Assembly (NCBI GenBank): GCA_016208165.1
Contig: JACQYL010000001.1
Location: forward strand, 8,099 to 72,098
Length of the DNA: 64,000 bases
Origin: Deltaproteobacteria bacterium
Lineage (GTDB): Bacteria > Desulfobacterota > Desulfarculia > JACQYL01
Direction: 5' to 3'
In this document: positions 1-64,000 of the stretch, piece after piece
How positions within the stretch are numbered: the first letter of the stretch is position 1
Layout: the number at the start of each line of letters is the position of its first letter
The notes under the pieces: model-generated
Database searches by the model: none
Told to the model about the DNA's origin: nothing
Seen by the model: the letters and a program-made list of their open reading frames with translations, nothing else
Made by a program: the position numbers and the translations under genes

Positions 1-441
1 TGCCGTACAGTCCTCGGACTTCGGAACTGAGACCGGTGCCCAACAAGGCGTCTACTAGAAGGTATGCGTGGGCCCATTGCGTCTCCGATGCGGGCAGGTC
101 ATCCTCGGAGAGGACTTCATGGATGGGCACACCCAGCTTTCGACAGATATCGAGATTGATCCGGGCGTCGCCTGTTACCCGGTCCATGCTCGAGAGCAGG
201 AAGACCTGAACCCGGGCTTCATCCTCGAAGAAGTAACGGGCCAGCACAAATCCGTCGCCGCCGTTATTGCCGCGGCCGGCCAGCACGCAAATACGTTTCC
301 CTCGAAACGGCCCGAAACAACGATCCGCGATCTGATACGCCGTCCGACCGGCGTTCTCCATCAGAACCGACCCCGGGACGCCTACCTCTTCGATGGTTCG
401 ACGGTCCAAAATCCTCATTTCTTCGGCCGTTACCACGAGCA
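1..441 (-). CDS. nnr: NAD(P)H-hydrate epimerase, YjeF N-terminal domain; 5' part only, gene runs off the window start
   Basis: Manual minus-strand translation from ATG at 441..439 gives MLVVTAEEMRILDRRTIEEVGVPGSVLMENAGRTAYQIADRC...VLAGRGNNGGDGFVLARY, the YjeF_N hallmark (GxGNNGGDG). Absent from the ORF track because there is no stop in the window. The start abuts the acpS stop. Confidence 0.6.
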
Positions 442-443
442 TG

Positions 444-821
444 TCAGTCCTCCAACACCACCATGGCGACCGCATATTCGCCGTCGTCGGAAAGGCTCAC
501 ATGAGACCTGAGCACGTTTTGTTCGGCGGCGATCTGTTCGGCTTTACCTCGAAGCAGCAGCATGGGCTTCCCCCGGCGGTCGTGACCAACCTCGATATCC
601 TTCCACGCCAACCCCTGCCTAAAGCCGGTTCCCAGAGCTTTGGAAAGCGCCTCTTTTGCCGCAAAACGCATGGCAAAAGACGCGGCCGGGCGTTTTCGTC
701 GTGCGCACCGGGCGATTTCGTCGGGCGTGTACACGCGATTCAGGAAACGGTGGTTCCACCGGTCGAGCATTCTTTCGATCCTGGATATCTTTACGAGATC
801 CACTCCAATGCCAAGAATCAC
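444..821 (-). CDS. acpS: holo-[acyl-carrier-protein] synthase (4'-phosphopantetheinyl transferase)
   Basis: 125-aa ORF starting MILGIGVDLVKISRIERMLDRWNHRFLNRVYTPDEIARC..., the typical AcpS N-terminus. Sits in the conserved pdxJ-acpS arrangement. Confidence 0.9.
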   Translation of the reverse strand: MILGIGVDLVKISRIERMLDRWNHRFLNRVYTPDEIARCARRKRPAASFAMRFAAKEALSKALGTGFRQGLAWKDIEVGHDRRGKPMLLLRGKAEQIAAEQNVLRSHVSLSDDGEYAVAMVVLED

Positions 822-827
822 CCTGGA

Positions 828-1544
828 CTACCCCCGAATAAGCGCGATCATGTCCCGCACCGCTCGTTCGATACCCACCATCACGGCTCGGGCGATAATG
901 GAGTGGCCGATGCTGAACTCCTCGATTTCAGGAATTCCGTCGAACCGTTTTACATTCTGATACGTCAGACCGTGGCCGACAGCCACTCGAAGTCCCAAGT
1001 CCGCCGCGTTTCGCGCCGCGTTCAGCACTTCTTCGAAACGTTCCGAAGCCTCATCCTCGGAAGCGGCGTCCGCATACCGGCCCGTGTGAATCTCGACGAT
1101 GTCTCCACCGGCCTCCTTTGCCGCAGCAATCTGATGGAACGCGGCGTCTACGAACAGGCTTACGGCCGGCCCCCCTTTCTTGAGCTGCGCCACCGCGCGG
1201 GACAACGAATCGAAATTACCGGCAATATCGAGTCCGCCCTCCGTAGTCAGTTCTTCCCTCTTTTCCGGAACCAGCGTGACCATATCGGGACCTACCTCTC
1301 GGGCGATTCGAATCATTTCTTCCGTGGCCGCCATTTCGAGATTCAGTTTTGACGTGACGACCTTTCTCAACAGGGATACATCGCGATCCTGGATGTGCCT
1401 GCGGTCTTCCCTGAGATGACAGGTGATGCCGTCCGCTCCGCCCAATTCCGCCAGCACGGCCGCGGTCACCGGCTCGGGTTCGAAGGTTCTTCTTGCTTGC
1501 CGTATAGTGGCGATGTGATCGATATTCACAGAGAGTTTCGGCAT
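828..1544 (-). CDS. pdxJ: pyridoxine 5'-phosphate synthase
   Basis: ORF 828..1643; the PdxJ-like sequence begins at internal Met ([19 protein letters not shown]...GHGLTY...). An approx 239-aa product fits the family; the upstream 33 codons are probably not translated. Confidence 0.88.
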
Positions 1545-1876
1545 GGCTTCTCCTTGAAGGGACAACGGTTTTCCGAAAAGCAAAATGGGCGCGCGAGGTC
1601 TTTGCCGGCTGCGTCGAAGGTTCTTTCTTATCGCAAAACGCATTCAATTGAAACTGAAAAACCGTGGAAACGCGAGGCCGCGGCAGGCCTGGAACGGTTT
1701 ACGCGGTTGGGAGGCCGGGAAGAAAGCAGCGAAACGTTGCTCCGCCGGCGCCGGACGCTTATAATCGTCGGGAGGGAAGCGTTTCGATTCGCCGGGCCGT
1801 ACATGTTGCGTTAGGCTCCCTTTGCCCGCTGATTCAACCTACTGTTGGTCTTATATCGAAAGACAGGAGCAGCCAC

Positions 1877-2467
1877 ATGCGTCAACTGATCAAATTCGGA
1901 AAAAAGATCGTCGAACAGGGACTCACCGGAGCTTTTTTTGGAAATGTAAGCGGCCGTGAAGGCGATCGCATATGGATCAGCACCAGCGGGAGTATGCTGG
2001 ATGAGCTGGAACATGAACTGGTTCAGGTGCATGTGAGGGATCCCGGGCCCGAGGACTCGAGGGCCTCTTCGGATCTGGTGCTGCACCGAGCCGTCTATGC
2101 ACGGACGAAGGCTCGCTATGTGTTTCACGGGCATCCTACCTACTCGGTGGTTCTATCGCTCATTAACAAGGCGGGAGATCGGCTCGAGCCGGACGACATG
2201 GAGAGCCGGCACGTACTGAAGGGGATTCCCATCCTCGACGGCAATGTGTCGAGAGAGGAATTGGCTCCCGTATTGGCGGAAACCTTGGCGGACGCGCCTG
2301 CGGCTATTGTGCGGGGGCACGGCGTTTTTTCGGCGGGAGCGGATCCGGTGGGAGCCTTTGCGTGCCTGTGCGCGGTCGAGCATGCGTGCCGGGTTCTATA
2401 TCTGGTAAGCATGAAGAGGCGTTTGGATTCGAAGGTTAAGCGGTCATCTACCCGGTCTTCCTTATAG
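1877..2467 (+). CDS. class II aldolase/adducin-family protein (fuculose-phosphate aldolase-like)
   Basis: The internal-Met start MRQLIKFGKKIVEQGLTGAFFGNVS...FHGHPTYSV...VRGHGVFSAG matches the class II aldolase fold motifs. The Arg/Gly-rich 5' extension of the ORF is probably non-coding. Confidence 0.7.
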   Translation: MRQLIKFGKKIVEQGLTGAFFGNVSGREGDRIWISTSGSMLDELEHELVQVHVRDPGPEDSRASSDLVLHRAVYARTKARYVFHGHPTYSVVLSLINKAGDRLEPDDMESRHVLKGIPILDGNVSREELAPVLAETLADAPAAIVRGHGVFSAGADPVGAFACLCAVEHACRVLYLVSMKRRLDSKVKRSSTRSSL

Positions 2468-3279
2468 ACTTCCATTTGACAGATAAGAGTCGAAATGTTA
2501 AACAAATAGCCGGTCTTGGCGAAAGTATTCCGGGACATCAACTTACGATCGGGCGATTCGTTGCAGTCCTTCCACCTCTCGGGTCGATCGTGGCGAATCT
2601 GATAGTCCTGATGACCTTGAGCATATCTTCTTACTGCACATCGGCGTGCGCCGACGGTGCTTACGAAATGCCGGCATGCGCATACGTGCGGCCCCCGATT
2701 TCCCTTCGCCGATTCCGGAAATTCTCTGAGCGGATACGCCGGGTGCTTGTCGTAGAGTATTCACGATACATCGCCCGGCAAATGCTGCGGGAGCGCGAAC
2801 ACGTGGACGTGCGCCTAAATGGATCTTACGATGCTTTCATGATATCGCCGGCAAGGTCCTCGCCGAGTCTGTAAGAATCGCCTTGCCCCGTGAATTCATG
2901 GTTTTGATCGGAACCTGGTGCCTGTGCTTCAATACCCAGGCGAAGTGACATTCGCACCGGCACGCAGCATGACAAAATTTCCGACAGCGTTCCCCAGCTC
3001 AAGCCTTCCCTGCTTCTGGAAAGTGGAAAGTCAATTGTTACACAAACATCAACAGGCCAACGGGATCGTTTCGCCGGTGATATTGGGGCTCCAGCCTCAT
3101 GCCTGATTACGGGAAATGTCGGGGGTTCGGCTCCTTGATTCAGCTTTGACGCACTTGAGAGCCCGGCGTTCCAACGTCGTGGCGGATGTTAACCAGTGGC
3201 GGGTCGGCATGCGGTTTTGAGTGGAATCCTCGGATGACGCCACGAACACCCAGTCCTCATCCCAGAGGGTGTAGAAGAG

Positions 3280-6039
3280 GTGAAACGAATGAAAGAAGAA
3301 AGGCAAGACAACGCAAAGGGAATAAGCCGGGACAAGGACAAATCGGACGATGGGCGGACGGCGTTTTTGGCCTCCATTGTCGAGTGCTCCGACGACGCTA
3401 TCATGGGCAAGACGATCGACGGGGTCATTACCAGTTGGAACCCTGCCGCCGAATTGATGTACGGTTATTCGGCCAAGGAAATCATCGGCAAGCCTATCTC
3501 CCTCCTCTTTTCTCCCGACCATCCTAGGGAGATGGACGAGATCCTCGCCAAAATCCGCAAGGGACGGCGTGTCGAGCACTACGAAACCCTTCGCAGGCGC
3601 AAAGACGGCTCCCTTATCCACGTTTCCCGAAACCTCGTGAGAGCTTCCTCCATTGCTCGCGACATCTCGGAACGTAAACGAATCGACGAGCAGTTACAGG
3701 CGACGTCCAAATACGCCAGGAGTCTGATCGAGGCTAGTCTCGATCCTCTGGTCACCATCAGCGCCGAGGGGAAAATTACCGATGTCAATGAAGCGACCGT
3801 GAAAGTGACGGGAGTCCCCCGGGACAAGCTCATTGGGACGGACTTCTCGGACTATTTTACCGAGCCGACGAACGCACGGGAGGGATATCGCCAGGTCTTT
3901 TCGCAAGGATTTGTCACGGACTATCCCCTTACCATCAGGCATCGGGATGGGCGACTCACGAACGTGCTTTACAACGCATCGGTGTACAACGACATGCAAG
4001 GCAACGTCCTTGGCGTGTTTGCCGCGGCGCGCGATGTCACGGCTCAGCGGCAGGCGGCGCAGTATGCCAGAAGCCTGATCGAGGCGAGCCTCGACCCGCT
4101 GGTCACCATCAGCCCGGAAGGAAAAATTACGGACGTCAATGAGGCCACCGTGAAGGTGACCGGCATCCTCCGGGACAGGCTGGTAGGAACGGACTTTTCG
4201 GACTATTTCACCGAGCCCGATAAGGCGCGGGAGGGATATCAGCAGGTCTTCCAGGAGGGCTTTGTCACGGACTACCCCCTGACCATCCGGCACAGGGATG
4301 GAAAACTGGTGGACGTTCTGTACAACGCCTCGGTCTACAAGGACGTCACCGGCAGTGTCCTCGGCGTCTTTGCAGCAGCCCGCGATGTCACGGCCGAGCG
4401 TCAGGCGGCCCAGTACGCCAGGAGCCTCATTGAGGCGAGCCTCGACCCCCTGGTCACCATCAGCCCGGAAGGAAAAATCACGGACGTCAACGAAGCGACC
4501 ATAAAGGTGACGGGTCTTCCCCGCGACGGGCTCATCGGCACGGACTTCTCGAACTATTTTACGGAACCCGAGAAGGCCAGGGAAGGGTACCTGCAGGTTT
4601 TCGAAAAGGGCTTTGTCACGGACTATGCCCTAACCATCCGGCACAGAGACGGGAAATTGGTGGACGTCCTATACAACGCCTCGGTCTACAAGGATATACG
4701 GGGCAACGTTCTCGGTGTCTTTGCCGCCGCCAGGGACGTGACGGACACCAAACGGGTCATGCGCGAGTTCTCGGAAACAAAGAACTTCCTGGATAACATC
4801 CTCGAGAGTTCGACCAAATACTCGATCATCGGAAAAGATCTGAACCACCGTATCCTCTCATGGAACGAGGGGGCCCGGCGCAACTACGGCTACACGGCGG
4901 AGCAGATCATAGGCAGAGACTCGAGCATCCTACACACGCCCGAGGACCTCGAGTCGGGCATCGTGGACAAGATGCTGGATATGGCCTATGAAAAAGGACT
5001 GGCCGAGGCCGAGTTTCAGCGGGTTCGCAAAGACGGCTCCCGTTTCATGGCGAGCGTGGTTGTTACACGCCGAAACGACCCTTCAGGTAATCCCCTCGGC
5101 TTTCTGCTCATGAGTAACGACATCTCGGAAAAGAAGGAGGCTGAGGAACAACTCCGCGAGGCTTCGCAGTATGCCAGGAGCCTGATCGAGGCCAGTCTCG
5201 ACCCCCTGGTCACCATCAGCCCCGAAGGAAAGATTACGGACGTCAATGAAGCGACCATCAAAGCTACCGGCTTTTCCAGGGACAAGCTTATCGGAACGGA
5301 CTTCTCGGACTACTTCACCGAGCCTGAGACTGCACGCAAGGGATATGAGCAGGTATTTCAAAAAGGCTTTGTCACCGACTACGCGCTGACTATCCGCCAC
5401 AATAACGGTCAGCTCACCGATGTTCTTTATAACGCCAGCGTGTATAAAGACACCCGCGAGAACGTGATTGGGGTTTTTGCCGCGGCGCGCGACGTCACGG
5501 CCCAACAGCAGACTTCACAATATGCCCGAAGTCTGATCGAATCATCCCTCGACCCGCTGGTGACGATCAGCATCGACGGCAAAATCACGGACGTCAACGA
5601 GGCTACGATTCGGGTCACGGGCGTCGGTCGCGACCAGTTGATCGGCACCGACTTTTCCAACTATTTCACGGAACCCGAAAAAGCTCGCGAAGGCTATCAA
5701 CAGGTATTTGCCAAGGGCTTTGTTACCCACTACGCGCTGACCATTCGCCACAACAACGGCCAACTCACCGATGTTCTTTACAACGCCAGCGTGTACAAAG
5801 ACACCCGAGAAAACGTGATAGGCGTCTTTGCCGCCGCGCGCGACGTAACGGCGCGTAAACGCGTCGAGGAGGAATTGTTCGAACAGCGTCGGAGAGAGCT
5901 GGACCGGCTGGCGGAGCTTGAAAAATTCCAGAAACTGACGGTGGGGCGCGAACTCAAGATGGTTGAACTGAAGAAGGAAATCGAGGATCTAAGAAAAATC
6001 AATGAAGAATATGAGCGCAAATTAAGCCAGAGGGTGTGA
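3280..6039 (+). CDS. multi-PAS domain signalling protein (seven PAS units, five of them near-identical tandem copies) with C-terminal coiled coil
   Basis: A 919-aa ORF. The block YARSLIEASLDPLVTIS.EGKITDVNEAT.KVTG...GTDFS.YFTEP..AREGY.QVF..GFVTDY.LTIRH..G.L.DVLYNASVY.D..GNV.GVFAAARDVT recurs five times with a 357-360 bp period, plus one divergent PAS unit (NFLDNILESS...). The C-terminus LTVGRELKMVELKKEIEDL is coiled coil. No kinase domain. Confidence 0.85.
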   Translation: MKRMKEERQDNAKGISRDKDKSDDGRTAFLASIVECSDDAIMGKTIDGVITSWNPAAELMYGYSAKEIIGKPISLLFSPDHPREMDEILAKIRKGRRVEHYETLRRRKDGSLIHVSRNLVRASSIARDISERKRIDEQLQATSKYARSLIEASLDPLVTISAEGKITDVNEATVKVTGVPRDKLIGTDFSDYFTEPTNAREGYRQVFSQGFVTDYPLTIRHRDGRLTNVLYNASVYNDMQGNVLGVFAAARDVTAQRQAAQYARSLIEASLDPLVTISPEGKITDVNEATVKVTGILRDRLVGTDFSDYFTEPDKAREGYQQVFQEGFVTDYPLTIRHRDGKLVDVLYNASVYKDVTGSVLGVFAAARDVTAERQAAQYARSLIEASLDPLVTISPEGKITDVNEATIKVTGLPRDGLIGTDFSNYFTEPEKAREGYLQVFEKGFVTDYALTIRHRDGKLVDVLYNASVYKDIRGNVLGVFAAARDVTDTKRVMREFSETKNFLDNILESSTKYSIIGKDLNHRILSWNEGARRNYGYTAEQIIGRDSSILHTPEDLESGIVDKMLDMAYEKGLAEAEFQRVRKDGSRFMASVVVTRRNDPSGNPLGFLLMSNDISEKKEAEEQLREASQYARSLIEASLDPLVTISPEGKITDVNEATIKATGFSRDKLIGTDFSDYFTEPETARKGYEQVFQKGFVTDYALTIRHNNGQLTDVLYNASVYKDTRENVIGVFAAARDVTAQQQTSQYARSLIESSLDPLVTISIDGKITDVNEATIRVTGVGRDQLIGTDFSNYFTEPEKAREGYQQVFAKGFVTHYALTIRHNNGQLTDVLYNASVYKDTRENVIGVFAAARDVTARKRVEEELFEQRRRELDRLAELEKFQKLTVGRELKMVELKKEIEDLRKINEEYERKLSQRV

Positions 6040-7775
6040 GAATGCTTTCCCGCAACGCCGGGCCGAAGGCCCAACCCGTGGAACTGATCCTGGATGCCAC
6101 GGATCAGGGGATCTACGTGCTGGATGCCGAAGGACGGTGCACACTGTTCAATCGGGCCGCTTCCGTCATGACCGGCTGGGGGTCCGAGGAGGGGTTGGGT
6201 CGAAGCATTCATGAGCTTATCCACCACACCCGGCCGGGTGGATCTCCTCATCCCCCTTCCGAGTGCTCGGTCCTCGGCGTGCTGCGCACGGGCGAAGGCG
6301 TTCACAAGGACAGCGAAATCTATTGGCGTAAGAACGGCACCCCGTTTCCCGTGGAGTATTCCTCATCACCGATTATCGAGGACGGCAGGACCATCGGTGC
6401 GGTGGTTGTCTTTATCGATATCACGGAACGCAAGAAGGTTGAAAAGGCCCTGAGCGATCGGGAAGAAGAACTGCGGCTCATCTCGGATGCCGGGCCGACG
6501 CTGATTTCCTATGTCGATTCCGGCGGCCTGTACCACTGGGTCAACAAGACGTACGCCGAATGGGTGGGCCTCTCGGCCAGGGAAATACGGGGACTGCACG
6601 TCCGTGAAGTGCTGGGCGAGACGGCCTGGCTGGCCGTTGAGCCATTCGCCGAGCGTGTTCTGGCCGGTGAAGCGGTCACCTACGAGCACCAGTTGCTGAT
6701 GCGGGATGGACCCCGCTGGGTGCGTGGAACCTGTACTCCCGACCTGAATGAAGCCGGTCAGGTGCGGGGATTTGTCGAACACGCGTTGGATATCGGGGAG
6801 CGCAAGGAAGCCGAAGAGACTTACCGTGCGACCTTGAACATCCTCGAAGATTTCGACGAAGAGAAGGCCAACCTGCAAAACCTCCAGCTGGCCACGATGA
6901 ACCTGCTGGAAGACCTCGATGAAGAGCGTCTTAATTTTCAACAGATCCAAAAGGCGACCTTGAATCTTCTGGAGGATATGAATGCCGAGCGGGAGAAATC
7001 GGATCAGACGCAGCGCGCCCTTATGAACATCCTGGATGATGTGGAAGTGGAACGCGTCAAAGCTGAACAGGCCAGGGCGCTCTTGGAATCCGTCAACAAG
7101 GAGCTGGAAGCTTTTTCCTACTCGGTTTCCCACGACTTGCGGTCGCCTTTGCGCGCCATCAGCGGATTCACCCAAGCATTGATGGAAGATTGGGCGCCGC
7201 TGCTGGACGATGATGGCAAGCGCTATCTCGCTCTCGTGCAGGAAAACGCCCATAGGATGGGTCAGCTCATCGACGACCTGTTGACGTTTTCGCGGCTCGG
7301 GCGGCAGACCATGACCGTGACCGAAATCGACATGGCCGACCTGGCGCAATCCGTGTATGATGAACTTGAAACCCGGACCTCGGGGCGCAACATCGCTTTC
7401 ACGATGGGTGCGATTCCGCCGGCCCAAGGAGACAAGGCGCTGATACGTCAAGTCCTGGTGAATCTGATTTCCAACGCCGTAAAGTTTACCCAAACCAGGG
7501 AACGGGCCCTGATCGAGTTCGGCTATGAAACCCAAGGGGGGGACGGTGCTTACTTCATTCGGGACAACGGAGTAGGCTTTGATATGCGGTACGTCGACAA
7601 GCTCTTCGGGGTGTTTCAGCGGCTGCACTCGGTGACGGAGTTCGAGGGCACCGGCGTGGGACTCGCGCTGGTGTACCGTATCGTCACCCGTCACGGCGGT
7701 TCGGTTTGGGCGGAGGGCCGTCTGGATCGAGGAGCCGCCTTTTACTTCAGCTTGCCGCAGAAAGGCACAAGATGA
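6036..7775 (+). CDS. PAS-domain sensor histidine kinase (HisKA + HATPase_c)
   Basis: A GTG/ATG start overlaps the stop of the upstream gene. Two PAS-like segments, then four 21-aa repeats (LN.LED.DEE...), an H-box FSYSVSHDLRSPLRAISGF and an ATPase G-box GTGVGLALVYRIVTRHGGSVWAEG. Confidence 0.9.
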   Translation: MRMLSRNAGPKAQPVELILDATDQGIYVLDAEGRCTLFNRAASVMTGWGSEEGLGRSIHELIHHTRPGGSPHPPSECSVLGVLRTGEGVHKDSEIYWRKNGTPFPVEYSSSPIIEDGRTIGAVVVFIDITERKKVEKALSDREEELRLISDAGPTLISYVDSGGLYHWVNKTYAEWVGLSAREIRGLHVREVLGETAWLAVEPFAERVLAGEAVTYEHQLLMRDGPRWVRGTCTPDLNEAGQVRGFVEHALDIGERKEAEETYRATLNILEDFDEEKANLQNLQLATMNLLEDLDEERLNFQQIQKATLNLLEDMNAEREKSDQTQRALMNILDDVEVERVKAEQARALLESVNKELEAFSYSVSHDLRSPLRAISGFTQALMEDWAPLLDDDGKRYLALVQENAHRMGQLIDDLLTFSRLGRQTMTVTEIDMADLAQSVYDELETRTSGRNIAFTMGAIPPAQGDKALIRQVLVNLISNAVKFTQTRERALIEFGYETQGGDGAYFIRDNGVGFDMRYVDKLFGVFQRLHSVTEFEGTGVGLALVYRIVTRHGGSVWAEGRLDRGAAFYFSLPQKGTR

Positions 7776-8212
7776 TCGATTGTGAAACGGAGATCGTTCT
7801 CGTGGAGGACAATCCGAACGATGCGGAACTCATTACGAGGGTGCTCAAGAAACACGATCTAGGCGACAATTTGGTCATCCTAAGGGACGGCGCGGAAGCC
7901 CTGTCGTTTCTTTTCGGGGAGGACGGCTGCGTCAAAGGATCCCTTGGCCCCCTCAGGTTGATTCTACTGGACTTGAAACTTCCGAAAGTCGATGGAACCG
8001 AGGTGCTGCGTCGAATCAAAACCGATGAGCGCACCAAGAGTATACCGGTCGTCATCCTGACTTCTTCATCGGAGCAGCGCGATCTCCATGATACTTACAA
8101 CTTGGGCGCCAACAGCTATGTGACAAAGCCGATCAAATTCACCGACTTCGCCCAAGTGGTGTCGGACGTGGGATCGTACTGGTTGCGTCGGAACAAATTA
8201 CCCGACCTGTAG
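7772..8212 (+). CDS. single-domain response regulator (CheY-like receiver)
   Basis: Internal Met MIDCETEIVLVEDNPNDAELI...LLDLKLP..DG...KPIKF overlaps the kinase stop (ATGA). Receiver-domain Asp pocket and conserved Lys are present. Confidence 0.8.
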   Translation: MIDCETEIVLVEDNPNDAELITRVLKKHDLGDNLVILRDGAEALSFLFGEDGCVKGSLGPLRLILLDLKLPKVDGTEVLRRIKTDERTKSIPVVILTSSSEQRDLHDTYNLGANSYVTKPIKFTDFAQVVSDVGSYWLRRNKLPDL

Positions 8213-8224
8213 CGGGGGATCCCA

Positions 8225-9904
8225 ATGAACGAGAAGCTCCGAATACTACTTCTCGAAGACAATTTCTCGGATGCAGAGCTGATTCAGCGCGAACTGCGCA
8301 AGTTCGGTTTCGATTTCGAGGTGCGCTGGGCCGAGAACAAGGCCGCTTTTCTTGACGCGTTGGATACGTTTGTGCCCGATATACTTTTAGCGGACTATGC
8401 TCTCCCAGGATTCGACGGCATGGCCGCCCTATCCCTGGCGCGGCGTCGCTTCGAGGATATACCGTTGATACTCGTGTCCGGAGCGATCGGCGAGGAAACG
8501 GCCATTGAGTGCCTCAAGGCCGGAGCGACCGACTATGTCTTAAAGCAGCGGTTGAAGCGGCTCGGGACAGTCATCCGGCGAGCACTTTTGGAATCCGAGC
8601 AATTGACCGAGAGAAAGCGGGCCGAGGAAGCCCTGCGGCAGGCCAAGGACGAGCTGGAACACAAGGTCCGGGAGCGAACGGCCGAGCTGGTTCGCACCGT
8701 CGACACGCTCCAGGAGGAAATCGCTCAGCGCCGTCGGGCCGAGGACGACGTGCGGCTGGCTAACGCACAACTGCAGGAGCGCGCGGTTCAATTGCGGGCT
8801 CTGGCCCGTCAACTGACCGTTGTCGAGAGCCGCGAGCGCAACCGAATAGCCAAGATCCTGCACGATCATCTGCAGCAACAGTTGGCATCCGCCAAGCTTC
8901 AGGTCACCTGGCTGGATCAGCTGACGGGTGACGATCTCGCCCTGGCTGCGGCGCGCATAGAAGATATTCTATCCGAGGCGATCAAGGTCTCACGCTCGCT
9001 CACCGCGGAACTGAGCCCTCCCATTTTGCACGAGGCGGGACTGGAGGCCGGGCTCGAATGGCTGGTCCGCCGGATGCTGGACGAGTACGCCCTTCGGGTC
9101 GATCTGACCGTCGACGACAGATCCGAGCTCGATGAGGACGTGAGAATCATGCTCTTCGAGTCGGTGCGCGAATTGCTCTTCAACGTGGTCAAGCATGCCA
9201 AGGTATCGTGGGCCGAGGTGCGGGTACAACCTGTGGATGAGACCGGCATGCTCATCACGGTCAGAGATGAAGGCGTCGGATTTGATCCCCTCCAATTAAA
9301 GCCGTCTGGAGATAATTATCCCGGATTTGGGTTGTTCACGATCCAAGAGCGGATCGACCTGATCGGCGGCCACTTGAAGATCTCGAGCGCCCTGGAAAAG
9401 GGTAGCTGTTTTTCGTTACTCGTGCCATACGCGCATCAGGCCGCCGCGCCGCTTTCCGGCGCGTCCTACCCCGAACCGGCGCAAACGTGCGCCGAAACGG
9501 TGCTCGAGGATGAGGCGCCGCTAATCCGTGTCTTGATTGCCGACGATCACGCCATTTTTCGCGACGGTATCGCCCGCCTGTTGAACCGTGAAAGGGATAT
9601 CCAGGTGGTCGCCGAGGCCGGCAGCGGGAGGGAAGCCGTTGAGTTGGCGCGTAAGACGGCGCCGGACCTGATCCTCATGGACATCTCGATGCCCGAGGTC
9701 AACGGCATCGAGGCCACCCGGATCATTTGCAGGGAGTCACCGGATATTCGGATCATCGGTTTTTCCATGTACGAAGACGAAGAGCGGTCTCTTGCGATTC
9801 TAAAGGCCGGCGCCGTTGGGCACAAGACCAAGGGCTGCGCGGCATCCGATCTGCTGGAAGCGATCCGCCGGTGCATGCGCGCGAAATCGGTTGGAGGACC
9901 GTAA
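8225..9904 (+). CDS. hybrid sensor kinase: REC - HisKA_3 - HATPase_c - REC
   Basis: N-terminal receiver (LLLEDNFSDAELI...LADYALPGFDG). NarX/LiaS-type H-box (ERNRIAKILHDHLQQQLASAKL), an ATPase domain, then a C-terminal NarL-like receiver (RVLIADDHAIFRDGIARLL...LILMDISMPEVNG) with no HTH. Confidence 0.85.
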   Translation: MNEKLRILLLEDNFSDAELIQRELRKFGFDFEVRWAENKAAFLDALDTFVPDILLADYALPGFDGMAALSLARRRFEDIPLILVSGAIGEETAIECLKAGATDYVLKQRLKRLGTVIRRALLESEQLTERKRAEEALRQAKDELEHKVRERTAELVRTVDTLQEEIAQRRRAEDDVRLANAQLQERAVQLRALARQLTVVESRERNRIAKILHDHLQQQLASAKLQVTWLDQLTGDDLALAAARIEDILSEAIKVSRSLTAELSPPILHEAGLEAGLEWLVRRMLDEYALRVDLTVDDRSELDEDVRIMLFESVRELLFNVVKHAKVSWAEVRVQPVDETGMLITVRDEGVGFDPLQLKPSGDNYPGFGLFTIQERIDLIGGHLKISSALEKGSCFSLLVPYAHQAAAPLSGASYPEPAQTCAETVLEDEAPLIRVLIADDHAIFRDGIARLLNRERDIQVVAEAGSGREAVELARKTAPDLILMDISMPEVNGIEATRIICRESPDIRIIGFSMYEDEERSLAILKAGAVGHKTKGCAASDLLEAIRRCMRAKSVGGP

Positions 9905-9981
9905 AACGCGATCCCTTGAACCGCCATCCGATCCTATATTCCATCCTTGACTTTATCCGGGATTCTGGTTTATTGCGACGC

Positions 9982-10446
9982 ATGATCAGTGATCTGGAAA
10001 AGACCGTTCTATCGGAAATACAGGGCGACTTACCCGTCGAGCCCAGACCGTTTCTGACCATTGCCCGCAAATTGAACCTTACCGAAGAACAGGTGTTGGC
10101 GTGCATCCGTGAGCTGACGGAAAAGGGAGTGATCCGTCGGTTTGGAGTGACCATTCGGCATCAGGTTTCGGGATTCGAAGCCAACGCCATGGCCGCATTC
10201 AAAGTGGAAGACGAGAGAACGGATGAAGTGGGCGCCCTCATCAGCGAGTATCCCCAGGTTACGCACTGTTACCGGCGTACGCCCATGGGTGGGTGGCCAT
10301 ACAATCTGTTCGCCATGATTCACGGCGGCTCTCGGGAAGAATGCGAGCGTGTTGCCGGTGAAATAGCAAAGCGAGCAGGTATTCATCAATATCGGCTGTT
10401 GTACAGCGATGAAGAGCACAAGAAGACCAGCATGAGGTATTTTTAG
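9982..10446 (+). CDS. ahbA: siroheme decarboxylase subunit AhbA/AhbB (NirD/L/G/H family, Lrp/AsnC-like)
   Basis: Internal Met at 9982. The 154-aa product ends ...WPYNLFAMIHGGSREECE...YRLLYSDEEHKKTSMRYF, the characteristic C-terminal signature of the NirDLGH/Ahb family. Lies immediately upstream of hemL. Confidence 0.72.
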   Translation: MISDLEKTVLSEIQGDLPVEPRPFLTIARKLNLTEEQVLACIRELTEKGVIRRFGVTIRHQVSGFEANAMAAFKVEDERTDEVGALISEYPQVTHCYRRTPMGGWPYNLFAMIHGGSREECERVAGEIAKRAGIHQYRLLYSDEEHKKTSMRYF

Positions 10447-10448
10447 CC

Positions 10449-11735
10449 ATGGACTCGACCGTGTCGTCTCGATTGTATGAACATGCGCTTCGGATCATAC
10501 CCGGCGGGGTGAATTCCCCGGTGAGAGCCTGTCGGTCCGTGGGACGCGATCCGTTGTTTATACGAAGAGCCAAAGGCTCGAAAATCTACGATGCCGACGG
10601 AAGGGAATATCTGGACTTTGTGGCTTCCTGGGGGCCTATGGTCCTGGGGCACGCGGATGATCGAGTGGTAGCCGCCATCAAGGACGCCGCCGTGAACGGA
10701 ACGAGCTTCGGCGCTCCCACCGAGCTGGAAGTGAAGATGGCCCAAACCATTGTCGATGCGGTGCCCTCCGTGGAGATGGTTCGCATGGTGAATTCCGGAA
10801 CGGAAGCCACCATGAGCGCCATACGATTGGCTCGAGGATATACGGGGCGCGATCTGGTGGTCAAATTCGACGGCTGCTACCACGGTCATGCGGATGGGCT
10901 TCTGGTCAAAGCCGGTTCGGGTCTGGCGACGTTCGGGATACCCGGTAGTCCCGGAGTTCCCGACGATGTCTGCAAAAACACGCTTTCTCTGCCCTACAAC
11001 GACACAGCCGCCTTCGAAGCGTGCATGCGACAAGCCGGGGCGCGGATTGCGGCCGTCATTGTCGAGCCCATTGCAGGAAACATGGGCGTTGTACCTCCTG
11101 CGGACGGCTTCCTGGAAACGCTGCGCCGCCATACTCGGGAAACGGGCGCGCTGCTGATTTTCGATGAAGTGATCACCGGATTCAGGGTCGGATGGGGCGG
11201 GGCCCAGGAGCGCTTCGGTATCCGTCCCGATTTGACATGCCTGGGCAAGATCATCGGCGGAGGGCTGCCGGTCGGCGCCTTCGGGGGTCGCCAAGAGATC
11301 ATGCGTCGCATGGCGCCCGAGGGGGACATCTATCAAGCGGGTACTCTTTCCGGAAATCCGTTGGCCATGGCGGCCGGTCTGGCCACTCTGGACGTTCTGA
11401 TGGGTGCGGATGTGTATGAAACGCTGGATAGAAAGAGCACCCTGTTTTGGAACGGAATGAAGGAGTGCGTGAAAGAGGCGGGCATTCCCGCTGTTGTGAA
11501 CGCCGTGGGATCCATGGGCGCGCTCTTCTTTACCAGTGATCCTGTAACCGACTTCGTCGGCGCCATGCGTAGCGATAGGGAACGGTTTGCGCGTTACTAC
11601 AGCCTCATGTTGGACCGAGGGGTGTATTTGGCGCCGTCCGCTTACGAGGCCTCGTTTATCTCGATGGCTCACTGCGAATCGGACTTGGAAAGAGCGTGGG
11701 ATGCGTTTCGGGATTCCTTACGGCGACTAAGTTAA
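10449..11735 (+). CDS. hemL: glutamate-1-semialdehyde 2,1-aminomutase
   Basis: A 428-aa class III aminotransferase: ...RIIPGGVNSPVRA...GPMVLGH...VEPIAGNMGVV...FDEVITGFR...CLGKIIGGGLPVGAFGG... The long antisense ORF 10443..11672 is rejected. Confidence 0.95.
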   Translation: MDSTVSSRLYEHALRIIPGGVNSPVRACRSVGRDPLFIRRAKGSKIYDADGREYLDFVASWGPMVLGHADDRVVAAIKDAAVNGTSFGAPTELEVKMAQTIVDAVPSVEMVRMVNSGTEATMSAIRLARGYTGRDLVVKFDGCYHGHADGLLVKAGSGLATFGIPGSPGVPDDVCKNTLSLPYNDTAAFEACMRQAGARIAAVIVEPIAGNMGVVPPADGFLETLRRHTRETGALLIFDEVITGFRVGWGGAQERFGIRPDLTCLGKIIGGGLPVGAFGGRQEIMRRMAPEGDIYQAGTLSGNPLAMAAGLATLDVLMGADVYETLDRKSTLFWNGMKECVKEAGIPAVVNAVGSMGALFFTSDPVTDFVGAMRSDRERFARYYSLMLDRGVYLAPSAYEASFISMAHCESDLERAWDAFRDSLRRLS

Positions 11736-11810
11736 ATAAAACAAAAAAAGAGGTTGACACCTCTGAAAAGGCCGTGATAGAACTCGAAAGCTCTTAATAT
11801 CGCCGGACCG

Positions 11811-12101
11811 ATGGGGGCGCGAATGGCCTTCTTTAAGGGACAGCGGCCGGAGTATATCAGGCTATTGGCCATGGCCAGCTCCATGGGAATTTCAATCGTT
11901 CTGGCCACGGTCATCGGTCTGGGCGTCGGGTATTACCTGGATAACCACGTATTTGGCACATCACCGTGGCTCACGCTGATTTTCCTTATATTGGGAATCA
12001 TAGCGGGCTTCAGAAACATTTACATTATTGGAAAACGAGCACAGGAGAGAGAAAACAAACTCGACAAACGAAACTCGACAGGTACGGCGTCTAAAGATTA
12101 A
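11811..12101 (+). CDS. atpZ: small membrane protein preceding the atp genes (AtpZ / 'F0F1-ATPase gene 1'-like)
   Basis: A 96-aa product with two hydrophobic helices, positioned directly before atpI-atpB-atpE. The family assignment rests on context and topology only. Confidence 0.45.
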   Translation: MGARMAFFKGQRPEYIRLLAMASSMGISIVLATVIGLGVGYYLDNHVFGTSPWLTLIFLILGIIAGFRNIYIIGKRAQERENKLDKRNSTGTASKD

Positions 12102-12450
12102 CAACGGTATTGTCTTGGCGCTGCTCGTTGCGGGATCCGGGCCGGTCGTGGGTACGCGCTTCTCTTTGAGCGTTCTCTGTGGAGGACTCCTGGCCATGGC
12201 GAACTTCCATGTACTGTATGGCACGCTGCGGAGAGCGTTCATCTCGACCGCATCGGCATCCGGCGCCTCCGTGGTCGTAGTGTTCAAATACTACATCCGA
12301 TTGATTCTCACGGGAATCGCGATCTTCCTCCTGCTGAAGTTTGGAAACATTAACCCTGTGGGCTTGTTGTTGGGGCTTTCGACCGTAGTCATCAACTTGG
12401 TTCTGTTCGGATTTTTCGAGTTTTACAAGAATTACATCAAGGAGGCTTGA
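12028..12450 (+). CDS. atpI: ATP synthase protein I-like membrane protein
   Basis: A 140-aa hydrophobic product (..GTRFSLSVLCGGLLAMANFHVLYGTL..) directly before atpB, with its stop overlapping the atpB start. The 5' end overlaps the previous ORF by about 74 bp, so the true start is uncertain. Confidence 0.5.
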   Translation: MENEHRREKTNSTNETRQVRRLKINNGIVLALLVAGSGPVVGTRFSLSVLCGGLLAMANFHVLYGTLRRAFISTASASGASVVVVFKYYIRLILTGIAIFLLLKFGNINPVGLLLGLSTVVINLVLFGFFEFYKNYIKEA

Positions 12451-13145
12451 GCCAGATGGAACACCCGTTTCTGTTTTTATCGAAGCTCTTCGAGTTGATA
12501 GGGCTTGGCTCGTTTGCACACCACTACCCCCACGTTGTCTATTCCTGGTTCATCATGCTGTTCCTGATTGTTGTTGGAAAGCTCTGCGCCGGCGCAGTGA
12601 AAATGATCCCTTCGGGCGGCCAGAATTTTTTTGAAATGGTTATTTCAGGAATCGAAGATTTTCAGATTTCCATCATGGGTGAAGAAGGACGCCCGTTCTT
12701 TCCTTTGATTGCCACACTGGGTCTCTATATCTTGTGCTGCAACTGGATCGGTCTGATCCCGGGCATGTTGTCACCCACCGCAAACATCAACACGCCTCTC
12801 TCGTGCGCACTCGTGGTTTTTGTGGTCACTCATGCGGTGGGGCTTAAAGAGCACGGGCCCAAATACATCAAACACTTCACGGGTCCCATCTGGTGGATGG
12901 TTCCTCTCATGCTTCCCATCGAACTCATCGGACATCTCAGCCGCGTGCTTTCCCTGACCTTCCGTCTCTTCGGAAACATCATGGGCGAGGACTTGGTTTT
13001 GGCCATTCTGTTGTTTCTGGCCGGGAAGTTTCTGGCGCCGGTTCCCATGATGTTCCTGGCCATTTTCACCAGCTTCGTGCAGGCGTTTATTTTCTCGTTG
13101 CTGACCATGATGTACATTGCGGGTTCTCTGGAAGAGTCGCATTGA
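12447..13145 (+). CDS. atpB: F0F1 ATP synthase subunit a
   Basis: ...LSLTFRLFGNIMGEDLVLAILL... contains the conserved essential Arg of subunit a. A five-plus helix membrane protein. Confidence 0.9.
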   Translation: MSQMEHPFLFLSKLFELIGLGSFAHHYPHVVYSWFIMLFLIVVGKLCAGAVKMIPSGGQNFFEMVISGIEDFQISIMGEEGRPFFPLIATLGLYILCCNWIGLIPGMLSPTANINTPLSCALVVFVVTHAVGLKEHGPKYIKHFTGPIWWMVPLMLPIELIGHLSRVLSLTFRLFGNIMGEDLVLAILLFLAGKFLAPVPMMFLAIFTSFVQAFIFSLLTMMYIAGSLEESH

Positions 13146-13224
13146 TTGAATCTGAATCGTTGGCTGTGCCAGCCTTTGTGGAAGAAGGCGAAACATATAA
13201 TATCTTAGGAGCTAGGAGGAAGAA

Positions 13225-13602
13225 ATGAACAGGAGAACTTTCCGTCTGACCATGCTGAGTACGTTTTTTGTGTTGGGCATGGCGACATTGGCGTTCGCCG
13301 AAGTCGATCCCACGGTAGCAGCCTCGGGCATGAAGCTGTTCGCAGCCGTTGTTACGGCGGCCGGTTTTGGAATTGGTATTGCCGCTTTTGGAACGGGCAT
13401 CGGCCAAGGTATCGCCATCAAGGGCGCGGTCGAGGGAACGGCCCGCAACCCGGAGGCTTCCGGTAAGATTACGGTGACCATGCTGATCGGTCTGGCCATG
13501 GTCGAGTCTCTGTGTATCTACGCGCTCGTCGTGGCCCTGATTCTGTTGTACGCCTATCCTATGGCGGCGCCGGTGGCCAAGATGATCGGCCTGCCCTTGT
13601 AA
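13225..13602 (+). CDS. atpE: F0F1 ATP synthase subunit c, with a signal-like N-terminal extension
   Basis: ...[30 protein letters not shown]...[24 protein letters not shown] is a c-ring hairpin with the conserved carboxylate (E in MVESL). The first approx 40 aa ([25 protein letters not shown]) look like a signal peptide. Confidence 0.88.
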
Positions 13603-13620
13603 ACTGGAAGAACTGCCCAC

Positions 13621-13651
13621 GGGGTTGTTTCAGGGTAACAACCCCGTTTTT
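13621..13651 (+). terminator. rho-independent terminator-like hairpin after atpE
   Basis: GGGGTTGTT-tcagggt-AACAACCCC followed by GTTTTT. Confidence 0.5.
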
Positions 13652-13661
13652 GCCCCACTCT

Positions 13662-13679
13662 ATGTGTTTTCTTTCACAA
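13662..13679 (+). promoter_or_regulatory. candidate Rex operator (ATGTGTT-TTCT-TTCACAA) 19 bp upstream of rex
   Basis: An 18-bp site matching the Rex consensus TTGTGAA-N4-TTCACAA in 12 of 14 half-site positions, with a perfect right half. Its position implies autoregulation. Confidence 0.5.
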
Positions 13680-13697
13680 CACCGGCGGAGAATCTGA

Positions 13698-14330
13698 ATG
13701 AAATACGCGAAAATACCTGGAGCCACGATCACGCGTCTCTCCATGTACTCTCGTGTACTCGAGCGTATCGCACAAGAGGACGTACGGATTGTCTCTTCAG
13801 AGCGGCTGGCCACGCTGTGTGAAGTGAATCCGGCCCAGATCAGGAAAGACTTGTCCTACTTCGGCGAATTCGGGGTCCGGGGAGTGGGTTATTACGTGAA
13901 AGAGCTGCTTTTCGAAATAAAACGCATTCTTGGGCTGAACCGGGAATGGAAAATGGGCATCGTCGGGGTAGGGAACCTCGGTCTTGCTCTGCTGTCCCAC
14001 GAAAACTTCTCCAGACAGGGCTACATCTTTATGGCGGCGTTTGACAACGACCCCCAGAAGATTTCGAAAAAGCTGCCGAACGGCCTGGTCATTCACCATG
14101 TCAACGAGCTTTCACTGGTCGCCAAGGACACGGGCCTCGAGATCGGAGTGATCGCCACTCCCGCCAACTGGGCTCAGGATATTGCCAACCGCTTCATCAA
14201 AGCCAATGTGCCCGCCATCCTGAACTTTGCGCCTACCCAAATTCACGTTCCTGAAGGTTTCCAGGTGGAAAACGTCGACTTCACGGTCAAGCTCGACAAC
14301 CTGGCCTATCATCTTTCTTCCAAGGGCTGA
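13698..14330 (+). CDS. rex: redox-sensing transcriptional repressor Rex
   Basis: 210 aa. An N-terminal winged helix (TITRLSMYSRVL) and a Rossmann NADH-binding domain (MGIVGVGNLGLALL). Confidence 0.9.
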   Translation: MKYAKIPGATITRLSMYSRVLERIAQEDVRIVSSERLATLCEVNPAQIRKDLSYFGEFGVRGVGYYVKELLFEIKRILGLNREWKMGIVGVGNLGLALLSHENFSRQGYIFMAAFDNDPQKISKKLPNGLVIHHVNELSLVAKDTGLEIGVIATPANWAQDIANRFIKANVPAILNFAPTQIHVPEGFQVENVDFTVKLDNLAYHLSSKG

Positions 14331-14620
14331 TACGGTCCCTGGACACCGGCGGACGCCACCCGTTCCATCGGCGCTCTCCTGCCCGGAATTCCGTATAAAA
14401 AAGAAACAGTTCATTCCGGCGGCCGTATAAGAATTACGCGGTTCCCCAAGCGGCGGTTTACGTCAAGAGGTCGGACAAGCCCAAACTTGTCTTGTAATAT
14501 CAGACTGTTTCCTCATATCTTGAGTTCGGTCATACTCCTGGCACAAACAATGCTTATATTTCATTATAAGAAGGTGTCATAAGACATGACATCATAAACC
14601 CAAACTCAGGGAGATGCGAA

Positions 14621-15112
14621 ATGAAAAGAAGAATACAATGGGGAACCTTAGGATTGATCATGGGCTTCCTATCCATGTTAAGCGTACCGGTGTATGCGGG
14701 TTTCGGACACGGGCCCATTCACACGCGTGGTCCCATGTACGGTGACATCGCCGATTTCGAACTCGTGACCTTCAATGCGACGGTGGATTACGTTCAACCT
14801 CCTGTCATGGTAGTCACCGACGAGCAGACCGTACAGTGGACGATCTATGCGGGCAACGTGCTTTACTGGCAGGATCGGGGCTATGATATGGAAGTGGGTG
14901 ACTCCATAACCGTCACCGGCGCCAGCCTCATGTACGGTACGGGCGTTGGTGGAGGAGGCGGAATGCACGGTGGAGGCGGATTCCCATCGGATGGAGCCTC
15001 ATCCCACTTTGTGGTGTTTTCCATTGATGATCATACGACGGGCCAGAGTATGCAGTTCAGGAATCCGGATACGGGCGCTCCTATGTGGGGCCATTTCGGT
15101 CCGCAACAATAA
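14621..15112 (+). CDS. secreted Gly/Met/His-rich protein of unknown function
   Basis: Signal peptide MKRRIQWGTLGLIMGFLSMLSVPVYA, then GGGGGMHGGGGF and PMWGHFGP stretches. Good RBS (gggagatgcgaaATG). Confidence 0.5.
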   Translation: MKRRIQWGTLGLIMGFLSMLSVPVYAGFGHGPIHTRGPMYGDIADFELVTFNATVDYVQPPVMVVTDEQTVQWTIYAGNVLYWQDRGYDMEVGDSITVTGASLMYGTGVGGGGGMHGGGGFPSDGASSHFVVFSIDDHTTGQSMQFRNPDTGAPMWGHFGPQQ

Positions 15113-15202
15113 GCCGTGTTTTCGGGGAAGAGGAATATCTTCCCCGAATCTTCCCCGACCAACGCCCTACGGCTCCCATGAGGGCAAACCCGGAGGAACA
15201 GC

Positions 15203-15448
15203 ATGAACGCGAAGAAGTTGTATACTCCAAGAGACCCGGTGTGCGGGAGGGATGTCTTCGGAGTGTATCCAACGGCAATCTACGAGGGTAAAATGTACTT
15301 TTTCTGCAGTGAGGCCTGCGAAAAACGCTTTTCAACAGACCCCGAAAGTTTTGTAAGGAGAAAAGGCGTGTTTCGTCGCTTCATGGATCGTTTGGCGGAG
15401 AAAAACGCCGAAAATCCGCCGAAGTGCGGATGCGATTGTTGTCACTGA
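15203..15448 (+). CDS. YHS/TRASH-domain metal-binding protein with Cys-rich tail
   Basis: DPVCGRDV...YFFCSEACEKRF is the YHS motif; the C-terminus is CGCDCCH. Confidence 0.7.
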   Translation: MNAKKLYTPRDPVCGRDVFGVYPTAIYEGKMYFFCSEACEKRFSTDPESFVRRKGVFRRFMDRLAEKNAENPPKCGCDCCH

Positions 15449-15778
15449 TCCTGTTCTATGGTATCTTACAAAAGTGGCCCTCCCTCAGAGGGCTACTGAC
15501 TGCTTTGAGGCGCCTTTAAATGGCGGATTCCTTCCCTATGGAGCGGCTCACAATTCTCCTCCACGGAATCCCTGAGGTTTCAGGTCTCTGAATATCGATT
15601 GAGCCGCACTGAATGAATTCTCCATCCCTCATCCCGGCGCCTCCCGGAAACCGTATGGGGTTTCCGACTCCACACAAAAGGCTTGAGAAATCGAGGCCTT
15701 GCTTCTTGTTGTAAGAATCGGCATTCAAGCTCGAAGATAAGCCGGCTTTCGGCCGGCGGTCTAATACCGGAACCGACG

Positions 15779-16349
15779 ATGGGCATAGGCACCAAGAAAG
15801 GCGACACGGGTCGCACGGGCCTTCTGAGAGGAGAAAGGGTTCCCAAGTACCATTTGGCCATCGAGTTGGGAGGAATCCTCGACGAAGCCAACTCGTTGTT
15901 AGGCTTGGCGAGGGCCTCTTTTCCCGAGAAGAAAGTCAAGCGGATCCTGCTCCAAGTTCAGAAAGGAGTTTGAAGAGGCGCTGTCTCTTCCTCCGGGCTT
16001 TGTGGCGTTCGGTCAGGATGAGACGCCATCCCATATGGATGTCGCCAGAACGGGTATTCGAAAATTAGAGCGCGCTGTCGTAAAGATGAAAGACGAGGAG
16101 ATGATTGAGAACTCCAATATTCTCAAATACCTCAATCGACTTTCTGATCTGCTGTTGCTACTTGCCGCCTTCGAAGAGAAGGACAGCGAGGAGAGGCGGA
16201 AAATCAAGGACACCTATTTTTCATCCCGATTGTTCGAGCCCGCTTTTCGTAAATTGTTTATAGTAGCAGGTTCCATCATTGGAGTATTAATAATTTCGAT
16301 TATTCTCATTCTCCTTTTTCACAAGCCTGAACAGGAGCTTTCTCATTAG
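15779..16349 (+). pseudogene. PduO-type ATP:cob(I)alamin adenosyltransferase, frameshifted and internally shortened
   Basis: The N-part (15779..15973, IGTKKGDTGRTGLLRGERVPKYHLAIELGGILDEANSLLGLA) and C-part (frame 0, ..LPPGFVAFGQ...VARTGIRKLERAVV...YLNRLSDLLLLLA) both match PduO/MMAB motifs but lie in different frames, switching near 15960-15975. About 30 aa of the central helix are missing, and there is an odd C-terminal TM helix. Confidence 0.5.
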
Positions 16350-16409
16350 CAAATGATGGAACACATGCAACAAATGAATGATATTCAAGGACCAAGTCAA
16401 GATTGACTT

Positions 16410-17027
16410 TTGGGCGGTGAAGTCATGAGCAAGGGATCGAAAACAAAGGTCCTGTACACCTTCCTGGGAATGATTGGCGGCTTTGTACTTCTTCACCCTT
16501 ACACGATGATGGTGTACGCGCTGATGCATGTCCGCCGAGGTGCAGCCGGTGTGCATCCGGAATGGGGCGGGATCACTCTTCGGAGCCTCGTGGCCCTCAA
16601 GTCCACGATGTTGCCCATGGCATCCGCGTTCGTGATCTTTGGTGGGTTGATCGGCCTGTTGGTCGCCCTCGTTTTTGAAAGGAAAAGGAAAATGCTTCTG
16701 CTGGAAGTCGAAAATAATAAGAACAAGATTGCCATCCAAACGCTCAAGGAGGTGACGGTTACGATAGCGCACCATCTTTTGAACGCCAACATGATTATCG
16801 GAGGGAAGGTCAGGCAATGCCGCAGGCTGACCTCCGATCAAGAGATCCTTAAGGTCCTCGCGGATATGGAGGAGCAGGGACGGAAGATCGATTCGACCAT
16901 CAAGTCGTTGCGCGAAGTCACCGAAGTGAAGATCATGGATTACACCACGAGCGGTGCGGTGAAGATGATTGATATCGATGATGAGATTAAGGAGCGGATG
17001 GTTCAATCAGGGAAGCAGGTCGATTGA
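16410..17027 (+). CDS. hypothetical membrane protein with coiled-coil C-terminal half
   Basis: Two or three TM helices (LYTFLGMIGGFVLL..; MLPMASAFVIFGGLIGLLVALVF) then a charged coiled coil. No catalytic motifs. The antisense ORF 16287..17006 is rejected. Confidence 0.45.
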   Translation: MGGEVMSKGSKTKVLYTFLGMIGGFVLLHPYTMMVYALMHVRRGAAGVHPEWGGITLRSLVALKSTMLPMASAFVIFGGLIGLLVALVFERKRKMLLLEVENNKNKIAIQTLKEVTVTIAHHLLNANMIIGGKVRQCRRLTSDQEILKVLADMEEQGRKIDSTIKSLREVTEVKIMDYTTSGAVKMIDIDDEIKERMVQSGKQVD

Positions 17028-17184
17028 CGATGTCCCGGCTTGTTTCTTCTTTGAGAGGACCGGGCCGTCACAATGTTTTTTATGTGCGACTTTGCAAAAG
17101 AGAAGATATGACACGGATGTCAAGTCCCGCGTGTTACCGGATTCTTCGTTCGGATGAGCCGCGGACTGTCACGAGGTCGGGAAC

Positions 17185-18243
17185 ATGACGAAGATACCGC
17201 CCGGAACCAAACGGATGTTGCTGGGCATACTTGTATTGGGGATAACCGGTCTCCATTACGGTACGGATATCGCATTGTCCCACCATCATATCTTCTATCG
17301 TGAACTGTACTATCTTCCTCTGGTCCTGGCGGCTTTCTGGTTCGGCGTACGAGGCGCCCTGATCACTTCGTCCATCATCGCTCTTCTGTATCTTCCGTTC
17401 ATTTGGATGAGTTGGGAAGGCTTTTCCGTCCAAGATTTCCACGCGCTGATCGGAATAGCGCTTTACTATGTTATGGCTCTTCTCGTGGGCATACTGAGAG
17501 ATCGAGAACAGGCCAAGCACAAGCGTCTCGTGGAAGCTGAGAGCCTGGCGGCCATCGGAAAGGCGCTTTCCAGCGTTGCTCACGATTTCAAGACCCCGCT
17601 CATTGCTATAGGAGGCTTTGCCAGGTGGGTCCAGAAAAGGATGAGAAACGATGACGCCTGCTACGACAAGCTCGATATCGTTATTGGAGAAGCCCGGCGA
17701 CTGGAGAATATGGTGAATGAGATGCTGGACTTCTCGAGGCCTTTGCAGTTGAGTCGATCCACAACAGACCTATCGGATATTGTAAAAAAAATAGTAACCA
17801 TATGTCTTGAAGCGGATGGCAAGCGAAGGGTGAAGATTGACATCGAATGTGCGAAAGATCTGCCCACCCTGTTCCTGGACCAAATGAGAATGGAGCAAGC
17901 ACTGATTAATTTAATGTGGAACGCCGTACAAGTTACGCCCGAGGAGGAGACGGTGACCATAAAGACCTCCTCGAGCAGCGGCTACGTAAGGATAGAAGTT
18001 AGGGATTCCGGTTGTGGGATACCCCCTGATCTCCGAGAGAAAGTCTTCTCTCCTTTCTTCACAACCAAAAAGGATGGGACCGGATTAGGGCTTCCTATCG
18101 CCAAAAAGATCATCGAAGCTCACGGAGGAAGGCTGGAAATGAACGATAATCCGGGAAAAGGAACCGTGTTTACGGCTTCTTTGCCTATCCAGACTCCGCA
18201 CGATAGAGCGTGTCGAGAAAATAGTAAGGACTCTGATTTGTGA
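17185..18243 (+). CDS. membrane sensor histidine kinase (KdpD-type transmembrane module + HisKA + HATPase_c)
   Basis: The N-terminal 4-TM module LHYGTD..HHIFYRELYYLPLVLAAFWFGVRGALITS resembles the membrane module of KdpD-type kinases (pattern match). H-box SSVAHDFKTPLIAIGGF. G-boxes DSGCGIP and GTGLGLPIAKKIIEAHGG. Confidence 0.85.
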   Translation: MTKIPPGTKRMLLGILVLGITGLHYGTDIALSHHHIFYRELYYLPLVLAAFWFGVRGALITSSIIALLYLPFIWMSWEGFSVQDFHALIGIALYYVMALLVGILRDREQAKHKRLVEAESLAAIGKALSSVAHDFKTPLIAIGGFARWVQKRMRNDDACYDKLDIVIGEARRLENMVNEMLDFSRPLQLSRSTTDLSDIVKKIVTICLEADGKRRVKIDIECAKDLPTLFLDQMRMEQALINLMWNAVQVTPEEETVTIKTSSSSGYVRIEVRDSGCGIPPDLREKVFSPFFTTKKDGTGLGLPIAKKIIEAHGGRLEMNDNPGKGTVFTASLPIQTPHDRACRENSKDSDL

Positions 18244-18369
18244 GACGGAATGTTGGACGCCGATATTGAACTGGTCTTTCTGACACGGGTAGCATTGTCT
18301 TGGGGGGGATAATTACAAGTTAATAGGGCCATACGTCTTTGCCAACCTATTCCATGGGAGATCGTATAT

Positions 18370-19212
18370 ATGTCCAATAAGATCAAAAAGATATCTGTTA
18401 TCTTCGTTCTCATAGTTATTGTTACCGTGCTTCACTATTCAACCTCTATGAAGAAAGCGCCATTGCATGTTATATACAGGGAATTGTATCTTATACCCAT
18501 TCTATTAGGCGCAGTTTGGTACGGTATGAAGGGAGGCTTAATAACCTCAATTGCGTCATCCATGGTATATATTCCATGCGCTATGATGAGTTCTTCTGGG
18601 GCGCCGTCGTTCTTTATGGTAAGTAACATAGCTGAAATAGCGACATTTAATATCGTCGCATTGATCGTGGGTAGGTACTCGGACTTGAGGCGAAAGTTTA
18701 TCTTGGGTGAAAAGCCGGAGAAGGGTACTCAGGAATATAAAGTCAATGAATTGAATGAGTTAGATGCTGGGCGAAACATATTGATATGCCTCGAACCATC
18801 GAACGACACATTGAAAGAGGTTGACTATGTGGCACGAATGCTTACCAAAAATGAACATACAAGGGCCACGTTATTGGGTATCTTTCGTGAGCCGAAAGCG
18901 GATTTATTTCCAAGTGAGAACGAGATGAACGCCTACAGAGCGGAGAAGGAAACAGCGTTGGAAGGGATATTGCTTAAGTCGGCGCAGATGTTGAAATCAT
19001 CGGGCCTTGGCGAGGACCAGGTGATCAGCAAGACCGTACGGTTTCAGCACGGTCATGCGGCGGATCAGATCGTCAGAGAACAGGAAAAAGGCCGATACGA
19101 CACCATTGTTGTCGCCGGCGCGAAGATGCCGAAGCAACAGGAATTCTTGTTCGGGAATCTGCCGGTAAAGGTGATTCGTTCTGTTGACTGTCCGGTAATT
19201 ACCGTCTATTAG
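18370..19212 (+). CDS. membrane protein: KdpD-type transmembrane module fused to a universal stress protein (UspA) domain
   Basis: The N-terminus LHYSTS..LHVIYRELYLIPILLGAVWYGMKGGLITS is homologous to the N-terminus of the upstream kinase. The C-terminus ...YDTIVVAGAKMP...VKVIRSVDCPVITV is a Usp fold. Confidence 0.72.
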   Translation: MSNKIKKISVIFVLIVIVTVLHYSTSMKKAPLHVIYRELYLIPILLGAVWYGMKGGLITSIASSMVYIPCAMMSSSGAPSFFMVSNIAEIATFNIVALIVGRYSDLRRKFILGEKPEKGTQEYKVNELNELDAGRNILICLEPSNDTLKEVDYVARMLTKNEHTRATLLGIFREPKADLFPSENEMNAYRAEKETALEGILLKSAQMLKSSGLGEDQVISKTVRFQHGHAADQIVREQEKGRYDTIVVAGAKMPKQQEFLFGNLPVKVIRSVDCPVITVY

Positions 19213-19253
19213 GCGCCGGATTGTTTCCTAACCCTTGAACGAGGACCCAAATC

Positions 19254-19814
19254 ATGCGCAGGCACTTTCGAATCAGAGGGGTTATTGCGGTTTCCATATT
19301 CTTGGGATTATTCGGACTGAGTCTGGTTGCCTGTCAGCCGGACATAGTGAGAACGGTCGAAGAGACTCCTTCGGATCACCCCCACCGGTTGCCGGACACG
19401 AAAGTCGTTGGAGACCATCACGTGTCGTTTCTTGTGGACCACAGGCGAGGAGAAATCGAGATCTTCGTCACAGACGCCCAAGAAAGGCCGGTTCCGTTGG
19501 AAGAGCCTTTCCTCAGGGGTGTTATAGTGACTCCGGCCGGGGCATCGAGAGAGATCCGTCTCGAGCCGGCTCAATACAGGCGACGACGGCTCGTTGTAGG
19601 TCGAGCCTCGTTGAGGAGACCTGACGATCGCACCAATCCGCGCATCCGTTCCGAGTATGTACCCTATACGGCCGTTTTCTGTTACCAGGCCGAGTGGTTG
19701 ATGAAGGAACATGACTATACAATACAAGTGGAGGTTCCCATCAACAACGTCATGCACAAGGCGAGCTTTGACTTCAGCGCCTCCGAGGAAGAAGACCCAC
19801 ATCATCGCCACTGA
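19254..19814 (+). CDS. hypothetical lipoprotein
   Basis: Signal peptide with lipobox (LSLVAC). His-rich ends and no recognisable domain. Confidence 0.5.
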   Translation: MRRHFRIRGVIAVSIFLGLFGLSLVACQPDIVRTVEETPSDHPHRLPDTKVVGDHHVSFLVDHRRGEIEIFVTDAQERPVPLEEPFLRGVIVTPAGASREIRLEPAQYRRRRLVVGRASLRRPDDRTNPRIRSEYVPYTAVFCYQAEWLMKEHDYTIQVEVPINNVMHKASFDFSASEEEDPHHRH

Positions 19815-20216
19815 GAGAGCAGAGGCTTTGGCCCGACACCGTCCAAAAGGAAGGTGACTTGTGTTTATTCGGGGCATGGTCTTCGAAACCGTTTCTGTTT
19901 TTGGTCGTTCCGGCGTAAGAGGGTCTGCCGGAATTCGTGATCCCGTCCAAGCCCCGTAAAGCAGGGCGCAAACCGGAATCCAGCTCATTGTGGCACGCGT
20001 CTCCATGCCTCTGCCAAGAGTTCGGCAAGGTGGCGAGATCGGGGCGATGGTGAGAAGTTACATGGCTCCGGCTCGGCTTGACCTTGCCGGAAGGAATTGG
20101 GTGGAACCTGAATCCGTGAAGCGAGCACCATCAGTTTGTCGAAGATAAGTATGTAACCAGTTGATAATTGATGCAATTTAGGCAATAGTGTTCTCTGTTT
20201 TGAGTTCACCCAACAG

Positions 20217-21555
20217 GTGGAGGCTATGCAGAAAATCACCATCGAAAGATCCGAAAGTGAGTGTTACACCGCGCATTCGGGTTTGTCCTTGGCGGGACTT
20301 TTGGTCAACCACCACACCGAGTTGTGTCGGAAGTTGGATTTGGCCGTGCCCCGGACGCCGAGCGTGTCTCATTCGGATGTGATGAAGAGCTATCTGGGAC
20401 TGCTTTGCGTCGGCAAGAGCGATTTCGAGGCCGTGGCCGGGATGCGCGGCGCAGCGACTGGTTCAGGGCGGCGCTGGGTATCCGGAAGGCGCCGTCGACA
20501 GAGACCTTGCGCCAGCGTTTTGACAAGAATGCGGGGGTGCTTACGGATATCGTCAACGCGAGCGTCATCGAGATGCTCCAAGGAGTGAAAGCGCCTGTGA
20601 CGGCGGGAGCCATGGGACACGCGCCGCTGGATATCGACGTGTTTCCCATGGACAACTCGGATACCAAGAAAGACGGAGTGTCCCGAACGTACAAAGGCTT
20701 TGACGGGTACGCACCCATAGCGGCATACCTTGGCGAGGAGGGTTGGTGCATAGGCCTCGATCTGCGCTAAGGCGGCCAAAACAGCCAGAATGGGTTTGTT
20801 CCTTTTCTGGATAGGGTGGTTCAACGGGCGCGGCAGTTGACGGAAAAAACGCTTTTGGTGCGCCTCGACGCGGCCCACTGCGCGTTGGAGACCTTGGTGA
20901 CGCTCCGGCAACACGGGAACGTCTCCTTTGTGATTAAGTGGAATCCCCGCAAGGAGGACCCGCCGGCCTGGCGTGACCGGCTGTTCGCCGAAGGCAAGGT
21001 GACCCAACCCAGGCCGGGCAAAAAGGTGGCCGTGATGACGGTGCATGAGACGCGTGAAGTCGAAGGGAAAGAGAAGCGATTCATGCGCGTGATGCGGGTG
21101 ACCGAACGCACCATGGATCGGGACGGCCAAATGCTGCTGGCGCCGCAGGTTAGGCTGGAAGGATGGTGAACCACAACCTGGTTCTGCCCGAGGAACGGAT
21201 CATCCGGTTGTACGGGGGGCATGGGACGAGCGAGCAGTTTCACAGCGAAATCAAGGCCGATCTCGATATGGAGCGGCTGCCGCCCGGCAAGTTCGCTACT
21301 AATGGCTTGGTGCTGACCTGTGCGGGCATGGTCCATAATATGGTGCGTATTATCGGTCAGTTCGGGCTTCTCGGCGACACCTCGCCGGTGTGCCACCCGG
21401 CCAAACGCCGCCGCATTCGTACGGTGATTCAGGAACTCATGACAGTCGCGGGCCGACTCATCCGGACAGGACGTGGCTTGATCTCGCGCCTCGGTCCCCA
21501 CTGTCCGGCCTATGAAGCGTTTACGGATGTGCATATGCGGCTGCCTCCGGGATAA
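20217..21555 (+). mobile_element. IS1380-family transposase gene relic (frameshifted, with in-frame stop)
   Basis: Four successive ORF fragments in frames 0, 2, 2 and 1 (20217, 20261, 20816, 21163) together span about 446 codons and carry IS1380-type motifs (DNSDTKKDGVSRTYKGFDGYAPI; LLVRLDAAH; LYGGHGTSEQFHSEIKADLDMERLPPGKFATNGLVL). There is a nonsense codon at 20768-20770 and shifts near 20260 and 21165. No clear terminal inverted repeats found. Confidence 0.7.
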
Positions 21556-22007
21556 CAAGGGTCCTGATTACCCGTTTTGAAACCGGATGTGAAGATTGAA
21601 AGGATAGTTATGTCCTGAACGCCCTAAAAATCGTTTTTTTGCCGTAACCGGCAGTTGAAAGCACAACAGGGGACTCAGTGCTTTATGGAGTTCCCATCGG
21701 ACCTTGGCAAATATCCGAAAGAATGCTCCCAAAACTGTGCAAAGAACCGTTAACAAAATCAGTTCACTGATTCAGGGAGGTCGCTAAAAAAGCAACACGT
21801 TTCTTGATATTTGAGATGGGGGCCTTTTCTCATGGGTCACGACGGAAAGAAAATCGGCTCTTGCCGGGTGACATGTTCTTTATGGTGATTAATATTAACT
21901 ATCAATAGTTTTGTGAGCGTTTGAAGAGCATTGGTGAGAATCCGGAATGGTGAGCGACGGGAAACTGTAACAAACGAGGTTAACCACGGACAAAGAAGGA
22001 GGTTGCG

Positions 22008-22427
22008 ATGAAAAAGGCTGTTTTAGTATCCGCATTGGTGTTGTGTTCCATGTTGATGTCCTATCCGGCGTTCGCCGGCCAGTGGGAAGGAACGATTCAG
22101 GGGCTCATGTGCACCCTCGAGAAGAAGCCCTGCCCGGTAGGATTTGAGGACGCCTTGACAGCCATGGAACCGAACTTCGTCCTCGTGACGTCGGACGGAA
22201 GTTGGTACATGTTGCCGAATATGGATCGGGCGGTATTGGCTCGCCGTATCAACCAAGATGTCATGGTGGTGGGGGAGAAGAATCCGGAGTACAACTCGAT
22301 TAAAGTGGACGAGCTGAAAGCGAAAGCCGACGGATCTTGGACAACCGTCTGGTCTACCGAGATGGAAAAGGAGCTCAGGAAGATGTTCAAGTGGGGTCTC
22401 GGTGGTTCTCCCGCCCATCCCAAATGA
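22008..22427 (+). CDS. secreted protein, paralog A of a two-member family (conserved MC...C-P motif)
   Basis: Signal peptide MKKAVLVSALVLCSMLMSYPAFAGQ. Strong RBS (gaaggaggttgcgATG). Shares AGQ.EGT....MC......CP...ED...A.......V.TD.G.Y..L.N..R..LAR.......GE....YN.I..D.L.A...G.W...W.T.ME with the ORF at 31293..31727 on the opposite strand. Confidence 0.7.
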   Translation: MKKAVLVSALVLCSMLMSYPAFAGQWEGTIQGLMCTLEKKPCPVGFEDALTAMEPNFVLVTSDGSWYMLPNMDRAVLARRINQDVMVVGEKNPEYNSIKVDELKAKADGSWTTVWSTEMEKELRKMFKWGLGGSPAHPK

Positions 22428-22603
22428 AATGTCCTCAAACCATCAGGTGCTTACTTTCGCAGCTGGTGTCGACCGGAAGCAGGCGGGAAACCGGGAACGG
22501 TTTCCCGCCTGACTTTTTGGGTGGCCGGTCGGCCTCGGGAATGAATGCGGAACCCCGGTGAGCATCGGGGTATCCGGAGAGATGATTGGTATATATGCGA
22601 TGA

Positions 22604-24508
22604 GTGCTTATTGTGGCGAATAGTCTCCAACAACGTTTGATGTTTTTCGTGCTGATTCCGATTGCGTTTCTGCTGTTTCTGATAGGAAGCATCGGCTTTC
22701 TGTACGCGCGAAACACCATGCTTTCAGAATGGCGGGAAGCCGCCGTTTTGAAGCTTCAACGGGGCGCTCACCAGATGGATATGAGGTTGAGCCGGCCTCT
22801 GGAATGGATACGGATGTTCCAGCAGTCCGGCGAGCTGCTCCAGACATCGATTCAGGATTGGCTCATTTCCCGGCTGCAACAACTCGGGGGAGTGGAAAGC
22901 GCCCATATCGAATGGTTCCCTGAGTACGGGGGCGCAGGTGGTACTTCAGGGGATCACATGGGTGCGGGAACGGGCAAGGACATGAATACGGACATGAAGC
23001 CGTTTCAGGAGGGTGGAGTTGCCCGAATAACCCCGCCAAAATTGGATTCCACCACCGGTAAGAAAACGGTGACCATCGAGTCGAACTTACTGGATAGGGA
23101 CAACCGGACCGTGGGTCAGCTTCAAGTGATCATCAGCTTCGAGTATCTGCTGGAGGGTGTGCTCTCTTCGAGTTGGACCGAAGGAGACAAGGCCTGCCTG
23201 GTCGACGAAAATGGCGCTTATCTGGCTCATACGGCCGCCATCGACGCGGGCCGGCGTCGTCTGGGCGGCGCCGGCGATTCCTTGGAATTAGCCATTTTGG
23301 AGGCCCTGAAAGACCGGCCGTTCGGGACGGTACTAGGCCGTGGACATCCTCCCGGCGAGGTGGCAGGGTTCTGCAGGCTGCAAAATGCCCCATGGACCAT
23401 CGTCGTATTTGCTCCAGGGGATAAAATTCTTGGGCCCATCGTACGATTTCGTACCTATTTCTTCGGCTTCGGAATTATTTGTATCGGCATCGTGCTGATG
23501 CTCATAAGACTGACAACCGCGGGAACGGTCCGCTCGATCCAGGAGATCTCCGCTTCCGCAAAGCAGGTCGCCTCGGGAGACTACGGAAGAACGCTTTCCG
23601 TCAGAAGTCGAGACGAGGTGGGGCAACTGACCAGGAGCTTTAACACCATGATCGCGGAGTTGAGGCAAAAGGAACGGATTCGCAATATGTTCGGACGCTA
23701 CGTGGACAAGGAGGTGGCCGAGGAACTGCTTCGGGGGCCGGAATCGACCCGGCTGGGAGGAGAAAAGCGCGAGGTGGTGATCCTGATGTCCGATTTGCGG
23801 GGGTTCACGCCACTGTGTGAGGCCATGAGTCCGGAAATTGTAATCGGGGTCCTGAATCGCTATTTTTCATATATTATCGGAATCATCCATCGATACAAAG
23901 GTATTATCATCGATTTTGTTGGGGATGCCGTCCTCGTCTTTTTCGACCCGATAACCTCGACCGTCGACGAGAAGGCCAAGGATGCGGTGCAATGCGGTCT
24001 TGAAATGCAGTCCGCCATGGAACGGGTCAACGACGAAAATCAGGGGCTCGGAATACCCCGGTTGAGCATGGGGATCGGGATCCACTCCGGCGAGGTGATC
24101 GTGGGAAACATAGGGTCCCAGTCCAGAGCCAAGTACGGCATTGTGGGCGCGCCCGTGAACCTCACGCAACGGATCCAGTCCGTTGCGGAAGGGGGGGAAG
24201 TGGTGGTCTCCGAATCGGTTCGCCGGCGAACCGGGGAAGCTTTCCGGGTTCTCCGTAGCTTCAAGACCCGGCTCAAAGGAGTGCACGATCAAGTAACCCT
24301 ACACGTTGTCGATGGATCGGTAGAAGTGGGCCATTCACGAGACGGTGGGGAACATCCCGTTCAACATGATCACAGGCCTCCGGAGAGAGACGGACAAAAG
24401 AAATCCTCTGTCCTCGAAGGGGGGAAGGATCAAGAACGGTTTCAGCAGGCGGATCGAAGGGATCCTGTTCCTTCTCCCCGTCGAGGACAGGGAGAAGGAA
24501 CAGGATGA
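22604..24508 (+). CDS. membrane-bound class III adenylate/guanylate cyclase with periplasmic sensor region and HAMP domain
   Basis: TM helix, an approx 250-aa extracytoplasmic region, a second TM, then HAMP (VASGDYGRTLSVRSRDEVGQLTRSFNTMIAEL) and a CYC domain (VVILMSDLRGFTPL...IDFVGDAVLVFF...GIGIHSGEVIVGNIG). The last approx 70 codons are low complexity; the true stop may be earlier. Confidence 0.85.
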   Translation: MLIVANSLQQRLMFFVLIPIAFLLFLIGSIGFLYARNTMLSEWREAAVLKLQRGAHQMDMRLSRPLEWIRMFQQSGELLQTSIQDWLISRLQQLGGVESAHIEWFPEYGGAGGTSGDHMGAGTGKDMNTDMKPFQEGGVARITPPKLDSTTGKKTVTIESNLLDRDNRTVGQLQVIISFEYLLEGVLSSSWTEGDKACLVDENGAYLAHTAAIDAGRRRLGGAGDSLELAILEALKDRPFGTVLGRGHPPGEVAGFCRLQNAPWTIVVFAPGDKILGPIVRFRTYFFGFGIICIGIVLMLIRLTTAGTVRSIQEISASAKQVASGDYGRTLSVRSRDEVGQLTRSFNTMIAELRQKERIRNMFGRYVDKEVAEELLRGPESTRLGGEKREVVILMSDLRGFTPLCEAMSPEIVIGVLNRYFSYIIGIIHRYKGIIIDFVGDAVLVFFDPITSTVDEKAKDAVQCGLEMQSAMERVNDENQGLGIPRLSMGIGIHSGEVIVGNIGSQSRAKYGIVGAPVNLTQRIQSVAEGGEVVVSESVRRRTGEAFRVLRSFKTRLKGVHDQVTLHVVDGSVEVGHSRDGGEHPVQHDHRPPERDGQKKSSVLEGGKDQERFQQADRRDPVPSPRRGQGEGTG

Positions 24509-24644
24509 GGGAGTATATACGGACGAACTCCGCAGATGGGTAACTTCTCGACGTGCTTCCAGCACAAGCCGCTTCAGTGTATCGCGGCTGACTCACTAAG
24601 ATGCTTCCAACCTTCCGGTTCTTTGCTCGGACTACCTACGACGC

Positions 24645-25082
24645 TTATCGTGCCTGGTGCATACAGGTGTTTTCACCTTGAAAGACAACCGCGTCATTCT
24701 GGTTCTTAAGAGCAAATCCCCACGTGGTGAAGACTCTTCCCTTGTCCTTGTCTTCCTTCTTGTTCAGGATCTCGATTTCCAGCCCGATCCGGTCGTTTGG
24801 GAAGACCGGGCCTCGCACCTTGAGGTTGTTCGTGCCCACATGCACGTGATCTTTCAATAGATCCCCCGCCAATCCGAAGACGATCGTGAACAGAAACGGA
24901 CCAGGCACCAATCTTCCTTTGAAACCCAGAGCCTGGGCAGCCTCATCGATCAAGAAGGGATCCAGTCTCAGGTCGCCGATCGTGCAAAACATGTCCAATT
25001 CGGTTCCGGTGATGGTTCTTGATCCGCAGTCAAACTTGTCCCCAACATTTCCTTCCGCCAGTGTTCCTGTTGCCATCAGCAT
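24645..25082 (-). CDS. MaoC-like (R)-specific enoyl-CoA hydratase / hotdog-fold dehydratase
   Basis: 145 aa with a hotdog-fold pattern (GDLRLDPFLIDEAAQ...VHVGTNNLKVRGPVFPND). Confidence 0.75.
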   Translation of the reverse strand: MLMATGTLAEGNVGDKFDCGSRTITGTELDMFCTIGDLRLDPFLIDEAAQALGFKGRLVPGPFLFTIVFGLAGDLLKDHVHVGTNNLKVRGPVFPNDRIGLEIEILNKKEDKDKGRVFTTWGFALKNQNDAVVFQGENTCMHQAR

Positions 25083-25741
25083 TCTCCTCTAAATTGATAA
25101 ATAATCGCGGCCATTCATACGATGATTTTTCCACAGATTCAGAGTTCTGTCCAGTTCTTGACGCCCGGTTCACCGGCAGAAGTTTCCGGGTGTCAGTGCT
25201 TAAATGTTAAAAACCGATTCCGCCATGGTAATTCGTTAGAAAACCCGTGAGGGGACCCGATACAAGGCGATCTGATTTCCCACTTTTTCGGTGCATTCGT
25301 CGCTTCCCCGGAACCGAGCGATCACCTGTGCTGTTTGGCGCCCTCTATTCCGGCGGTTGCCGGCCGCCTTCTTCAATCAGGACGCCTGAGAACTTGAGCT
25401 TGACATAAGCATAGTATTAAAAATAGGGTGTGGAAAGTGGCAAAAACGACATTGAACCTCAAGATAGCGTCAAATCGGCACTGCATCATTCACGTGCGAA
25501 CACAGCAGCGGCGCGTTCGGGATCATCAGAAAGGCTTCCGACACCTATCTTTCATGTACATTTTGACTTCCATATCAAACCGAAACGACGCCGAGAGGTT
25601 GTGTGTGATCGTTCACCAATGAGATCATTTTAGGCTCCTTATATGCTTATTGCAAAACCGAGCTTTTTGTAATTCGATAAATGAGTGTAGCATGCTAAAT
25701 GGAACGGTTGTTGGCTATTAGCAATGCTTCAGCCATGATGG

Positions 25742-26725
25742 ATGGATGATATGAAGGTGACCATATTAGCTCTCTACAATACGACTGGAACCAGCGTAAT
25801 GGGTCCCATGGATGTTTTCTTTCATGCCGGCAAACTCTGGAATCACATTAACGGCTTAAAGCCGACACCGTATTTTGATGTTGAAATCGCCGGTATGGAC
25901 GGAAAACCGGTTAAGTGCATCAATAACGTTTTGATTCAACCCCACTGCTCGATTGACGATGTACAAGAAACCGATCTCATTATGATCGCCTGTATCGCCA
26001 ATTTTGGAAAAACAATAGAATATAACGCTAAGGCATTGGAATGGCTTAAGTATCACTATCGGAGGGGAGCAGATATCGCCAGTGTTTGCACGGGGGGATT
26101 TTTTCTGGCCGCAACCGGACTCTTGGACGGAAAAACGGCAACGACCCACTGGGGCTTTGTAAACCTCTTCAGAGAGATGTTTCCGAAGGTCCATCTGAAA
26201 CCGGAACGGCTGATTACGGATGAGGGCAATTTGTACTGCTCGGGAGCATTGTACTCCGGCGTCGATCTTTCCGTTTACCTTGTGCAAAAATACTGCGGCC
26301 ATGAGGTGGCTGTTCAATGCGCCAAAACCCTGATCCACGACATGGACCGAAACTCCCAGGTTCCGTATGCTGTTTTGGAATTTCAGAAGAAGCATAGGGA
26401 CGAAAAGATAAAGAGGGTTCAGCAGTGGATAGAAACTAATTTTACGGAAAGGGTCGATTTTGACGAAGTGGCCAGAGAGAACGGAATGAGCCGGCGCACG
26501 TTCGAACGCCGATTCAAATGTGCAACCGGCGATACGCCGTTATTATATTTGCAGCGAACAAGAGTGGAAACCGCGAGAAGACTGTTGGAGGAACACTTCC
26601 TGACGTTTGACGAAATCTGTCATCACCTGGGTTATGAAAACAGCAACTCCTTTAGAGAAGTGTTTAGAAAGCACACCGGACTTTTACCAATGGAATATCA
26701 GAAAAAGTTCCGTATCATCCCGTAG
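25742..26725 (+). CDS. AraC-family transcriptional regulator with N-terminal DJ-1/PfpI (GATase1-like) domain (GlxA-like)
   Basis: The N-terminal half has the DJ-1 fold with the nucleophile elbow (SVCTGGFFLAATGLL). The C-terminal AraC HTH pair ends ...EICHHLGYENSNSFREVFRKHTGLLPMEY. Confidence 0.85.
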   Translation: MDDMKVTILALYNTTGTSVMGPMDVFFHAGKLWNHINGLKPTPYFDVEIAGMDGKPVKCINNVLIQPHCSIDDVQETDLIMIACIANFGKTIEYNAKALEWLKYHYRRGADIASVCTGGFFLAATGLLDGKTATTHWGFVNLFREMFPKVHLKPERLITDEGNLYCSGALYSGVDLSVYLVQKYCGHEVAVQCAKTLIHDMDRNSQVPYAVLEFQKKHRDEKIKRVQQWIETNFTERVDFDEVARENGMSRRTFERRFKCATGDTPLLYLQRTRVETARRLLEEHFLTFDEICHHLGYENSNSFREVFRKHTGLLPMEYQKKFRIIP

Positions 26726-26798
26726 CCGGCGATCGATTTTGGAATCGCGGCTCGTCCATAGTCCAAGACTTCCGTTTTATGTTTTCACGGATTCGGCT

Positions 26799-28076
26799 CT
26801 ACCTTTCTCTGGAGATCGTTTCCCGGAGGAAAAAAGTCGAAATCACGGAAACGACCGCGCAGCCAAAGAGCACCAGAAAGGCCAGCCGGTATCCCTCCAC
26901 GCTGAACGACCCGTTCGGTTGTACGTGCAGTTGTAGAATATATCCCAACAGCGGCTGAAAGACGGCTCCCCCGGCAAAAGGAAACAGGTTTATCAGGCCG
27001 GTGGATGTTCCCGCCATGTACACGGGAAACAGTTCCTTGGCGGTGGTGAAGCCAATCACAACGATGGCGCTCGAAAAGATGCCGAGTCCGAGGACAAGCA
27101 GGTATAGAGCGGGCACGGGCAGGTGTTGGGTATAGAAGGCCAGGAGGGCCGTGATCCCTAAAAGGATCAGACTCGAGAGCATGATCACCGGCTTTCGTCC
27201 CCGGAACACCCGGTCCGAAAGAAAACTCAAGAGAGGGCTGCCTATGACCATGCCCACCGCGATCATAGAGAGAATGCGGCTCGCCTCACCTTTGGTCAGT
27301 CCGTAAACCTGCATGAAAAAAGGGCCGCCCCAGAGTCCGCCGAAACTGAAAAAGATGCCGAGAGTGAAGAAAAACCATACGCCCAGGAACCAAAAGTAGC
27401 GGTACGTGAGTACTTTCTTGACTCCCTGCAAGAGGCCGGTGGCGCCGCCGGAAGGCGCCCTGGATTCATGAAGCGCGGGCCAACCGAAATCGCCGGGCCT
27501 GTCGCGTACGTACAACCAGACCAATATTGCCAGCAACAGCGTGAAAGCTCCTACCGCCATGAAGGAGGATCTCCATCCGATCCAGGAGCTTAGGGCCGCC
27601 AGCGGGGCTGCGGCGCTGAGAGAGCCCACTCCTCCCATGGCCATGAGAATACCGGTCATGGTGGCGAACTCGCGAGGTCGAAACCATTCGGCCAGAATCT
27701 TCATGGTGGGAACGAACAACATCGAGACCCCGATCCCCACCAGTGTCCGACCGACTATGGCCCAGAAGACCGATGGCGCCAGAGCGAGCAGCACGGATCC
27801 GCCAAACGCCAGACAGAAAAACAACGTTATCGTGCGGCGGGGACCCCAGGAATCGGAGAGCAAGCCGGCGGGAAGTTGCATGAGGGCGTACGGATAGAAA
27901 TACGCCGCACCCAGAAACCCGATCAGAGCACCGCCGGTTTTCAGATCTTTCATCATGTCCAGGGCCAAGACGGCCGGACACAGGCGATGGAAGTACACCA
28001 TGATGTAAGCAAAGGCCAGAATCCAGAAAATGAACCACCGATAGCGCAACGCCTTGGACATGGAATCCGGGGTCAT
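26799..28076 (-). CDS. MFS transporter
   Basis: 425 aa with 12 predicted TM helices and an MFS signature loop (GRTLVGIGVS). The antisense ORFs are rejected. Confidence 0.85.
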   Translation of the reverse strand: MTPDSMSKALRYRWFIFWILAFAYIMVYFHRLCPAVLALDMMKDLKTGGALIGFLGAAYFYPYALMQLPAGLLSDSWGPRRTITLFFCLAFGGSVLLALAPSVFWAIVGRTLVGIGVSMLFVPTMKILAEWFRPREFATMTGILMAMGGVGSLSAAAPLAALSSWIGWRSSFMAVGAFTLLLAILVWLYVRDRPGDFGWPALHESRAPSGGATGLLQGVKKVLTYRYFWFLGVWFFFTLGIFFSFGGLWGGPFFMQVYGLTKGEASRILSMIAVGMVIGSPLLSFLSDRVFRGRKPVIMLSSLILLGITALLAFYTQHLPVPALYLLVLGLGIFSSAIVVIGFTTAKELFPVYMAGTSTGLINLFPFAGGAVFQPLLGYILQLHVQPNGSFSVEGYRLAFLVLFGCAVVSVISTFFLRETISRER

Positions 28077-28160
28077 GCGGCGCTCCTTGATCAGAGAGGA
28101 AAAACAGACGGACTAGATTGCCGTGTGCCTGAAACCGTTCTAGGAAATACGCATCCGATC

Positions 28161-28667
28161 TCATTCCAGATGGGCGATGAGATGAGTGAGTTCAGGTAAT
28201 ATGATTTTCTCCATAGCGAGCCTGCATGCCTTGCTGCTGCCGGGGATACAGAACACGGCTTTGTTATTCGTCACTCCCGCAGTGGCCCTCGACAGAATGG
28301 CGGCAGGCCCGATTTCCTCATAGCTCAATTGAGTGAACAGGGAACCGAAGGCAGTCAATTCCTTGTCCAACAGGGGGTGGAGCGCTTCGACAGTGACGTC
28401 GGTAGGAGTAATTCCCGTGCCGCCCGTCACAACAATCGCGCGGGCCGCCGTACCGAGCAGTCGTCCGAAGGCATTCCGGATGAGGGTCACGTCATCCTTC
28501 ACCATTTCCCGACCGGTTACGCGGTGTCCTCGATCCTCGAGCAGATCCCGAATCAGATCTCCGCTCTTGTCCTGTTCCAGGTTTCTCGAGGTGGACACGC
28601 TGAGAATGGCTACGGCCACACTGGAGGGGGCGTGCTCACGATGGGGATGGTCCGATGGCAGGATCAA
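28161..28667 (-). CDS. moaB: molybdenum cofactor biosynthesis protein B (MogA/MoaB family)
   Basis: ...AIVVTGGTGITPTDVTVEA... is the GGTG motif of the MoaB/MogA fold. Confidence 0.8.
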   Translation of the reverse strand: MILPSDHPHREHAPSSVAVAILSVSTSRNLEQDKSGDLIRDLLEDRGHRVTGREMVKDDVTLIRNAFGRLLGTAARAIVVTGGTGITPTDVTVEALHPLLDKELTAFGSLFTQLSYEEIGPAAILSRATAGVTNNKAVFCIPGSSKACRLAMEKIILPELTHLIAHLE

Positions 28668-28671
28668 AACC

Positions 28672-29118
28672 CTACTGCTCCTTCTTTTTGGCGACTACGC
28701 GCACGTCCGTGATGCGGGTGAACGGATATTGGCCGTTTTCGTCTTTTTCCAGATACTTCACCATGTCCCAAATGGTGTTCAGCGCCGCGCTTACACCCAC
28801 CAATGCTTCCATTTCCACGCCGGTGCGGGCCCGGGCTTTGACCCCGCAACGGACCCGCACATGTGAAGGCTCGATTTCGAACGTCAGTTCCACGGATTCC
28901 ACCGGAAGGGGGTGGCAGTGGGGGATGACGAGATGCGTCTGTTTGACGGCAAGCATGCCCGATGCTTCGGCAAAACAAAACGGGTGACCCTTTTTGATTT
29001 CGTTCCGAAGGATACGATCGAGCGTCTCCGGCCGGAGTATCAATAGTCCCTCGGCCACGGCTTCTCTCAGTATGACGTCCTTCGAGGACACATCCACCAT
29101 GCCCATATTCGAGTCCAT
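28672..29118 (-). CDS. moaC: cyclic pyranopterin monophosphate synthase MoaC
   Basis: MGMVDVSSKDV.LREA...KKG.P...A..AGMLAVK.T..LIP.CHP match MoaC conserved segments. Lies 4 bp from moaB. Confidence 0.85.
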   Translation of the reverse strand: MDSNMGMVDVSSKDVILREAVAEGLLILRPETLDRILRNEIKKGHPFCFAEASGMLAVKQTHLVIPHCHPLPVESVELTFEIEPSHVRVRCGVKARARTGVEMEALVGVSAALNTIWDMVKYLEKDENGQYPFTRITDVRVVAKKKEQ

Positions 29119-29271
29119 CCCGGAAAAGGTTGCGCGTGTTTTGCGGCCTAATCGCCGGTGAAGCGCCGTATGTACAGCGCATACCGGTTCTTTTCCAAAC
29201 AGCGGGTGTTCAGATCGCCCGGACTAAGCCCCGAACACGCCTGAAGACACCGCTCCCCGTCCTACCCGGAC

Positions 29272-31005
29272 CTACTTGCGACCATACAGCGGGTCCGCTT
29301 CCTGCAGTTGGCGTCTCATGACTTTGCCCACCAGGGTCTTGGGCAGTTCGTCCCTGAATTCGATGTATTTAGGCACCTTGTAATGGGAGATGTTCTCCTT
29401 GCACCAATCCCACAGCTCCTTTTCGGTAAGCTTCTCCTTGTAGCCCGGCTTGAGCACCACCCAAACCTTGATGGCTTCCCCCGAAGCCACGTCCGGGAGG
29501 CCGGCGGCGGCCACTTCGGAGACGCCCTCGTGGTTCCCGACGAGTTCTTCGACCTCTTTGGGGAACACCGAATACCCTCTGACCTTGATCAGCTGTTTCT
29601 TCCGGTCGCTGATGCCCACCCTTCCCCATTCGTCCATGTAGCCGATATCGCCGGTCAGCAACCATCGCTTTCCATCGATTTCACGAATGGTGGATGCGGT
29701 TTCCATCGGCTGATTCAGATAGCCCACCATCACCTGGGGTCCGGCCACCCAGAGTTCGCCGGTTTCGCCTGTGGGCATTTCTTTGGTTCCCATTTCGTGG
29801 TCCATGATCTTCCAATCGGTGCCGGGCATGGGCAGGCCGATCTTGCCGATCATGCGAACCCCTTCCGTCAGCGGACCGCAGCACACCACGGGTGTTGCTT
29901 CCGAAAGGCCGTATCCCTCGACGATGATGGCGCCCGTGACCTTTTCGAACGATTCCTGAACCGGTCGGTGAAGAGGGCCGGCCCCGCTTATGCAGCAGCG
30001 GAGTTTCTTGGCAATGGGGTACTTCTCCACGCCGGGAAAGTCCGCAATGCGCTGAAACAGAACTTCCGCTCCCGAATAGTAAGTGTTCCGGTCTTCCCCA
30101 ATGGCGCAGATGGTTTTGAGCAATGCTTCGGTTTCGGGAGGTCTGGGGAACAACATCATCCACATGCCGGCCTTGATGGAAAGGTTCATTACCACGGTCA
30201 TGGCGAAGGAATGAAACAGGGGGAGCACACCCACGCTGCAGGCCCCGGCCCCACCCATGAATACCCAGGCGTCCAACTGGATCATGTTGGAGACGCAATT
30301 GAAATTGGACAACACGGCCGCCTTGGGCACTCCGGTTGTGCCTCCGGTCATAATATACGTGGCGATGTCATCGGCGCTCACATGCACTTTCGGTGGATTA
30401 GGCGGTGTACGGACAAGATCCATATACCGCACGGCTCCCGAGGGAACGGGACCATGGGGAATCTTGCCGAGCTTTTTCCCCAACCATTTCTTGAGGGGAC
30501 TCAACTTAACCTGGTCCACGATGTTGGTGACGATGAGAATCTCGATGGGATAGTCCTTCAGGATGGGCTGAACCAGGGTTTCAATGAGCGAATCCAGCAC
30601 GATGACGGCCTTGACGCCGGTAATTTTGAATTGGTGGAGCACTTCGCCGGACTTGTAGGTGGGGTTTACGCCGGTCACGATCGCGCCCAGCCGCATGCAG
30701 GCATAGTAGGAAATTACGTACTGAAACGAATTCGGCAGCACCAGCGCCACCACGTCGCCCTTCTTGATGCCCCTGGCTGCCAATCCCGCGGCCACGGAAA
30801 GGACGCGCCCGTGCAATTCGCCGAATGTCATAAACGTGTCGAGAAACCAGATCGCCTTATGGCTTTTATACTTGGCCGCCGATTCGGCGAGGACATCATA
30901 CAGACCGATCTTGGGAAACTCGAGATTCTTGGGGACTTCCGACGGCCATCCTGCTTCAGGTTGAAACCAGGGTTTGCTCTCATCAATGTAATACGGACTC
31001 TCCAT
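29272..31005 (-). CDS. fadD: long-chain-fatty-acid--CoA ligase (AMP-dependent synthetase)
   Basis: AMP-binding motifs (YIMTGGTTGVPKAAVLSNFN; GYGLSEATPVV; GWLLTGDIGYMDEWG...DRKKQLIKVRGYSVFP). Start chosen at MESPYYIDE with a strong SD (GGGGGTGGGTTATG). The antisense 571-aa ORF is rejected. Confidence 0.9.
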   Translation of the reverse strand: MESPYYIDESKPWFQPEAGWPSEVPKNLEFPKIGLYDVLAESAAKYKSHKAIWFLDTFMTFGELHGRVLSVAAGLAARGIKKGDVVALVLPNSFQYVISYYACMRLGAIVTGVNPTYKSGEVLHQFKITGVKAVIVLDSLIETLVQPILKDYPIEILIVTNIVDQVKLSPLKKWLGKKLGKIPHGPVPSGAVRYMDLVRTPPNPPKVHVSADDIATYIMTGGTTGVPKAAVLSNFNCVSNMIQLDAWVFMGGAGACSVGVLPLFHSFAMTVVMNLSIKAGMWMMLFPRPPETEALLKTICAIGEDRNTYYSGAEVLFQRIADFPGVEKYPIAKKLRCCISGAGPLHRPVQESFEKVTGAIIVEGYGLSEATPVVCCGPLTEGVRMIGKIGLPMPGTDWKIMDHEMGTKEMPTGETGELWVAGPQVMVGYLNQPMETASTIREIDGKRWLLTGDIGYMDEWGRVGISDRKKQLIKVRGYSVFPKEVEELVGNHEGVSEVAAAGLPDVASGEAIKVWVVLKPGYKEKLTEKELWDWCKENISHYKVPKYIEFRDELPKTLVGKVMRRQLQEADPLYGRK

Positions 31006-31292
31006 AACCCACCCCCTTCGTAAGGACCATGCACACCCGTTATCAGGCTGTTGAAAAGCGCGATCTGCGGCGTTGCGCTTCATCCCTCGTCACTGCGACG
31101 TACTCTATGTACGCCTTCATTCCGCGGGATTTGCGCGCCTTGCATCTCATCGTTTTTCAACGGCCTGTAACAACCCGGCTGTTTCAACGGGCTGTTATCG
31201 TTCCCGGAAACCAAGTGGTCGCAAGTCGAACACCGCCCCAGAGCCACTGTCTTTCTTAGTTCGAGCCGTCTAAAGAGCATTTGTCTTTCGAA

Positions 31293-31727
31293 CTACTTGT
31301 CGCTTTTATGTTGATTCTGTTCTTGTCGCGCTTTTTTTTCGATATCATTTGGGATTTGTCTGATGGTTTCTTCCATTTGAGTGGTCCAAGTCTTCACCCA
31401 TTCACCTTCGTCGTACGCTTCCAAGCTGTCAGCGTATATGGCATTGTACTTGCCTTTTACGTCCCCTGTTATACGGACGGTTCCAAACATATGTCGCGCG
31501 AGTATACGATTCGAAACATTCAAAACAAAATAGTACTTCCCTTCATCCGTGTACACGATAATATGTTCCGCAGTGGCTGCAACAGGGTCTTCCTGGTTGA
31601 TAGGGCAGGATATACCGTAAATGACACACATAAACGGTTTCACGGTTCCTTCGATTTGTCCCGCCAATGCGGGCATACATCCCACTAACAAAACACACGT
31701 CATCAAGGCAATCAGGCTTTTTTTCAA
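31293..31727 (-). CDS. secreted protein, paralog B of the MC...C-P family
   Basis: Signal peptide MKKSLIALMTCVLLVGCMPALAGQ, then the same conserved positions as 22008..22427. It has a longer Lys/Gln-rich tail. Confidence 0.7.
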   Translation of the reverse strand: MKKSLIALMTCVLLVGCMPALAGQIEGTVKPFMCVIYGISCPINQEDPVAATAEHIIVYTDEGKYYFVLNVSNRILARHMFGTVRITGDVKGKYNAIYADSLEAYDEGEWVKTWTTQMEETIRQIPNDIEKKARQEQNQHKSDK

Positions 31728-32384
31728 GGTCTTATCTCCTCATAGAGCATCCTGTGTTGAAGCTACGATCCGACCCCTATCTTCATCGGTCCGAATCCCC
31801 GATACGGCGGGATTATATCGTTATCAACGGGTTGGAGCAAGGGAAAGTCGGACCTTTTCTACCGAAGATTCCGCCTGGGGTCGAATCAGCGGGGGGCCGG
31901 GAGGAATCGTACGGGAACGCATCCGAGCTTTCTTTTCGATTTCATCCGTTGATCCAACCTGTTCCCGTTCGCTCTCTCGCACCGGCGGAGCATGCGATGT
32001 CGCTTGACCGCCCTTTTATTCGGCCGGTATACTGCCTGGGTTCGCAGGGATGGTCGCTCGGCATCGCGGTTTGTATGCGAATTCCTAAATGCGAAGCCGC
32101 GACCATTTCTTTTGCGGGTTGACACACTGCCGTCCGGCTATCATGTTATGAATTATATTTGATGAACTCGTAAAGACTCGAGAGCGACCGTTTTCCGTCA
32201 TTCCGGTGAAAGCAGGAATCCAGTAATTTCATATACTTATGGATGCAGGATCAAGTCCGGTATGACGCCGTGGGGACTTTTTACGAAGGCCTCAAATTTG
32301 AGACAGCCTTGGCAGGGGCCCCTTCGGGAAGACACCTCGCCGGATTCCGTTTTTTTGACGACCACGAACGATTTGAGTGATCCC

Positions 32385-33632
32385 ATGGGTAATCGTAGTT
32401 CTAGTCCTGTGTTGCGCGTGTTGAACAATGGCGTGCGCGTTTGTTTCGAACCTTTCGAAGGGGCTCAATCCTTTGCCATGTGTCTCCGGTTTGTGGGCGG
32501 CGTTGGGGATGAGCCCGCCGAGAAGCTGGGTCTGGCCAATGTAACGGAACTGGCCGTGATGAAAGGGACGGATAGAAAAGACGCGGCGGGTGTTTTCGAT
32601 GCCCTGGACAGCCTCGGCGTCTCCCGATCCGTCAACGCGGGAGCGGAAGCATTCACCTTTCGAGCCCATCTGTTGCCCGCCAAGGTAGGGGAAGCGCTTC
32701 TGATTTATCGCGAAGTGTTCGAGTCGGCCGCCTTCCCCGAGGACGAGGTGGCGCTCGCAAAAAGGCTGACCCTCGAACAGATCAAAAGCCTGGAAGACCA
32801 GCCTCAGCGAAAAATCGTGCTCACGTCTTTAAGGGCCGCCCTGGGATTCCCATTGGGCAGGCCCAAGCCGGGAACCGAAGCATCGGTAACGTCCCTCGAT
32901 CGAGACGACGTTGTCCGGTTCTGGGATCGGATCGCCCATCCGGCCGCACTCATCCTTACGGCAGCCGGGGGCATGGAAGAGGGAACATTTTTCGAGGCTG
33001 TGGAGAAAGCGCTTTTGGGCTGGCATAAGGCCGGGGCAGTGCCGGACGCTCATCCGGTCCGCATCGCTCCCGGTGTGGTGCACGAACTCAAGAAAAGCGA
33101 ACAGGCTCATATTGCTGTCATTTATCCGGGACCTCCACGGGACGCCGGCGATTTCTATGCGGCCCAGGTGGCGGCCACCGTGCTTTCCGGAAGCGGCTCG
33201 AGCCGTCTTTTTACCGAGGTTCGCGAGAAGAGGGGTCTCGTATACACCGTGAGCACGGCCTACAGCCCCTTTCGATCCGGGGCGATTACGCTTCTGTACG
33301 CAGGCACCCGGGCCGATCGCACGGACGAAACCCTCAAGGTATGCCTGGCCGAAGTGAACCGTCTGGCTGAAGACATCTCCGCCGAAGAATTCGAGCGCGC
33401 CAAATCGGTCATCCTCGGAAGATTGCGAACCGTGGGAGAACTCGTGGCCGCGCGTTCGTCCTCGTTGGTGGATGACCTTTTGCTTCAGGGGACGCCCCGC
33501 TCCTTGGAGGACATACTGGACGGCGTATCCTCCGTAACCCTGGAACAAGCCCGGGCCGCGGCCCGACATTACACACCGACCCCACGCACCATCGCGGTGT
33601 TAGGGCCCCAAGAGCCCGGTGAGACTCGATAG
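32385..33632 (+). CDS. M16-family peptidase, non-catalytic partner (no HxxEH)
   Basis: M16 fold in which the zinc-site position reads ANVTELAVMKG instead of HxxEH. Paired with the downstream catalytic subunit. The start is uncertain (32262 is also possible). Confidence 0.7.
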   Translation: MGNRSSSPVLRVLNNGVRVCFEPFEGAQSFAMCLRFVGGVGDEPAEKLGLANVTELAVMKGTDRKDAAGVFDALDSLGVSRSVNAGAEAFTFRAHLLPAKVGEALLIYREVFESAAFPEDEVALAKRLTLEQIKSLEDQPQRKIVLTSLRAALGFPLGRPKPGTEASVTSLDRDDVVRFWDRIAHPAALILTAAGGMEEGTFFEAVEKALLGWHKAGAVPDAHPVRIAPGVVHELKKSEQAHIAVIYPGPPRDAGDFYAAQVAATVLSGSGSSRLFTEVREKRGLVYTVSTAYSPFRSGAITLLYAGTRADRTDETLKVCLAEVNRLAEDISAEEFERAKSVILGRLRTVGELVAARSSSLVDDLLLQGTPRSLEDILDGVSSVTLEQARAAARHYTPTPRTIAVLGPQEPGETR

Positions 33633-33641
33633 GAAAACGTC

Positions 33642-34877
33642 ATGGCGGGAAACCCGTTTTGGAGCACCAAACTGGAAAACGGACTGTCGTTGGTTTTTGA
33701 AAGCATCCCTCGGCTCGGTTCCACGGCGGTGGGATTTCTCGTGCGCACCGGATCCCGGGACGAACCGAGAAACCGTGCCGGTATGTCTCATTTCTTGGAG
33801 CACATGTGCTTTAAAGGCACGGCCGGGCGTTCCTGGGATCAGATCAATCGGGAGGTGGACGATCTTGGCGCATTGTGGAACGCGTATACCTGGTGGGAAG
33901 GCACGGCTTACTTCCATTGGGTTCAAGCCGAACGTGCGGAGGATTCCATCGACATCCTCGCGGATATGATGCGTCCTAAATTGGACGAAGCGGATTTCAA
34001 CATGGAAAAGGGCGTGATCCTCGAGGAAATCGCCATGTACAATGACAATCCTTCGGCTCTCATTGCCGATCGACTGATACAGGCCGCCTTTGGAGATCAT
34101 CCCTTGGGAACCAGCGTTTTGGGCACCGCGGAGACTGTGACCGCCGTGAGCCACAGCGATATGACGGCTTATTTTCGACGCCGTTACACCCCCAATAACA
34201 TGGTATTCCTGGCCACGGGAGCCATTGAAAGGGAACGGCTCGTGGAAACAGTCCGGCGTCATACGGCGACGTGGACCTCGGGCGAAACGGGAAGATCCCA
34301 ATCCGTCCCGGTGTTTCACTCCGAAACCCGGCCGGCGCACCGTCCGGAGGTTGCACGTGAACATCTGGCCCTGGCTTGGCCCGGACCGGAAGTGGGAAGT
34401 CCGTGGGCGCCCGCCGCACGCGTGCTGGCCCGCTATCTGGGGGAGGAGGAAAACAGCCGTCTGTACTGGTCGGTCAAGCAAAAAGGCCTGGTGGACCGGG
34501 TGAGCGCCTCCCATGTGGGCTTCAACGATTCGGGACTGATGTACGTGTACGCTTCCACCGCTCCGGCCAGAGCCGGAGAAGTCCTGGGGCTCATTCGTGA
34601 GGAGATGGCAAGAGTGCATCGCCGCATCGACGAGGCGGCCCTTTCGAGGTCCAGGATAAAGGCGGAGTCCGCCTTGGTGCGCGAGGCGGAGCACGGCCTC
34701 AGCCGCTGGAACCAGCTGGCGGAAATCGAAAACGCCGGAGCCGCCAGAAAAACGGTGACCCAAGCCATGAAGGATATCGAGGACGTAACGGTGGACCGGG
34801 TAAGGGACTTCCTCGACGAATTTCCTCTGGACGGAGAACCGGCGTTGGTGCCGCTGGGGCCCCTCGAGAGGATCTGA
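33642..34877 (+). CDS. M16-family zinc peptidase, catalytic subunit (HFLEH motif)
   Basis: GFLVRTGSRDEPRNRAGMSHFLEHMCFKGT carries the inverted zincin HxxEH motif. The antisense 543-aa ORF is rejected. Confidence 0.85.
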   Translation: MAGNPFWSTKLENGLSLVFESIPRLGSTAVGFLVRTGSRDEPRNRAGMSHFLEHMCFKGTAGRSWDQINREVDDLGALWNAYTWWEGTAYFHWVQAERAEDSIDILADMMRPKLDEADFNMEKGVILEEIAMYNDNPSALIADRLIQAAFGDHPLGTSVLGTAETVTAVSHSDMTAYFRRRYTPNNMVFLATGAIERERLVETVRRHTATWTSGETGRSQSVPVFHSETRPAHRPEVAREHLALAWPGPEVGSPWAPAARVLARYLGEEENSRLYWSVKQKGLVDRVSASHVGFNDSGLMYVYASTAPARAGEVLGLIREEMARVHRRIDEAALSRSRIKAESALVREAEHGLSRWNQLAEIENAGAARKTVTQAMKDIEDVTVDRVRDFLDEFPLDGEPALVPLGPLERI

Positions 34878-35640
34878 TCCGGGATCATGATCGACAAAAC
34901 CAACATCATCGCAGCGTTGCTGGAGAGATTGGACAACACGCCCATGGGGCATCATCCGGATATCCGGCCGTATAAAAGAAACTGATCGGTCGTGGTCGTG
35001 CGAAGGACCGAAACGGTTTATGAAATCATTGAAGAAGGATTCTTCTGCGACCGTTTTTCCGTGGAGGCCTCCGGGTTGAAGAAAAGCCTGCGGGTAATGA
35101 TCAAAAAGGAGTTTCCGCGAAGCCACAAAATATGGGTGTACGCCATGGAGCCGTATCCGCAGGAAGAACCGCACGGCACGGAGAGAAAGAAGATTTGAGG
35201 ATTGTTTCACAGATGGTCCGCTTGGGGCCACGGAAAGAGAGGCTGTTGGGTAAGCTAGAGAATCGGAAAGAAGTCAACATGCGGGCTTGCCCCCCGACAC
35301 AGTCCTCTCTCGATAAAATGATATGATTCCGACCTCCTTCCGGGAATTCTTTCCAGAAAGTCCTAAGCTTGCTTCTCTTGGCTTTTCTGGCTATAAATAT
35401 CGACGAATACGGGCTAATAATACAGCAAGGCCTTTTGCATAAACTCTTCATTAGGTTAGGAGCGTCATCGGGGGCAGCGAAGTAAGGAAGATCGTCCTTC
35501 TTGAAGTGATGCGATGTTCAAGGCGGGTACTCTGAAAAGACTGAACAATCTGTTCATCTACCGGGAGCGAATCGCCAAAAAGCTGTTTGTCTCGGAACTC
35601 TGTTACAACCGATCCCTTTAATAGAGCCAGGGGAACGCAC

Positions 35641-36816
35641 ATGAATCGATTTGAAAACCTTCAAGAATTAGAAATAGACACTGAATCGGCATGCTCCGAT
35701 TCCGCCCCAGAAGACGGTGGTGTTGAACCCGAGGAAGTGGAGGGAGACGAGCCCATAACACAGCCCTTCGATCCCACAAAGACGCAGATCATCACTTCAT
35801 GGCCGACGGTTAGCCTCTTGGTGACGAGGATACAAGAGGGAGAAATCGATCTGTTCCCAAGTTTTCAGAGAAAGGCGGACCTCTGGTCGCCAGCCCAGAA
35901 AAGTCGCCTGATAGAATCATTACTGCTTCGCATGCCCCTGCCCTCTTTCTATTTCGACGCCACTGACGACGAAAACTGGGTCGTAGTGGATGGACTGCAG
36001 CGTCTTTGGACGTTACAGGAGTTTCTCCTAAGCGACATGAGGCTTCATCACCTCGAGTTTTTGATTAATTACGAAAATAGCATGTTCAAAGACTTACCCC
36101 GACACCTGCAGAGACGTATCGGAGAGACGCAGGTCGTTGCGCATCTCATTCAGCCGGGCACACCACCCCAGGTAAAGTTTAACATATTTAGGCGAATCAA
36201 CACGGGTGGATTAGTTCTCTCGGCCCAAGAGATCAGGCACGCACTGAATCAAGGGAATGCACCCCAATTCCTAAAGAAACTCGCGTGCTCGAAGGCTTTC
36301 TTAGAGGCGACCCAAGGGAGCGTGCGCCCCGATCGTATGGAAGATCAGGAATTTGTACTTCGTTTCATGGCTTTCACGATCGTTCCGTACCCTCAATATA
36401 AGGTAGCAGATCTTGATGGGTTTCTGCATGAACAAATGGCTAGATTGAACACCGTCGGAAATGATGAGCTCGAAGACCTAGAGGTGAGATTTCAACGGGC
36501 TATGAGAGCATCAAGGCTGATCTTTGGAAGACAGGCCTTCAGGAAAAGCCTTAGGGATGGGGTTTCGGCCTGGAGAAATCCCATCAACAAGGCCATCTTT
36601 GAGGTCTGGTCCGTCACTCTGGGCCAACTCACTGAAGATAAATTAGAACATTTAATCCACCGAAAAGATGACGTCATCAGTAGATTTATTGAGGTTTTGA
36701 ACACTAATGACGAGTTTGTCGCCGCGGTATCTCAAGGAACTGGGGACGTAAAGAAAGTGAAGCAGCGGTTTAAAACCGTTGCCAAACTTGTAGAGGATAT
36801 CCTCAATGCAAACTAA
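35641..36816 (+). CDS. DUF262 (ParB-like/GmrSD N-terminal nuclease-like) domain protein
   Basis: ...FQRKADLWSPAQKSRLIESLLLRMPLPSFYFDA....WVVVDGLQRLWTL is the DUF262 DGQQR-type motif. Acidic N-terminal extension. Start at MNRFENLQ with SD GGGGAA. Stop overlaps the next gene. Confidence 0.8.
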   Translation: MNRFENLQELEIDTESACSDSAPEDGGVEPEEVEGDEPITQPFDPTKTQIITSWPTVSLLVTRIQEGEIDLFPSFQRKADLWSPAQKSRLIESLLLRMPLPSFYFDATDDENWVVVDGLQRLWTLQEFLLSDMRLHHLEFLINYENSMFKDLPRHLQRRIGETQVVAHLIQPGTPPQVKFNIFRRINTGGLVLSAQEIRHALNQGNAPQFLKKLACSKAFLEATQGSVRPDRMEDQEFVLRFMAFTIVPYPQYKVADLDGFLHEQMARLNTVGNDELEDLEVRFQRAMRASRLIFGRQAFRKSLRDGVSAWRNPINKAIFEVWSVTLGQLTEDKLEHLIHRKDDVISRFIEVLNTNDEFVAAVSQGTGDVKKVKQRFKTVAKLVEDILNAN

Positions 36817-37927
36817 TCACCTGCAGGCCATCCATCTAATGAATTTTAAGTGCTTCGAAGACCAGAAGGTTTCGCTTGCTCCGATTACCCTCCTCACAGG
36901 TCTCAACGGCATGGGTAAGTCAACAGTATTACAGAGCTTGTTGCTGCTTCGACAATCGGCCATGCGGAACGTGTTGGAACACTATGGTTTGCTACTGAAC
37001 GGCGATTTGGTGAATCTGGGCAGGGCAGGCGATGTGCTGTTCGAAGGTGCTCGAGACGAGCATATTGTTCTTGAATTGACCGTTGGCGGGATGCAGGAGT
37101 CCTGGAAATTCAGGTATGAGGATCCCCATGCGGACGTGCTGATGCTGGAAGAGGGACCAAAGGTCTTGCCTGAATGGGTGGTTTTCGGCAATCGATTCCA
37201 TTATTTGGCGGCTGAGCGCATGGGGCCACGAGAAATCTACGAGATCTCTGCCTACTATGTTCGCAAATTGCGACAATTGGGCGCAGATGGGCGATTCGCG
37301 GTGGCCTATCTTGAAGAATACGGAAAAAGCCTGCGGTGCCTCCAAGGGTTGCTGCATCCGAAAACCTCTGACTCGACGGAGGAAAATCTTTATTCACAGG
37401 TTAACTTGTGGCTGGGAGAAATCAGTCCTGGTGCGCGATTGGAACCGATTTCCTTCCCGGACATAGGCAAGACTTCGTTGAGGGTTTCCTTTCCTTCTTC
37501 TACCAAGGGGCTAATGTCCAGACCATATTCGACGCCCAATGTCGGCTTCGGTTTCAGTTATACGCTCCCGGTTCTTGTGGCCGTTCTGTCGTCTTCTTCA
37601 GGAGATTTGGTTCTCATGGAAAATCCGGAGGCACATCTGCATCCGCAGGGACAAGTGGCGTTGGGGCGACTGTTCGCACTCGCCGCGTCTGGCGGGATAC
37701 AACTCATTGTGGAGACTCACAGTGATCATATACTGAACGGAGTACGCGTAGAAGTGAGGGATGGTTGTATTGCCAGCGAGGATGTGCGCATTCATTTTTT
37801 CCAACGGAACCAGCCTGGTGGGCAGCATTTTGTGGAGTCTCCTCGGGTGGATAAGGATGGACGAATCGATAACTGGCCGGAAGGATTTTTCGATCAAACA
37901 GAGCGTCTCCTAATGGAATTGATTTAA
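36806..37927 (+). CDS. AAA/ABC-type ATPase (AAA_21-like) with DUF3696-like C-terminal tail
   Basis: Walker A (LTGLNGMGKSTVL), Walker B/D-loop (LVLMENPEAHLHP), H-loop (VETHSDH). C-terminal ...NWPEGFFDQ. Overlaps the upstream gene by 11 bp. Confidence 0.78.
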   Translation: MQTNHLQAIHLMNFKCFEDQKVSLAPITLLTGLNGMGKSTVLQSLLLLRQSAMRNVLEHYGLLLNGDLVNLGRAGDVLFEGARDEHIVLELTVGGMQESWKFRYEDPHADVLMLEEGPKVLPEWVVFGNRFHYLAAERMGPREIYEISAYYVRKLRQLGADGRFAVAYLEEYGKSLRCLQGLLHPKTSDSTEENLYSQVNLWLGEISPGARLEPISFPDIGKTSLRVSFPSSTKGLMSRPYSTPNVGFGFSYTLPVLVAVLSSSSGDLVLMENPEAHLHPQGQVALGRLFALAASGGIQLIVETHSDHILNGVRVEVRDGCIASEDVRIHFFQRNQPGGQHFVESPRVDKDGRIDNWPEGFFDQTERLLMELI

Positions 37928-37945
37928 GGCCGCAGGGTTCCCCGA

Positions 37946-38902
37946 TTGCATCAGATATTGAACGAGTTGTCTTTCCAGAAGGTCTCTACGAGCGTAAAGG
38001 ATGCCCAGGAACGCATGCATATGCTCTTGCTCGTTTTCAAGGCCGTTGCTGATTGCGGTTCTGAGAAGATCCTTCGTACCAAACGAAACCTTATGTCCGA
38101 ATTGGTTGCTTCCCAATATACTGTCTCGCACTGGCTTCAGGACAGACGCGTGAACCGGGACGAACGGTTATTATTCAAGACCGTAGCAACGAAAGCCCCT
38201 TTTGTCGAGGAACTCTGGAACAAATTGGAATCAGACGACTTGGGCCTGCACGAATTCTATTTCCAAGGTCAAAAAGCTGAGGGTTTGGGCGTGGCTTATC
38301 TTGACGATACATGTGCTCTTTCCCTTGGAGGTGATCAGAGGTTCGAACAGGATCCCATTCAAGTCGTGTATCAAGTGATGTATGCCCTAAATAGTAGATT
38401 GGGATCCGAAACTGTGGAAGTCTGCTCTTTGAGTAACTTAGACCATGTATGCCGCCGTTGCGTATGGATTGGTGAACGTGCTCAAAGACAGGTCGTCGAT
38501 GGGGTCTCACTCTGGGAGCAAAAGGAATCTCTATTTCCTCGTCTCGCGTTTCTCCCTGCAACCAAGGCGCAAATTCAACAGTTATCGGGGCGTGAACCTC
38601 ATTTCCGCCAAGTTCTTAAACATCTTTTCATACTGAACAGTGCGATGAAAAAGTGGGCTGGAGGGCCGTACAACCCGGAAGGCATCGAATGGTCCGCAGA
38701 AAGCCTGTCTACAAGGACCAGCAAGAAACTTGCGGACGCCCGCAGGTTTTCTAATTCTAACGGTAACTTCGCAGTATATAATTACCACACGAAGATTAGA
38801 GGCATCAACTGGCGCATACACTTCCATCCTGATACTGAAAAACAGATCGTGACCATAGCATACATAGGACGACATCTGCCAACAGCCAGACACGGAAAGT
38901 AA
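37946..38902 (+). CDS. hypothetical protein with RelE/ParE-toxin-like C-terminal segment
   Basis: 18 bp downstream of the ATPase. The last approx 45 aa (GNFAVYNYHTKIRGINWRIHFHPDTEKQIVTIAYIGRH) follow the RelE/ParE pattern (..Y.lRi.g.yRiiy.vd.e...v.vl.igHR). The N-terminal 270 aa are unrecognised. Confidence 0.55.
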   Translation: MHQILNELSFQKVSTSVKDAQERMHMLLLVFKAVADCGSEKILRTKRNLMSELVASQYTVSHWLQDRRVNRDERLLFKTVATKAPFVEELWNKLESDDLGLHEFYFQGQKAEGLGVAYLDDTCALSLGGDQRFEQDPIQVVYQVMYALNSRLGSETVEVCSLSNLDHVCRRCVWIGERAQRQVVDGVSLWEQKESLFPRLAFLPATKAQIQQLSGREPHFRQVLKHLFILNSAMKKWAGGPYNPEGIEWSAESLSTRTSKKLADARRFSNSNGNFAVYNYHTKIRGINWRIHFHPDTEKQIVTIAYIGRHLPTARHGK

Positions 38903-39197
38903 AAGCAGCCGACTCAAGTTCAAGACTTCCATTCTTTTTTTTGCAGAAGCGGAACAGCTATTCGGTTTCCGATTGGGATCTCAATATTTACCTGCCAGGA
39001 TCATGATCCTTTTCTCCCCCACTGCGGCCGCATTTTTTAAATAGACGACCACCGGATTTCGTTCTATATTCAGGTACATCCTCTTCTAAAGGGAGCTCTG
39101 GAGGTTCATTCGTCGGGGAGCGGGCCTGGTGGCGCCGGCTGAGCAGGTAGGAAGTTCCCCCGGCGGACCGGGCCGATTCGAACCATGGGATGACCCT

Positions 39198-39875
39198 ATG
39201 CACGAAAGTCATGTGTCCATCGAAGTAGCGGGTGCGGGCGGCGTGTCGGGTATCGTTTCCATGCCGGGCGATTTCCGCCCGGGTACGGGGACTGCGGTGG
39301 TCCTCGCCCACGGAGCGGGCAATGACATGCACAACCCGTTGCTCGAGGCCGTGGCTTCGGGACTGGCGGATGCCGGGTATCCGGCGCTACGGTTTAATTT
39401 TCCTTACAAGGAACAGGGGCGCAAGGCCCCGGACCGCCGGGAAATCCTCGAGTCGGCCTGGCAATCCGCGTTCGAATTTATGGAAGAACACGACGAAATC
39501 AGACCGGAACGCGTGGTGGCCGCCGGAAAATCCATGGGCGGCCGCATCGCCGCCGAGATGGTGTCCGCCGGCGCACTGCCCGCGGACCGGCTCGTCTTTC
39601 TGGGATATCCGTTGCACGCGCCCGGCGAGAAAGATCGCCTGCGGGATGCCCGTCTTTATGATATTTCGGTTCCCATGCTGTTCTTCGCCGGCTCAAGGGA
39701 CTCTTTATGCGATCTGAAACTTCTCAGGAGCGTGTTGTCCAAACTGAGAGCGCCCTGGGACCTCGAGGTCATTGATGGGGGCGACCATTCCTTTAAGTTG
39801 CCCAGAGCGTCCGGGATTTCAGAAACCGATGTATTTGCCCGTATCGTGAGCAAGATGCTTGACTGGCTCACTTAG
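39198..39875 (+). CDS. alpha/beta hydrolase (dienelactone hydrolase/KANL3-like)
   Basis: Nucleophile elbow GKSMGG and the spacing of Asp/His pockets (DSLCD; GGDHSF). Internal start at MHESHVSIEVAG. Confidence 0.72.
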   Translation: MHESHVSIEVAGAGGVSGIVSMPGDFRPGTGTAVVLAHGAGNDMHNPLLEAVASGLADAGYPALRFNFPYKEQGRKAPDRREILESAWQSAFEFMEEHDEIRPERVVAAGKSMGGRIAAEMVSAGALPADRLVFLGYPLHAPGEKDRLRDARLYDISVPMLFFAGSRDSLCDLKLLRSVLSKLRAPWDLEVIDGGDHSFKLPRASGISETDVFARIVSKMLDWLT

Positions 39876-39971
39876 GCTTTCAGCAACATCAGGCAGGTGT
39901 ATCACGGAATTTTGGCCAAGAACCCGTTCAACAAGCATCCGCCACTCAAAAGATAGGGACCACCACCCACC

Positions 39972-41066
39972 ATGCCGAATACAGACAAGAAACGTTTGAT
40001 GACCCGGTTGCTGAGCCTGACAGGAGCGTTGCTGCTGCTTTTGCTCCTGGGGCTCTGGGTGACGAGGGCGTTCAATGAAAAGATTGCGCCGGACAAAATT
40101 CCTTTGTCCGAGGCCCGCATAGGACCGGGGGATACTCCGGCGGCTGTTGAATGGACCGAAATGCCCCTGGTGGCGGAGGCTGTGGGAACGGTGAGGGCCA
40201 AACACAGCACGCTGATCGCGAGTAAACTCCTCGAACGCGTGGAAAAGGTCAATGTTTATGCAGGAGATCTAGTGAAAGCAGGGGACCTTCTGATCGAGCT
40301 GGACCGCGGGGAGCTCGAGGCCAGGAAGGCGGCGGCCCGGGCAGGCTACGAGTCCGCCAAGGCGGAAGGCATGCTCCGGTCACGGGAATTCCGTCGGGTC
40401 AGCGAACTGTTGGATCGGAAGTCCGCCAGTGAGCAGGAATTCGATCTGGCGAAAATGAAAAAGTCCGCGGCCGAAGCGAATGTCGACAGAGCGTTGGAAG
40501 AAATCCAGGTGGTGGAATCGTCTTTGAAATTTACCCGGATTCCTGCACCCGTCAACGGCAGAATTATCGAACGCATGGTGGAGCCGGGAGATATGGCCGT
40601 ACCCGGAAAAACGCTGCTCACCATGTACGATCCCGCCAATCTGCGACTCGAGGCGACGGTTCGGGAATCGCTGCTGCCGTTCATCCGCCTTGGAATGGAG
40701 CTCGATATGCGAATTGACGCCGGCGATTGCAGTTGTCGGGGCCCCGTCGAAGAAATCGTTCCCCAGGCTTCCGAGACGAGCCGCGCCTTTACGGTGAAGG
40801 TGGTCCTTCCCTATCGTGAGGGGCTTTTCCCCGGTATGTTCGGTCGGCTGTATGTACCTCACGGCGCCACCCACCGGCTCCTCGTTCCCGCATCCGCGGT
40901 CCGACGGATCGGACAGGTTGAACTCGTGGACCTGGTGCGTCCGGACGGGACGGTCGTGCGGCAGGAGGTGCAAACGGGCAGACGGTTCGGGGACCGGCTC
41001 GAGGTCCTTTCGGGAATCGAGTCTCCCGAGCCGGGAGCCCCGCTTCAGCGGGTTCTGCTGCATTGA
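39972..41066 (+). CDS. RND efflux periplasmic adaptor subunit (MFP/HlyD family)
   Basis: Single TM/signal, then a lipoyl/coiled-coil/beta-barrel organisation (VYAGDLVKAGDLLIELD...). Confidence 0.85.
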   Translation: MPNTDKKRLMTRLLSLTGALLLLLLLGLWVTRAFNEKIAPDKIPLSEARIGPGDTPAAVEWTEMPLVAEAVGTVRAKHSTLIASKLLERVEKVNVYAGDLVKAGDLLIELDRGELEARKAAARAGYESAKAEGMLRSREFRRVSELLDRKSASEQEFDLAKMKKSAAEANVDRALEEIQVVESSLKFTRIPAPVNGRIIERMVEPGDMAVPGKTLLTMYDPANLRLEATVRESLLPFIRLGMELDMRIDAGDCSCRGPVEEIVPQASETSRAFTVKVVLPYREGLFPGMFGRLYVPHGATHRLLVPASAVRRIGQVELVDLVRPDGTVVRQEVQTGRRFGDRLEVLSGIESPEPGAPLQRVLLH

Positions 41067-41100
41067 TGCGAGACAGACTTTGATAACGTTGAGGTGACGA

Positions 41101-44100
41101 GTGTCTGAAGTGTCTCAGCAAAGGGATGGCGTGATCGGAGGTGTGGTCCGGGCCTTCATCAGCCGGAATCTGTCCGTTCTGCTGATCCTGTTCGCGCTGG
41201 CCGCCGGTATGGGCGCTCTCCTGATGACCCCCCGAGAGGAAGATCCCCAGATCGTAGTCCCCATGGCGGACGTGTTCGTCCGCATGCCCGGTTTCAGCGC
41301 CGGCGAGGTCGAGCGACTGGTGGCCACGCGTCTCGAAAAACTGCTCTACCAGATCGACGGAGTGGAATACGTTTACAGCATGTCCAAACCCAACCTGGCC
41401 GTGGTGACGGTTCGGTTCTATGTGGGCGAGGATCGGGAAGACAGTCTCATTCGTTTGTACAACAAGATTCAGATGAATGTGGATTTTATTCCACCGGGAG
41501 TTACGGGATGGGTCGTAAAACCGGTGGAAATAGACGACGTTCCCATTCTGTGCGCCACGTTGTTCAGCCGGCGATACAAGGAGTACGAACTCCGGCGGGT
41601 GGCGGAAGAACTGGAAATCGAGCTTCAGGCTATTCCCGATACGGGCGTAACCAGAATCGTTGGGGGACTCCGGCGCCGACTCAACGTGCGTTTGGATGCG
41701 GAGGCCATGGCCGCTCATGGTCTGCAGCCTTTGGACCTGTCCCGGGCTCTTGCGGCCGCCAACGTTACGTTAAGAGCCGGTTCGTTTGACTCGGTCAATC
41801 GGGAACAGGTTGTGGACGCGGGCGATGCACTGGCTCGTCCGGAAGACGTCATGAACCTGGTGGTGGGCGTTCACGAGAGCCGGCCGGTGTACCTCCGGGA
41901 TGTGGCGCGGGTTTCGGATGGTTCCGACGAAATCGACAGCTATACCCGTTTCGGTTTCGGACCGGCGGCGGACCCTCGATGGACCGGTTCGGACCATCAG
42001 GCTTCCCCGGGTCCTTATCCTTCGGTTACCATTGCCGTCGCCAAGAAGAAAGGCGCCAACGCCATAAGCGTCTCCCGGGCCGTTCAGGCTCGACTGGAGG
42101 AGCTCAGGAGCACGGTTCTGCCGGACGGAATGGACATCGCCATTACCCGGGATTACGGCCGGACAGCCAACGACAAGGTGAACGACTTAGTGGAATCCCT
42201 CATCGTTGCAGGGATTATCGTGGCCGGGCTGATTCTGTTTTCCATGGGGTGGCGCGAAGCCTTCATTGTAGTTACCGCGGTGCCCATAACGTTCAGTTTG
42301 TCGCTTCTGGTCAACTACCTGGCCGGCTATACCATCAATCGGGTGACCCTTTTCGCCCTGATCCTGTCTCTGGGATTGGTGGTGGACGACCCCATCACCA
42401 ATGTGGACAACATCCAGCGGCACATACGCATGCGCCTGCGCAAACCGTTGGACGCCACGATTGCCGCGGTGCAGGAGGTGTTGCCGCCGGTGATTCTTTC
42501 CACGCTGGCCATCATTGTTAGCTTCACGCCCATGTTCTTTATCACGGGCATGATGGGTCCTTACATGAGGCCCATGGCGATCAACGTGCCGTTGGCGGTG
42601 ACGTTCAGCACTGTGTGCGCCCTTACCATCGTGCCCTGGCTCAGTTATTATCTGCTGCGAAAACAGGGAGAGAGCGAGTCGGCCGAAACCGTTCCTCGAG
42701 ATGTGACGCCGGCCTGGCTGCGCAAAAGCTACAGCCGGATTATGCGTCCGTTTCTATCCTCGTCCTATTGGCGTTTCCTGCTGCTCGCCGGGACGGTGGT
42801 TCTGTTTTTCGGAGCCGTGTCTCTGGCCGCCCTAGGGCTGGTACCGCTCAAGATGCTGCCGTTCGACAACAAGAATGAGCTGCAGATCGTGGTGGACATG
42901 CCCGAAGGAACGACCCTCGAGCGCACGGCGGAAGCCACGGACGCCATAGCCGGGTATCTGCCGAGTGTACCCGAGATGACCGATTATACCACGTATGTGG
43001 GCCTTTCGAGCCCCATGGACTTTAACGGTCTGGTGCGGCACTATTATCTTCGGGAAGGCAGCAATGTGTCCGACATCCGAGTGAACCTGATCGACAAATA
43101 TCACCGCGAGCAGCAGAGTCACGCCATCGCGCTGCGGATCCGAAAGGATATCGAGCACATAGCCGAACGGTTCCATGCCAATGTTAAAATCGTGGAAATT
43201 CCGCCGGGACCGCCCGTTATCGCCACCATAACGGCCGAAATATACGGAGCGCCTTACAGCACCTACCAAGAAATGATCGAAGCCTCGGGCATGGTTCGGG
43301 ACATGATGGCCAAGGAGCCTCTGCTCGTGGATCTGGACGTTTCGGTGGAATTTCCTCAAACTCTGTATGTGTTCAAAGTGGACAAAGTGAAAGCCGCTTT
43401 GAACGGCGTTTCCACCGAGGATATTGCCCGTACGGTGCAGATGGCTCTGGGGGGAGCGGACGCCGGGGTGGTGCATCTTCCACACGAAGCGAATCCGTTC
43501 AACATCTATCTGCAACTTCCGATGGCTCGAAGATCAACGTTGCAGGACCTCAAGGCGCTTTATGTCCGGGGGAATCCGGGCGTGCCGGTGCAGATTGCCG
43601 AACTGGGTCTTTTCACGGAGTCGACCGTGGATCAGACGATCTACCATAAGAATCTCCGCCGCCTGGTGTACATTTATGGTGAATTGGCGGGCCGACCGCC
43701 GGCGGAAGCGATTTTCAGCATGCAACGGAAGCTCGAACGAAACCCCTTGCCGGAAGGATTTCAGGTCGAATGGACGGGTGAAGGAGAATGGAAGATCACG
43801 GTGGATGTGTTCAGAGATCTAGGAATCGCCTTCGCCGTTGCGTTTTTGGGTATATACATTCTCCTGGTGTACGAAACGAGGAGCTACCTGATTCCCTGCG
43901 TATTGTTGATCGCGGTGCCTCTGACCATCATCGGCATCATGCCCGGCTTCTGGCTGCTCAACGCGGTGACGGGAGGACAGGTGGGAGGTTACCCGAATCC
44001 GATTTTCTTCACGGCCACCGCGATGATCGGGACCATTGCCCTGGCGGGCATCGTGGTTCGCAACTCCGTGGTGCTGATCACCTTCATAAGGGACGAACTC

Positions 44101-44355
44101 GCCGAGGGACAGTCCCTCGAGGCCGCCATACTATCGAGCGGAGCCGTGCGCATGCGGCCCATTTTCCTGACGGCCGCGACTACGGCGCTGAGCGCCTGGC
44201 CCATAACCCTGGCCCCCATATTTTCCGGTCTGGCCTGGGCGTTGATCTTCGGGCTGTTCGTGTCAACGGCGTTCTCACTAGTAATGGTTCCCGTGGTCTA
44301 TTTCATGATATATAGGAAGCGGTTCGGAACGAGTGGAGCATACGGGGGATCGTGA
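41101..44355 (+). CDS. RND efflux transporter (AcrB/HAE family) inner-membrane pump
   Basis: 1084 aa with 12 TM helices and two large periplasmic loops. The antisense ORFs are rejected. Confidence 0.9.
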   Translation: MSEVSQQRDGVIGGVVRAFISRNLSVLLILFALAAGMGALLMTPREEDPQIVVPMADVFVRMPGFSAGEVERLVATRLEKLLYQIDGVEYVYSMSKPNLAVVTVRFYVGEDREDSLIRLYNKIQMNVDFIPPGVTGWVVKPVEIDDVPILCATLFSRRYKEYELRRVAEELEIELQAIPDTGVTRIVGGLRRRLNVRLDAEAMAAHGLQPLDLSRALAAANVTLRAGSFDSVNREQVVDAGDALARPEDVMNLVVGVHESRPVYLRDVARVSDGSDEIDSYTRFGFGPAADPRWTGSDHQASPGPYPSVTIAVAKKKGANAISVSRAVQARLEELRSTVLPDGMDIAITRDYGRTANDKVNDLVESLIVAGIIVAGLILFSMGWREAFIVVTAVPITFSLSLLVNYLAGYTINRVTLFALILSLGLVVDDPITNVDNIQRHIRMRLRKPLDATIAAVQEVLPPVILSTLAIIVSFTPMFFITGMMGPYMRPMAINVPLAVTFSTVCALTIVPWLSYYLLRKQGESESAETVPRDVTPAWLRKSYSRIMRPFLSSSYWRFLLLAGTVVLFFGAVSLAALGLVPLKMLPFDNKNELQIVVDMPEGTTLERTAEATDAIAGYLPSVPEMTDYTTYVGLSSPMDFNGLVRHYYLREGSNVSDIRVNLIDKYHREQQSHAIALRIRKDIEHIAERFHANVKIVEIPPGPPVIATITAEIYGAPYSTYQEMIEASGMVRDMMAKEPLLVDLDVSVEFPQTLYVFKVDKVKAALNGVSTEDIARTVQMALGGADAGVVHLPHEANPFNIYLQLPMARRSTLQDLKALYVRGNPGVPVQIAELGLFTESTVDQTIYHKNLRRLVYIYGELAGRPPAEAIFSMQRKLERNPLPEGFQVEWTGEGEWKITVDVFRDLGIAFAVAFLGIYILLVYETRSYLIPCVLLIAVPLTIIGIMPGFWLLNAVTGGQVGGYPNPIFFTATAMIGTIALAGIVVRNSVVLITFIRDELAEGQSLEAAILSSGAVRMRPIFLTAATTALSAWPITLAPIFSGLAWALIFGLFVSTAFSLVMVPVVYFMIYRKRFGTSGAYGGS

Positions 44356-44867
44356 AAGGGGACAAAATCCGACCGATCGAGATGAAAGAAACAGACGCTC
44401 CTGATCCGGAAGCATTTTCGCCGTCCGGGAGTGCGACTGACGGCGCCTCGCGCCGAAGCGTGCTGTTTCTGATTTGGGCCCTTGTCCTAATAGTTTTGGC
44501 GGTCATGCTTCGAAGCATCTCTGCTTTCCTGGCGGCAAGCGGGCCGAAGGAAAAGGTACGATATCCCGTGCCCATGCCTGAGCGGTTCCCTTTCAAAGGA
44601 GCCGAATTCTGGCTGGACCGCGACGACCAAGGCCTGTTCGCGTTCCTGGATCGTTGCCCTCATCTGGGGTGCAAACCCGTTTACTATCCGGATCGGAAGG
44701 AATATGTTTGTCCCTGCCACGGAAGCCGTTTCTCGGAAGGCGGAATATACGAGTCCGGTCCGGCCCGAAAGAGCATGCAACGGATCCTGGTCCGCCGTGG
44801 GCGGGATGACGAACTTATGGTCGATCTCCGAGAAAACGTGTCCGAGTCCTACCGGGTAGGCGTGTAG
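44352..44867 (+). CDS. membrane-anchored Rieske [2Fe-2S] protein with Tat-type signal
   Basis: The CPHLGC...(17)...CPCHGS Rieske boxes. N-terminal SRRSVLFLIWALVLIV is a twin-arginine motif plus TM. The GTG start overlaps the RND pump stop (GTGA) with SD GGGGGA. Confidence 0.75.
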   Translation: MKGDKIRPIEMKETDAPDPEAFSPSGSATDGASRRSVLFLIWALVLIVLAVMLRSISAFLAASGPKEKVRYPVPMPERFPFKGAEFWLDRDDQGLFAFLDRCPHLGCKPVYYPDRKEYVCPCHGSRFSEGGIYESGPARKSMQRILVRRGRDDELMVDLRENVSESYRVGV

Positions 44868-45013
44868 CGCATGAGCGCTTTACCGCCCCTTGAAGCCTCT
44901 CCCGAATCGGTATTTCCCGCCTGTTTCAACAACCATGGTCTATGACGCATTCCCGATGCCATGGGATTGAATCGACTTTGGTTCGTTGCAGAATTTTCGT
45001 TTCAGTACCCTTT

Positions 45014-45937
45014 TCAAATGAAGTTCCTGTAGTCAAATGTCTCGAGGTACTGCCAGGTCCGGATGCGGATCTCCTCGCGCTCTTCGACCGATAGTTCGGC
45101 GGCGGTAGCCTTGTTTGCCTCGGGTGTCGCCTTTTTGATGGTCCCCCACGGGTAGACCTCCTCGAGGGGTATTGAATTGAACGTCGGTTGGCCAAGGCTG
45201 TGGGCCGACTCGAGACCAAGCTTCTCACAGATTGCTCCGAGCGTCTTTTCAGGGGAAGCCATCACATCCTCGGTCCGCACTATGTGAAGCCTTCCCGGAA
45301 ATTTCTTCCGGCCCAGGAGCGCAAAATGCTGGTTGAGGTTCCAGCCCAGGATGTAGTTCGCCAAGCTCATCGGGACCGGCCTCTTCTTGGTATCGGCGTA
45401 CGCTGACCATGGATTTCGAACAACATGGAGAAAATGTGCATTGGGGAAATCATAAAAAATCTTCTCGAAATCCACAACGACTATCGGACTGTATCCGACG
45501 TATAAGGTCCGTTTCCCATTGTGCCTGTAGTCTTTCCACGCATCGAAGGTGGACTTGAAGAATGCCGCTATGTTTGTCGACCTCGACCTGCCTGATTCCC
45601 TGATATAGCTCTGATAGATTTCGCGGCGATTGTCGTCGGAAAAGTCGAAGGGCATATGGCGAAACTTGCTCGCATGAGGCGTTCGTGCTCGAATCTTGCA
45701 CTCCTCATCGATAATCGCCTTGTAGTCGTCGATGGCCGAGGCGTTGAGTTCAAAAGCAGGCCAACGGTATTTCACGGGGAAAACGGATGAGAGCATATCC
45801 TGGACCAGGCAGGTCCCGATCTGCGATTCGAAAGGATACACAAACATCTGGGGATGACCGTCAAACAGTCGGTGGGTGACGTTTCCTCCGTTCTCATACA
45901 TCGCGCCGATCATTAGCAACCGGAATTCCATTTCCAT
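45014..45937 (-). CDS. sulfotransferase-family protein
   Basis: P-loop-like 5'-PSB region and ..HFLHVVRNPWS.. typical of Sulfotransfer_1/3. Confidence 0.72.
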   Translation of the reverse strand: MEMEFRLLMIGAMYENGGNVTHRLFDGHPQMFVYPFESQIGTCLVQDMLSSVFPVKYRWPAFELNASAIDDYKAIIDEECKIRARTPHASKFRHMPFDFSDDNRREIYQSYIRESGRSRSTNIAAFFKSTFDAWKDYRHNGKRTLYVGYSPIVVVDFEKIFYDFPNAHFLHVVRNPWSAYADTKKRPVPMSLANYILGWNLNQHFALLGRKKFPGRLHIVRTEDVMASPEKTLGAICEKLGLESAHSLGQPTFNSIPLEEVYPWGTIKKATPEANKATAAELSVEEREEIRIRTWQYLETFDYRNFI

Positions 45938-46039
45938 GTATTCTTGCGCCTCGCGTCGAGGTTTTCCGATGGTGAACTCCGCGTCGGAAAAAAACCTTTC
46001 GGCATCAATTGCGAAGGTATTTCGCCGGGCGGAACTCGG

Positions 46040-47227
46040 TCAGGTTCTAAAATTATAGAAAAGTTCCTCGATCTCCACTTTCCGGGTCCTGCCATTTCCC
46101 GGCAGGGGAAAACCTGAAACGCAGCCGGCGGGCAGCCATTCGATGGAAAAAACCTGGTTCCCGTGTGGCCAGATGAGGCTCCCAATGATCTCTCCCGACC
46201 TTACATCCACCATGTGAATGCCGCATATACTACTCTCGATATCCAGTCCCGGAGCGTATTGGCCGAAACGGGGAATGACCTTCGATGTGCCCAGGAATGC
46301 AATATCTTCATGGAAGCAAAGTCCCCGTGTCCAACCGTTCAGTCTTACCACAGCCTCGAATTTTCCGTCGTCTATGAAGCCCATCTCGCCGTACCCGCTG
46401 TTATCGACCCATAACCGGCCCCGGTGAAGTCGCGCCGAATGCGGCCTGGTAAGACCTCGCGCCACGGGCTCGCCCGTTTTCCCGGAGAAGATCACACCTC
46501 TTCCTTTAACCGGGAAATTCCTGTGACCAGGACGCCTGGATGAGATACGCTCCGATGAGGCCGAGAAAAAGGATTCGTTGATGGAGTTCCCGGCGGCTAT
46601 GGAATTCAACTGGAGATAATTTATCCCCAGAGAGGGTTCCGACCCGGTTTCGATGCACCGGGGCCACCAGACGTGCTCGAACCTGCCGTCATTTCCCAGG
46701 CGAATCACTGAGTTGTTTCCCACTGAATTGGCGTGTAGTTCCCGGCCGATGAGTGCTATGTCGTGAATATACAGACAGCCGGGGAAAAACCTGGAGCCCA
46801 CGGGCACGAGGCTCTTATCGCCACCGGTCCCGCGCCATTTCGCTTCCTTGCGTTCCTGCCGCCCGCGAGCGGGAAGGAATTCGAAAATCTGGTTTGGATT
46901 CCGAGTGCTTGCTACATATAGTCTGCAGGCTTGTCTGTCCACGGCCAGGCCGGAAGGATGAGGAATCGGCCATCTGGTGACCCGTCCATTCCCTTTTCCA
47001 TCGGTCCCCAGGGCGATCAGCGAGTGCTCGTATTCCCTGCTGACGATGAGGGTTATTTCCGCGGATTCCAGAGTGTCCCACCACTTGCCGCTTACGTAAA
47101 ACTCGAGAAGCCTTGGATCGATACTACCGGCCCCGTCCCACAGTCCCGCAACCTGGGCCGGATTTCTCCAAAGAGCTTCGTTTCTGCCCCACAAACCGTC
47201 CGGTTCGGTCCATGAAACGCCTTTCAT
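46040..47227 (-). CDS. conserved hypothetical protein of the TIGR03032-like family (glycan-cluster associated)
   Basis: 395 aa, beta-propeller-like. The family call comes from overall pattern and its recurrent neighbourhood with sulfotransferases and glycosyltransferases. Confidence 0.6.
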   Translation of the reverse strand: MKGVSWTEPDGLWGRNEALWRNPAQVAGLWDGAGSIDPRLLEFYVSGKWWDTLESAEITLIVSREYEHSLIALGTDGKGNGRVTRWPIPHPSGLAVDRQACRLYVASTRNPNQIFEFLPARGRQERKEAKWRGTGGDKSLVPVGSRFFPGCLYIHDIALIGRELHANSVGNNSVIRLGNDGRFEHVWWPRCIETGSEPSLGINYLQLNSIAAGNSINESFFSASSERISSRRPGHRNFPVKGRGVIFSGKTGEPVARGLTRPHSARLHRGRLWVDNSGYGEMGFIDDGKFEAVVRLNGWTRGLCFHEDIAFLGTSKVIPRFGQYAPGLDIESSICGIHMVDVRSGEIIGSLIWPHGNQVFSIEWLPAGCVSGFPLPGNGRTRKVEIEELFYNFRT

Positions 47228-47919
47228 TTGCGACCTCCGGGCGAATTCAGGTAAAATCCAAAGGCCCCTCCGTACATTCTCAGCGCCGATAAAATGCCTG
47301 TGGTGCTTTTTCCTCCGTGCCGGGGCGTCAGGTTAATCGGGAATTCCACTATCCTGTACCCATTCATGGTGCACCGGAAAATAAACTCCATGTCGAAGAG
47401 GTCGCCGTCCTCGGATAGTGTAAGCAGGTGCTTAAAATCCCTGGGAAATAACTTGGGGGTACCGTTTATGTCCCAAACCGGAATGTCGAACAGCATCCGG
47501 CATTGGATATTATAGAGGATGGAGCCCAGCCTGCGCAGGGCAGTTTCGCGAATTTTGCGATTGGCCTTGACCACGATTCCGGGGTTGTCCAAAGCGAACT
47601 GGATTGAAAACAGGAGATCGTCGGCCGTGGTACGGGCGGAATTGGTGAAGCACAGAAGATTGCCGCCCGCGGAACTCATGCCCAGTTTTACGGCAAGCCC
47701 CCAGCCACCGGTGCGACTGACAATCAGGCGGACATTCTCGCGCCTCTCCGCGAGGTCCCGGCAGAGGGCCTCCGAGTTGTCACGGCAGCCGTTTACTACC
47801 AGTATGATTTCATAAGGGACGGTGAGCTCGGCGAGCTTCTCCGCGTACTCGTTTACAACGGTTCGGATGTGATCAGCCTGATTGCAAATGGGAAGAACTA
47901 TAGAGCAGAGCGTGTACAT
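47224..47919 (-). CDS. family 2 glycosyltransferase
   Basis: Internal Met MYTLCSIVLPICNQADHI...ILVVNGCRDNS is GT-A with a DxD-type motif. The stop overlaps the upstream gene start (ATGA). Confidence 0.8.
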   Translation of the reverse strand: MYTLCSIVLPICNQADHIRTVVNEYAEKLAELTVPYEIILVVNGCRDNSEALCRDLAERRENVRLIVSRTGGWGLAVKLGMSSAGGNLLCFTNSARTTADDLLFSIQFALDNPGIVVKANRKIRETALRRLGSILYNIQCRMLFDIPVWDINGTPKLFPRDFKHLLTLSEDGDLFDMEFIFRCTMNGYRIVEFPINLTPRHGGKSTTGILSALRMYGGAFGFYLNSPGGRK

Positions 47920-48141
47920 CGGTACAAGTCCAGTAATGTAAGAATGGCGCCGGCCGGTTCGTCGGAGGCGCGGGATTAGAGGCACAAATACCGGTCTCGG
48001 GAGCGCGGACACGAATGGAACAACGCCGAGCATTTGCAGAACTTTCCGCCGCCCCCGCTTTGCAGGTGCATTCAATTTCGACTAAATTCCGTCTTACCAT
48101 GGGGGTAACTCGGTTGGGAAGCGGTTTTCCACGGTGATTCG

Positions 48142-48195
48142 CTTCTATCTTAATATCTAGGTGACAACATTAGCTTATCCTAATATCTGGTCAAC
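48142..48195 (+). repeat. direct repeat CTTaTCyTAATATCTrGgT-AAC x2 (30-bp spacing) in divergent promoter region
   Basis: Seen directly. The TAATATCT cores lie at 48151 and 48181. Confidence 0.5.
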
Positions 48196-48614
48196 TTCCT
48201 CACGGTCGTGTATAAAGGGCGCCTCATGACACTTCAGCCGGAGGTTCCCTGCTTTGAACTTTCGGGAAGTCTTTGTTAGACTTGTTGTGCGACGGGAAGA
48301 GCAGCCCTATCATGAACTGAGGGGTAAACATCGCGAAGGACTGTTACACCCCAAGAAAGCAGGTACCCTGTCCCAAGAAGGTGATGAAGAACCTAAGCGC
48401 ACTAAGACCATAGAACCCGGACGCTCAAATGTATTGGACGCCATCGGCGCGTTGCGCGAACCATCGCAAGTACTCCCGAGGGCTCGTCCACGAAGCCAAA
48501 AGCGGTCAGGTCATGCTCAGGAAATTCGAGGGATACTCGCTTCCGGCGGATCCTTCTCCGTAGAACCAATTAAGTTCCACTGCAGCTGCTCAACACGGGT
48601 ATCGAGGTGCGATA

Positions 48615-49940
48615 TTGGACCGGAGCATATACAACAAAGCGGTGCTGGGCTGGAGCCTGTACGATTTCGCCAACTCGGCGTTCGCCACCACCATCCTCGC
48701 CGTGATCTTCAACAAGTATTTCGCCCAGGTGGTGGCCGGTGGGGAGACCGGTGTCCTGATCTGGGGGGTACGAATCCCTGGCGCGGCATTGTTCGGCTAT
48801 GTGCTTTCCATGAGTTACGCGGTGGCGGCGTTCATGGGTCCCGTACTGGGCGCCATAGCGGATGAAACCCGCGCGAAAAAGAGGTTTCTCGGCGTCTTCT
48901 GCTGCCTGGGAGTGGTGTGTTCCGCCCTGCTCTATTTCGTGCACACCGGAGACGTCCTGTTGGGAAGCACGCTGTTCATTCTGGCGAATGTGGGCTTCGG
49001 TGGAGGGATGGTTTTCTACAATGCATTTTTGACTGAAATTTCGAACGAAGACAATGTGGGCCGTATCTCCGGGATCGGATGGGCTCTCGGTTACATAGGA
49101 GGCGGGCTCCTGCTGGCGCTGAATCTGGTGATGCTCGAATTTCCGCATTGGCTTGGATTTCCCGCCAAAACCTTCACTGTGGGTCATTGCTTTGTTTCCG
49201 TGGCTGTTTGGTGGGGAGTATTTGCGTTGCCGTTTTTCTTCTGGGTGAAGGAAAGGCGGGACTGCACAACGGCGCGGCCCGGTTCCGGATACCTTCGCCT
49301 CGGATTTTCGAGGGTGTTCGAGACCCTTCATCATATACGCCAACACAAGGAATTCACGAAATTCCTAGTCGCCTATCTCCTGTTCAACGACGGCATTGAA
49401 ACCGTCATTGTGTTCGCCTCGATCTTCGGAGCCGCCGTGGTGGGCATGGAGACGCACGAGCTGATCCTGTTCTTCCTGGTGATTCAGGGGACGGCGTTTT
49501 TCGGATCCCTCCTTTTAGGCTTTCTATCGGATCGCCTCGGCCAGAAAGGTACCCTTATGGCTACCCTGTTCGTGTGGACGGGCGTGGTCCTGTGGGCCTA
49601 TTTCATGGGATTTTGGGACCTTAAAAAAGAGTACTGGATCCTGGGGATCGTTTCGGGCACGGTGCTGGGCGGCTCTCAGTCCATAGCCCGTTCGATGGCA
49701 GGAAGACTGATTCCTACAGGACGCAGCGCCGAGTTCTTCGGTTTTTACGCCATCAGCGGCCGTTTTGCGGCCATCTTCGGCCCCGCCCTTTACAGTTCGG
49801 TCATCACCGTGACGGGCAGCATGCGATCGGGAGTACTCTCGCTGGGCATACTCTTTCTGGCGGGTATGATCGGTCTGTCGTGGGTCCGGGTCTCGAAAAA
49901 AACCGGGGCGGCTCGATTCGAGGAAACTTTGAGCGCCTGA
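48615..49940 (+). CDS. MFS transporter (UMF1/Atg22-like subfamily)
   Basis: 441 aa with 12 TM helices. N-terminus AVLGWSLYDFANSAFATTIL. Confidence 0.8.
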   Translation: MDRSIYNKAVLGWSLYDFANSAFATTILAVIFNKYFAQVVAGGETGVLIWGVRIPGAALFGYVLSMSYAVAAFMGPVLGAIADETRAKKRFLGVFCCLGVVCSALLYFVHTGDVLLGSTLFILANVGFGGGMVFYNAFLTEISNEDNVGRISGIGWALGYIGGGLLLALNLVMLEFPHWLGFPAKTFTVGHCFVSVAVWWGVFALPFFFWVKERRDCTTARPGSGYLRLGFSRVFETLHHIRQHKEFTKFLVAYLLFNDGIETVIVFASIFGAAVVGMETHELILFFLVIQGTAFFGSLLLGFLSDRLGQKGTLMATLFVWTGVVLWAYFMGFWDLKKEYWILGIVSGTVLGGSQSIARSMAGRLIPTGRSAEFFGFYAISGRFAAIFGPALYSSVITVTGSMRSGVLSLGILFLAGMIGLSWVRVSKKTGAARFEETLSA

Positions 49941-50208
49941 TCGTCGAGAACGAGGCCGAGAATACAAAAAGCAGTCCGATGGCCGCTCCCGCCAGAGGAT
50001 CCGTACCGGATACCAGCCCAAAAAACGAATGCCGGAACGACGAAAAATACGATCGACTCCTTCCCAAAGGCGGCCCATCCCAATGCCAATACCAACAGCT
50101 GCATACCCAGGATCAGCAGAAGGGAATGCAGCAGATTCAGAATCCTGTGCTCGGAAATCTTGGAGGAATCCAGTTCCATGACGTACCAGGTGTCCCGAGT
50201 AGGTTAAA

Positions 50209-51813
50209 TTATTCGAAACGGATGTCGTCGACGTTGATGTGACCCCAGCCGCTGCTCGATTGATCCACAATGCGGATTCGGGCGGTCCGGCCCAGGAAAG
50301 GCCTCACGTCCCAGACCAAGCTCTCCATGGTCTCATTGCACTTGCCGGCGGCCTTTCTTTCCACTTTGCCGCCAACCAGCAGTTCCATGCGCACCTTGGA
50401 TTCATCGCATCCTCCGCCGATCCGAAATCGGATATTCGGCTCGGTGATGGTAAAGGGGTCCGAAAGGAGTGTTCCCTGGGGCCCATCTCCCTGGACCGCC
50501 CCCGGTGGATCCGATGGACGGGGCCGCTTCTCAAATCCCCCTATCCAGTAGTCGCCTTCATGGCCGGACGGCTGTCCTCTCCGTCGGGCCGTGGGGTTGT
50601 CCCCATAGGTGGGCTGATGGGTAAACGCATTACCCGTCTTCTTCCATCCGGGCAGCTGCGGATTTTCGAAATCCCAACTGATTTCCGCGGAGCCGGGAGA
50701 CGCTAAAGGCTGGGCGCCGACGTCTTCCCCGGATTTCGGAGCTTTACCTTCCGAGGCCGGTCCCAGGTCAAGGAAGCGGACGTCGTCAAAATTGATGTGC
50801 CCCCACCCTGCGCTCGACCCGTCCACCAGTCGTATGCGCGCCGATTTCCCCTGGAATTTGGAGACATCCCAATAGACGCGCTGCATGCTCTCGTTACAAT
50901 TTCCGGTGGACGCCCGGACAACGCGCCCATCTACAACGAGTTCCGCGCGCGCGGTAGTCATGTCGCAGCCGCCGCCCAAGAGAAAGCCGATACCCGGTTT
51001 GGCGATGACAAACGGCGACGAGGTGAGGGTTCCCTGCGGGCCATCCCCTTGTATCGCTCCGGGCCGGTCAAAAGGTCGGGGACGCCTTTCGAATCCGCCG
51101 ATCCAATAGTCTCCTTCGTGCATGGACGGCTGACCTCGGTGGCGGGCCGTTGGGTTGTCTCCGTAGGTGGGCTGGGATAGGAAAGCATCTCCCGTTTGTT
51201 CCCATCCCGACAGGTCACCGGTCTCAAAATCCCATGTAGTTTCCGTGGCTTCCTCGGTTTGAATCGGCTCCTTTTCTCCGCCGGTGGTTTCCGCCTTGGC
51301 CGGCGGCGTTACTGAAACCGGGGGAACTTCCGTTTTTTCCGTTCCGAGAAGCCCTCCTATCAGGGTGCGAGTCAGGGTAGTGAGGAGATTCAGATCGTTG
51401 CCGCTCACGTTGCGCCCCAATTTGGCCTCTCCGGTTTTCACGTCGATCATCCTCGAGTTGATGGTATAGGCCGTGCCGATTTTGACGACCGAACCCACGA
51501 TGATGAGATCCGCGCCCAGAAGCTTGCCGAGTTCCACGGCGCTGCGGTCATCGATCACACCGGACATCTGAAGTTCCTGTTCGGAAAGGGCCCTTCTGAT
51601 TTGAGCGCGTTCCACAACGCGAAATTGTTGGGTGCCCACCAGTTCGGTCCGCATGATCTCGGCTACCGCTTTTCCGAGGTATTCCTCGGAGCCGATGCTT
51701 TCGAAATCCAGAACGGCAACGGTTGGTTTATTCTCCGCGATTCCGGTGCAAACCACGAACAGCATGGCGAGACAGACCACACTGGTGATCTTTGAAAAGA
51801 ACGAGGGCTCCAT
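50209..51813 (-). CDS. lipoprotein: CsgG/LpoB-like N-terminal domain followed by two tandem approx 165-aa beta-rich repeats
   Basis: Signal peptide with Cys (LFVVCTG). TVAVLDFESIG...RVVERAQI..AL.EQELQMSG is CsgG-like. Then WDFE.G.L.GW..TG.AF..QPTYGDNPTAR.RGQPS.HEGDYWIGGFE.RPRP.D.PGA.QGDGPQGTL.S.PF.I...I.F..GGGCD...RMEL.V.G.V...A.G.CNE.M....WDV..F.G..ARIR.VD.SS.GWGHIN.DD.RF occurs twice. Confidence 0.7.
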   Translation of the reverse strand: MEPSFFSKITSVVCLAMLFVVCTGIAENKPTVAVLDFESIGSEEYLGKAVAEIMRTELVGTQQFRVVERAQIRRALSEQELQMSGVIDDRSAVELGKLLGADLIIVGSVVKIGTAYTINSRMIDVKTGEAKLGRNVSGNDLNLLTTLTRTLIGGLLGTEKTEVPPVSVTPPAKAETTGGEKEPIQTEEATETTWDFETGDLSGWEQTGDAFLSQPTYGDNPTARHRGQPSMHEGDYWIGGFERRPRPFDRPGAIQGDGPQGTLTSSPFVIAKPGIGFLLGGGCDMTTARAELVVDGRVVRASTGNCNESMQRVYWDVSKFQGKSARIRLVDGSSAGWGHINFDDVRFLDLGPASEGKAPKSGEDVGAQPLASPGSAEISWDFENPQLPGWKKTGNAFTHQPTYGDNPTARRRGQPSGHEGDYWIGGFEKRPRPSDPPGAVQGDGPQGTLLSDPFTITEPNIRFRIGGGCDESKVRMELLVGGKVERKAAGKCNETMESLVWDVRPFLGRTARIRIVDQSSSGWGHINVDDIRFE

Positions 51814-52149
51814 GTCAGGACTCCGTTTCGATTGGGTGACTTTAACCTGCCTGTGTTTCTGGAGACGTCTCACCTGCGCGCCGGGAATTCGGACCCGTCT
51901 TCCACGGCTTGGGAGAGCCCCCTGACCGGGGACTCTCTTCCCGCAGTGATCGTGTCCAGTCTTCTATACCTCTTGTCAAAATTCAACCTTTTTGTCCGGT
52001 TTCGGCTGAACCCGTACAACAAGCGATTGCAGAGAAAGCATCCGGGTGCCGTAAGTATTAACGGGGGGAAAACTTTTCAAAAAACTCTTGGAATGTCTCA
52101 CGGCATAGCCCGAGCTTGACTGGTCGGGCTATTTTATATATGAAAAACT

Positions 52150-52740
52150 ATGGGTAAAAAATCCAAGAAAAACCGGAAATCAAAGAAAGGAAAACCAAAC
52201 CACCAAAAACGGCCCATATCAAACCAATCCGAAAGGCGCAAAAAAGTTCAAGAAAAAAACTTCTCAAAAATATCAATAGTTCCAAAAAAGTTAATTGCTA
52301 TAATCTGTACTCTCTCAAGTATAATAGCATTTGTCTTTTTGTTTTTCCCAAGAGTGGCTCTCGAAATTGGACCAATATTAAAACCAAATGATCCATTCAA
52401 GAATATTTTATACCTTTCAAATAATGGGTATTTCCCTATTTATAAAATATCTTGTTCGGTATATATCGTAGAGGCAAAAGGTGAAAATGCCAATTTCAGC
52501 CGTAATAATGTCTGGGATGTAAAAGGATTAAATTTACCTAAAATATCACCAGACGATAAAGCTCCATTAAGGCTTGAACATGTACTTAATATACAACCAT
52601 TCATTTTAGATCGTATTAAAGTGAAATTAACTATAAATTGTAAACTTTGGCCGATTCCGTTAAATTTTACTAAAGTTTTCCATATAGAGGCCAAGCAAAC
52701 CTTTGATAAGAAGTGGATTTGGATTCATTCAACGGAATAG
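52150..52740 (+). CDS. hypothetical membrane-anchored protein encoded in an AT-rich islet
   Basis: Local GC is far below the flanks. Lys-rich N-terminus (MGKKSKKNRKSKKGKPNHQKRP), one TM helix, and an approx 130-aa domain with no recognisable motif. Confidence 0.5.
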   Translation: MGKKSKKNRKSKKGKPNHQKRPISNQSERRKKVQEKNFSKISIVPKKLIAIICTLSSIIAFVFLFFPRVALEIGPILKPNDPFKNILYLSNNGYFPIYKISCSVYIVEAKGENANFSRNNVWDVKGLNLPKISPDDKAPLRLEHVLNIQPFILDRIKVKLTINCKLWPIPLNFTKVFHIEAKQTFDKKWIWIHSTE

Positions 52741-52787
52741 ATATCTACCGTAAAATGGGACATTCCGAAACGATGAAAAAGTCCGGC

Positions 52788-53852
52788 TCAGGGTTCCAAA
52801 TTCAGCGAAGAGGCATGCTTGCGATAGAGCCCCCGGAACTGGTGGTAGGTGAGGCCCAGAAGCTCGGCCGCTTTATGCTGGCGGAAGCGGGCCTCGAGGA
52901 GGGCCCGCTGAATCAGTCGAATTTCAAGATCGGCCACCTGCCGGGTCAACGGGGTGTCCAGGGCTAGGGCGGGTTCAAGCGGAGACTGGACCGCCGAATC
53001 AGCGGTCTGGCTCTGTTCGGAAGGGGGCGCCAAAACGGATTCAGGGAACGGATCGAAGACGATTTCTTTAATGGATTCAGAGTCGGATCGGTAAACGGCG
53101 CGTTCCACTACGTTCTTGAGTTCGCGTACATTTCCGGGCCAGGAATAGGCCTCAAGGGAGATCATGGCCTCTCGAGTGAACACCGGCAGGGCGTCGTGTC
53201 CCAATTCCTTTGCGATGCGCGAAGCGAAGTGACGCGCGAGAAGAGACACATCTCCCGCCCTGTTCCTGAGCGCCGGCAACAGCAGTACTTCAAAGGAGAG
53301 CCGGTCGAGGAGGTCGCGTTTGAACCGGCCTTCGCGCGCCAGGGCCGGCAAGTCCGCATTGGTGGCCCCGATGATGCGGACATCGACCATTACGACGTCC
53401 GACCCTCCAACCCGTTCAAAAGTGCCGTATTCCACGACGCGAAGAATTTTCTCCTGGGCTTCAAGGGGAATATTGCCGATTTCGTCGAGGAAAAGCGTAC
53501 CCCCGTGAGCGGCCTCGAAGCGCCCTATTCTTCGTTTGACGGCGCCGGTAAACGCCCCCGGCTCATACCCGAAGAGCTCGGATTCGATGAGGCCCGGAGA
53601 GAGGGCCGCGCAATTCAGAGCAAGCAGGGGACTCCTCCAACGGTGGGAAAGATAATGGAGACGGGAGGCGGCCAGTTCCTTACCGGTTCCTCTTTCTCCG
53701 ATGATGAGGATTGGGCGGTCCACACGTGCGGCCCGAGATAGACGCTCCTGGAAATCCAGAAAGGATTCCGACTCACCAAGGCCTTCCTGGGAAGCGAGGG
53801 CGGGCATGTCGGTCTGGTTGCGAGTGAAGGATGACATGGTGTATATTACCAT
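52788..53852 (-). CDS. pspF: sigma-54-dependent activator PspF (AAA+ domain + HTH, no receiver)
   Basis: GERGTGKELAASRLHYLS...ESELFGYEPGAFTGA (GAFTGA motif). C-terminal HTH. Divergent from pspA. Confidence 0.85.
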   Translation of the reverse strand: MVIYTMSSFTRNQTDMPALASQEGLGESESFLDFQERLSRAARVDRPILIIGERGTGKELAASRLHYLSHRWRSPLLALNCAALSPGLIESELFGYEPGAFTGAVKRRIGRFEAAHGGTLFLDEIGNIPLEAQEKILRVVEYGTFERVGGSDVVMVDVRIIGATNADLPALAREGRFKRDLLDRLSFEVLLLPALRNRAGDVSLLARHFASRIAKELGHDALPVFTREAMISLEAYSWPGNVRELKNVVERAVYRSDSESIKEIVFDPFPESVLAPPSEQSQTADSAVQSPLEPALALDTPLTRQVADLEIRLIQRALLEARFRQHKAAELLGLTYHQFRGLYRKHASSLNLEP

Positions 53853-53969
53853 ATATAGGCTAAAATAGCCAGTATTTTGCTAAAACAGCCGGATTACGTT
53901 CAGCCGGCGGGTCTCTGATTCACGTACAACTCGTTGATATTGCTTAGCTAGTATGGATTTTGCCCAAGT

Positions 53970-53984
53970 TGGCCCGGTTGTTGC
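53970..53984 (+). promoter_or_regulatory. sigma-54 promoter (TGGCCCG-N4-TTGC) upstream of pspA
   Basis: -24 GG / -12 GC elements with correct spacing, about 40 bp upstream of the pspA ATG. Confidence 0.5.
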
Positions 53985-54023
53985 CCACTTTCATGGCAAC
54001 CAAGCCACAAGAGAGGTGACATC

Positions 54024-54707
54024 ATGGGCGTTTTCAGCAGAGTTCGAGATATCGTGAGTTCAAACATCAATGCCATGCTGGACCGGGCGGAAGACCCGGA
54101 GAAGCTGGTCCGGCTCATGATCCAGGAGATGGAGGACACCCTGGTGGAAATCAAAGCCTCGTGCGCAGGGGCTATGGCAGCCAAAAAACAAACGCAGCGG
54201 GCTTTGGAAGACCACCGGGAGCGGACCCGTTCGTGGGAGCAGAGGGCGGAGCTGGCCGTTGGAAAGGGGCGCGAGGACCTGGCCAGAGAGGCGTTGCTGG
54301 AAAAACGCCGGTACCTGCAGCGCGCGGAGACCCTGGAGGACGAAATGGGTCAGACGCAGGCCATCATTGCCCAATACCAGGAACAGATCGCCCAGCTCGA
54401 GGAGAAGCTGGCCACGGCCAGAGAAAAGCAGCGTCTGCTCGTTCAGCGACACGTTCATGCCCGTGATCGGAAACGAGCCCAGGAAGACATTCGGCGCTTC
54501 GAAACTTCCGATGTGTTCCTGAGGTTCGAGCAGTTCGAGAACCGCATCGAGCGCATGGAAGCCGAGGCGGAGATGGTCAATCTCGGTCGCACTCCGTCGC
54601 TGGACGACGAGTTTGCCCGTTTAGCGGAAGGCGAAGAGATCGAGCGAGAACTCGAGACGTTGAAAGCCAAATGTGGACGAAGGGGCGAAGAACACCGACC
54701 GATGTGA
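54024..54707 (+). CDS. pspA: phage shock protein A
   Basis: MGVFSRVRDIVSSNINAMLDRAEDPEKLVRLMIQEMEDTL is the classic PspA/IM30 N-terminus. An all-coiled-coil 227 aa. Confidence 0.9.
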   Translation: MGVFSRVRDIVSSNINAMLDRAEDPEKLVRLMIQEMEDTLVEIKASCAGAMAAKKQTQRALEDHRERTRSWEQRAELAVGKGREDLAREALLEKRRYLQRAETLEDEMGQTQAIIAQYQEQIAQLEEKLATAREKQRLLVQRHVHARDRKRAQEDIRRFETSDVFLRFEQFENRIERMEAEAEMVNLGRTPSLDDEFARLAEGEEIERELETLKAKCGRRGEEHRPM

Positions 54708-54754
54708 TCGGGATGAAACGGACAAAGCTGAGTTGATCTGCATATGGAGGAAAG

Positions 54755-55000
54755 ATGAGTGAGGTTCTGTTGGCCTTCGTGCTGATCCTGGGTCTGCCCG
54801 TCCTGATCGTGGCGGGATTCTTCCTGATTTGGGTTTTGAAAATCCTCACACGTGGGGGCCCGCATAAGCGAGATGAGGCTCAAGCCGAGGAAACCCGTTT
54901 GATCCAGGAACTCCACCAGGGCCTTTTGAAGATGGAGGAGCGCATCGAGGCCCTGGAAACGATCTTGCTCGATGCGGAAAAAAAGGAAGATCGAAAATGA
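54755..55000 (+). CDS. pspB: phage shock protein B
   Basis: 81 aa with a single TM, then a coiled coil. Position and the 4-bp overlap with pspC support the call. Confidence 0.8.
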   Translation: MSEVLLAFVLILGLPVLIVAGFFLIWVLKILTRGGPHKRDEAQAEETRLIQELHQGLLKMEERIEALETILLDAEKKEDRK

Positions 55001-55401
55001 ATAGAGCGAACGAGAGATCGAGAACCGGTTTGTACCGTTCGCGGCGCGGTGTGATTTTAGGCGTTTGTCGCGGAGTGGCGGACTACTTCGACATATCCGT
55101 ATTCTGGACCCGCGTCGTGTTCGTTGCCGTACTGCTGTTTACAGGCATTTGGCCTATAGCAGGGCTGTATCTGGTGGCCGCCGCATTGATGAAGCCGGAG
55201 CCGGTGGTTCCGTTTCGAACGGAAGTCGATAGGGAGTTCTATAATTCGTATACGGCTTCCCGAGAATTGGGCCTTCATCGTTTGAAAGGCGCCTTCGACC
55301 GGCTCGACCGGCGATTGCGACGCATGGAAGACCTGGTGACCGCTCGGGAGTTCGACTGGGATCGTAGGTTCAGGGGTCCGGATTCGGGTAGAGGTCGATG
55401 A
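54997..55401 (+). CDS. pspC: phage shock protein C
   Basis: LYRSRRGVILGVCRGVADYFDISVFWTRVVFV is the PspC domain. Confidence 0.85.
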   Translation: MNRANERSRTGLYRSRRGVILGVCRGVADYFDISVFWTRVVFVAVLLFTGIWPIAGLYLVAAALMKPEPVVPFRTEVDREFYNSYTASRELGLHRLKGAFDRLDRRLRRMEDLVTAREFDWDRRFRGPDSGRGR

Positions 55402-55631
55402 GGCGCCCCGGCGTTTTTATGGCGGGTCCCGTTTTACAAACTCCGTAGATTCTGATAGAGTATCATATAACCACAAAAAAAGAGCACCGCGCACGTCGAA
55501 TCCGAGGCGCCAGGGTGGTGTCCTTTCCTTTGAAAATCCAGCCCTTCGCGGCTGCATTTTCCACTTCTTTTTCTCGTCGCGAGGGGCTGGAGTCGAATCG
55601 ACCTGCGGGCTGTTCGATCCGGAGTGAACCC

Positions 55632-55994
55632 ATGGTGAGACGGCTTTCGTTTACCAAGTACGAGCATGAAGTCCTTCCTGACTTCAGACAAAAAATCAAC
55701 ATGGCGGAATCCACCAGAGACGTCAGGAACTCCTTCTATCACGCGGCTTCGGAACTCTTCGACAACGTATTCGGAGATGCGGTTCGAATTGATTACGACG
55801 ACATCGAACTCGTGCCGGACTGCGATGATTGTTTTGTCATAAGCGACCGTCTGCGGAAGTCCACGGACTTCGCAACCATATGGAAAGATTCGGATCTGCC
55901 CAACGTTGTTGCTCGGATGGCGAGATCCGCAACGAATCGCTGCAAGAGACTGGAAAAACATTCTGAGAAGACCGACGCCAAAATCAGGATGTAG
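55632..55994 (+). CDS. hypothetical acidic cytoplasmic protein
   Basis: An ORF with moderate GC3 and no recognised motif. The antisense ORF 55434..55997 is about equally long; strand choice is low-confidence. Confidence 0.35.
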   Translation: MVRRLSFTKYEHEVLPDFRQKINMAESTRDVRNSFYHAASELFDNVFGDAVRIDYDDIELVPDCDDCFVISDRLRKSTDFATIWKDSDLPNVVARMARSATNRCKRLEKHSEKTDAKIRM

Positions 55995-56200
55995 CAACGG
56001 TTACGCACTCGGCTGATTCCGGCGCGAACAGCGGCCGGCCGGGAAGCCCTGAGTCACGAAAGGGGTCGGCTGCCGAAAGGGAGAGGTGTGGATGCACAAC
56101 GCCCGGTCGGTAAAGTGGTCGGTGCGCCCCGGCGCATGCTCGATCCTGCAGCACGGAGGTCGCCGGCTGCTTAACTCGGGATGCGGTAGGGTGTCGCGGA

Positions 56201-57805
56201 TCAGATACCGAAGATTTCTCGTATTCCGAACAGCAATTTGTCTCTGATCGACGCCTCTTTCCTCCCTCCGGTCAGCGCTTTGAGCCGGACCGATTCGCTC
56301 TCCATATATTTTTGGTCGGACAGCTCGACCGCGCGTTCTTTCTCCGCAAGGCGCGTCGCCAACACAGAACTGATGTTTTCCGCAAGAGCGGGATGGCTCT
56401 TGATGATGTGTTGAAAACTCTTCCTATGTAAGACAAATACTTCGCAATCCGTTTCGGCCGTCACGGTTGCCGAGCGCTTTTCTCCGGTCAGGACGGAAAG
56501 CTCTCCGAAAAAGTTTCCGGCAGTGAGACAGGCTATTCGAGTCCGTTGCTTCTGCGATGAATCCGCATACACCTCCACGCTTCCCGATCCGACGATGTAA
56601 AAGGATTCTCCATCGTCACCTTGCCTGATCAGGGTTTCCCCCTGGGAATAGTACTCGACGTACACTTCGCCGCTCAAGAACCGGAAATCATCATCGCTGA
56701 GGGGGGACAGGAAGTCGATGGATCGAAGTATCTTTTCAACGGCGCTCTTTCTTTCTTCCGGGGTGACTTCGGGTTGCACCCGCACGTCACGAACGGGATA
56801 AGGAATTTTGATGCCGTTCCGCTTAAATTGATACCAGATCCGGCGAAATACCTTATCTTCTATGGCGCGAACCCTATCGTAATCGGTGATCCAAAAACGA
56901 AGCTGGTAAACGATCGCGAAGTCGCCGTATTCAATCAAAAACACGGTGGGAGGGGGGGTCTTCTGGACTTCATCGATACCGAGAGCGCTCTGTATCAAAA
57001 CGGCGGCCGCTTGATTCGGCGGGTGATCGTACGAAACGCCGATGTTCTTTCTGCAAAGATGACTTCTCCAGGGAGCGGAGTAGTTGACAAGGCTCGATTT
57101 CGCAATCGCGTTGTTCGGAACAACGATCATGTCCTCGGATCGGTCCACGAGTTTGACCGAACGCCAGTTGATTTCAATCACCCTGCATTCTTTGCCTTCG
57201 ACGAGCACCCAGTCTCCTATCTTGAAGGGATTGTCCATCTGAATGGACAATCCGGCGAACAGATTTCCAAGCGTATCCTGGAGCGCCAAGCCGATGATCA
57301 GAGAAAATATGGCCGAGGTAGTGAGCAACGAGGTGAAATTGACATTGAAATAGACTCCCAGAAGCCAGATAACAATGATGAGATATAGAATGACTTTGCC
57401 GCTGTCCCGAACCAAAGCGGGTATTTTATGTTTGGACGGTCGACGTCGATAGTGCGCTTCCAGAAAAAGACTCACGGTCCCAATGGCGATATAAACGGAT
57501 ATCACCGCCAGAAGGATCTGTACTAAGGTCGGAACATGACCGGTGTACCCCTGCAGGAAGAAGGCTAGGTGGATGCTCGCCAAAATAGTGGCTATGTGCA
57601 CGACGGACAAGAACCTTCGGTTGGTGGTCTTGAACTGGTCCCACACGTCTTTGAACACCGCTGGAAGAATACGCCTCGTCAGAACCAGCGTCAGGATACG
57701 AACCAGAAGATAGAAGAGGACGCCGCAACCCACGGATAGCGCCATTTGCTCCAGAGCGTTCAGGTTTGAATAGAACGCTCGAATCGATGTTATATAAGGC
57801 TTCAA
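56201..57805 (-). CDS. mechanosensitive channel MscS-family protein with C-terminal cyclic-nucleotide-binding domain
   Basis: TM3/beta-domain MscS motifs (LIIGLALQDTLGNLFAGLSIQMDNPFKIGDWV). C-terminal cNMP domain (FGELSVLTGEKRSATVTA). Confidence 0.85.
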   Translation of the reverse strand: MKPYITSIRAFYSNLNALEQMALSVGCGVLFYLLVRILTLVLTRRILPAVFKDVWDQFKTTNRRFLSVVHIATILASIHLAFFLQGYTGHVPTLVQILLAVISVYIAIGTVSLFLEAHYRRRPSKHKIPALVRDSGKVILYLIIVIWLLGVYFNVNFTSLLTTSAIFSLIIGLALQDTLGNLFAGLSIQMDNPFKIGDWVLVEGKECRVIEINWRSVKLVDRSEDMIVVPNNAIAKSSLVNYSAPWRSHLCRKNIGVSYDHPPNQAAAVLIQSALGIDEVQKTPPPTVFLIEYGDFAIVYQLRFWITDYDRVRAIEDKVFRRIWYQFKRNGIKIPYPVRDVRVQPEVTPEERKSAVEKILRSIDFLSPLSDDDFRFLSGEVYVEYYSQGETLIRQGDDGESFYIVGSGSVEVYADSSQKQRTRIACLTAGNFFGELSVLTGEKRSATVTAETDCEVFVLHRKSFQHIIKSHPALAENISSVLATRLAEKERAVELSDQKYMESESVRLKALTGGRKEASIRDKLLFGIREIFGI

Positions 57806-58291
57806 TGAAGTACTCTCTCGCGACAGGACCGGTTCTTACTGAAAGCGACTCGAACGGCCAGGGGTAAAGGATGTTTTGTCTCTTCTGAAAACCATCGCCG
57901 GCTGTTTCGGGAGCTGGAGTGAAAACGAGAGAACAGACCGACACGCACTGAAACCTACACTGAGGAACGGATGAGTGTCAATGATATGGTTTGCATACGG
58001 ACGCCACGCACGAGTGGAAGAATCGATGACCGCCGGCGGCTGTCCAAATCCCGGCATCGCGAGGAGCACAACCCGCCCGCGCGTATGGGCGACGGGATGG
58101 AGAGCGTCGGACAACGGAACGTCTGTGTGGCGAATAGATCTTTGCGGGCGCTTTATGATAGATAGGATTGATGCATGCATAGACGGCGCTGCAGAAGGTT
58201 CTCACAAAACTGTTTTCAAGGCGGTTCCGCGGGCGCCGAAATCTTAAACAGGCTTGGCTCCGGGAGCCTGTTCCCCTCGGAAGGATACCAC

Positions 58292-58555
58292 ATGGCTAAG
58301 CATTCTCATGATTTTGTTGAAACGTACGTTGATCTGGTCGGATTCGGTATGGATCGGGAAATAGACGAAGCCACGGTTATCGTCATGCTGCAGAAACTCT
58401 CGGATGACGCGCTCATGGATCTGTTGCGGCATCGTCTTTCCGACGAGGAACTGAAGGACTTGTTCGAGATGGTCTCAAATTTGCTGAAAGAACACTTGTC
58501 CGAGGAAGAATACCATACGTTTTTTTTGAAGGACCGGGAGGAGGAGTCCCTCTGA
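58292..58555 (+). CDS. small acidic hypothetical protein (87 aa)
   Basis: ORF with RBS AAGGA; no motif recognised. Confidence 0.4.
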   Translation: MAKHSHDFVETYVDLVGFGMDREIDEATVIVMLQKLSDDALMDLLRHRLSDEELKDLFEMVSNLLKEHLSEEEYHTFFLKDREEESL

Positions 58556-59188
58556 ACGCATGCATTCCCGTTTTTTCCCGCCGGGATCATCTCCTTCGTT
58601 CAGCGTCGGCTGTCAGAACTCCATGGGTTTGGCGGATAACTTGTCAATCGTTTGACACACGGATAAAATATGAACAGAAGACGGGTAAGATGAGCAATGG
58701 CCGTATAGGAATACAGGATTGTTCTTCGATGAACGGGAAAGAAAAGAGGTTTCTTTTTTCCAGGAGCATCTCCGGTAAAGGTCCGTTCACAGGACGAGAA
58801 GCAAGGTGATGCCTGAGGTCTGTTCAGAGGGTCGAAATCGGCGTCTATTCGAGTTCTCCTGCAGCCCTCGTTCAGCCCACCGACGAGGGCCGGCAGGTCC
58901 CGTAAGGGCGGGTTTGAAACCCGCTCCCAGATCATGATCCGCCTTCACTTTTTCGGACGCGGGTAACCCTTGGTTCCCCTCCAATCAGGATGAGGCGGGG
59001 CGTGAGGAACTGTCGTAGTACGAGCCGGTCTCAGTATCAGACCATTCTTGGGATATCCGGGAGGTGTCGTGTTGGCGGGGCGACGGATTGGCGCATTTCA
59101 AAAGAGGCTTTCGAGCGAGCCTATTGGCACATAAATTGCTCGGTTTAGGGAAAAGCATGTTCCACGCGCCCGATAGACAAGTAAGAAA

Positions 59189-61018
59189 ATGGTGAATAAG
59201 ACCATGACACTCAGTCATATTATCCAAGAGGCGAACCGGAAGCTTGAAACCGAAAGGGACGAACTGGTCAAGGTCGCCAAGGCCGAAAAATACCGGGGTA
59301 CCGTTGATGAAATCATGGAATTCCTGGATCAATACGACGGCCATTTTCAAGACACCAATGTCCAGGTGGTGAAGGCGGCTTTGGAAACGTTTCTCAGACG
59401 TCTTTCTCCCCCTGCGCTTAAACTGACGATGGCTTCCATGAAGCGCCAGGTAGGTATACAACTGGGCTCGGCAACCCAGGAGCCCTCCAATTCAGCTTCC
59501 GGAGGTGGCTCAGTGATCTCTCAAAGCGATATCGACGCTCTGCTCAAGGGGGCCAACGCTTCCGAGGAATCTACAAGCGCTTTCGAACAATCAGAGATCG
59601 ACGCGCTTCTCGGGGAGATTGAGGAACTTGGCCCGCAGTCAGGGAAAAGGCCTTCGGGCACACCGGCGAAAAAGCCGTTGGAAAGGTCTCCCCAAGCATC
59701 CACCGATCTGGGAGATCCAGACTTGATCGTGGATCAATCCGCCATTGATGCGCTTCTTGCCGGAGTAAAAGAGGACGCGAGCGCCAAAAGAACGGCCGGT
59801 ACGCCTTTGGTTGCGAAGAAAACGCCCGGCAAGAGCGTTGGACACGAATCCCGCACAACGGAACGTCCGTTTTTTGAGGAAGAAATAGTCAGTCAAACGG
59901 ACATCGACGCCCTTCTTTCTCAGGGGATGGTGTCCAAAAAAGAAATCGGCGTGGAGGCGGAAAGAGCGCTGGATCCTTCGCTGGTGGAGGAACTGCTGGC
60001 GCAGATTCAAACGGATGCGAAGCCTGAAGAATCAGCGGTGGTGGAAGACGCATCGGACCTCTCTCCCGAGACGGGATTTCCGACATCAGAGGATACGAAT
60101 ATAGATCAATCCTCCATCGACGCTCTTTTTTCGCAGGAAGCGGGGTCGCAGAAAGCACTCGAGGCCGAGGCCCAGGCGGCGCTGGATCAGACTTCCGTGG
60201 AGGAGCTGCTGGCGCAGATTGAAACGGATGCGAAGCCTGAAGAATCAGCGGTGGTGGAAGACGCATCGGACCTCTCTCCCGAGACGGGATTTTCGTCGTC
60301 GGAGGATACGAATATAGTTCAATCCTCCATCGATGCTCTTTTTTCGCAGGAAGCGGCGCCGGAAGAAAAGGACCAACTTGCCGATAGGGATTCATGGCTC
60401 GTCAATGGAACATCCGGTATAGAGGAAGCAGAAGCTCTGCTCGCGCCCGAAGGAGGGCCGATGCAGGCTTTCCCGGAAGAGGAGATGCCGGCCGCCGGAG
60501 AGGCGGCTTCCCCGGAATCTGCGGAGATTCCCATGGCTCCGGATCTGGAAGCAGGCGACGTGCCGTTGGAGATTGAATTACCGCTTATTGAACCCGTGCC
60601 CGATCAGCAGCGTGTGGTGGACGCCATCGTCGAGGCTACACGGAAAAAAGTGTCACAGAATCTTCCGCCCGCCGGCAAGAATCAACCCTCGCCCGGTGAG
60701 CATGTCCAGGGCGCAGTCGTCGGCAAGGAGGCTGCATTCCGTTCGCAAGACATAGGCAGGGAGCGCATTTTAGAAGAAAGAGGCGAGGCGAAAGTGCTGG
60801 ACACCTTCTATCGGATCTATGCCTGCGTCAACGGAAGCTATGAACTCCTATCGGAATCGAGCAGCGCGGAAGAGACGAAACAAAAACTGATGACCGCATG
60901 GATGGATCACGCAGGGAAAGATATTGTAATCAAACGTGTAACCCGAAAAGAGGTGCTGGTCATTAAAGAGGACCTCGATGACGTTCCGGTTCGCCTGGAA
61001 GTCACGTTGGATTCCTGA
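59189..61018 (+). CDS. protein with six tandem FliM-N-terminal-type CheY-binding peptides (xSQ[ST][DE]IDALL) and an unassigned C-terminal domain
   Basis: Motifs VISQSDIDALL, EQSEIDALL, VDQSAIDALL, VSQTDIDALL, DQSSIDALF, VQSSIDALF between roughly 59500 and 60360, including a near-perfect ~210-bp tandem duplication. Stop is 28 bp before fliN. Confidence 0.7.
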   Translation: MVNKTMTLSHIIQEANRKLETERDELVKVAKAEKYRGTVDEIMEFLDQYDGHFQDTNVQVVKAALETFLRRLSPPALKLTMASMKRQVGIQLGSATQEPSNSASGGGSVISQSDIDALLKGANASEESTSAFEQSEIDALLGEIEELGPQSGKRPSGTPAKKPLERSPQASTDLGDPDLIVDQSAIDALLAGVKEDASAKRTAGTPLVAKKTPGKSVGHESRTTERPFFEEEIVSQTDIDALLSQGMVSKKEIGVEAERALDPSLVEELLAQIQTDAKPEESAVVEDASDLSPETGFPTSEDTNIDQSSIDALFSQEAGSQKALEAEAQAALDQTSVEELLAQIETDAKPEESAVVEDASDLSPETGFSSSEDTNIVQSSIDALFSQEAAPEEKDQLADRDSWLVNGTSGIEEAEALLAPEGGPMQAFPEEEMPAAGEAASPESAEIPMAPDLEAGDVPLEIELPLIEPVPDQQRVVDAIVEATRKKVSQNLPPAGKNQPSPGEHVQGAVVGKEAAFRSQDIGRERILEERGEAKVLDTFYRIYACVNGSYELLSESSSAEETKQKLMTAWMDHAGKDIVIKRVTRKEVLVIKEDLDDVPVRLEVTLDS

Positions 61019-61046
61019 ACACGAATCGATGGTAAGGGCATAGGTT

Positions 61047-61496
61047 GTGGAAGAGAACGGCGTCAATACAACGGAAATGGACGATGCCTGGGAAGCCGCC
61101 CTGCGGGAGCAGCGGGACGCAGAAGCGGGTGTAACGCCGACCCAGGCTCAGGAAGACGAGAAAAGCCCGTCTCACCCGGTCCAACAGAGGGAACAGCGGC
61201 TTGGGGACGCTCTTGCGCCGTCACCCGGTACGGCAACCGTTGGTCTGGAACTCCTATTGAGTATTCCCGTTGAGGTGAGTGTCCGCTTGGGCGAGACAAA
61301 ACTGGTGGTGAACGATCTGATGCAGCTGGGCCAAGGAAGCATTGTCGAGCTGGATAAGTTGGCCGGCGCCGATTTGGATCTGATGATCAACGATGTGGTC
61401 ATGGGAAGGGGCGAAGTGGTCGTGGTGAACGATCGCTTCGGACTGAGGGTGACGGAGATCGTTTCACCGGAGGATCGAATCAAGGGACTCGGCTAG
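61047..61496 (+). CDS. fliN: flagellar motor switch protein FliN (SpoA domain)
   Basis: LLLSIPVEVSVRLGETKLVVNDLMQLGQGSIVELDKLAGADLDLMINDVVMGRGEVVVVNDRFGLRVTEIVSPEDRIK is the FliN/SpoA signature. Confidence 0.85.
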   Translation: MEENGVNTTEMDDAWEAALREQRDAEAGVTPTQAQEDEKSPSHPVQQREQRLGDALAPSPGTATVGLELLLSIPVEVSVRLGETKLVVNDLMQLGQGSIVELDKLAGADLDLMINDVVMGRGEVVVVNDRFGLRVTEIVSPEDRIKGLG

Positions 61497-61497
61497 C

Positions 61498-61938
61498 CTA
61501 ATAATCGTTTTCCGCCTCGGCTAAGCTTTGAAACAGCTCCGGGTACTGTTGGGCCCACTGAACAAAAAGAGCGAAATTAACGTAATCTCTGTAATAGACC
61601 ACGAGATCGTCTTGAAAGCGTACGAGCGTGCTACCCGGAACCGTCGCTTCCACACCGTTGTTGAATACCCCTCTCGCCTCCCATTCAACGAAAACCTGGT
61701 TGTCTTCCTGAACCGAGTTCATCACAAGATTCGGGGGAATGGTTTCGGCTTTCCAGATCAAGCGGGCCAGCTTGTTTCCTTTCCGAAGAAGTTGAAGAAC
61801 TTCTTTTCTCCCGAAGGTGGTAAGGTTATTTGCGTCCACGTAGGTCACGTCTTCGGTGAAGATTTCCTCCAGGCGAGCCCAGTTTGCATCCGGCAGCCAC
61901 TGCTCAAGAAAACGCTGAACGATTTCTTTCAACTGCAT
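61498..61938 (-). CDS. NTF2-like/SnoaL-like domain protein
   Basis: Approx 147 aa with a cone-like alpha+beta pattern. Weak assignment. Confidence 0.5.
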   Translation of the reverse strand: MQLKEIVQRFLEQWLPDANWARLEEIFTEDVTYVDANNLTTFGRKEVLQLLRKGNKLARLIWKAETIPPNLVMNSVQEDNQVFVEWEARGVFNNGVEATVPGSTLVRFQDDLVVYYRDYVNFALFVQWAQQYPELFQSLAEAENDY

Positions 61939-62076
61939 GTATGGTTCGCCTTTGAAAAGGAACAAAGTGCTTGTTTTGAAGGAAATCCTGCCTCGGGCTC
62001 GCAGCAGAATGAAGGATTCTTGATCACCGCCTCGGCTGCGTTCCCTTCAATGGTTCGATAACAAGAAGCACTCGCG

Positions 62077-62169
62077 TCTCGGTTCCCCCCATCGGGCGAA
62101 CGTCCAGGTGCTTTACCCTGCGGGAGAGCAGGGAGGGCGGGTTGGACGCGCCCGATGGGGGGAACCGAG
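62077..62169. repeat. perfect 22-bp-arm inverted repeat (TCTCGGTTCCCCCCATCGGGCG / CGCCCGATGGGGGGAACCGAGA) enclosing a nested 6-bp hairpin
   Basis: Seen directly. Lies immediately 3' of the mcm small-subunit stop and 5' of the NTF2-like gene. Confidence 0.6.
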
Positions 62170-62178
62170 ATTCCGGAT

Positions 62179-62580
62179 CTAGGAACTTTTCACGCGAGAT
62201 TGAATGTATTGGACAATTTCGGAGGTATACGTTCCCGGACCAAATATTCTGTCTATGCCTTTACTCAAGAGGCCGGGAATATCTTCCTCTGGGATGATGC
62301 CTCCGCCCAAAACAATAACGTCTTTCATGCCCTTCTCTTCCAGGAGTTCCATGATTCGGGGAAAGAGATAGTCATGAGCGCCTGATAATATGCTCAGCCC
62401 AATCACGTCTACGTCTTCCTGGAGGGCCGTTGTGGCGATTTGTTCGGGAGTCTGACGCAGGCCGGTGTATATTACTTCCATCCCCGCGTCTCGAAGCGCC
62501 GCTGAAATGACTTTGACACCACGGTCATGACCGTCCAGCCCCGGCTTTGCGGTCAAAACCCGGATTTTGCGTTCCGACAC
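62179..62580 (-). CDS. methylmalonyl-CoA mutase, B12-binding (small/C-terminal) subunit
   Basis: [35 protein letters not shown] is the DxHxxG cobalamin-binding motif. Confidence 0.85.
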
Positions 62581-62592
62581 GGACTATTCCTC

Positions 62593-64000
62593 CTATATGA
62601 TCGCGCTAGGCTGGTATTCGCCGAAAACACCCCTCAGAACGTCACAGATCTCGCCCAACGTGGCGTATGCTTTAACGGCATCAAGGATCGGAACCATGAG
62701 GTTTTCGTTCCCACGAGCCGTCTCCTCGAGGTTCTTGAGGGCCGTTGCAGAGGCATTGGAATCGCGTTCCTTCTTTAATTTCGTGAGCTTGGCTATCTGC
62801 CGGTTTCTCACTTCAGGATCCACCCTCAACAGGTTCGAGGGTTTTTCGCTGTCGGTCTGGTAGATGTTCAATCCAACCACGCTTCGATCTCCGGATTCGA
62901 TGGCCTTCTGGTAGCCGTATGCCGCGTTCTGGATCTCTTTCTGGATGAATCCCTGTTCGATGGCTGGGACGGACCCGCCCAACTCGTCGATCCTGTTTAT
63001 ATAGGCTACCGCTCCCTCTTCGATCTTATTGGTCAGCGACTCAATGTAATACGACCCCGCCAAAGGATCTATGGTGTCGGTCACCCCGGTTTCGCAGGCA
63101 ATCAGTTGTTGAGTGCGAAGGGCGATCTGCACCGCTTCCTCGGTGGGTAATGAAAGCGCTTCATCCATGGAGTTGGTGTGCAGGGACTGAGTGCCGCCGA
63201 GCACGGCGCTCATGGCCTGGAAGGCCACCCGCACGATGTTGTTGGGCGGTTGCTGGGCCGTCAGTGTGCAGCCCGCCGTTTGTGTGTGGAAGCGGAGCAT
63301 CATGGAGCGGGGGTCCTTGGCCCCGAAACGCTCTTTCATGATCCTCGCCCAAAGCCTCCGGGCGGCGCGATACTTGGCGATTTCTTCGAGAAAATCCAAG
63401 TGGGAGTTGAAAAAGAACGAAAGCCTGGGTCCGAACTGGTCGACATCGAGCCCGGCATCGATGGCAGCCTGGACATAAGCGATTCCATTCGCCAGTGTGA
63501 ACGCCACCTCTTGGACGGCGGTGGAGCCCGCCTCGCGGATGTGATACCCGCTGATGCTGATGGAGTTCCACTGAGGAATCTGGTCCGAGCAATAAGCAAA
63601 AATGTCCGTGATGATTCTCATGGAGGGACGTGGTGGAAAAATATATGTGCCGCGGGACGAGTACTCTTTCAAAATGTCGTTCTGGATCGTGCCGCGGAGG
63701 TCCGCCTGCGCTACCCCCTGCTTCTCGGCGACCGCGATGTACATGGCCAGAAGCACCGACGCCGGAGAATTGATCGTCATGGATGTGCTCACCTGGCCGA
63801 GGGGAATACCGCTAAAAAGGGTTTCCATGTCCAGCAAGGAATCGATGGCCACACCCACCTTGCCCACCTCTCCCAACGAAAGTTGGTGATCCGAGTCGTA
63901 TCCGATCTGGGTAGGAAGATCGAAAGCCACGGAAAGGCCGGTTTGGCCCTGCCCGAGCAGGAATTTGTACCGCTCGTTGGTTTCTTCGGCGCTGGCGAAT
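62593..64000 (-). CDS. methylmalonyl-CoA mutase large (catalytic) subunit, 3' part; gene runs off the window end
   Basis: The MCM N-terminal TIM-barrel domain (..[55 protein letters not shown]..). The reading frame stays open to position 64000. Confidence 0.9.

Follow-up and report, generated by a model that had tools for sequence, protein, structure and literature searches.

In KdpD, the K+ sensor kinase of E. coli and one of the closest known systems, a Usp domain and a four-helix membrane region of the DUF4118 type are joined to the HisKA and HATPase_c domains of a histidine kinase. There are precedents for USPs that regulate membrane proteins or kinases in an accessory role, as TeaD does with the TeaABC transporter and UspC with KdpD, and small membrane proteins such as MgrB and SafA modulate the sensor kinase PhoQ through intramembrane contacts. 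KdpD carries a second activity, that of a serine kinase (PMC11018627). Natural split KdpDs exist, and consist of a soluble half containing the KdpD-N and Usp domains and a second half with the architecture TM-GAF-DHp-CA, the membrane domain not being duplicated (PMC11018627). Fusions of Usp with protein kinase domains are also found among USP domain architectures (PMC3673472, Fig. 2 legend).

Here we describe two adjacent genes in a stretch of 64,000 nucleotides (the window) from a Deltaproteobacteria bacterium of the Desulfobacterota. They encode a sensor histidine kinase and a second membrane protein that ends in a Usp domain (membrane-Usp). An earlier note on this DNA took the pair for a KdpD-type sensor divided between two genes, each half retaining a copy of the membrane module. 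The common module is confirmed, and the origin from KdpD is not borne out. Related loci in other genomes are designated by L and a number.

Organization of the locus

The features of the locus are listed in Table 1; both ORFs of the pair were recovered at the coordinates given earlier. The sequence GGGAGA is found 9 nt 5' of the ATG of the membrane-Usp gene. Promoter-like and terminator-like sites were no commoner between 15.4 and 20.3 kb than in shuffled sequence, and because none was called in the spacer between the two genes, their putative co-transcription is plausible.

Table 1. Features of the kinase/membrane-Usp locus, in window coordinates
Feature	Position (nt)	Strand	Length	Residues (aa)	Remark
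Secreted Gly/His/Met-rich protein	14621-15112	+	163 aa		syntenic with L001
YHS-domain (metal-binding) protein	15203-15448	+	81 aa
p205, membrane protein	16410-17027	+	205 aa		5' of kinase
Sensor histidine kinase gene	17185-18243	+	352 aa		from ORF list
Kinase membrane module, four-helix, N-terminal	about 17215-17502	+		about 11-106
Kinase HisKA				125-185	immediately after module
Kinase HATPase_c				232-336
Spacer, kinase to membrane-Usp	18244-18369	+	126 nt		intergenic
Membrane-Usp gene	18370-19212	+	280 aa		from ORF list
Membrane-Usp module	18391-18687	+		8-106
Membrane-Usp disordered linker				114-128
Membrane-Usp Usp-fold domain				130-280	cytoplasmic
Segment missing in L002	18285-18984	+	700 bp		spacer, whole module, first half of Usp domain
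Predicted lipoprotein	19254-19814	+	186 aa		LVAC lipobox
DDE transposase (DDE_Tnp_1_4) remnants	20217-21555	+			frameshifted
dCache-HAMP adenylate/guanylate cyclase	22604-24508	+			synteny anchor

The neighbouring genes are partly shared with relatives. The YHS-domain protein is encoded immediately upstream of the kinase ortholog in L001. The predicted lipoprotein, which has the His-rich stretches DHPH and GDHH and a C-terminal PHHRH by inspection, is kept in L002 (91%) and occupies the position that in relatives is held by the gene for p331, a kinase-like protein described below. In L010 the gene order is membrane-Usp, p331 and a homolog of the dCache-HAMP cyclase, and the interval that holds p331 there is the one in which the transposase remnants lie in the window. 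The membrane protein p205 has no match in Pfam; it is kept in L002, and a 46%-identical homolog is encoded immediately 3' of the membrane-Usp gene in L038. It contains a weak DHp-like stretch (TIAHHLL), and was considered as a DHp-only kinase fragment. This is no more than a lead, as its pairwise match to proteins with the module and HisKA is weak (E=0.004) and no Pfam HisKA match was obtained.

No match to kdpA, kdpB or kdpC was found anywhere in the window, and a KdpE query matched only the generic receiver domains to which all receivers of the window are confined (around 7787-9889), which bears out the earlier statement that neither kdpFABC nor a KdpE-like regulator is nearby. The note had proposed a search for a cognate regulator. 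In the window no sigma54 (NtrC-family) response regulator adjoins the kinase, the sole sigma54 AAA+ protein being encoded at 52788-53852, beside PspA. Among related loci, however, the kinase is followed by sigma54-type response regulators in L013, L015, L019 and L049-51.

A membrane module shared by both proteins

The N-terminal regions of the two proteins are homologous, as the earlier note had claimed. BLASTP aligns residues 15-106 of the kinase with residues 13-105 of membrane-Usp, with 36 identities in 96 positions (38%), 61% positives and E=3e-18, and by tblastn these are the only two copies of the module in the window. The motif that had been quoted for the pair corresponds to residues conserved across both families (given as Usp/kinase: H22/H24, H33/H35, L39, Y40, P43, G52, P69 and G101). 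They include two histidines near the TM1-TM2 junction together with invariant proline and glycine residues. In the profile search that the note had proposed, Pfam DUF4118 scores 25.2 bits with the kinase and 12.3 bits with membrane-Usp, both below the cut-off of 28.4. Some relatives exceed it, among them an HD-GYP protein of L013 (30.3 bits) and relatives with precomputed PF13493 matches. By hydropathy the kinase has four hydrophobic segments, whereas membrane-Usp has three and a fourth that is weaker. The AF2 model of the latter has helices at residues 2-24, 30-39, 41-73 and 80-110, followed by a disordered linker and the alpha/beta Usp domain. Because residues 41-73 form a single unbroken helix in this model, the four-pass topology is a putative one.

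In a tree of module sequences the kinase modules form one clade and the Usp modules form separate lineages, and neighbouring kinase/Usp pairs are never grouped by locus. The two modules therefore belong to old, separate lineages, and the tree leads us to reject an origin by local duplication or gene conversion. The same result removes the idea that each gene retained its module from a common parent, since the copies are not those that a fission would leave. The module is fused to at least four kinds of output (kinase, HisKA-only, Usp and HD-GYP), and in L013 three different module proteins are clustered, with kinase, HD-GYP and Usp outputs.

The resemblance to the membrane region of KdpD is slight. 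The module profile is co-linear with residues 405-495 of E. coli KdpD, which speaks for a relationship of the kind that a split KdpD requires, but the match is weak (10.6 bits) and the signature His, Arg-Glu and Pro residues of the module are not present in KdpD.

The kinase is a ZraS/AtoS-like member of a very large family

The kinase gives Pfam scores of 41.7 bits for HisKA (cut-off 26.9) and 99.3 bits for HATPase_c (cut-off 26.4). It retains intact motifs for the H, N, G1, F and G2 boxes at residues 133, 242, 274, 288 and 298, with H133 in the H-box, and HisKA starts about 20 residues past the last membrane helix. Against NCBIfam models the kinase core scores 226.9 bits for AtoS and 188 bits for ZraS, far under the equivalog cut-offs of 646 and 479 and with coverage of the core only, so the protein is assigned by its sequence to a ZraS/AtoS-like class and not as an ortholog of either. 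The 25 best NCBIfam models do not include KdpD. In comparison with PDB entries, ZraS (9jfj) scores 140 bits versus 62.7 bits for KdpD (6lgq, about rank 28), and the core is 25% identical to that of E. coli KdpD. Like the NtrC-family two-component systems ZraS/ZraR/ZraP and AtoS/AtoC, relatives of this kinase have sigma54-type response regulators beside them, although in the window none adjoins it. ZraS has a periplasmic sensor domain, in contrast to the compact membrane module found here, which has almost no periplasmic domain.

Within its family the kinase is unremarkable: it has about 5773 relatives, which are typically about 337 residues long and about 50% identical. Of 28 module loci searched by tblastn, 7 have pump components and 7 a P-type ATPase, the heavy-metal and other subtypes of these RND and ATPase matches being distinguished (by Pfam) for L001, L012 and L037 only. 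In the same 28 loci, multicopper oxidase was found at 3, SHOCT at 8 and a sigma54 response regulator at 6. The gene order in L001 is YHS-kinase-OEP-CusB-RND; a metal-related gene context is also found at L003, L004, L006, L011, L012 and L037, and ZraP-like Metal_resist, SHOCT and efflux genes are found near kinase relatives. Since members of the family lie beside genes for RND efflux, P-type ATPases, multicopper oxidases, SHOCT proteins and sigma54 regulators, the kinase most probably responds to a cue of metal or envelope origin that it perceives in the membrane, the evidence for metal sensing being gene neighbourhood and the two conserved histidines. The strong association of a compact module carrying these histidines with metal efflux and oxidation genes leads to a testable hypothesis on the cues sensed by DUF4118-type domains other than that of KdpD.

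Membrane-Usp belongs to a small, uncharacterized family

The C-terminal domain of membrane-Usp matches Pfam Usp (PF00582) with 43.9 bits (cut-off 24). The top Foldseek matches are all USPs (probability 1.0, target-normalised TM-score 0.6-0.78), and the domain is closest to generic stand-alone USPs, with the Usp domain of KdpD at rank 38. By sequence it does not match KdpD Usp (E=2.5). Its fold is thus that of stand-alone and accessory USPs such as UspF, MJ0577, the cAMP-binding MSMEG_3811, TeaD and UspC. Unlike these, membrane-Usp is anchored by an N-terminal sensor-type module and has a degenerate nucleotide motif. When aligned to MJ0577, the ATP-binding motif G-x2-G-x9-G-(S/T) is replaced by A-G-A-K...G-N, in a loop that has low confidence in the AF2 model, and the version typical of the family is G-x2-[K/P/M]-x9-G-[D/N/S]. 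The family signature [ST]-K-x-x-E-F-L-F-G-[DN] takes the place of the canonical motif.

A word-indexed homolog search recovered only membrane-Usp itself at full length, as if it were an orphan, but an exhaustive HMMER search overturned this and yielded about 30 clusters or representatives at 50% identity that align end to end with membrane-Usp; 16 more distant members were also found. Residues P43, G52, G101, G212 and R270 are invariant in the alignments (A2, 29 sequences; A4, 17 sequences; a nine-sequence subset was used for the locus scan). The family signature comprises H...H..R.LY..P...G in the N-terminal module and [ST]-K-x-x-E-F-L-F-G-[DN]...R...P at the C-terminus. The window's protein fits the family over its whole length, with Pro at the [ST] position of the signature, as in L025. 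We found no description in the literature of a DUF4118-Usp protein outside KdpD, and the family is small and uncharacterized.

These data leave little of KdpD in the pair. Like KdpD, the pair brings a Usp domain together with a HisKA/HATPase_c kinase and a four-helix membrane region, which here scores under the DUF4118 cut-off, and this is the likeness on which the split reading was built. Unlike in KdpD, however, the Usp domain is C-terminal to the module, the reverse of the KdpD order. KdpD-N (PF02702, the Walker A/B atypical serine kinase) has no match in either protein at E<=1, and tblastn with residues 1-395 of E. coli KdpD found nothing in the window. GAF likewise has no Pfam match in either protein, and the GAF region of KdpD found nothing in the window.

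p331, a second type of kinase-like neighbour

In relatives, membrane-Usp often has another neighbour, p331, which is soluble and lacks the membrane module. All 10 of the p331 members examined match Pfam Pkinase, under the cut-off, and a p331 profile matches PDB kinases at 9e-9. The beta3 Lys and the HGD and DFD motifs are invariant. The family is accordingly predicted to be a very divergent protein-kinase-like one. No p331 was found in the window (tblastn, E<0.01). The known fusions of Usp with protein kinases provide a precedent of the Rosetta-stone type for a link between the two folds, matching the p331/membrane-Usp pair, although here the genes are separate and p331 is very divergent and missing from the window. 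As far as the literature shows, the pairing of a membrane-anchored Usp protein with a divergent protein-kinase-like gene is undescribed, and it would supply a definite partner in signalling for Usp domains. The possibility that the Ser/Thr of [ST]-K-x-x-EFLFG is a phospho-acceptor of p331, replaced by Pro in the window through loss of p331, was considered and rejected, because Pro is also found in L025, where p331 is adjacent, and Ser/Thr in L034, L037 and L038, where there is no p331.

Co-location of the genes

Fifteen membrane-Usp lineages were examined for neighbouring genes, of which 14 were informative, many metagenomic contigs being so short that a missing neighbour often tells nothing. 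A p331 gene adjoins membrane-Usp in about 8 of the 14, and in about 7 there is a kinase with the same module, or what remains of one, no more than 3 kb away; one or both are found in 12. Kinase and membrane-Usp are adjacent in the window and in L009, L013, L025, L037 and L038, with orders and orientations that vary among lineages. Seen from the kinase, the picture is different, as none of 27 independently sampled module-kinase loci has a membrane-Usp neighbour. The check set by the earlier note, whether relatives keep the pair as neighbours, therefore has a positive answer for about half of the informative Usp lineages and a negative one for the kinase family.

The closest relatives do not have the intact pair. 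The kinase ortholog of L001 (76%) has no membrane-Usp neighbour. In L002, the closest relative (kinase ortholog 91%), membrane-Usp is truncated by an apparent 700-bp deletion that leaves a C-terminal Usp stub of 63 residues with in-frame stops before it. One or other partner is also lost or truncated in L029, L031 and L038. Between the window and L002, dN/dS is 0.46 for the stub (13 substitutions), 0.30 for the kinase and 0.24 for the lipoprotein, with few sites. Because the two closest kinase orthologs have no intact membrane-Usp gene, the kinase evidently works without it. The window lineage shows decay, in that p331 is missing, a transposase remnant is nearby and the Usp gene is truncated in the closest relative. 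Since a partner of this kind is absent for most of the family's kinases and this lineage shows such decay, the link between kinase and membrane-Usp is real but facultative, and the pair is not an obligate split sensor. For the window itself the outcome is mostly deflationary: an ordinary kinase, an analogy with KdpD that failed and a membrane-Usp copy that looks dispensable.

Models for the kinase/membrane-Usp pair

The most probable explanation is that the genes encode two separate signalling proteins with anciently diverged copies of one DUF4118-superfamily four-helix module, membrane-Usp being an accessory sensor or adaptor with facultative coupling to the kinase. The kinase is an intact sensor of the ZraS/AtoS class without an adjoining regulator. 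Membrane-Usp proteins, which are nearly always encoded beside a kinase (p331, the same-module histidine kinase or both), would most likely sense the same cue in the membrane by way of the shared module and relay it to the partner kinase through the cytoplasmic Usp domain. The homology, the domain content, the family sizes and the co-location counts are shown by the data, and from them we infer a ligand, a physical contact and a direction of signalling of this kind. Since the window has no p331, the adjacent histidine kinase is the one candidate for the partner there. The concept resembles that of MgrB and SafA, which are likewise membrane proteins encoded near, or co-regulated with, a kinase that they modulate. 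Those are short peptides unrelated to the membrane domain of their kinase, whereas membrane-Usp has a homolog of the kinase module and a full cytoplasmic domain.

A stronger proposal, which we consider rather unlikely, is the heteromeric sensor suggested in the earlier note, in which the modules assemble into a mixed complex and the Usp domain acts in trans on the kinase as an activator, scaffold or dominant-negative subunit. Both proteins do have the same module, genes of the two families adjoin each other repeatedly, with more than one order and orientation, and L013 groups module-bearing kinase, HD-GYP and Usp proteins. However, at 38% identity and in separate old clades, the modules show no co-variation by locus, and half of the Usp lineages have no such kinase nearby. 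The absence of a Usp neighbour at the 27 kinase loci and the loss or truncation of either partner in L002, L029, L031 and L038 also argue against an assembly of this kind, as does the fact that the best-conserved partner of the Usp family is p331, which is soluble and has no membrane module.

It is also improbable that the genes are neighbours by coincidence, as unrelated sensors in a rearranged stress island that share only a widely used module. The region has indeed been rearranged: it holds the transposase remnant and an adenosyltransferase gene that is split, and compared with L001 it carries an insertion. In addition, no intact Usp gene accompanies the closest kinase orthologs, and the module is fused to many outputs. 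A chance arrangement would not account for a module-kinase near membrane-Usp in about half of the independent lineages, a co-location far above that expected for a few paralogs per genome. The varied gene order speaks against simple inheritance, and the spacer has no terminator-like site.

The proposal that a KdpD-type sensor broke into two genes, both of which kept the membrane domain, is refuted on five of six defining features and is extremely improbable even though natural split KdpDs exist, given that the known forms have a soluble KdpD-N and Usp half, KdpD-N and GAF are absent here and the domain order is reversed, the kinase core is much nearer to ZraS, the Usp domain is generic, the window has no kdp genes and both proteins come from independent families with many members.

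The preferred reading of separate proteins with facultative coupling can be extended, tentatively and with a low expectation that it is correct, to an undescribed multi-component membrane signalling system that Desulfobacterota and allied lineages would build from membrane-Usp, p331 and the histidine kinase with the same module. If so, proteins in which this one module carries a kinase, Usp or HD-GYP output would assemble together or jointly sense a cue from metals or the envelope, and histidine phosphorylation would be coupled with phosphorylation of the Ser/Thr type. The system would then be a multi-gene counterpart, reached by convergence, of KdpD with its tandem serine and histidine kinases. 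The serine kinase activity of KdpD (PMC11018627) is loosely parallel to the sets of p331, membrane-Usp and histidine kinase in relatives, although p331 has a protein-kinase fold and KdpD a Walker A/B fold. The window would then be a reduced version, with kinase and membrane-Usp only. Loci that, like L013, cluster genes with one sensor module provide a tractable system for the question of mixed assembly.

Two adjacent genes with related membrane modules

The kinase and membrane-Usp genes lie where the earlier note had placed them, and its observation that their N-termini can be aligned holds: a pairwise alignment spanning 96 residues has 38% identity, 61% similarity and E=3e-18. No third copy of this DUF4118-like module was found in the 64 kb window by tblastn. 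In Pfam the kinase matches HisKA (41.7 bits) and HATPase_c (99.3 bits), its catalytic boxes being intact, and the membrane-Usp protein matches Usp (43.9 bits versus a cut-off of 24). The DUF4118 model is in register with both N-termini at scores below its cut-off of 28.4 bits (kinase, 25.2; Usp protein, 12.3). By hydropathy the kinase has four hydrophobic segments; in the membrane-Usp protein one of the four is weaker than the others. An AF2 model of the latter, based on 17 family sequences (mean pLDDT 80.8), places helices at residues 2-24, 30-39, 41-73 and 80-110, followed by a disordered linker (114-128) and an alpha/beta domain (130-280). Within the 126-nt spacer between the genes lies a plausible ribosome-binding site; nothing resembling a terminator was called there.

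Coordinates and gene order at the window and related loci
Locus	Feature	Position	Strand	Content
window	sensor histidine kinase	17185-18243	+	352 aa
window	membrane-Usp protein	18370-19212	+	280 aa
window	predicted lipoprotein	19254-19814	+	186 aa
window	transposase ORFs	20217-21555	+	
window	small secreted protein	22008-22427	+	
window	small secreted protein	31293-31727	-	
window	cyclase	22604-24508		
window	adenosyltransferase	15683-16349	+	ORFs 15683-15973, 16002-16349
window	membrane protein	16410-17027	+	205 aa
window	sensory cluster	3280-9904	+	
window	sigma54 activator locus	52788-55401		AAA+ protein 52788-53852
L001	RND pump gene	12583-15885		
L002	205-aa gene	1205-1821		two ORFs
L006	module+HisKA-only protein	5001-5618		
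L008	membrane-Usp, Cys-rich	5569-6810		
L020	membrane-Usp, Cys-rich	1562-2725		
L008	p331	6937-7932		
L013	module-HD-GYP protein	3041-4030	-	
L038	205-aa homolog	6811-7431		
L010, L013, L020-22, L025-28, L030, L032-33, L048, L056-59	p331 homologs			
window	gene order			kinase, Usp
L009	gene order			Usp, kinase, Ser/Thr kinase + PP2C
L013	gene order			kinase + sigma54 RR, module-HD-GYP, p331, Usp
L025	gene order			kinase, p331, Usp
L027-L033 group	gene order			upstream kinase fragment
L037	gene order			kinase/Usp divergent, beside multicopper oxidase + P-type ATPase
L038	gene order			module-kinase near Usp, fragmented

Counted over 121 kinases and 38 Usp proteins, H33/H35, L39, Y40, P43, G52, P69 and G101 are at least 80% conserved in both families (P43, 100% in both), and H22/H24 reaches 97% and 79%; the kinases also conserve W77, F80, S81 and D84 (second loop). 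A neighbour-joining tree built from 98 aligned module positions puts the kinase modules in one clade, within which ~205-aa proteins comprising only module and HisKA are nested, and the Usp modules in separate lineages. At every paired locus (the window, L009, L013, L025 and L037) the neighbouring modules fall in different clades. On this tree the two modules are not local copies.

The kinase family

The kinase is a further member of an established kind, with ~5773 relatives in a word-indexed search, typically of 335-340 aa, ~50% identity and the same architecture. A 76% identical ortholog (L001) has upstream synteny with the window (aminotransferase, ATP synthase I/A/C, Rex, a 163-aa protein and YHS); an OEP-CusB-RND efflux operon, and no Usp gene, lies downstream. 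The RND pump gene there is called as four consecutive ACR_tran fragments, reflecting either a pseudogene or frameshift errors of long-read assembly. Other members adjoin an MFP and RND pump (L003), a P-type ATPase (L004) or no notable neighbours (L005). Among 28 module-bearing loci chosen independently of Usp (232 kb; 27 are kinase loci), we counted pump components at 7, P-type ATPases at 7, multicopper oxidases at 3, SHOCT proteins at 8 and sigma54 response regulators at 6. On this evidence the kinase family is strongly tied to metal/efflux loci and NtrC-type regulators. No NtrC-type response regulator adjoins the window kinase; the only sigma54 AAA+ protein in the window adjoins PspA, and the receiver domains are confined to about 7787-9889.

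The module+HisKA-only proteins (P0002-P0011 and those of L006 and L007) lack an ATPase domain, and their genes come after Metal_resist (ZraP-like), SHOCT and 52-aa genes, with a PAS kinase and a sigma54 response regulator close by.

The membrane-Usp family and its neighbours

In a word-indexed search the only full-length match to the membrane-Usp protein was the query itself, an NCBI MAG protein named 'universal stress protein' from a Deltaproteobacteria bacterium. Exhaustive HMMER against 1.84 billion representatives recovered ~30 clusters of proteins 262-300 aa long, alignable over their full length at 22-39% identity, and a profile search added 16 more distant members. Their modules conserve H22, H33, R37, L39, Y40, P43, G52, G56, N86 and G101. 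The C-terminal signature, [ST]-K-x-x-E-F-L-F-G-[DN]...R...P, sits where MJ0577 has the nucleotide-binding motif G-x2-G-x9-G-(S/T), and thus the canonical motif is degenerate throughout the family; the window protein has A-G-A-K...G-N. In one lineage (P0132-like; L008 and L020) the N-terminus is extended by a ~100-aa Cys-rich segment, CWEYKKCGREPGG...C..C..C, which may be a metal- or redox-binding domain.

Loci came from a genome scan (L008-L013), a metagenome scan (L020-L038) and exact look-ups (L056-L059); those with full-length genes, plus the window, represent 15 lineages at 60% identity. Directly beside the membrane-Usp gene in ~8 lineages, on either side, is p331, which encodes a soluble protein of ~331 aa. 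All 10 aligned members match Pfam Pkinase below its cut-off (best 9e-6), the p331 profile matches the RNase L kinase-like domain (9e-9) and MSK1 (2e-8) among PDB kinase domains, and the beta3 Lys, the HGD catalytic loop and a W-I-D-F-D motif are invariant. This highly conserved, protein-kinase-like gene is the most conserved membrane-Usp neighbour; none was found in the window. The single p331 match in the 28-locus sample (L048) is beside an apparent membrane-Usp gene cut off at the contig end.

The earlier note's expectation of conserved neighbours stood in part: in ~7 lineages membrane-Usp has a histidine kinase with the same module, or what remains of one, no more than 3 kb away (intact at L025 and L037, a C-terminal remnant only at L029 and L031), but none of the 27 kinase loci of the independent sample has a membrane-Usp neighbour. 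On these lineage counts the association is real and recurrent from the Usp side and rare from the kinase side. Either p331, a module-kinase or both occur in 12 of 14 informative lineages. Metal genes, too, flank membrane-Usp loci (Nramp and OEP/MFP/RND at L011, an HMA+YHS P-type ATPase at L012, YHS and SCO1-like proteins at L056 and L057). In L013 the module is in addition fused to HD-GYP (HD_5; DUF4118 30.3 bits, above cut-off), so that one sensor module in this cluster has three different outputs.

Proposed role and alternatives

We favour the view that the membrane-Usp protein is probably a facultative accessory of a partner kinase. The kinase would be a ZraS-class membrane sensor, family context suggesting a metal or envelope cue, with the two conserved histidines around the TM1-TM2 junction as candidate ligand or proton sensors. 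Through the same module, the membrane-Usp protein most likely reads the same cue, and its cytoplasmic Usp domain would pass it to the partner: p331 where present, possibly the adjacent histidine kinase in the window. The window pair is a reduced form of the membrane-Usp and kinase arrangement, and possibly a decaying one.

Direct heteromerization of the two proteins through the shared module, as the earlier note proposed, is unlikely. Adjacency by coincidence is rather improbable. A true split KdpD is very improbable, failing five of the six defining KdpD features tested.

No KdpD-N domain was found in either protein (Pfam) or in the window, and no GAF domain was found, HisKA starting ~20 residues past the last membrane helix. 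The membrane-Usp protein is ordered TM, Usp, whereas KdpD is ordered KdpD-N, Usp, TM, GAF, DHp, CA; natural split KdpDs comprise a KdpD/Usp chain and a TM/GAF/DHpCA chain, with the membrane domain not duplicated (PMC11018627). By sequence comparison the kinase core is of the ZraS/AtoS class, scoring 227 bits against AtoS and 188 against ZraS in NCBIfam and, among solved structures, 140 bits against ZraS (9jfj) versus 62.7 against KdpD (6lgq, about rank 28), with 25% identity to E. coli KdpD. The Usp domain is nearest to generic USPs (UspF 4r2l, TeaD 3hgm, cAMP-binding MSMEG_3811 5ahw and MJ0577 1mjh), the KdpD Usp domain (7ji4) ranks 38th among its matches, and at sequence level the Usp region of E. 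coli KdpD does not match it (E=2.5). The sole feature that may be common to KdpD is the membrane domain, at superfamily level: the module profile is co-linear with KdpD residues 405-495 but scores just 10.6 bits, and the signature His, Arg-Glu and Pro residues of the module are missing from KdpD. The window lacks kdpA, kdpB and kdpC, and a KdpE query matches generic receiver domains only.

In the literature searched, neither the membrane-Usp family nor its association with a divergent protein-kinase-like gene appears to have been described. No treatment of a DUF4118-Usp protein outside KdpD was found among the papers there that mention DUF4118, and a survey of USP architectures, which includes Usp-protein-kinase fusions, has DUF4118 only in the KdpD context (PMC3673472).

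Gene loss and flanking genes

Window positions 18285-18984, which take in the spacer, all of the module and half of the Usp domain, are missing from the closest relative (L002, kinase 91% identical), where a 63-aa in-frame Usp stub preceded by stop codons is kept. The membrane-Usp gene was therefore present in the ancestor common to L002 and the window and later inactivated in L002. The kinase evidently works in its absence. The order at L010 is membrane-Usp, p331 and a homolog of the window cyclase; in the window, genes for a His-rich lipoprotein and a small secreted protein occupy this interval, along with frameshifted remnants of a DDE transposase. These remnants, overlapping ORFs with the C-terminus of a DDE_Tnp_1_4 transposase, point to a degraded insertion sequence that separates membrane-Usp from the cyclase. 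Several patches of the predicted lipoprotein are rich in His, and it ends in PHHRH; it is 91% conserved in L002, had no family match and may be a periplasmic metal-binding protein. The secreted protein, syntenic with L001, resembles a second one in the window (common motif GxIxG..C......CP).

Upstream of the kinase is a membrane protein without a Pfam match, whose homolog (46% identical) directly follows the L038 membrane-Usp gene and which has a weak DHp-like match to the module+HisKA-only proteins (TIAHHLL versus TVAHELNTPL, E=0.004). The preceding PduO-type cobalamin adenosyltransferase is probably a pseudogene, because L002 has a single 244-aa gene with 107 extra bases at the junction of the two window ORFs. 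L001 has neither this block nor the 205-aa gene.

Elsewhere in the window, seven PAS domains occur in a 919-aa protein of a dense sensory cluster, which also has a PAS-PAS histidine kinase, a short receiver-like ORF (~7787-8134) and a hybrid kinase of REC-HisKA_3-HATPase-REC architecture. Divergent from a sigma54 activator that matched no receiver domain are a PspA-like gene and two small membrane-protein ORFs; we take this to be a phage-shock-type envelope stress locus.

What the first reader, a model, noticed from the sequence alone, without database searches (positions are those of the whole stretch)
35641..38902. Three-gene lower-GC operon: DUF262 nuclease-like protein + AAA ATPase (DUF3696-like) + protein with RelE/ParE-like C-terminus - candidate uncharacterised defence/abortive-infection module
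Arrangement: the three ORFs are tightly packed (an 11-bp overlap, then an 18-bp gap) and sit after a ~700-bp gene-free, AT-richer stretch (34880-35640). On one side is an M16 peptidase pair; on the other an alpha/beta hydrolase.

Gene 1 carries the DUF262 FQR...DGLQRLW motif, the ParB/GmrSD-like NTPase/nuclease fold that recurs in anti-phage systems.

Gene 2 is an ABC/AAA_21-type ATPase with Walker A, Walker B and H-loop intact, plus a short conserved C-terminal tail.

Gene 3 is unrecognisable except for its last ~45 residues, which follow the RelE/ParE toxin pattern ending IGHR-like (IAYIGRH). That suggests a toxin-fold effector fused to a larger sensor/scaffold.

I do not recognise this exact trio as a named system. 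Each component family is defence-island associated, which is established knowledge. The operon logic (ATPase sensor + nuclease + toxin-like effector) is inference.
Basis: partly seen in the sequence, partly recalled or inferred. Interest (0 to 1): 0.85.

Follow-up and report, generated by a model that had tools for sequence, protein, structure and literature searches.

The report
Menshen (NsnABC) anti-phage defence operon

Summary
The three tightly packed, lower-GC genes at 35641-38902 are real. They match the PADLOC models for NsnA (E 1e-136), NsnB (4e-111) and NsnC (1e-65), each over nearly its full length. This is the Menshen system, Type I.

- **NsnA:** it has the ParB-DUF262 motifs and no DUF1524 nuclease domain.
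- **NsnB:** it is an ABC ATPase with the family's unusual Walker B (LVLMEN) and GFG signature, plus the DUF3696 tail.

The same gene order recurs in about 80 unrelated genomes. The C-terminal effector is sometimes swapped, for example to a Gp49 type. dN/dS is at most 0.18 for all three genes, so the system is maintained by selection.

The most likely mechanism follows the published model. NsnA senses phage DNA, NsnB transduces the signal through ATP, and NsnC cleaves RNA.

Minor new points:
- The "gene-free" gap holds a small ORF with a nonsense codon.
- The deposited NsnC start is 25 residues too short.
- nsnAB and nsnC differ about 3- to 5-fold in synonymous divergence from the closest relative.

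Interest is low because the system is already known.

The parts
35199..35640 (+). Non-coding leader upstream of nsnA, presumed to hold the promoter. AGGGGA Shine-Dalgarno 8-13 nt before the ATG.
   Evidence: No ORF with family support. 89.5% identical to the closest relative L086. No sigma-70 consensus match, Rfam hit or tRNA.
35641..36816 (+). nsnA (391 aa). Acidic N-terminal loop (about residues 1-60), ParB-DUF262 domain (residues 64-201, nt 35830-36243), C-terminal ParBDB-type region (about residues 202-389). No DUF1524. Type I Menshen sensor.
   Evidence: PADLOC NsnA E 1e-136, residues 26-389 against profile 22-384/385. Pfam GmrSD_N 1.6e-20. Motifs QRKADLW, DGLQR and FRRIN are conserved in 80 family members. 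NCBI MBI4772599.1.
36806..37927 (+). nsnB (373 aa). ABC-type ATPase (residues 1-321) plus DUF3696 helical tail (residues 322-372, nt 37769-37921). Proposed transducer that holds NsnC.
   Evidence: PADLOC NsnB 4.4e-111, residues 6-373 against profile 2-343/345. Pfam AAA_15 7e-21, AAA_21 4e-20, DUF3696 1.4e-16. Walker A GLNGMGKS, Walker B LVLMEN (E in all 85 aligned relatives, N in 83), GFG 247-249, H305. NCBI MBI4772600.1.
37946..38656 (+). nsnC N-terminal domain (about residues 1-237). Rossmann-like, weakly PIN-like fold, with the conserved LNELS motif at residues 5-9.
38657..38902 (+). nsnC C-terminal BECR (RelE/YoeB/YafQ-like) RNase effector domain (about residues 238-318; the N-terminal boundary is uncertain, 218-248). 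Candidate catalytic residues are H281, R290 and H310, plus E252, R266 and Y306.

Best explanation
This is a complete, selectively maintained Type I Menshen (NsnA-NsnB-NsnC) anti-phage defence operon. It lies on its own among housekeeping genes in an uncultured deltaproteobacterial genome.

**Shown here**
- Each protein matches its Menshen family model over the full length, and the family's diagnostic motifs are present.
- Gene order is conserved across phyla.
- NsnC is predicted to consist of a PIN-like N-terminal domain and a RelE/YoeB/YafQ-like (BECR) C-terminal domain with a conserved His-Arg-His set.

**Inferred mechanism, following the published model (about 50-60% likely in its details)**
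1. NsnA binds phage DNA, or a feature of it, through its ParB-DUF262 NTPase and C-terminal DNA-binding domains.
2. This stimulates the NsnB ABC ATPase. NsnB is predicted to form a tetramer that holds NsnC's N-terminal domain between pairs of DUF3696 tails.
3. ATP binding or hydrolysis releases or allosterically activates NsnC.
4. NsnC's metal-independent BECR RNase cleaves RNA, either phage transcripts or host translation RNAs, and this stops phage production, possibly by abortive infection.
For: - **PADLOC:** NsnA 1e-136, NsnB 4.4e-111 and NsnC 1e-65, all near full length and far above the next systems: PD-T4-2_A 7e-33, HEC-03B 9e-36, AriA 2e-23.
- **Pfam:** GmrSD_N, AAA_15/AAA_21 and DUF3696.
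- **Motifs:** they match the published description exactly (PMC12065111). Walker B is EN instead of DE, GxG replaces the SGG signature, an H-loop is present, and NsnA has the QRx(3-4)W, DGxQR and FxxxN motifs.
- **Synteny:** of 85 loci held (80 from the NsnB-anchored scan), 78 have NsnA upstream and 79 have a third gene downstream, typically with a 4-bp overlap and then a 3-bp gap. 76 share the N-terminal domain and 64 the C-terminal domain.
- **Effector swapping:** Gp49-type and other C-termini occur on the same N-terminal family.
- **Selection:** dN/dS against the closest relative is 0.135, 0.179 and 0.116.
- **Experimental validation of the system:** cited (Millman et al. 2022; deletion or mutation of the DUF262 gene abolishes defence).
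Against: - No experiment exists on this locus.
- The mechanism of Menshen itself is unresolved. The published model rests on structure prediction and analogy to PARIS, Septu and Gabija.
- Sequence profiles do not link the C-terminal domain to RelE/YoeB.
- This NsnC departs from its own family consensus at several conserved positions: the CPDG..R hairpin reads NSNG..A, and H161 is Ser. Reduced or altered activity is therefore possible.
- There is no neighbouring defence gene or mobile element to corroborate a defence context.
Confidence: 0.9

Rival explanations
1. Same system, different effector logic. NsnC would be a dual nuclease in which the PIN-like N-terminal domain is also catalytically active, or the real target would be DNA rather than RNA.
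For: A 2026 preprint argues that PIN domains of some Menshen effectors retain acidic active-site residues. In this family E7 is 100% Asp/Glu at the end of strand 1, where the first PIN acidic residue would sit. D66 (92%) and E103 (95%) are also conserved acidic positions.
Confidence: 0.15
2. The operon is a decaying or inactive remnant of a horizontally acquired island and no longer provides defence.
For: GC3 remains 0.12-0.19 below that of the flanking genes. The adjacent small ORF carries a nonsense codon. This NsnC lacks several family-consensus residues. Some relatives have truncated gene 3 copies: L085, L031, L042, L049.
Against: All three reading frames are intact and full length against the profiles. 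All diagnostic motifs are intact. dN/dS is 0.12-0.18 at dS 0.14-0.66 against the closest relative, which indicates purifying selection.
Confidence: 0.05
3. It is primarily a toxin-antitoxin-like addiction or stabilisation module, with a RelE-like toxin restrained by the ATPase, rather than an anti-phage system.
For: NsnC has a RelE-superfamily fold. AAA_21 is annotated as the 'AbiEii toxin, Type IV TA system' family. The operon behaves as a compositionally foreign insert.
Against: There is no small antitoxin gene next to nsnC and no plasmid or prophage context. The homologous system was validated as anti-phage. The DUF262 sensor gene is conserved and required in the archetype.
Confidence: 0.04
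4. It belongs to another DUF262- or ABC-ATPase-based system: PD-T4-2, Dazbog, a GmrSD/BrxU-type modification-dependent restriction enzyme, PARIS, Septu, Gabija or HEC-03.
For: Weaker PADLOC hits exist: PD-T4-2_A 7e-33, HEC-03B 9e-36, AriA 2e-23, GajA 3e-14, PtuA 1.5e-12.
Against: NsnA/B/C scores are 75-100 orders of magnitude better and cover the full length. No DUF1524, Toprim, HNH or DUF4435 partner domain was found.
Confidence: 0.01

Closest known systems
Menshen system NsnABC (archetype Solibacillus silvestris StLB046; Millman et al. 2022; dissected in Li et al. 2025, PMC12065111)
   Same: Same three genes in the same order. NsnA has ParB-DUF262 plus a C-terminal DNA-binding region and no extra N-terminal domain (Type I). 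NsnB has the EN Walker B, the GxG signature and the DUF3696 tail. NsnC has a PIN-like N-terminal domain and a BECR C-terminal domain with an H-R-H set.
   Different: The host differs (an uncultured deltaproteobacterium). This NsnC is a divergent member of its own family, with median 29% identity to 62 homologues, and it lacks the CPDG..R hairpin consensus and H161. I could not assign the paper's inPIN and PB-BECR family numbers because the archetype sequence and the supplement were unavailable.
PARIS (AriA-AriB), Septu (PtuA-PtuB) and Gabija (GajA)
   Same: An OLD/AAA_15-type ABC ATPase oligomer holds or controls a nuclease effector. NsnB hits the AriA, PtuA and GajA profiles weakly. The published models show a GajA-like tetramer and PARIS/Septu-like asymmetric effector binding.
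   Different: Menshen adds a separate ParB-DUF262 sensor protein. Its effector is a BECR RNase fused to a PIN-like adaptor rather than a Toprim or HNH nuclease. This is not a member of those families.
GmrSD / BrxU / SspE (DUF262-DUF1524 enzymes)
   Same: A DUF262 NTPase domain with the same three motifs, followed by a helical DNA-binding region. It is the proposed sensor of phage DNA features.
   Different: No DUF1524 nuclease domain is fused to it. The nuclease function is supplied in trans by NsnC through NsnB.
RelE-superfamily type II toxins (YoeB, YafQ, RelE, HigB, ParE)
   Different: There is no detectable sequence homology. The domain is fused to a 237-residue N-terminal domain. There is no cognate small antitoxin. 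Whether cleavage depends on the ribosome is unknown.

Membership tests
Menshen (NsnABC) | Three co-directional, tightly coupled genes in the order nsnA, nsnB, nsnC | tested here: met
   11-bp overlap and 18-bp gap. The same order occurs in L001-L005 and in the loci from the NsnB-anchored scan: of 85 loci, 78 have NsnA upstream and 79 have a third gene downstream.
Menshen (NsnABC) | NsnA has a ParB-DUF262 domain with motifs QRxxxW, DGxQR and FxxxN | tested here: met
   Pfam GmrSD_N 1.6e-20. QRKADLW (four intervening residues, as in most of the 80 relatives), DGLQR and FRRIN.
Menshen (NsnABC) | NsnA has a C-terminal ParBDB-type region and no DUF1524 nuclease domain | tested here: met
   The PADLOC NsnA profile is matched at positions 22-384 of 385 by residues 26-389. 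There is no DUF1524 hit at E<=1. The fold of this region was not predicted here.
Menshen (NsnABC) | NsnB is an ABC ATPase with Walker A GxxxxGKS, Walker B hhhhEN, GxG in place of SGG, an H-loop, and a C-terminal DUF3696 | tested here: met
   GLNGMGKS, LVLMEN, GFG, ETHSDH. DUF3696 1.4e-16. PADLOC NsnB 4.4e-111.
Menshen (NsnABC) | NsnC has an N-terminal PIN-like (inPIN) domain | tested here: inconclusive
Menshen (NsnABC) | NsnC has a C-terminal toxin/nuclease effector domain (most often BECR) | tested here: met
Menshen (NsnABC) | Protects against phage, with NsnA required | not testable with these tools
   Known only for the S. silvestris archetype, as cited.
Menshen (NsnABC) | NsnB tetramer binds the NsnC N-terminal domain via DUF3696 | not testable with these tools
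   Published AlphaFold 3 prediction only. No multimer prediction is available here.
GmrSD/BrxU/SspE type IV restriction-like enzymes | DUF262 fused to a DUF1524 HNH-like nuclease | tested here: not met
   No DUF1524 is found in any of the three proteins.
Type II RelBE/ParDE/YefM-YoeB toxin-antitoxin modules | A small stand-alone toxin of about 85-100 aa with an adjacent small antitoxin gene, and sequence membership of the ParE_toxin/YoeB/HigB families | tested here: not met
   The toxin fold is the C-terminal third of a 318-aa protein. There is no adjacent small ORF on the + strand. There are no Pfam, PDB-sequence or HHalign matches. Only the fold is shared.
PARIS / Septu / Gabija | An ABC ATPase paired or fused with a Toprim (AriB, GajA C-terminus) or HNH (PtuB) nuclease | tested here: not met
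   Only weak ATPase-domain hits (AriA 2e-23, GajA 3e-14, PtuA 1.5e-12). No Toprim or HNH domain is found.

The most novel reading that the evidence does not exclude
The window and its closest relative may capture Menshen module exchange in a natural population. The sensor-transducer block (leader, nsnA and nsnB; dS 0.14-0.23) is about 3- to 5-fold less diverged at synonymous sites than the effector gene nsnC (dS 0.66) and the flanking core genes (0.48-0.55), with the break at the nsnB/nsnC junction. In addition, this NsnC is a divergent BECR sub-lineage that has lost the family's CPDG..R hairpin and H161, which could mean a changed RNA target. If both held, the locus would be a small natural example of how Menshen recombines sensors and effectors.
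Probability: 0.15. Interest if true: 0.3.

Novelty: already known. Interest (0 to 1): 0.15.

Why it matters
It adds little. Three modest points remain:
- It documents a solitary Type I Menshen in an uncultured deltaproteobacterium whose proteins are deposited only as "DUF262", "DUF3696" and "hypothetical".
- It corrects the NsnC start codon.
- It provides a pair of closely related loci with mosaic divergence that could be used to study effector turnover.

Menshen's mechanism is still not settled by experiment, but this copy offers no special handle on it.

Tried and rejected
2. **Selenocysteine reading of the in-frame TGA at 34983.** Rejected, because the relative has CGA (Arg) at that position.
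3. **The small ORF as a Menshen accessory gene or M16 partner.** Rejected. It has no homologue in any of the other 164 loci held, no Pfam hit, and host-like GC3 of 0.67.
4. **The 14-nt direct repeat at 34879 and 38995 as an att site or target-site duplication.** Not supported. The right-hand copy is not conserved in L086, and about two such pairs are expected by chance in 4.9 kb (my estimate).
5. **Empty-site test for insertion.** The metagenome scan with the M16 peptidase returned only same-population contigs, or contigs that end at the gene.
6. **Checking whether this locus is in the published catalogue of 1997 Menshen systems.** The supplement is not held.
7. **tRNA, Rfam and promoter scans of the leader and the window.** Nothing was found.
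8. **Defence-island context.** None. The neighbours are signalling, transport and metabolic genes.
9. **BECR-Tox2 assignment.** Rejected on residue pattern. That family has a KH motif in an N-terminal extension, whereas here the conserved residues are on strands 2 and 3 and after strand 4.
Full report
**1. The observation**

Three + strand ORFs lie at 35641-36816, 36806-37927 and 37946-38902, with an 11-bp overlap and an 18-bp gap. GC falls to 0.47-0.52 across them against 0.57-0.65 on both sides. Third-position GC is 0.54, 0.55 and 0.51 for the three genes against 0.66-0.71 for the M16 peptidases, the hydrolase and the RND efflux genes. The quoted sequence motifs are all present.

One detail is wrong. 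The stretch 34880-35640 is not gene-free. Positions 34887-35198 form a small ORF that is intact (about 103 aa) in the closest relative. In the window it is interrupted by TGA at 34983-34985, where the relative reads CGA. The real non-coding leader is 35199-35640.

**2. What it is**

Pfam assigns gene 1 to GmrSD_N/DUF262 (1.6e-20). It assigns gene 2 to AAA_15/AAA_21 plus DUF3696 (1.4e-16). It finds nothing for gene 3.

Against PADLOC-DB the three proteins match NsnA (1e-136, residues 26-389 on profile 22-384/385), NsnB (4.4e-111, 6-373 on 2-343/345) and NsnC (1e-65, 2-312 on 4-304/305). The next-best systems are far weaker: PD-T4-2_A at 7e-33, HEC-03B at 9e-36 and AriA at 2e-23.

NsnA, NsnB and NsnC are the components of Menshen. 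The system was discovered and validated by Millman et al. 2022 in Solibacillus silvestris. It is the subject of a dedicated comparative study (Li et al., NAR 2025, PMC12065111). A review notes that mutating or deleting the DUF262 gene abolishes Menshen defence (PMC10952713).

The window's proteins are deposited as MBI4772599.1 ("DUF262 domain-containing"), MBI4772600.1 ("DUF3696 domain-containing") and MBI4772601.1 ("hypothetical"). They come from a Deltaproteobacteria MAG, on an 88.5-kb contig.

**3. Feature-by-feature test**

The paper defines the family by several features.
- NsnA has the motifs QRxxxW, DGxQR and FxxxN, followed by a DNA-binding C-terminal domain and no DUF1524.
- NsnB has Walker A GxxxxGKS, Walker B with EN in place of DE, GxG in place of the SGG signature, a sensor His and a DUF3696 tail.
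- NsnC has an inactive-PIN-like N-terminal domain and a C-terminal effector, most often a BECR RNase with an H-R-H triad in the archetype.

The window has the following.
- NsnA: QRKADLW, DGLQR and FRRIN.
- NsnB: GLNGMGKS, LVLMEN, GFG and ETHSDH.

Across the 85 aligned relatives, the Walker B Glu is present in all 85 and the Asn in 83. NsnA has only an acidic loop of about 60 residues before the DUF262 domain, which makes this a Type I Menshen by the paper's definition.

**4. Gene 3 and the RelE-like claim**

Word-indexed homology search found only 13 relatives. With that alignment, AlphaFold2 gave a confident model: mean pLDDT 90.8 and pTM 0.76.

H281, R290, G308 and H310 are invariant in the 13-sequence alignment. 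In a 63-sequence family alignment H281 is 98% and R290 and G308 are 100% conserved, and position 310 is His or Lys. This pattern fits the published PB-BECR1/YafQ-like arrangement. It does not fit BECR-Tox2, whose KH motif lies in an N-terminal extension.

No sequence method recovers the link: Pfam on all 13 members, PDB profile searches and HHalign against YoeB all fail.

The conserved LNELS motif at residues 5-9 lies upstream of the deposited start codon. It is also encoded, behind a TTG with an AGGA Shine-Dalgarno sequence, in the closest relative. The TTG at 37946 is therefore the real start, and the deposited 293-aa protein is 25 residues short.

**5. Conservation of the trio**

Three distant gene-3 homologues sit directly after a DUF262 gene and an AAA_15/DUF3696 gene, with unrelated flanks. 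They come from Oscillatoria, another cyanobacterium, and a genome with a 2.7-Mb contig.

A scan of species-representative genomes anchored on NsnB found at least 576 relatives. The best 80 are mostly Cyanobacteria, with some Chloroflexota, Myxococcota, Acidobacteriota, Planctomycetota, heliobacteria and deltaproteobacteria.

In the 85 loci analysed:
- 78 have NsnA immediately upstream. The others are contig edges or a start-codon artefact of my script.
- 79 have a third gene immediately downstream. Four are at contig edges and two have none.
- 76 of the third genes match the window-type N-terminal domain, but only 64 match the window-type C-terminal domain.

Among the exceptions, L024, L055 and L062 carry a Gp49/HigB-type C-terminus (Pfam Gp49 1.8e-5 for L024). 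L018, L030 and L057 carry a third type. L085, L031, L042 and L049 look truncated. This is the effector polymorphism already described for Menshen.

**6. Is it functional here?**

The closest relative is contig L086 (JGI 3300027690, syntenic from the M16 peptidase to the HlyD-like gene). Against it, dN/dS is 0.135 for nsnA, 0.179 for nsnB and 0.116 for nsnC, so all three genes are under purifying selection.

The shared synteny shows that the operon predates the split of these two populations, even though its GC3 has not equilibrated with the host.

dS is uneven. It is 0.23 for nsnA and 0.14 for nsnB, against 0.66 for nsnC, 0.55 for M16, 0.48 for HlyD and 0.26 for the hydrolase. The leader is 89.5% identical. 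The simplest reading is a later recombination that homogenised the leader-nsnA-nsnB block. With only two genomes this remains an inference.

**7. Context**

The window contains no tRNA, no Rfam family, and no integrase or transposase. No other defence gene was found among the large ORFs examined. Li et al. report that about 28% of Menshen operons adjoin BREX or restriction-modification genes. This one does not.

A 14-nt direct repeat brackets the low-GC segment. Its GGATCATGATC core occurs at three sites in the window, giving 4 strand matches against 0.08 expected. The right-hand copy is not conserved in L086, so I do not read it as an attachment site. An empty-site test was not possible.

**8. 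Mechanism**

The identity, architecture and conservation are shown by the results above. The mechanism is inferred from the published model and its analogies.
1. NsnA senses phage DNA through its ParB-DUF262 NTPase and DNA-binding domains, as DUF262 does in GmrSD and SspE.
2. NsnB forms a GajA-like tetramer whose DUF3696 tails clamp the NsnC N-terminal domain, as in PARIS and Septu.
3. ATP binding or hydrolysis triggered by NsnA releases or activates NsnC.
4. The BECR domain cleaves RNA.

Three questions remain open: whether the target is phage or host RNA, whether the PIN-like domain is only an adaptor or RNA binder (Li et al.) or is catalytically active (the 2026 preprint), and how NsnA signals to NsnB. 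Mass photometry in a 2025 preprint indicates that Menshen forms higher-order complexes, but the stoichiometry was not resolved.

**9. Verdict**

However, the trio is an ordinary member of a named, validated and bioinformatically dissected system. The novelty rating is "already known" and the interest is low. The small additions are the corrected NsnC start, the disrupted upstream ORF, the divergent effector residues and the mosaic synonymous divergence.

Noticed in passing
window 34887-35198: A small ORF immediately after the M16 peptidase. It is intact in the closest relative (about 103 aa in L086, L087 and L088) and interrupted in the window by TGA at 34983-34985, where the relatives read CGA (Arg). 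It has no Pfam hit, occurs only in this lineage, has host-like GC3 (0.67), and shows dN/dS 0.23. It is a nonsense mutation or a sequencing error, not selenocysteine.
   Followed up: yes
window 35199-38902 against L086: Mosaic synonymous divergence from the closest relative. dS is 0.23 for nsnA and 0.14 for nsnB, and the leader is 89.5% identical, while dS is 0.66 for nsnC, 0.55 for M16 and 0.48 for HlyD. The break falls in the 18-bp nsnB-nsnC spacer (56% identity). This suggests recombination of the sensor-transducer block independently of the effector gene.
   Followed up: partly
window 37946-38020: The deposited NsnC (MBI4772601.1, 293 aa) and the gene call in L086 both start at an internal ATG. 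The conserved LNELS motif and the full-length profile matches show that the real start is the TTG at 37946 (318 aa).
   Followed up: yes
window 38426-38902 (NsnC residues 161, 270-276): The window's NsnC and its 85%-identical relative depart from otherwise strongly conserved family positions. H161 is Ser, C270-P271-D272 reads N-S-N, and R276 is Ala. The H281/R290/H310 set is retained. This may mean altered substrate recognition.
   Followed up: partly
window 34879-34892, 38995-39009 and 58930-58940: The GGATCATGATC core, which contains the 10-nt palindrome GATCATGATC, occurs at three sites (4 strand matches against 0.08 expected from shuffles). Two of the sites bracket the low-GC Menshen segment as a 14-nt direct repeat. 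The right-hand copy is not conserved in L086, so its significance is unclear.
   Followed up: partly
L024 3013-3939, L055 5105-6001, L062 3902-5011; L018, L030, L057: Gene-3 homologues with the same N-terminal domain family as the window carry different C-terminal effectors. One group is Gp49/HigB-type (Pfam Gp49 1.8e-5 for L024). A second group has an unrelated C-terminus ending ...FYEFQSDNAGGFHGYPV.... L085, L031, L042 and L049 appear truncated after the N-terminal domain.
   Followed up: partly
window 31000-32260: A second lower-GC stretch (0.44-0.53) between the acyl-CoA synthetase gene and the M16 peptidases has no long ORF. Its only notable ORF is a 144-aa minus-strand ORF (31293-31727) with a lipoprotein-like signal sequence (MKKSLIALMTCVLLVGC...).
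   Followed up: no
window 59189-61018: A 609-aa + strand ORF has no Pfam family at E<=1e-5.
   Followed up: no

Follow-up and report, generated by a model that had tools for sequence, protein, structure and literature searches.

The closest described counterparts of the gene analysed here are the short Rieske subunits of Rieske/cytochrome b complexes. Two such subunits from Kuenenia stuttgartiensis, Kustd1480 (9rk3) and Kuste4569 (9rk4), gave the best sequence and fold matches, and short Rieske subunits of this kind also occur as cytochrome b-linked genes of Desulfomonilaceae and Thermodesulfobacteriota. These subunits share an RR motif, a single membrane helix and a minimal Rieske domain some 100 residues long with the protein studied here, which also has the same CPHLGC and CPCHGS boxes, the same 12 residues between them and the same disulfide; unlike them, however, it has no cytochrome b gene following its own. 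Two described Rieske proteins resemble it in this respect, namely PetC3 of Synechocystis (PDB 5cxm) and the second Rieske protein of Mesorhizobium loti (PMC6256036), stand-alone paralogs that are small, of Tat type and encoded at a distance from cytochrome b genes, with a partner that may be an alternative one. Both belong to unrelated lineages, the likeness being one of location and not of descent, and neither ends an efflux operon. AioB, the Rieske subunit of arsenite oxidase, carries a Tat signal and serves a periplasmic molybdoenzyme rather than a cytochrome b, and it matched our protein weakly in sequence and in fold.

On the side of the pump, the nearest parallels are CusF, MexG and AcrZ, extra small proteins that are encoded in RND operons and conserved with their pumps across genera. 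The likeness lies in a small envelope protein being encoded in the same operon as a membrane fusion protein (MFP)-RND pair, but all three are unrelated to the Rieske protein in sequence and fold and, unlike them, the Rieske gene is not kept with its pump beyond close relatives (loci L036-L040, below).

In the window, by which we mean the whole 64-kb stretch of DNA that was analysed, Pfam and NCBIfam searches identified four + strand genes in a row, encoding a hydrolase, an MFP, an RND permease and the Rieske protein. These genes and their surroundings are as follows.

35587-38902: NsnABC defence island, GC 0.48-0.51 against about 0.59, a lineage-specific insertion
39129..39875, + strand: alpha/beta hydrolase, Abhydrolase_11 (PF20408, E 6e-46)
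39972..41066, + strand: RND periplasmic adaptor (MFP), HlyD_D23 (TIGR01730, 175 bits against a cut-off of 94.9)
41101..44355, + strand: RND permease, HAE1-like, divergent, 1084 aa (ACR_tran, PF00873, E 1.6e-159, 533 bits)
44352..44867, + strand: Rieske [2Fe-2S] protein, 171 codons plus stop, GTG start (PF00355)
45014..48075, - strand: three-gene cassette (sulfotransferase, DUF4915, GT2; Pfam) separating the Rieske gene from the ATG22-like MFS gene
48615..49940, + strand: ATG22-like MFS transporter (PF11700, E 6e-74), 88% identical to the MFS protein of the related locus L001

The Abhydrolase_11 gene is probably the first gene of the pump operon. The permease has about 8000 homologs at E<1e-100, and the best NCBIfam subfamily models scored far below their cut-offs. 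The first-pass annotation of this DNA had described the pump as tripartite; its RND and MFP genes were confirmed, but the operon contains no outer-membrane-factor gene, and none (OEP, PF02321) was found in about 40 Pfam-scanned ORFs of the 64-kb window. The same annotation had remarked that no cytochrome b gene adjoins the Rieske gene and had proposed that such a partner be sought elsewhere. The remark was correct by both tblastn and Pfam scans of the large ORFs, which returned no cytochrome b in the 64-kb window. QrcB, QrcC, QrcD and any multihaem cytochrome partner were similarly absent from the window by tblastn, and Pfam identified no redox partner among its roughly 40 ORFs. The window contains no aioA-like gene and no Rfam match at any position. 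Lineage-specific insertions lie on both flanks of the MFP-RND-Rieske triad (the NsnABC island upstream and the three-gene cassette downstream), with none inside it.

We then considered the Rieske gene itself, for which the following elements were located.

44344..44348, + strand: GGGGG run resembling a Shine-Dalgarno sequence, 3 nt ahead of the GTG
44352..44447, + strand: predicted cytoplasmic N-terminal extension, residues 1-32, containing an alternative ATG start at 44382
44448..44468, + strand: twin-arginine motif S-R-R-S-V-L-F, residues 33-39, with RR conserved family-wide
44460..44510, + strand: predicted hydrophobic membrane-anchor helix, residues 37-53, a 17-residue stretch after SRRSVLF
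44655..44672, + strand: Rieske box I, CPHLGC, with ligands C102 and H104 and disulfide cysteine C107
44709..44726, + strand: Rieske box II, CPCHGS, with ligands C120 and H123, disulfide cysteine C122, Ser125 and then Phe127

The product matched PF00355 at 37.6 bits against a cut-off of 20.3 (E 2e-9; Pfam), and NCBI already holds an identical protein, named ‘Rieske (2Fe-2S) protein’, from a Deltaproteobacteria MAG. The GC content of the gene is that of its neighbours. Both Rieske boxes that had been called previously read directly from the sequence, and an alignment of 29 homologs showed C102, H104, C107, C120, C122 and H123 to be invariant throughout, so that the earlier concern that realignment might reveal mutated ligands was not borne out. 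The predicted protein carries the bc1/b6f-type set of two cysteine and two histidine ligands together with a disulfide pair. The Ser/Phe pair after box II recurs in Kustd1480, for which a potential of +335 mV was measured (PMC12954380), and by this analogy Ser125/Phe127 may hint at a fairly high redox potential. The SRRSVLF motif was also found as claimed, at residues 33-39 and with a hydrophobic stretch after it; every Rieske homolog with a complete N-terminus keeps the RR (KR in three), and the counterpart in locus L031/L002 is SRRSFLV. These features of the N-terminus suggest that the Rieske protein is exported by the Tat pathway.

An AlphaFold2 model built from the 29-sequence alignment had a mean pLDDT of 86.6 and contained a single long helix at residues 28-62, with residues 31-60 at pLDDT 85-98, followed by a short low-confidence linker and then a compact beta domain. 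The modelled fold is a Rieske beta-sandwich with a cluster-binding subdomain. Given the modelled helix and the analogy to bc1 Rieske proteins, we infer that the N-terminal helix serves as an uncleaved membrane anchor. Of the solved structures, the two Kuenenia subunits matched best, each through its soluble domain: 9rk4 with a Foldseek E of 1e-8 and a target TM-score of 0.84, and 9rk3 with a phmmer E of 5e-15 and a Foldseek target TM-score of 0.70. The next-ranked structures were b6f, bc1 and AioB Rieske subunits and PetC3, the last at rank 30 among the fold matches. By sequence and structure, this is an ordinary minimal bc-type Rieske protein. Its scores against the NCBIfam models were nevertheless well short of the respective cut-offs for PetC (NF045928, 40 vs 250), bc1 Rieske (TIGR01416, 38.9 vs 97.4) and QcrA (NF050121, 22.4 vs 275), and the AioB model (TIGR02694) gave 20.6 bits vs a cut-off of 95.65. 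Neither its neighbouring gene nor its equivalog scores place the protein among the subunits of Rieske/cytochrome b complexes.

We next examined the junction between the RND and Rieske genes. The Rieske GTG (44352-44354) overlaps the RND TGA (44353-44355), which puts the start 4 nt inside the RND stop. This GTGA overlap had been pointed out in the first-pass annotation and reads directly, but in its exact form it is specific to the window. It arose from a 1-nt indel at the RND 3' end, which removed the TAA of L031/L002 and lengthened the window RND frame by five codons. Against the -4 nt of the window, the junction distance measures +9 nt in L031/L002, and L001 has -14 nt. The ‘good’ Shine-Dalgarno sequence attributed to the gene stood up in part, in that the G-run is present and conserved in relatives (GGGGG in L031/L002 and GGGTG in L001), but its distance of only 3 nt from the GTG is shorter than usual for a Shine-Dalgarno sequence. 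Aligned junction DNA reads GGGGGAT(C/T)(G/T)TG AAR GGR in all lineages. In L031/L002 the G-run sits past the RND stop (TAA, 9 nt upstream of the GTG), and its conservation is therefore not explicable by RND coding.

The start codons of the Rieske gene across the three lineages are GTG, GTG and TTG, the last in L001. We regard GTG 44352 as the probable true start because its first 10 codons keep the reading frame in both L031 and L001, with mostly synonymous changes (6 synonymous and 2 non-synonymous vs L001) and because, counted from the GTG/TTG, all three full-length Rieske genes are exactly 171 codons long. The downstream ATG 44382 was considered as an alternative start; against it, the 10 codons upstream evolve like coding sequence, and both the start codon and the G-run are conserved. 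A promoter and terminator scan of 38.8-45.3 kb detected no sigma-70-like promoter near the RND/Rieske junction, nor any terminator-like site after the Rieske stop and ahead of the next gene. Sites of the latter kind reported elsewhere in the scan were low-quality matches inside genes. The junction is tight enough in all lineages to suggest that the Rieske gene is co-transcribed with the pump and translated by re-initiation.

To place the gene among its relatives we searched 5.8 billion protein clusters, which contained only four proteins at least 57% identical to the Rieske protein. Further loci came from scanning JGI metagenomes and a genome set with one member per species, the metagenome scan yielding two further partial Rieske genes of the same orphan clade. 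Sorted by tblastn of the pump, cytochrome b and MFS proteins, the loci formed three groups.

Group a, comprising the window, L031 (= L002), L001 and L032: Rieske 72-87% identical, MFP-RND-Rieske order, RND 88-93% identical
Group b, comprising L003, L009 (= L034) and L033: Rieske 55-59% identical, neither pump nor cytochrome b nearby
Group c, comprising the remaining relatives: soluble domain about 25-33% identical, cytochrome b gene next

Locus L032 is cut at its 5' end. Within group c, the best local segments are 28-58% identical, and the nearest cytochrome b-linked relatives are about 33% identical to the window Rieske. L010 and L016 stop at a contig edge and have no downstream flank; in every group c locus with such a flank the cytochrome b gene comes next, often overlapping the Rieske gene and often together with multihaem cytochromes. 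In a neighbour-joining tree, groups a and b were sister clades in 170 of 200 bootstraps, and after midpoint rooting the topology, which is all that is read from it, joins this pair to one cytochrome b-linked branch of Thermodesulfobacteriota and Desulfomonilaceae. The window Rieske differs from its cytochrome b-linked relatives in a clade-specific FPFKGAEFWLDRD motif and in its 32-residue N-terminal extension.

The MFP-RND-Rieske order is thus confined to pumps whose RND proteins are 88-93% identical, amounting to three or four species-level lineages. Among these pump-linked relatives the Rieske proteins are less alike than the RND proteins (72-74% vs 88-93% identity). Codon alignments with three or four related genes gave a dN/dS of 0.15-0.37 for the Rieske gene and, for the soluble domain, 0.22-0.26 at a dS of 0.38-0.73, values that indicate purifying selection. 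Collinearity between the window and L001 reaches far beyond the triad, through two M16 peptidases, the pump, the Rieske gene, the ATG22-like MFS gene, a CsgG-like gene, a sigma-54 activator and PspA, with synteny of at least 20 kb, and the gene order shared within group a is consequently expected from relatedness alone.

We then took the pump as the starting point. Outside group a, the closest RND proteins stand at 67-70% identity; four of these (L036, L037, L038 and L040) were examined together with an ortholog at 59% identity from Desulfoferrobacter suflitae (L039), which does have an OEP gene. None of these five pump orthologs at 59-70% identity is followed by a Rieske gene; the genes after RND encode an opposite-strand methyltransferase, a CsgG-like protein, a metallo-beta-lactamase or a small ORF. 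L038, which is 70% identical, keeps the hydrolase-MFP-RND order of the window, and the Abhydrolase_11 gene kept upstream marks it as a true positional ortholog of the window operon. In the MAG to which L038 belongs, CAZQXK01, the pump operon and a Rieske ortholog (L009, 55% identical) are on different contigs. Since pump and Rieske are unlinked in this closest available outgroup genome, parsimony places their joining in the ancestor of group a. The first-pass annotation had asked whether the MFP-RND-Rieske order is conserved in related genomes and had suggested that the redox protein may serve the pump as an accessory or regulator. The order persists only among close relatives and is absent below RND identities of 88-93%, which speaks against the proposed role.

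We hold with moderate confidence that the gene encodes a relocated, periplasm-facing and Tat-inserted Rieske carrier of a rare orphan clade, whose redox partner, of Qrc or cytochrome b type, is encoded elsewhere. The protein would be a functional bc/b6f-type [2Fe-2S] protein held in the inner membrane by its N-terminal anchor, with the cluster domain in the periplasm. The orphan clade would be an offshoot of the short Rieske subunits that belong to Rieske/cytochrome b complexes in Thermodesulfobacteriota, and in the ancestor of a narrow, roughly genus-level lineage the Rieske gene would have landed directly behind the MFP-RND operon, where it would now probably depend on the pump promoter for transcription and on re-initiation at the RND stop for translation. 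Its most likely role would be that of a one-electron carrier linking periplasmic and membrane redox partners whose genes lie elsewhere, and we infer the redox partner to be either a quinone-interacting Qrc-type (NrfD) complex, to which the sister lineage points, or a cytochrome b complex. Co-expression of the Rieske gene with the pump is likely, but on its distribution the Rieske protein is no conserved component of the pump, and a physical or mechanistic tie between the two is not supported. What the window contains is an orphan Rieske paralog whose genomic position is unusual yet confined to a narrow phylogenetic range.

Counting against such a capture, the junction has stayed tight over synonymous divergence of up to about 0.7, and the triad is intact while its flanks have been remodelled, a combination that selection for co-expression would produce too. 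On the same side stand the lack of a cytochrome b or Qrc partner in the 64 kb searched and the fact that the qrcBCD adjacency comes from a single lineage, across a gap of about 760 bp. The unsplit triad is compatible with co-expression selection and equally with chance over a short evolutionary distance. If the relocated-carrier reading is true, a subunit of the respiratory chain has left its complex, entered an unrelated operon and persisted there under selection, and a tight start/stop overlap is by itself no evidence of a functional partnership.

The alternative that survives best, though we consider it unlikely, makes the Rieske protein a genuine part of the MFP-RND pump in an accessory or regulatory capacity: it would oxidise or reduce the exported substrate in the periplasm, or sense redox state and gate the pump. 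Wherever the arrangement occurs, the Rieske start does overlap or abut the RND stop, the triad has remained whole although both flanks were remodelled, the gene is under purifying selection in its present place, and the single membrane helix of the model would permit lateral association with the permease. Against this, the gene is missing from all five of the pump orthologs at 59-70% identity, including the one in a genome that keeps a Rieske gene elsewhere, and the arrangement occurs only in close relatives that share at least 20 kb of synteny anyway. The protein shows no feature departing from the Rieske subunits of cytochrome b complexes, and the titles and abstracts listed by a full-text literature search contained no apparent description of a Rieske gene in an RND operon. 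Were this reading true, RND efflux would gain a protein with a redox cofactor, its first iron-sulfur subunit, which would be a real surprise.

A broader formulation, in which the Rieske protein was either recruited as a redox accessory of the RND pump or replaces QrcA in QrcBCD, appears improbable to us. In its first form, the protein would sit beside the permease by means of its helix and would perform one-electron chemistry on an exported compound or provide redox tuning. The second form is a separate lead, in which the orphan clade would take over from the multihaem QrcA the role of periplasmic electron entry into QrcBCD, and it derives from the gene neighbourhood of group b. Qrc is a menaquinone reductase, and its usual first gene, qrcA, encodes a multihaem cytochrome c. 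In group b (L009), about 760 bp separate the Rieske gene from the qrcBCD genes, which follow it on the same strand; when the Rieske ORF is lengthened at its 5' end, its product shows an SRRTMI motif. The three neighbouring gene products exceeded their NCBIfam equivalog cut-offs, with QrcB at 478 bits (cut-off 440), QrcC at 408 bits (cut-off 400) and QrcD at 664 bits (cut-off 570), and this QrcB has its own RR signal. The gene qrcA is missing there, and in none of the three contigs L009, L003 and L033 does the 760-bp gap contain a CxxCH in any reading frame. The setting recalls AioB in that the sister-clade Rieske gene lies near qrcB, a gene of the molybdopterin family; the neighbour, however, is QrcB and not AioA.

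The group b contigs differ from one another by a dS of only 0.06, and the qrcBCD adjacency accordingly counts as a single observation. The Qrc complex as partner of the orphan Rieske clade is a lead from gene neighbourhood rather than a result, and nothing apparently related emerged from the titles and abstracts of a literature search on QrcB and Rieske proteins. A Qrc lacking QrcA, to which the sister lineage points, would be a new form of a respiratory module known from sulfate reducers. A separate observation from the sister locus is a sub-threshold Rfam match to McaS in the gap between the Rieske gene and qrcB.

We regard it as very unlikely that the functional partner of the Rieske protein is the ATG22-like MFS transporter and not the RND pump. 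The MFS gene is the ancestral downstream neighbour of the Rieske gene: the three-gene cassette is missing from L001, L031/L002 and L032, where the MFS gene directly follows, and this order is kept in all of these loci, while in the window the MFS gene is still present, 3.7 kb away. Yet the two genes are separated by a gap of 230-350 nt in the relatives, and in the window the opposite-strand cassette has split the pair with neither gene being lost. The sister clade has no MFS gene near its Rieske gene, and the evidence for a link consists of synteny among close relatives. Finally, that the Rieske ORF is a decaying relic or a chance ORF without function has a probability close to negligible: its lower conservation relative to its neighbours (72-74% vs 88-93% for RND) would fit decay, but the cluster ligands and disulfide cysteines are invariant, the gene is exactly 171 codons long in three lineages and yields a confident fold model, and the dN/dS of 0.15-0.37, with dS reaching 0.73, effectively refutes it.

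In the sister-clade loci, whose Rieske proteins are 55-59% identical to that of the window, the Rieske gene sits beside genes of the Qrc complex rather than a pump operon, with the following arrangement in L009.

7899-13722 of L009 (also in L003, L033 and L034): Rieske gene, then qrcB, qrcC and qrcD, the Rieske gene lying about 760 bp upstream of qrcBCD

The matches to qrcB, qrcC and qrcD all exceed the NCBIfam equivalog cut-offs, and qrcA was not found at the locus in any of these sequences. When examining the 760-bp gap between the Rieske gene and qrcB, we observed no CxxCH motif in any frame, no Pfam match for its small ORFs and only a sub-threshold Rfam match. The sister-clade locus may represent a Qrc variant in which the Rieske protein replaces the multihaem QrcA. 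At the more distant Myxococcales locus (L005), tblastn revealed a cytochrome b-like reading frame immediately 3' of the Rieske gene (6356-7150), for which the source annotation carries no gene call.

Closer comparison of the window with the related locus L031/L002 revealed a 1-nt indel at 44335-44355 that abolishes the RND gene's TAA stop, extending the RND protein by five codons and producing the GTGA overlap of the RND and Rieske genes. The RND C-terminus of a further related locus, L001, differs again from both.

The window contains further features outside the pump operon.

35587-38902, co-directional: three genes matching NsnA, NsnB and NsnC (PADLOC)
45014-48075, minus strand: sulfotransferase, DUF4915 and GT2 glycosyltransferase cassette between the Rieske and ATG22-like MFS genes
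52788-54707: PspF-like sigma-54 activator gene (minus strand), divergent from pspA
3280-9904: large signalling cluster

The Nsn genes (E 9e-137, 4e-111 and 1e-65 for NsnA, NsnB and NsnC) encode, in order, GmrSD_N, AAA_15 plus DUF3696, and a third protein without a Pfam match. Given their GC content of 0.48-0.51 versus ~0.59 in adjoining genes, and their absence from the corresponding position in L001, they look like a horizontally acquired defence island. The minus-strand cassette is missing from L001, L031/L002 and L032, in which the Rieske gene is followed directly by the MFS gene. The activator/pspA pair recurs in L002, with pspC in addition, which marks it as a conserved phage-shock/envelope-stress locus; in the window, this locus and the pump are a few kb apart. 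Pfam gave no match for the ORFs at 59189-61018 (609 aa) and 393-1352 (319 aa). In the signalling cluster, the gene for a 919-aa protein carrying seven PAS domains precedes those for a PAS histidine kinase and for a hybrid kinase that has two receiver domains.

Follow-up and report, generated by a model that had tools for sequence, protein, structure and literature searches.

An AT-rich islet between a lipoprotein gene and pspF is most probably a remnant, or a miniature non-autonomous derivative, of a transporter IS (tIS) of the IS1595 family. The islet lies in the stretch of 64 kb that was analysed here, which we call the window, and the inserted unit occupies positions 52089-52767. The unit contains no transposase and appears to have come from an AT-rich donor. 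From left to right, it consists of a degenerate left end, a hairpin, the passenger gene ORF196 and a right terminal inverted repeat (IR). The features of the unit and its flanks are as follows.

50209-51873, minus strand: lipoprotein gene with a CsgG/LpoB-like N-terminus, left flank of the islet.
52089-52767, plus strand: whole inserted unit of ~679 bp, delimited by the drop in GC, the absence in relatives L080 and L081 and the IR-like ends.
52089-52108, plus strand: degenerate left IR-like sequence, TGGAATGTCTCACGGCATAG, whose outer 12 nt match CGGAATGTCCCA at 10 of 12 positions.
52105-52141, plus strand: GC-rich hairpin followed by TTTTATATAT, from a terminator-like pattern scan and fold statistics.
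52150-52740, plus strand: passenger gene ORF196, from the ORF call, 141 homologues and an AF2 model.
52745-52767, plus strand: right terminal IR, CTACCGTAAAATGGGACATTCCG, which agrees with the IR consensus in 22 of 23 nt; the tip of the element is at 52767.
52788-53852, minus strand: PspF-type sigma-54 activator gene, right flank of the islet, followed by pspABC.

The sequence-only reading had described an AT-rich islet of about 650 bp that holds a single ORF of 196 aa, and both descriptions were borne out. The GC content of ORF196 (ATG at 52150, TAG at 52738-52740) is 0.318, against a mean of 0.547 for the 64-kb window. This value is the minimum of the 64-kb window and falls far outside its variance (z = -5.2, based on 600-bp windows with a standard deviation of 0.044). 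The drop in GC extends from ~52100 to ~52760. GC3 in ORF196 is 0.28, whereas it is 0.67-0.71 in the lipoprotein, pspF, pspA and MFS genes, which means that the skew is synonymous as well and does not merely reflect a protein that is rich in Lys, Asn and Ile. ORF196 has no Shine-Dalgarno sequence and its leader, TTATATATGAAAAACTATG, is A-rich. The exact gene is present on one database contig only, of 88.5 kb and from a Deltaproteobacteria MAG, where its product is entered as hypothetical (NCBI locus tag HY788_00285). Two other patches of the window, at ~17950-19000 and ~25400-26200, have a lowish GC content of ~0.42-0.44; these are ordinary histidine-kinase/Usp and AraC/DJ-1 genes.

The same site was compared in relatives of the source organism. 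A scan of a representative genome collection with the flanking lipoprotein found no close relative of the source, and two loci with lipoproteins of 64% and 58% identity (L001 and L002) were rejected as presence/absence comparators as they are not syntenic. A protein search identified two closer relatives on long ENA contigs, L080 and L081, whose lipoproteins are 82% and 69% identical, respectively. Both keep the gene order of pspC-pspB-pspA, the divergent pspF and the lipoprotein gene. In these two closest syntenic relatives no gene is found between pspF and the lipoprotein gene, and the spacer measures 521 bp in L080 and 234 bp in L081, compared to 975 bp in the window. The lipoprotein promoter region (window ~51813-52000) is conserved in the alignment with both relatives, the stretch from there to ~52085 is common to L080 only, and from ~52090 up to the stop codon of pspF the window sequence has no counterpart in either relative. 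L080 carries a different insert of its own, ~290 bp in length, at the same place, which indicates that the spacer between pspF and the lipoprotein gene is a variable spot. The islet thus shows both marks of horizontal acquisition, a deviating composition and absence from the site in relatives, and the earlier proposal of a recent horizontal insertion between the lipoprotein gene and pspF is supported by both. ORF196 and pspF are convergent with 47 bp between their stop codons, and ~20 nt separate the end of the inserted unit from the stop codon of pspF. No terminator-like sequence was found in these 47 bp, so that convergent transcription into pspF is possible.

The right edge of the islet identifies the type of element that was inserted. 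A 15-mer, AATGGGACATTCCGA, was found 14 nt past the stop codon of ORF196, and the same motif, with at most 1 mismatch, is located 1-14 nt past the stop codon of the family gene at three loci (L096, L097 and L100) whose family proteins are only ~25% identical to ORF196. The 12-mer TGGGACATTCCG occurs nowhere else among the 128 loci examined. A scan of the IMG/VR viral contigs with a 17-mer yielded five loci (L129-L133). In two of these, L129 and L131, the motif forms an inverted pair that encloses 2.70 and 2.75 kb, respectively, and each of the enclosed elements contains an IS1595-family transposase gene, a P63C-domain gene and one further passenger, which is a DNA methyltransferase gene in L129 and a 156-aa membrane ORF in L131. 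The L129 transposase scores 204.8 bits against NF033547 (cut-off 75), has further matches to PF12762 and to the zinc ribbon PF12760, and shares 68% identity with the L131 transposase. The L131 element is flanked on both sides by a perfect, AT-rich 8-bp target-site duplication (TSD), ATTTTTAA, which fixes the element tips at CGGAATG...CATTCCG. These intact relatives of ~2.7 kb are bounded by the inverted repeats CGGAATGTCCCAYTTTAAGGTAG, a motif that is also given as CTACCKTAAARTGGGACATTCCG and CGGAATGTCCCAYTTTA.

At L096, the order is a C-terminal remnant of the transposase, the P63C gene, a hairpin with a T-run, the family gene and the IR. This places the family gene in the passenger slot of an IS1595 transporter IS. 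The placement in the window is the same as at L096, L097 and L100, with the ORF196 stop codon 4 nt inward of the right IR. The IR match together with the complete IS1595 elements allows the insertion vehicle to be named, as the motif is the end of an IS1595-family tIS. Two other candidates for the motif at the 3' side, a dif/Xer-type module and an IS200/IS605-type subterminal hairpin, were dropped once complete IS1595 elements with the same ends had been found.

Transporter ISs, as defined in TnCentral, have so far been recognised in the IS1595 and IS66 families only (bioRxiv 10.1101/2021.05.26.445724). At least the IS1016-type members of the IS1595 family generate AT-rich direct repeats of 7-9 bp, and those of ISApl4 are 8 bp (PMC12561309). 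Among the plasmid-borne IS1595 members in PLSDB, none shares more than 40% identity with the transposase of the tIS subtype found here, and we found no match between this subtype and a named IS. The subtype, with its constant P63C gene and variable slot, is not covered by any model of the curated libraries searched, and it is found on viral contigs as well, with a DNA methyltransferase as its cargo.

The left end of the unit is less distinct. The outer 12 nt of the IR-like sequence are recognisable, the inner part has diverged or contains indels, and the match is marginal when compared with window segments or shuffles (p ~0.04-0.06). Homology to L080 resumes immediately to the left of it, at ~52085 and below. 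As the left IR is marginal, the left boundary could be a deletion end-point instead of an element end. The search for a TSD that the sequence-only reading had proposed as a check on the insertion was negative, as none flanks the unit (AAAACTCT on one side, AAACGATG on the other). A 28-nt imperfect inverted repeat, 52067-52094 / 52654-52681, was judged to be a chance similarity between AT-rich sequences. The IR motif is unique within the 64-kb window, which contains no second copy of the unit, and tblastn with the L129 transposase and the P63C protein found neither in the window. No tRNA gene was detected in the window, and an Rfam scan of 51000-54200 returned only a sub-threshold snoRNA match.

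Upstream of ORF196, the unit contains the hairpin that had been noted from the letters alone. Its two arms (52105-52113 / 52124-52132) pair perfectly over 9 bp and enclose a loop of 10 nt, and together with its T-run the hairpin lies 9-45 nt upstream of the ATG. As its GC-rich stem is directly followed by the T-run, it satisfies the pattern of an intrinsic terminator. The RNA fold has a z-score of -2.7, and 3 of 200 shuffles folded equally well. The bare pattern is not rare, with 3 terminator-like sites found in 2.4 kb compared to 2.9 expected. The significance of the hairpin comes from its position, which is conserved in related elements: at L096, L097 and L100, the family gene is likewise preceded by a strong hairpin with a T-run in the corresponding place, and at L096 this hairpin directly follows the P63C/transposase module. 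From this placement, the hairpin is most simply read as the terminator of a lost module. It is probably part of the inserted element, as the predicted terminator of the lost transposase module, and not a feature of the host.

These observations can be combined in a model for the origin of the unit. An intact tIS of this type would comprise an IS1595 DDE transposase gene, the P63C-domain gene and one variable passenger slot near one end. Such an element, from an AT-rich donor, may have landed ~20 nt beyond the stop codon of pspF and upstream of the lipoprotein promoter. The transposase/P63C module would have been deleted after insertion, with perhaps some damage to the left end as well. Alternatively, the module may never have been part of the mini-element, which would have been mobilised in trans and decayed later. 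Under either sequence of events, only the passenger ORF196, the hairpin, the near-perfect right IR and the degenerate left IR-like sequence would have been kept.

The passenger encodes a small protein that was proposed earlier to be a membrane protein with a highly basic N-terminus, one transmembrane (TM) helix and an extracytoplasmic domain. An AF2 model built with the family alignment (pLDDT 84.5, pTM 0.71) is consistent with this, as residues 1-44 are disordered, residues 46-64 form a TM helix and residues 69-193 form an Ig-like beta-sandwich; the model built without an alignment is unusable (pLDDT 40). The N-terminus is indeed highly basic, although we counted 13 K/R among the first 30 residues where 14 had been given, and 17 among the first 40. 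By the positive-inside rule, the modelled protein is predicted to be bitopic with an N-in/C-out (type II) topology, with the tail in the cytoplasm and the sandwich in the periplasm.

The extracytoplasmic domain had been called unassigned. Profile searches of ORF196 against the Pfam, NCBIfam, PADLOC and PHROGs libraries gave no significant match. However, the protein belongs to a widespread unannotated family. An exhaustive HMMER search of 1.84 billion cluster representatives identified 141 homologous representatives at E <=1e-3, the best of which is 37% identical to ORF196 (E = 2e-30). A word-indexed protein search returned only the query itself, which means that the family became visible through the exhaustive search, and a second-round search with the family profile yielded 8 proteins only. 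Nearly all members are 180-210 aa long, mostly ~190 aa, and align end to end. At least 8 K/R are present in the first 40 residues of 120 of the 141 members (median 12), next to a median of 1 D/E, and this polybasic N-terminus persists in members with an amino-acid composition typical of GC-rich genes. Four near-invariant residues of the family (P67, P82, N91 and W191) are all kept in ORF196.

When 117 family members were searched against Pfam, three families were hit, by one member each, with E-values from 7e-4 to 9e-3. A PDB profile search with the family gave no match below E 0.1 (best E 0.12), and Foldseek returned weak matches to uncharacterised phage proteins. The best fold match of the ORF196 domain is ApaG, which is a generic Ig-like likeness only. 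TMEM106B, with its luminal domain, and TRAP-alpha are also bitopic proteins with an Ig-like or LEA-2-like ectodomain, but have no relationship to ORF196 at the sequence level. As the fold match is generic for Ig-like sandwiches, a transfer of function is not justified.

Family members are found in several kinds of mobile context. The P0002 gene (37% identical to ORF196) is located in an island with genes for a non-integron tyrosine recombinase and HTH_17 proteins. On a Desulfobacterales contig, the P0006 gene directly follows a tRNA-Leu gene and a transposase remnant, and its GC content is 0.316, compared to 0.609 in the remainder of the contig, a situation that closely parallels the window. 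The P0003 gene (36% identical) is the third ORF of an integron array at L090, where it is bracketed by attC sites. The adjacent integrase is a bona fide IntI (TIGR02249, 460 bits versus a cut-off of 265). More generally, a scan with the larger clade recovered 34 metagenome loci, and at 33 of these the GC content of the family gene is below that of its flanks; the scan of metagenome contigs with the close subclade gave no match. In several independent contexts, the family gene is closely preceded on the same strand by an IS1-like DDE transposase gene or a remnant of its C-terminal part. L095 contains a whole IS1-like transposon at positions 2810-5854, with inverted repeats IR-L GGTAGTGGGTCAGTTTC and IR-R CAAACTGACCCACCACC and an 8-bp TSD, TGATTATA. 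It carries a P63C-domain gene, the transposase gene and the family gene, which is the one nearest to the right end, and its passenger is also bracketed by a 22-nt inverted repeat of its own. A right end of the L095 type follows the family gene at L099, L111 and L112 too. The title of a 2009 article by Siguier, Gagnevin and Chandler relates IS1595 to IS1 (cited in PMC12561309), and this kinship agrees with the weak matches of the L095 transposase to IS1.

Outside these contexts, scans with two alignments, one of the close subclade and one of the larger clade, found no family member in 2.9 million viral contigs, and tblastn with ORF196 gave no match among the PLSDB plasmids or the INPHARED phages. 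The closest relatives of ORF196 (P0002-P0006) are found in integron, recombinase-island and IS1-like-remnant contexts, and none of them lies beside an IS1595-type IR. The link between ORF196 and IS1595 therefore comes from the IR itself.

Several other origins of the islet were weighed. It could be a complete, MITE-like mini-element that is still mobilisable by a transposase acting in trans and is not a deletion remnant, which we regard as rather unlikely. The outer part of the IR is present in inverted orientation at both ends (52089-52100 and 52756-52767), with 10 of 12 nt in agreement, and the outer tip of an IR is normally the part that the transposase needs. The unit is also compact (679 bp), and the repeat-bracketed passenger of L095 offers a parallel. 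Against this, the unit has no 8-bp TSD, its left IR is marginal with an inner half that is not conserved, and the 64 kb contain neither a second copy nor an IS1595 transposase. The integron context of P0003 raises the improbable alternative that the islet is a gene cassette, either brought to a secondary site by an integron integrase or surviving from an array that has decayed. ORF196 is small, alone and without a Shine-Dalgarno sequence, with a hairpin just 5' of its AT-rich leader; the leader resembles the start of the L090 cassette, TTATAAAATTAAAACACTATG, and attC-like sites adjoin the family gene at L123/L124 and L108/L109 as well as at L090. However, no AAC...GTT site with complementary arms is found in 51900-52800, even at a relaxed threshold. 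The arm-pairing heuristic used here is crude, and it does detect sites in the L090 array and at L123. A strict attC finder proved too strict, and its relaxed version is unspecific in GC-rich DNA (59 matches in 64 kb), for which reason it supports only the negative result for 51900-52800. The 47 bp between the stop codons of ORF196 and pspF are too short for an attC site, no IntI is encoded in the window (tblastn with the L090 IntI, E 0.96 or worse), and the sequence on the 3' side of the ORF is a near-perfect IR of the IS1595 type.

It is very improbable that the segment is native, i.e., an old lineage-specific gene of odd composition that was lost in L080 and L081. The two relatives in the comparison are both fairly distant, as judged from the identity of the neighbouring protein, and the intergenic region is variable, with the insert in L080 as an example. 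This reading is contradicted by the synonymous skew of ORF196, by the existence of GC-rich family members (e.g., P0264, with a GC content of 0.53), by the transposon IR at the edge of the segment and by the mobile or variable context of every homologue sampled. Equally remote is an origin as a prophage or phage remnant, in which ORF196 would encode a holin, a superinfection-exclusion protein or some other membrane protein of a phage. The occurrence of the same type of IS1595 tIS on viral contigs L129-L133, the phage association of the P63C domain and the weak Foldseek matches to phage proteins would fit such an origin, whereas the family is missing from the viral contigs and INPHARED phages searched, ORF196 matches no PHROG and no phage genes are found near the islet in the window. 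The origin from an IS1595-family tIS accounts for the islet best.

As for the cargo itself, ORF196 appears to work as a single-gene module, since members of the family are also carried singly, in an integron cassette and as the last cargo gene of an IS1-like transposon. Its product may have an accessory or protective role at the level of the envelope, without partners, such as the exclusion of phages or foreign DNA or the protection of the membrane, a suggestion that we make with low confidence. More speculative still, and in our judgement doubtful, is the idea that the family (at least 141 clusters at 50% identity) is a self-sufficient envelope module that has been captured by at least three unrelated mobilisation systems. 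Repeated capture by unrelated systems would point to a strong portable benefit. If this were true, the candidates would be protection of the membrane or a new one-gene function in exclusion or defence against phages, and the place of ORF196 beside the psp membrane-stress operon could be functionally relevant. Unless shown otherwise, we treat this proximity as accidental. The biological pay-off depends on the role of the ORF196 protein. This family of small, predicted bitopic membrane proteins, whose genes move with integrons, IS1-like transposons and IS1595-type elements, is likewise without a model in the curated libraries searched.

The seeming orphan gene in its odd patch provides a concrete case in which a cargo-carrying IS would have delivered a gene and decayed, so that the cargo was left stranded. 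Stranded cargo from a tIS is a known process, to which the window copy adds another case, and the 23-nt IR CGGAATGTCCCAYTTTAAGGTAG is a usable marker for the annotation of such cargo. Among known systems, integron cassettes resemble the window copy in that the L090 member and ORF196 are both single, promoter-poor, small ORFs without a Shine-Dalgarno sequence, but the window copy has neither an attC site nor an integrase. Like MITEs, the unit is short, has no transposase, is bracketed by an IS-type IR on the right and a putative one on the left, and is apparently derived from a larger autonomous element. However, classical MITEs carry no coding gene, whereas the window unit carries an intact gene of 196 aa, and it has no TSD and a motif that is single within the 64 kb. 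Compared with an IS1595 tIS, the window copy is without a transposase gene, a P63C gene and a TSD, and its left IR is degenerate; yet it has the same terminal IR as the complete L129 and L131 elements with their zinc-ribbon DDE transposase, and likewise holds a passenger gene, here between the right IR and the left IR-like sequence.

The spacer between pspF and the lipoprotein gene, in which the AT-rich islet of the window lies, looks like a recurrent landing site or a variable spot. This is seen in the two closest syntenic relatives, L080 and L081, whose flanking lipoproteins are 82% and 69% identical to that of the window, respectively, and which contain the following features:

L080, 7479-8001, pspF-lipoprotein spacer: insert of ~290 bp at the matching intergenic position, unrelated to the window islet
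L081, 3901-4878: insertion sequence (DDE_Tnp_1 with DUF4372) directly 3' of pspC

The L080 insert has its own hairpins, GGAACCCTTTTGGAAAAAGGGTTCC and CCCGCAG...CTGCGGG, and the L081 spacer is minimal, at 234 bp. As an insertion sequence lies beside pspC in L081, the window lineage is not the only one to have gathered mobile DNA in the psp neighbourhood.

On its other side, the islet is flanked by the lipoprotein gene and the block upstream of it:

Window, 50209-51873, minus strand: lipoprotein gene, with a duplicated C-terminal domain
Window, ~51948-51990, minus strand: promoter-like block CAAAAAG(G/C)TTGAATTTT(G/C)A...GAGGTATAGAA, 5' of the lipoprotein gene

In an alignment of the window, L080 and L081, the promoter-like block is near-invariant, whereas conservation of the surrounding DNA is far lower. 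Close homologues of the lipoprotein in the protein search came from cnidarian assemblies (Stylophora pistillata, Porites, Exaiptasia, Actinostola and Oculina), with 48-53% identity over ~60% of the protein. This suggests bacterial contamination or symbiont DNA in these assemblies, or else inter-domain transfer.

P0006, a homologue of ORF196 (the small membrane protein encoded by the islet), is associated with a lone AT-rich islet of its own:

L092 (Desulfobacterales contig), 4888-5932: P0006 islet

The GC content of this islet is 0.316 versus 0.609 for the rest of the contig, and it lies directly 3' of tRNA-Leu(taa) and a C-terminal transposase remnant of 52 aa. This islet and that of the window are independent, parallel cases. 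Within the window, GC content otherwise falls below 0.45 only at 17950-19000 and 25400-26200 (~0.42-0.44). These stretches are not comparable islets; their genes look ordinary, with a histidine kinase and a Usp protein in the first and an AraC/DJ-1 regulator in the second.

Repeats were also found around the ORF196-family gene at two further loci:

L095 (IS1-like transposon), 5149-5170 and 5814-5835: 22-nt inverted repeat AATAAATAATTTCGCTTGATTA / TAATCAAGTAAAATTATTTATT, 91% complementary
L097, 799-983, 3' of the family gene: IS1595-type terminal inverted repeat and its inverted partner ACGGAATGACACATT

The L095 passenger gene is bracketed by its own inverted repeat within the transposon. The core of the left arm, CTTGATTATT, recurs in L096, L097 and L100, where it precedes the family gene by ~60-80 nt; it might represent a promoter or mark the boundary of a module. 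In L097, the partner lies only 171 nt downstream, with mismatches at 2 of 15 positions, which suggests either a second, abutting element or a ~185-bp MITE whose ends are the same but oppositely arranged.

Complete IS1595-family transporter insertion sequences were found on two IMG/VR viral contigs:

L129, 6110-8812: complete element
L131, 2515-5266: complete element

The P63C-domain gene is constant between them, whereas the passenger slot is variable: the L129 passenger is a DNA methyltransferase, that of L131 a 156-aa membrane ORF. The L131 element has a perfect 8-bp target-site duplication, ATTTTTAA; the flanks of the L129 element have none. Transposases of this type share at most 40% identity with the IS1595 members in PLSDB.
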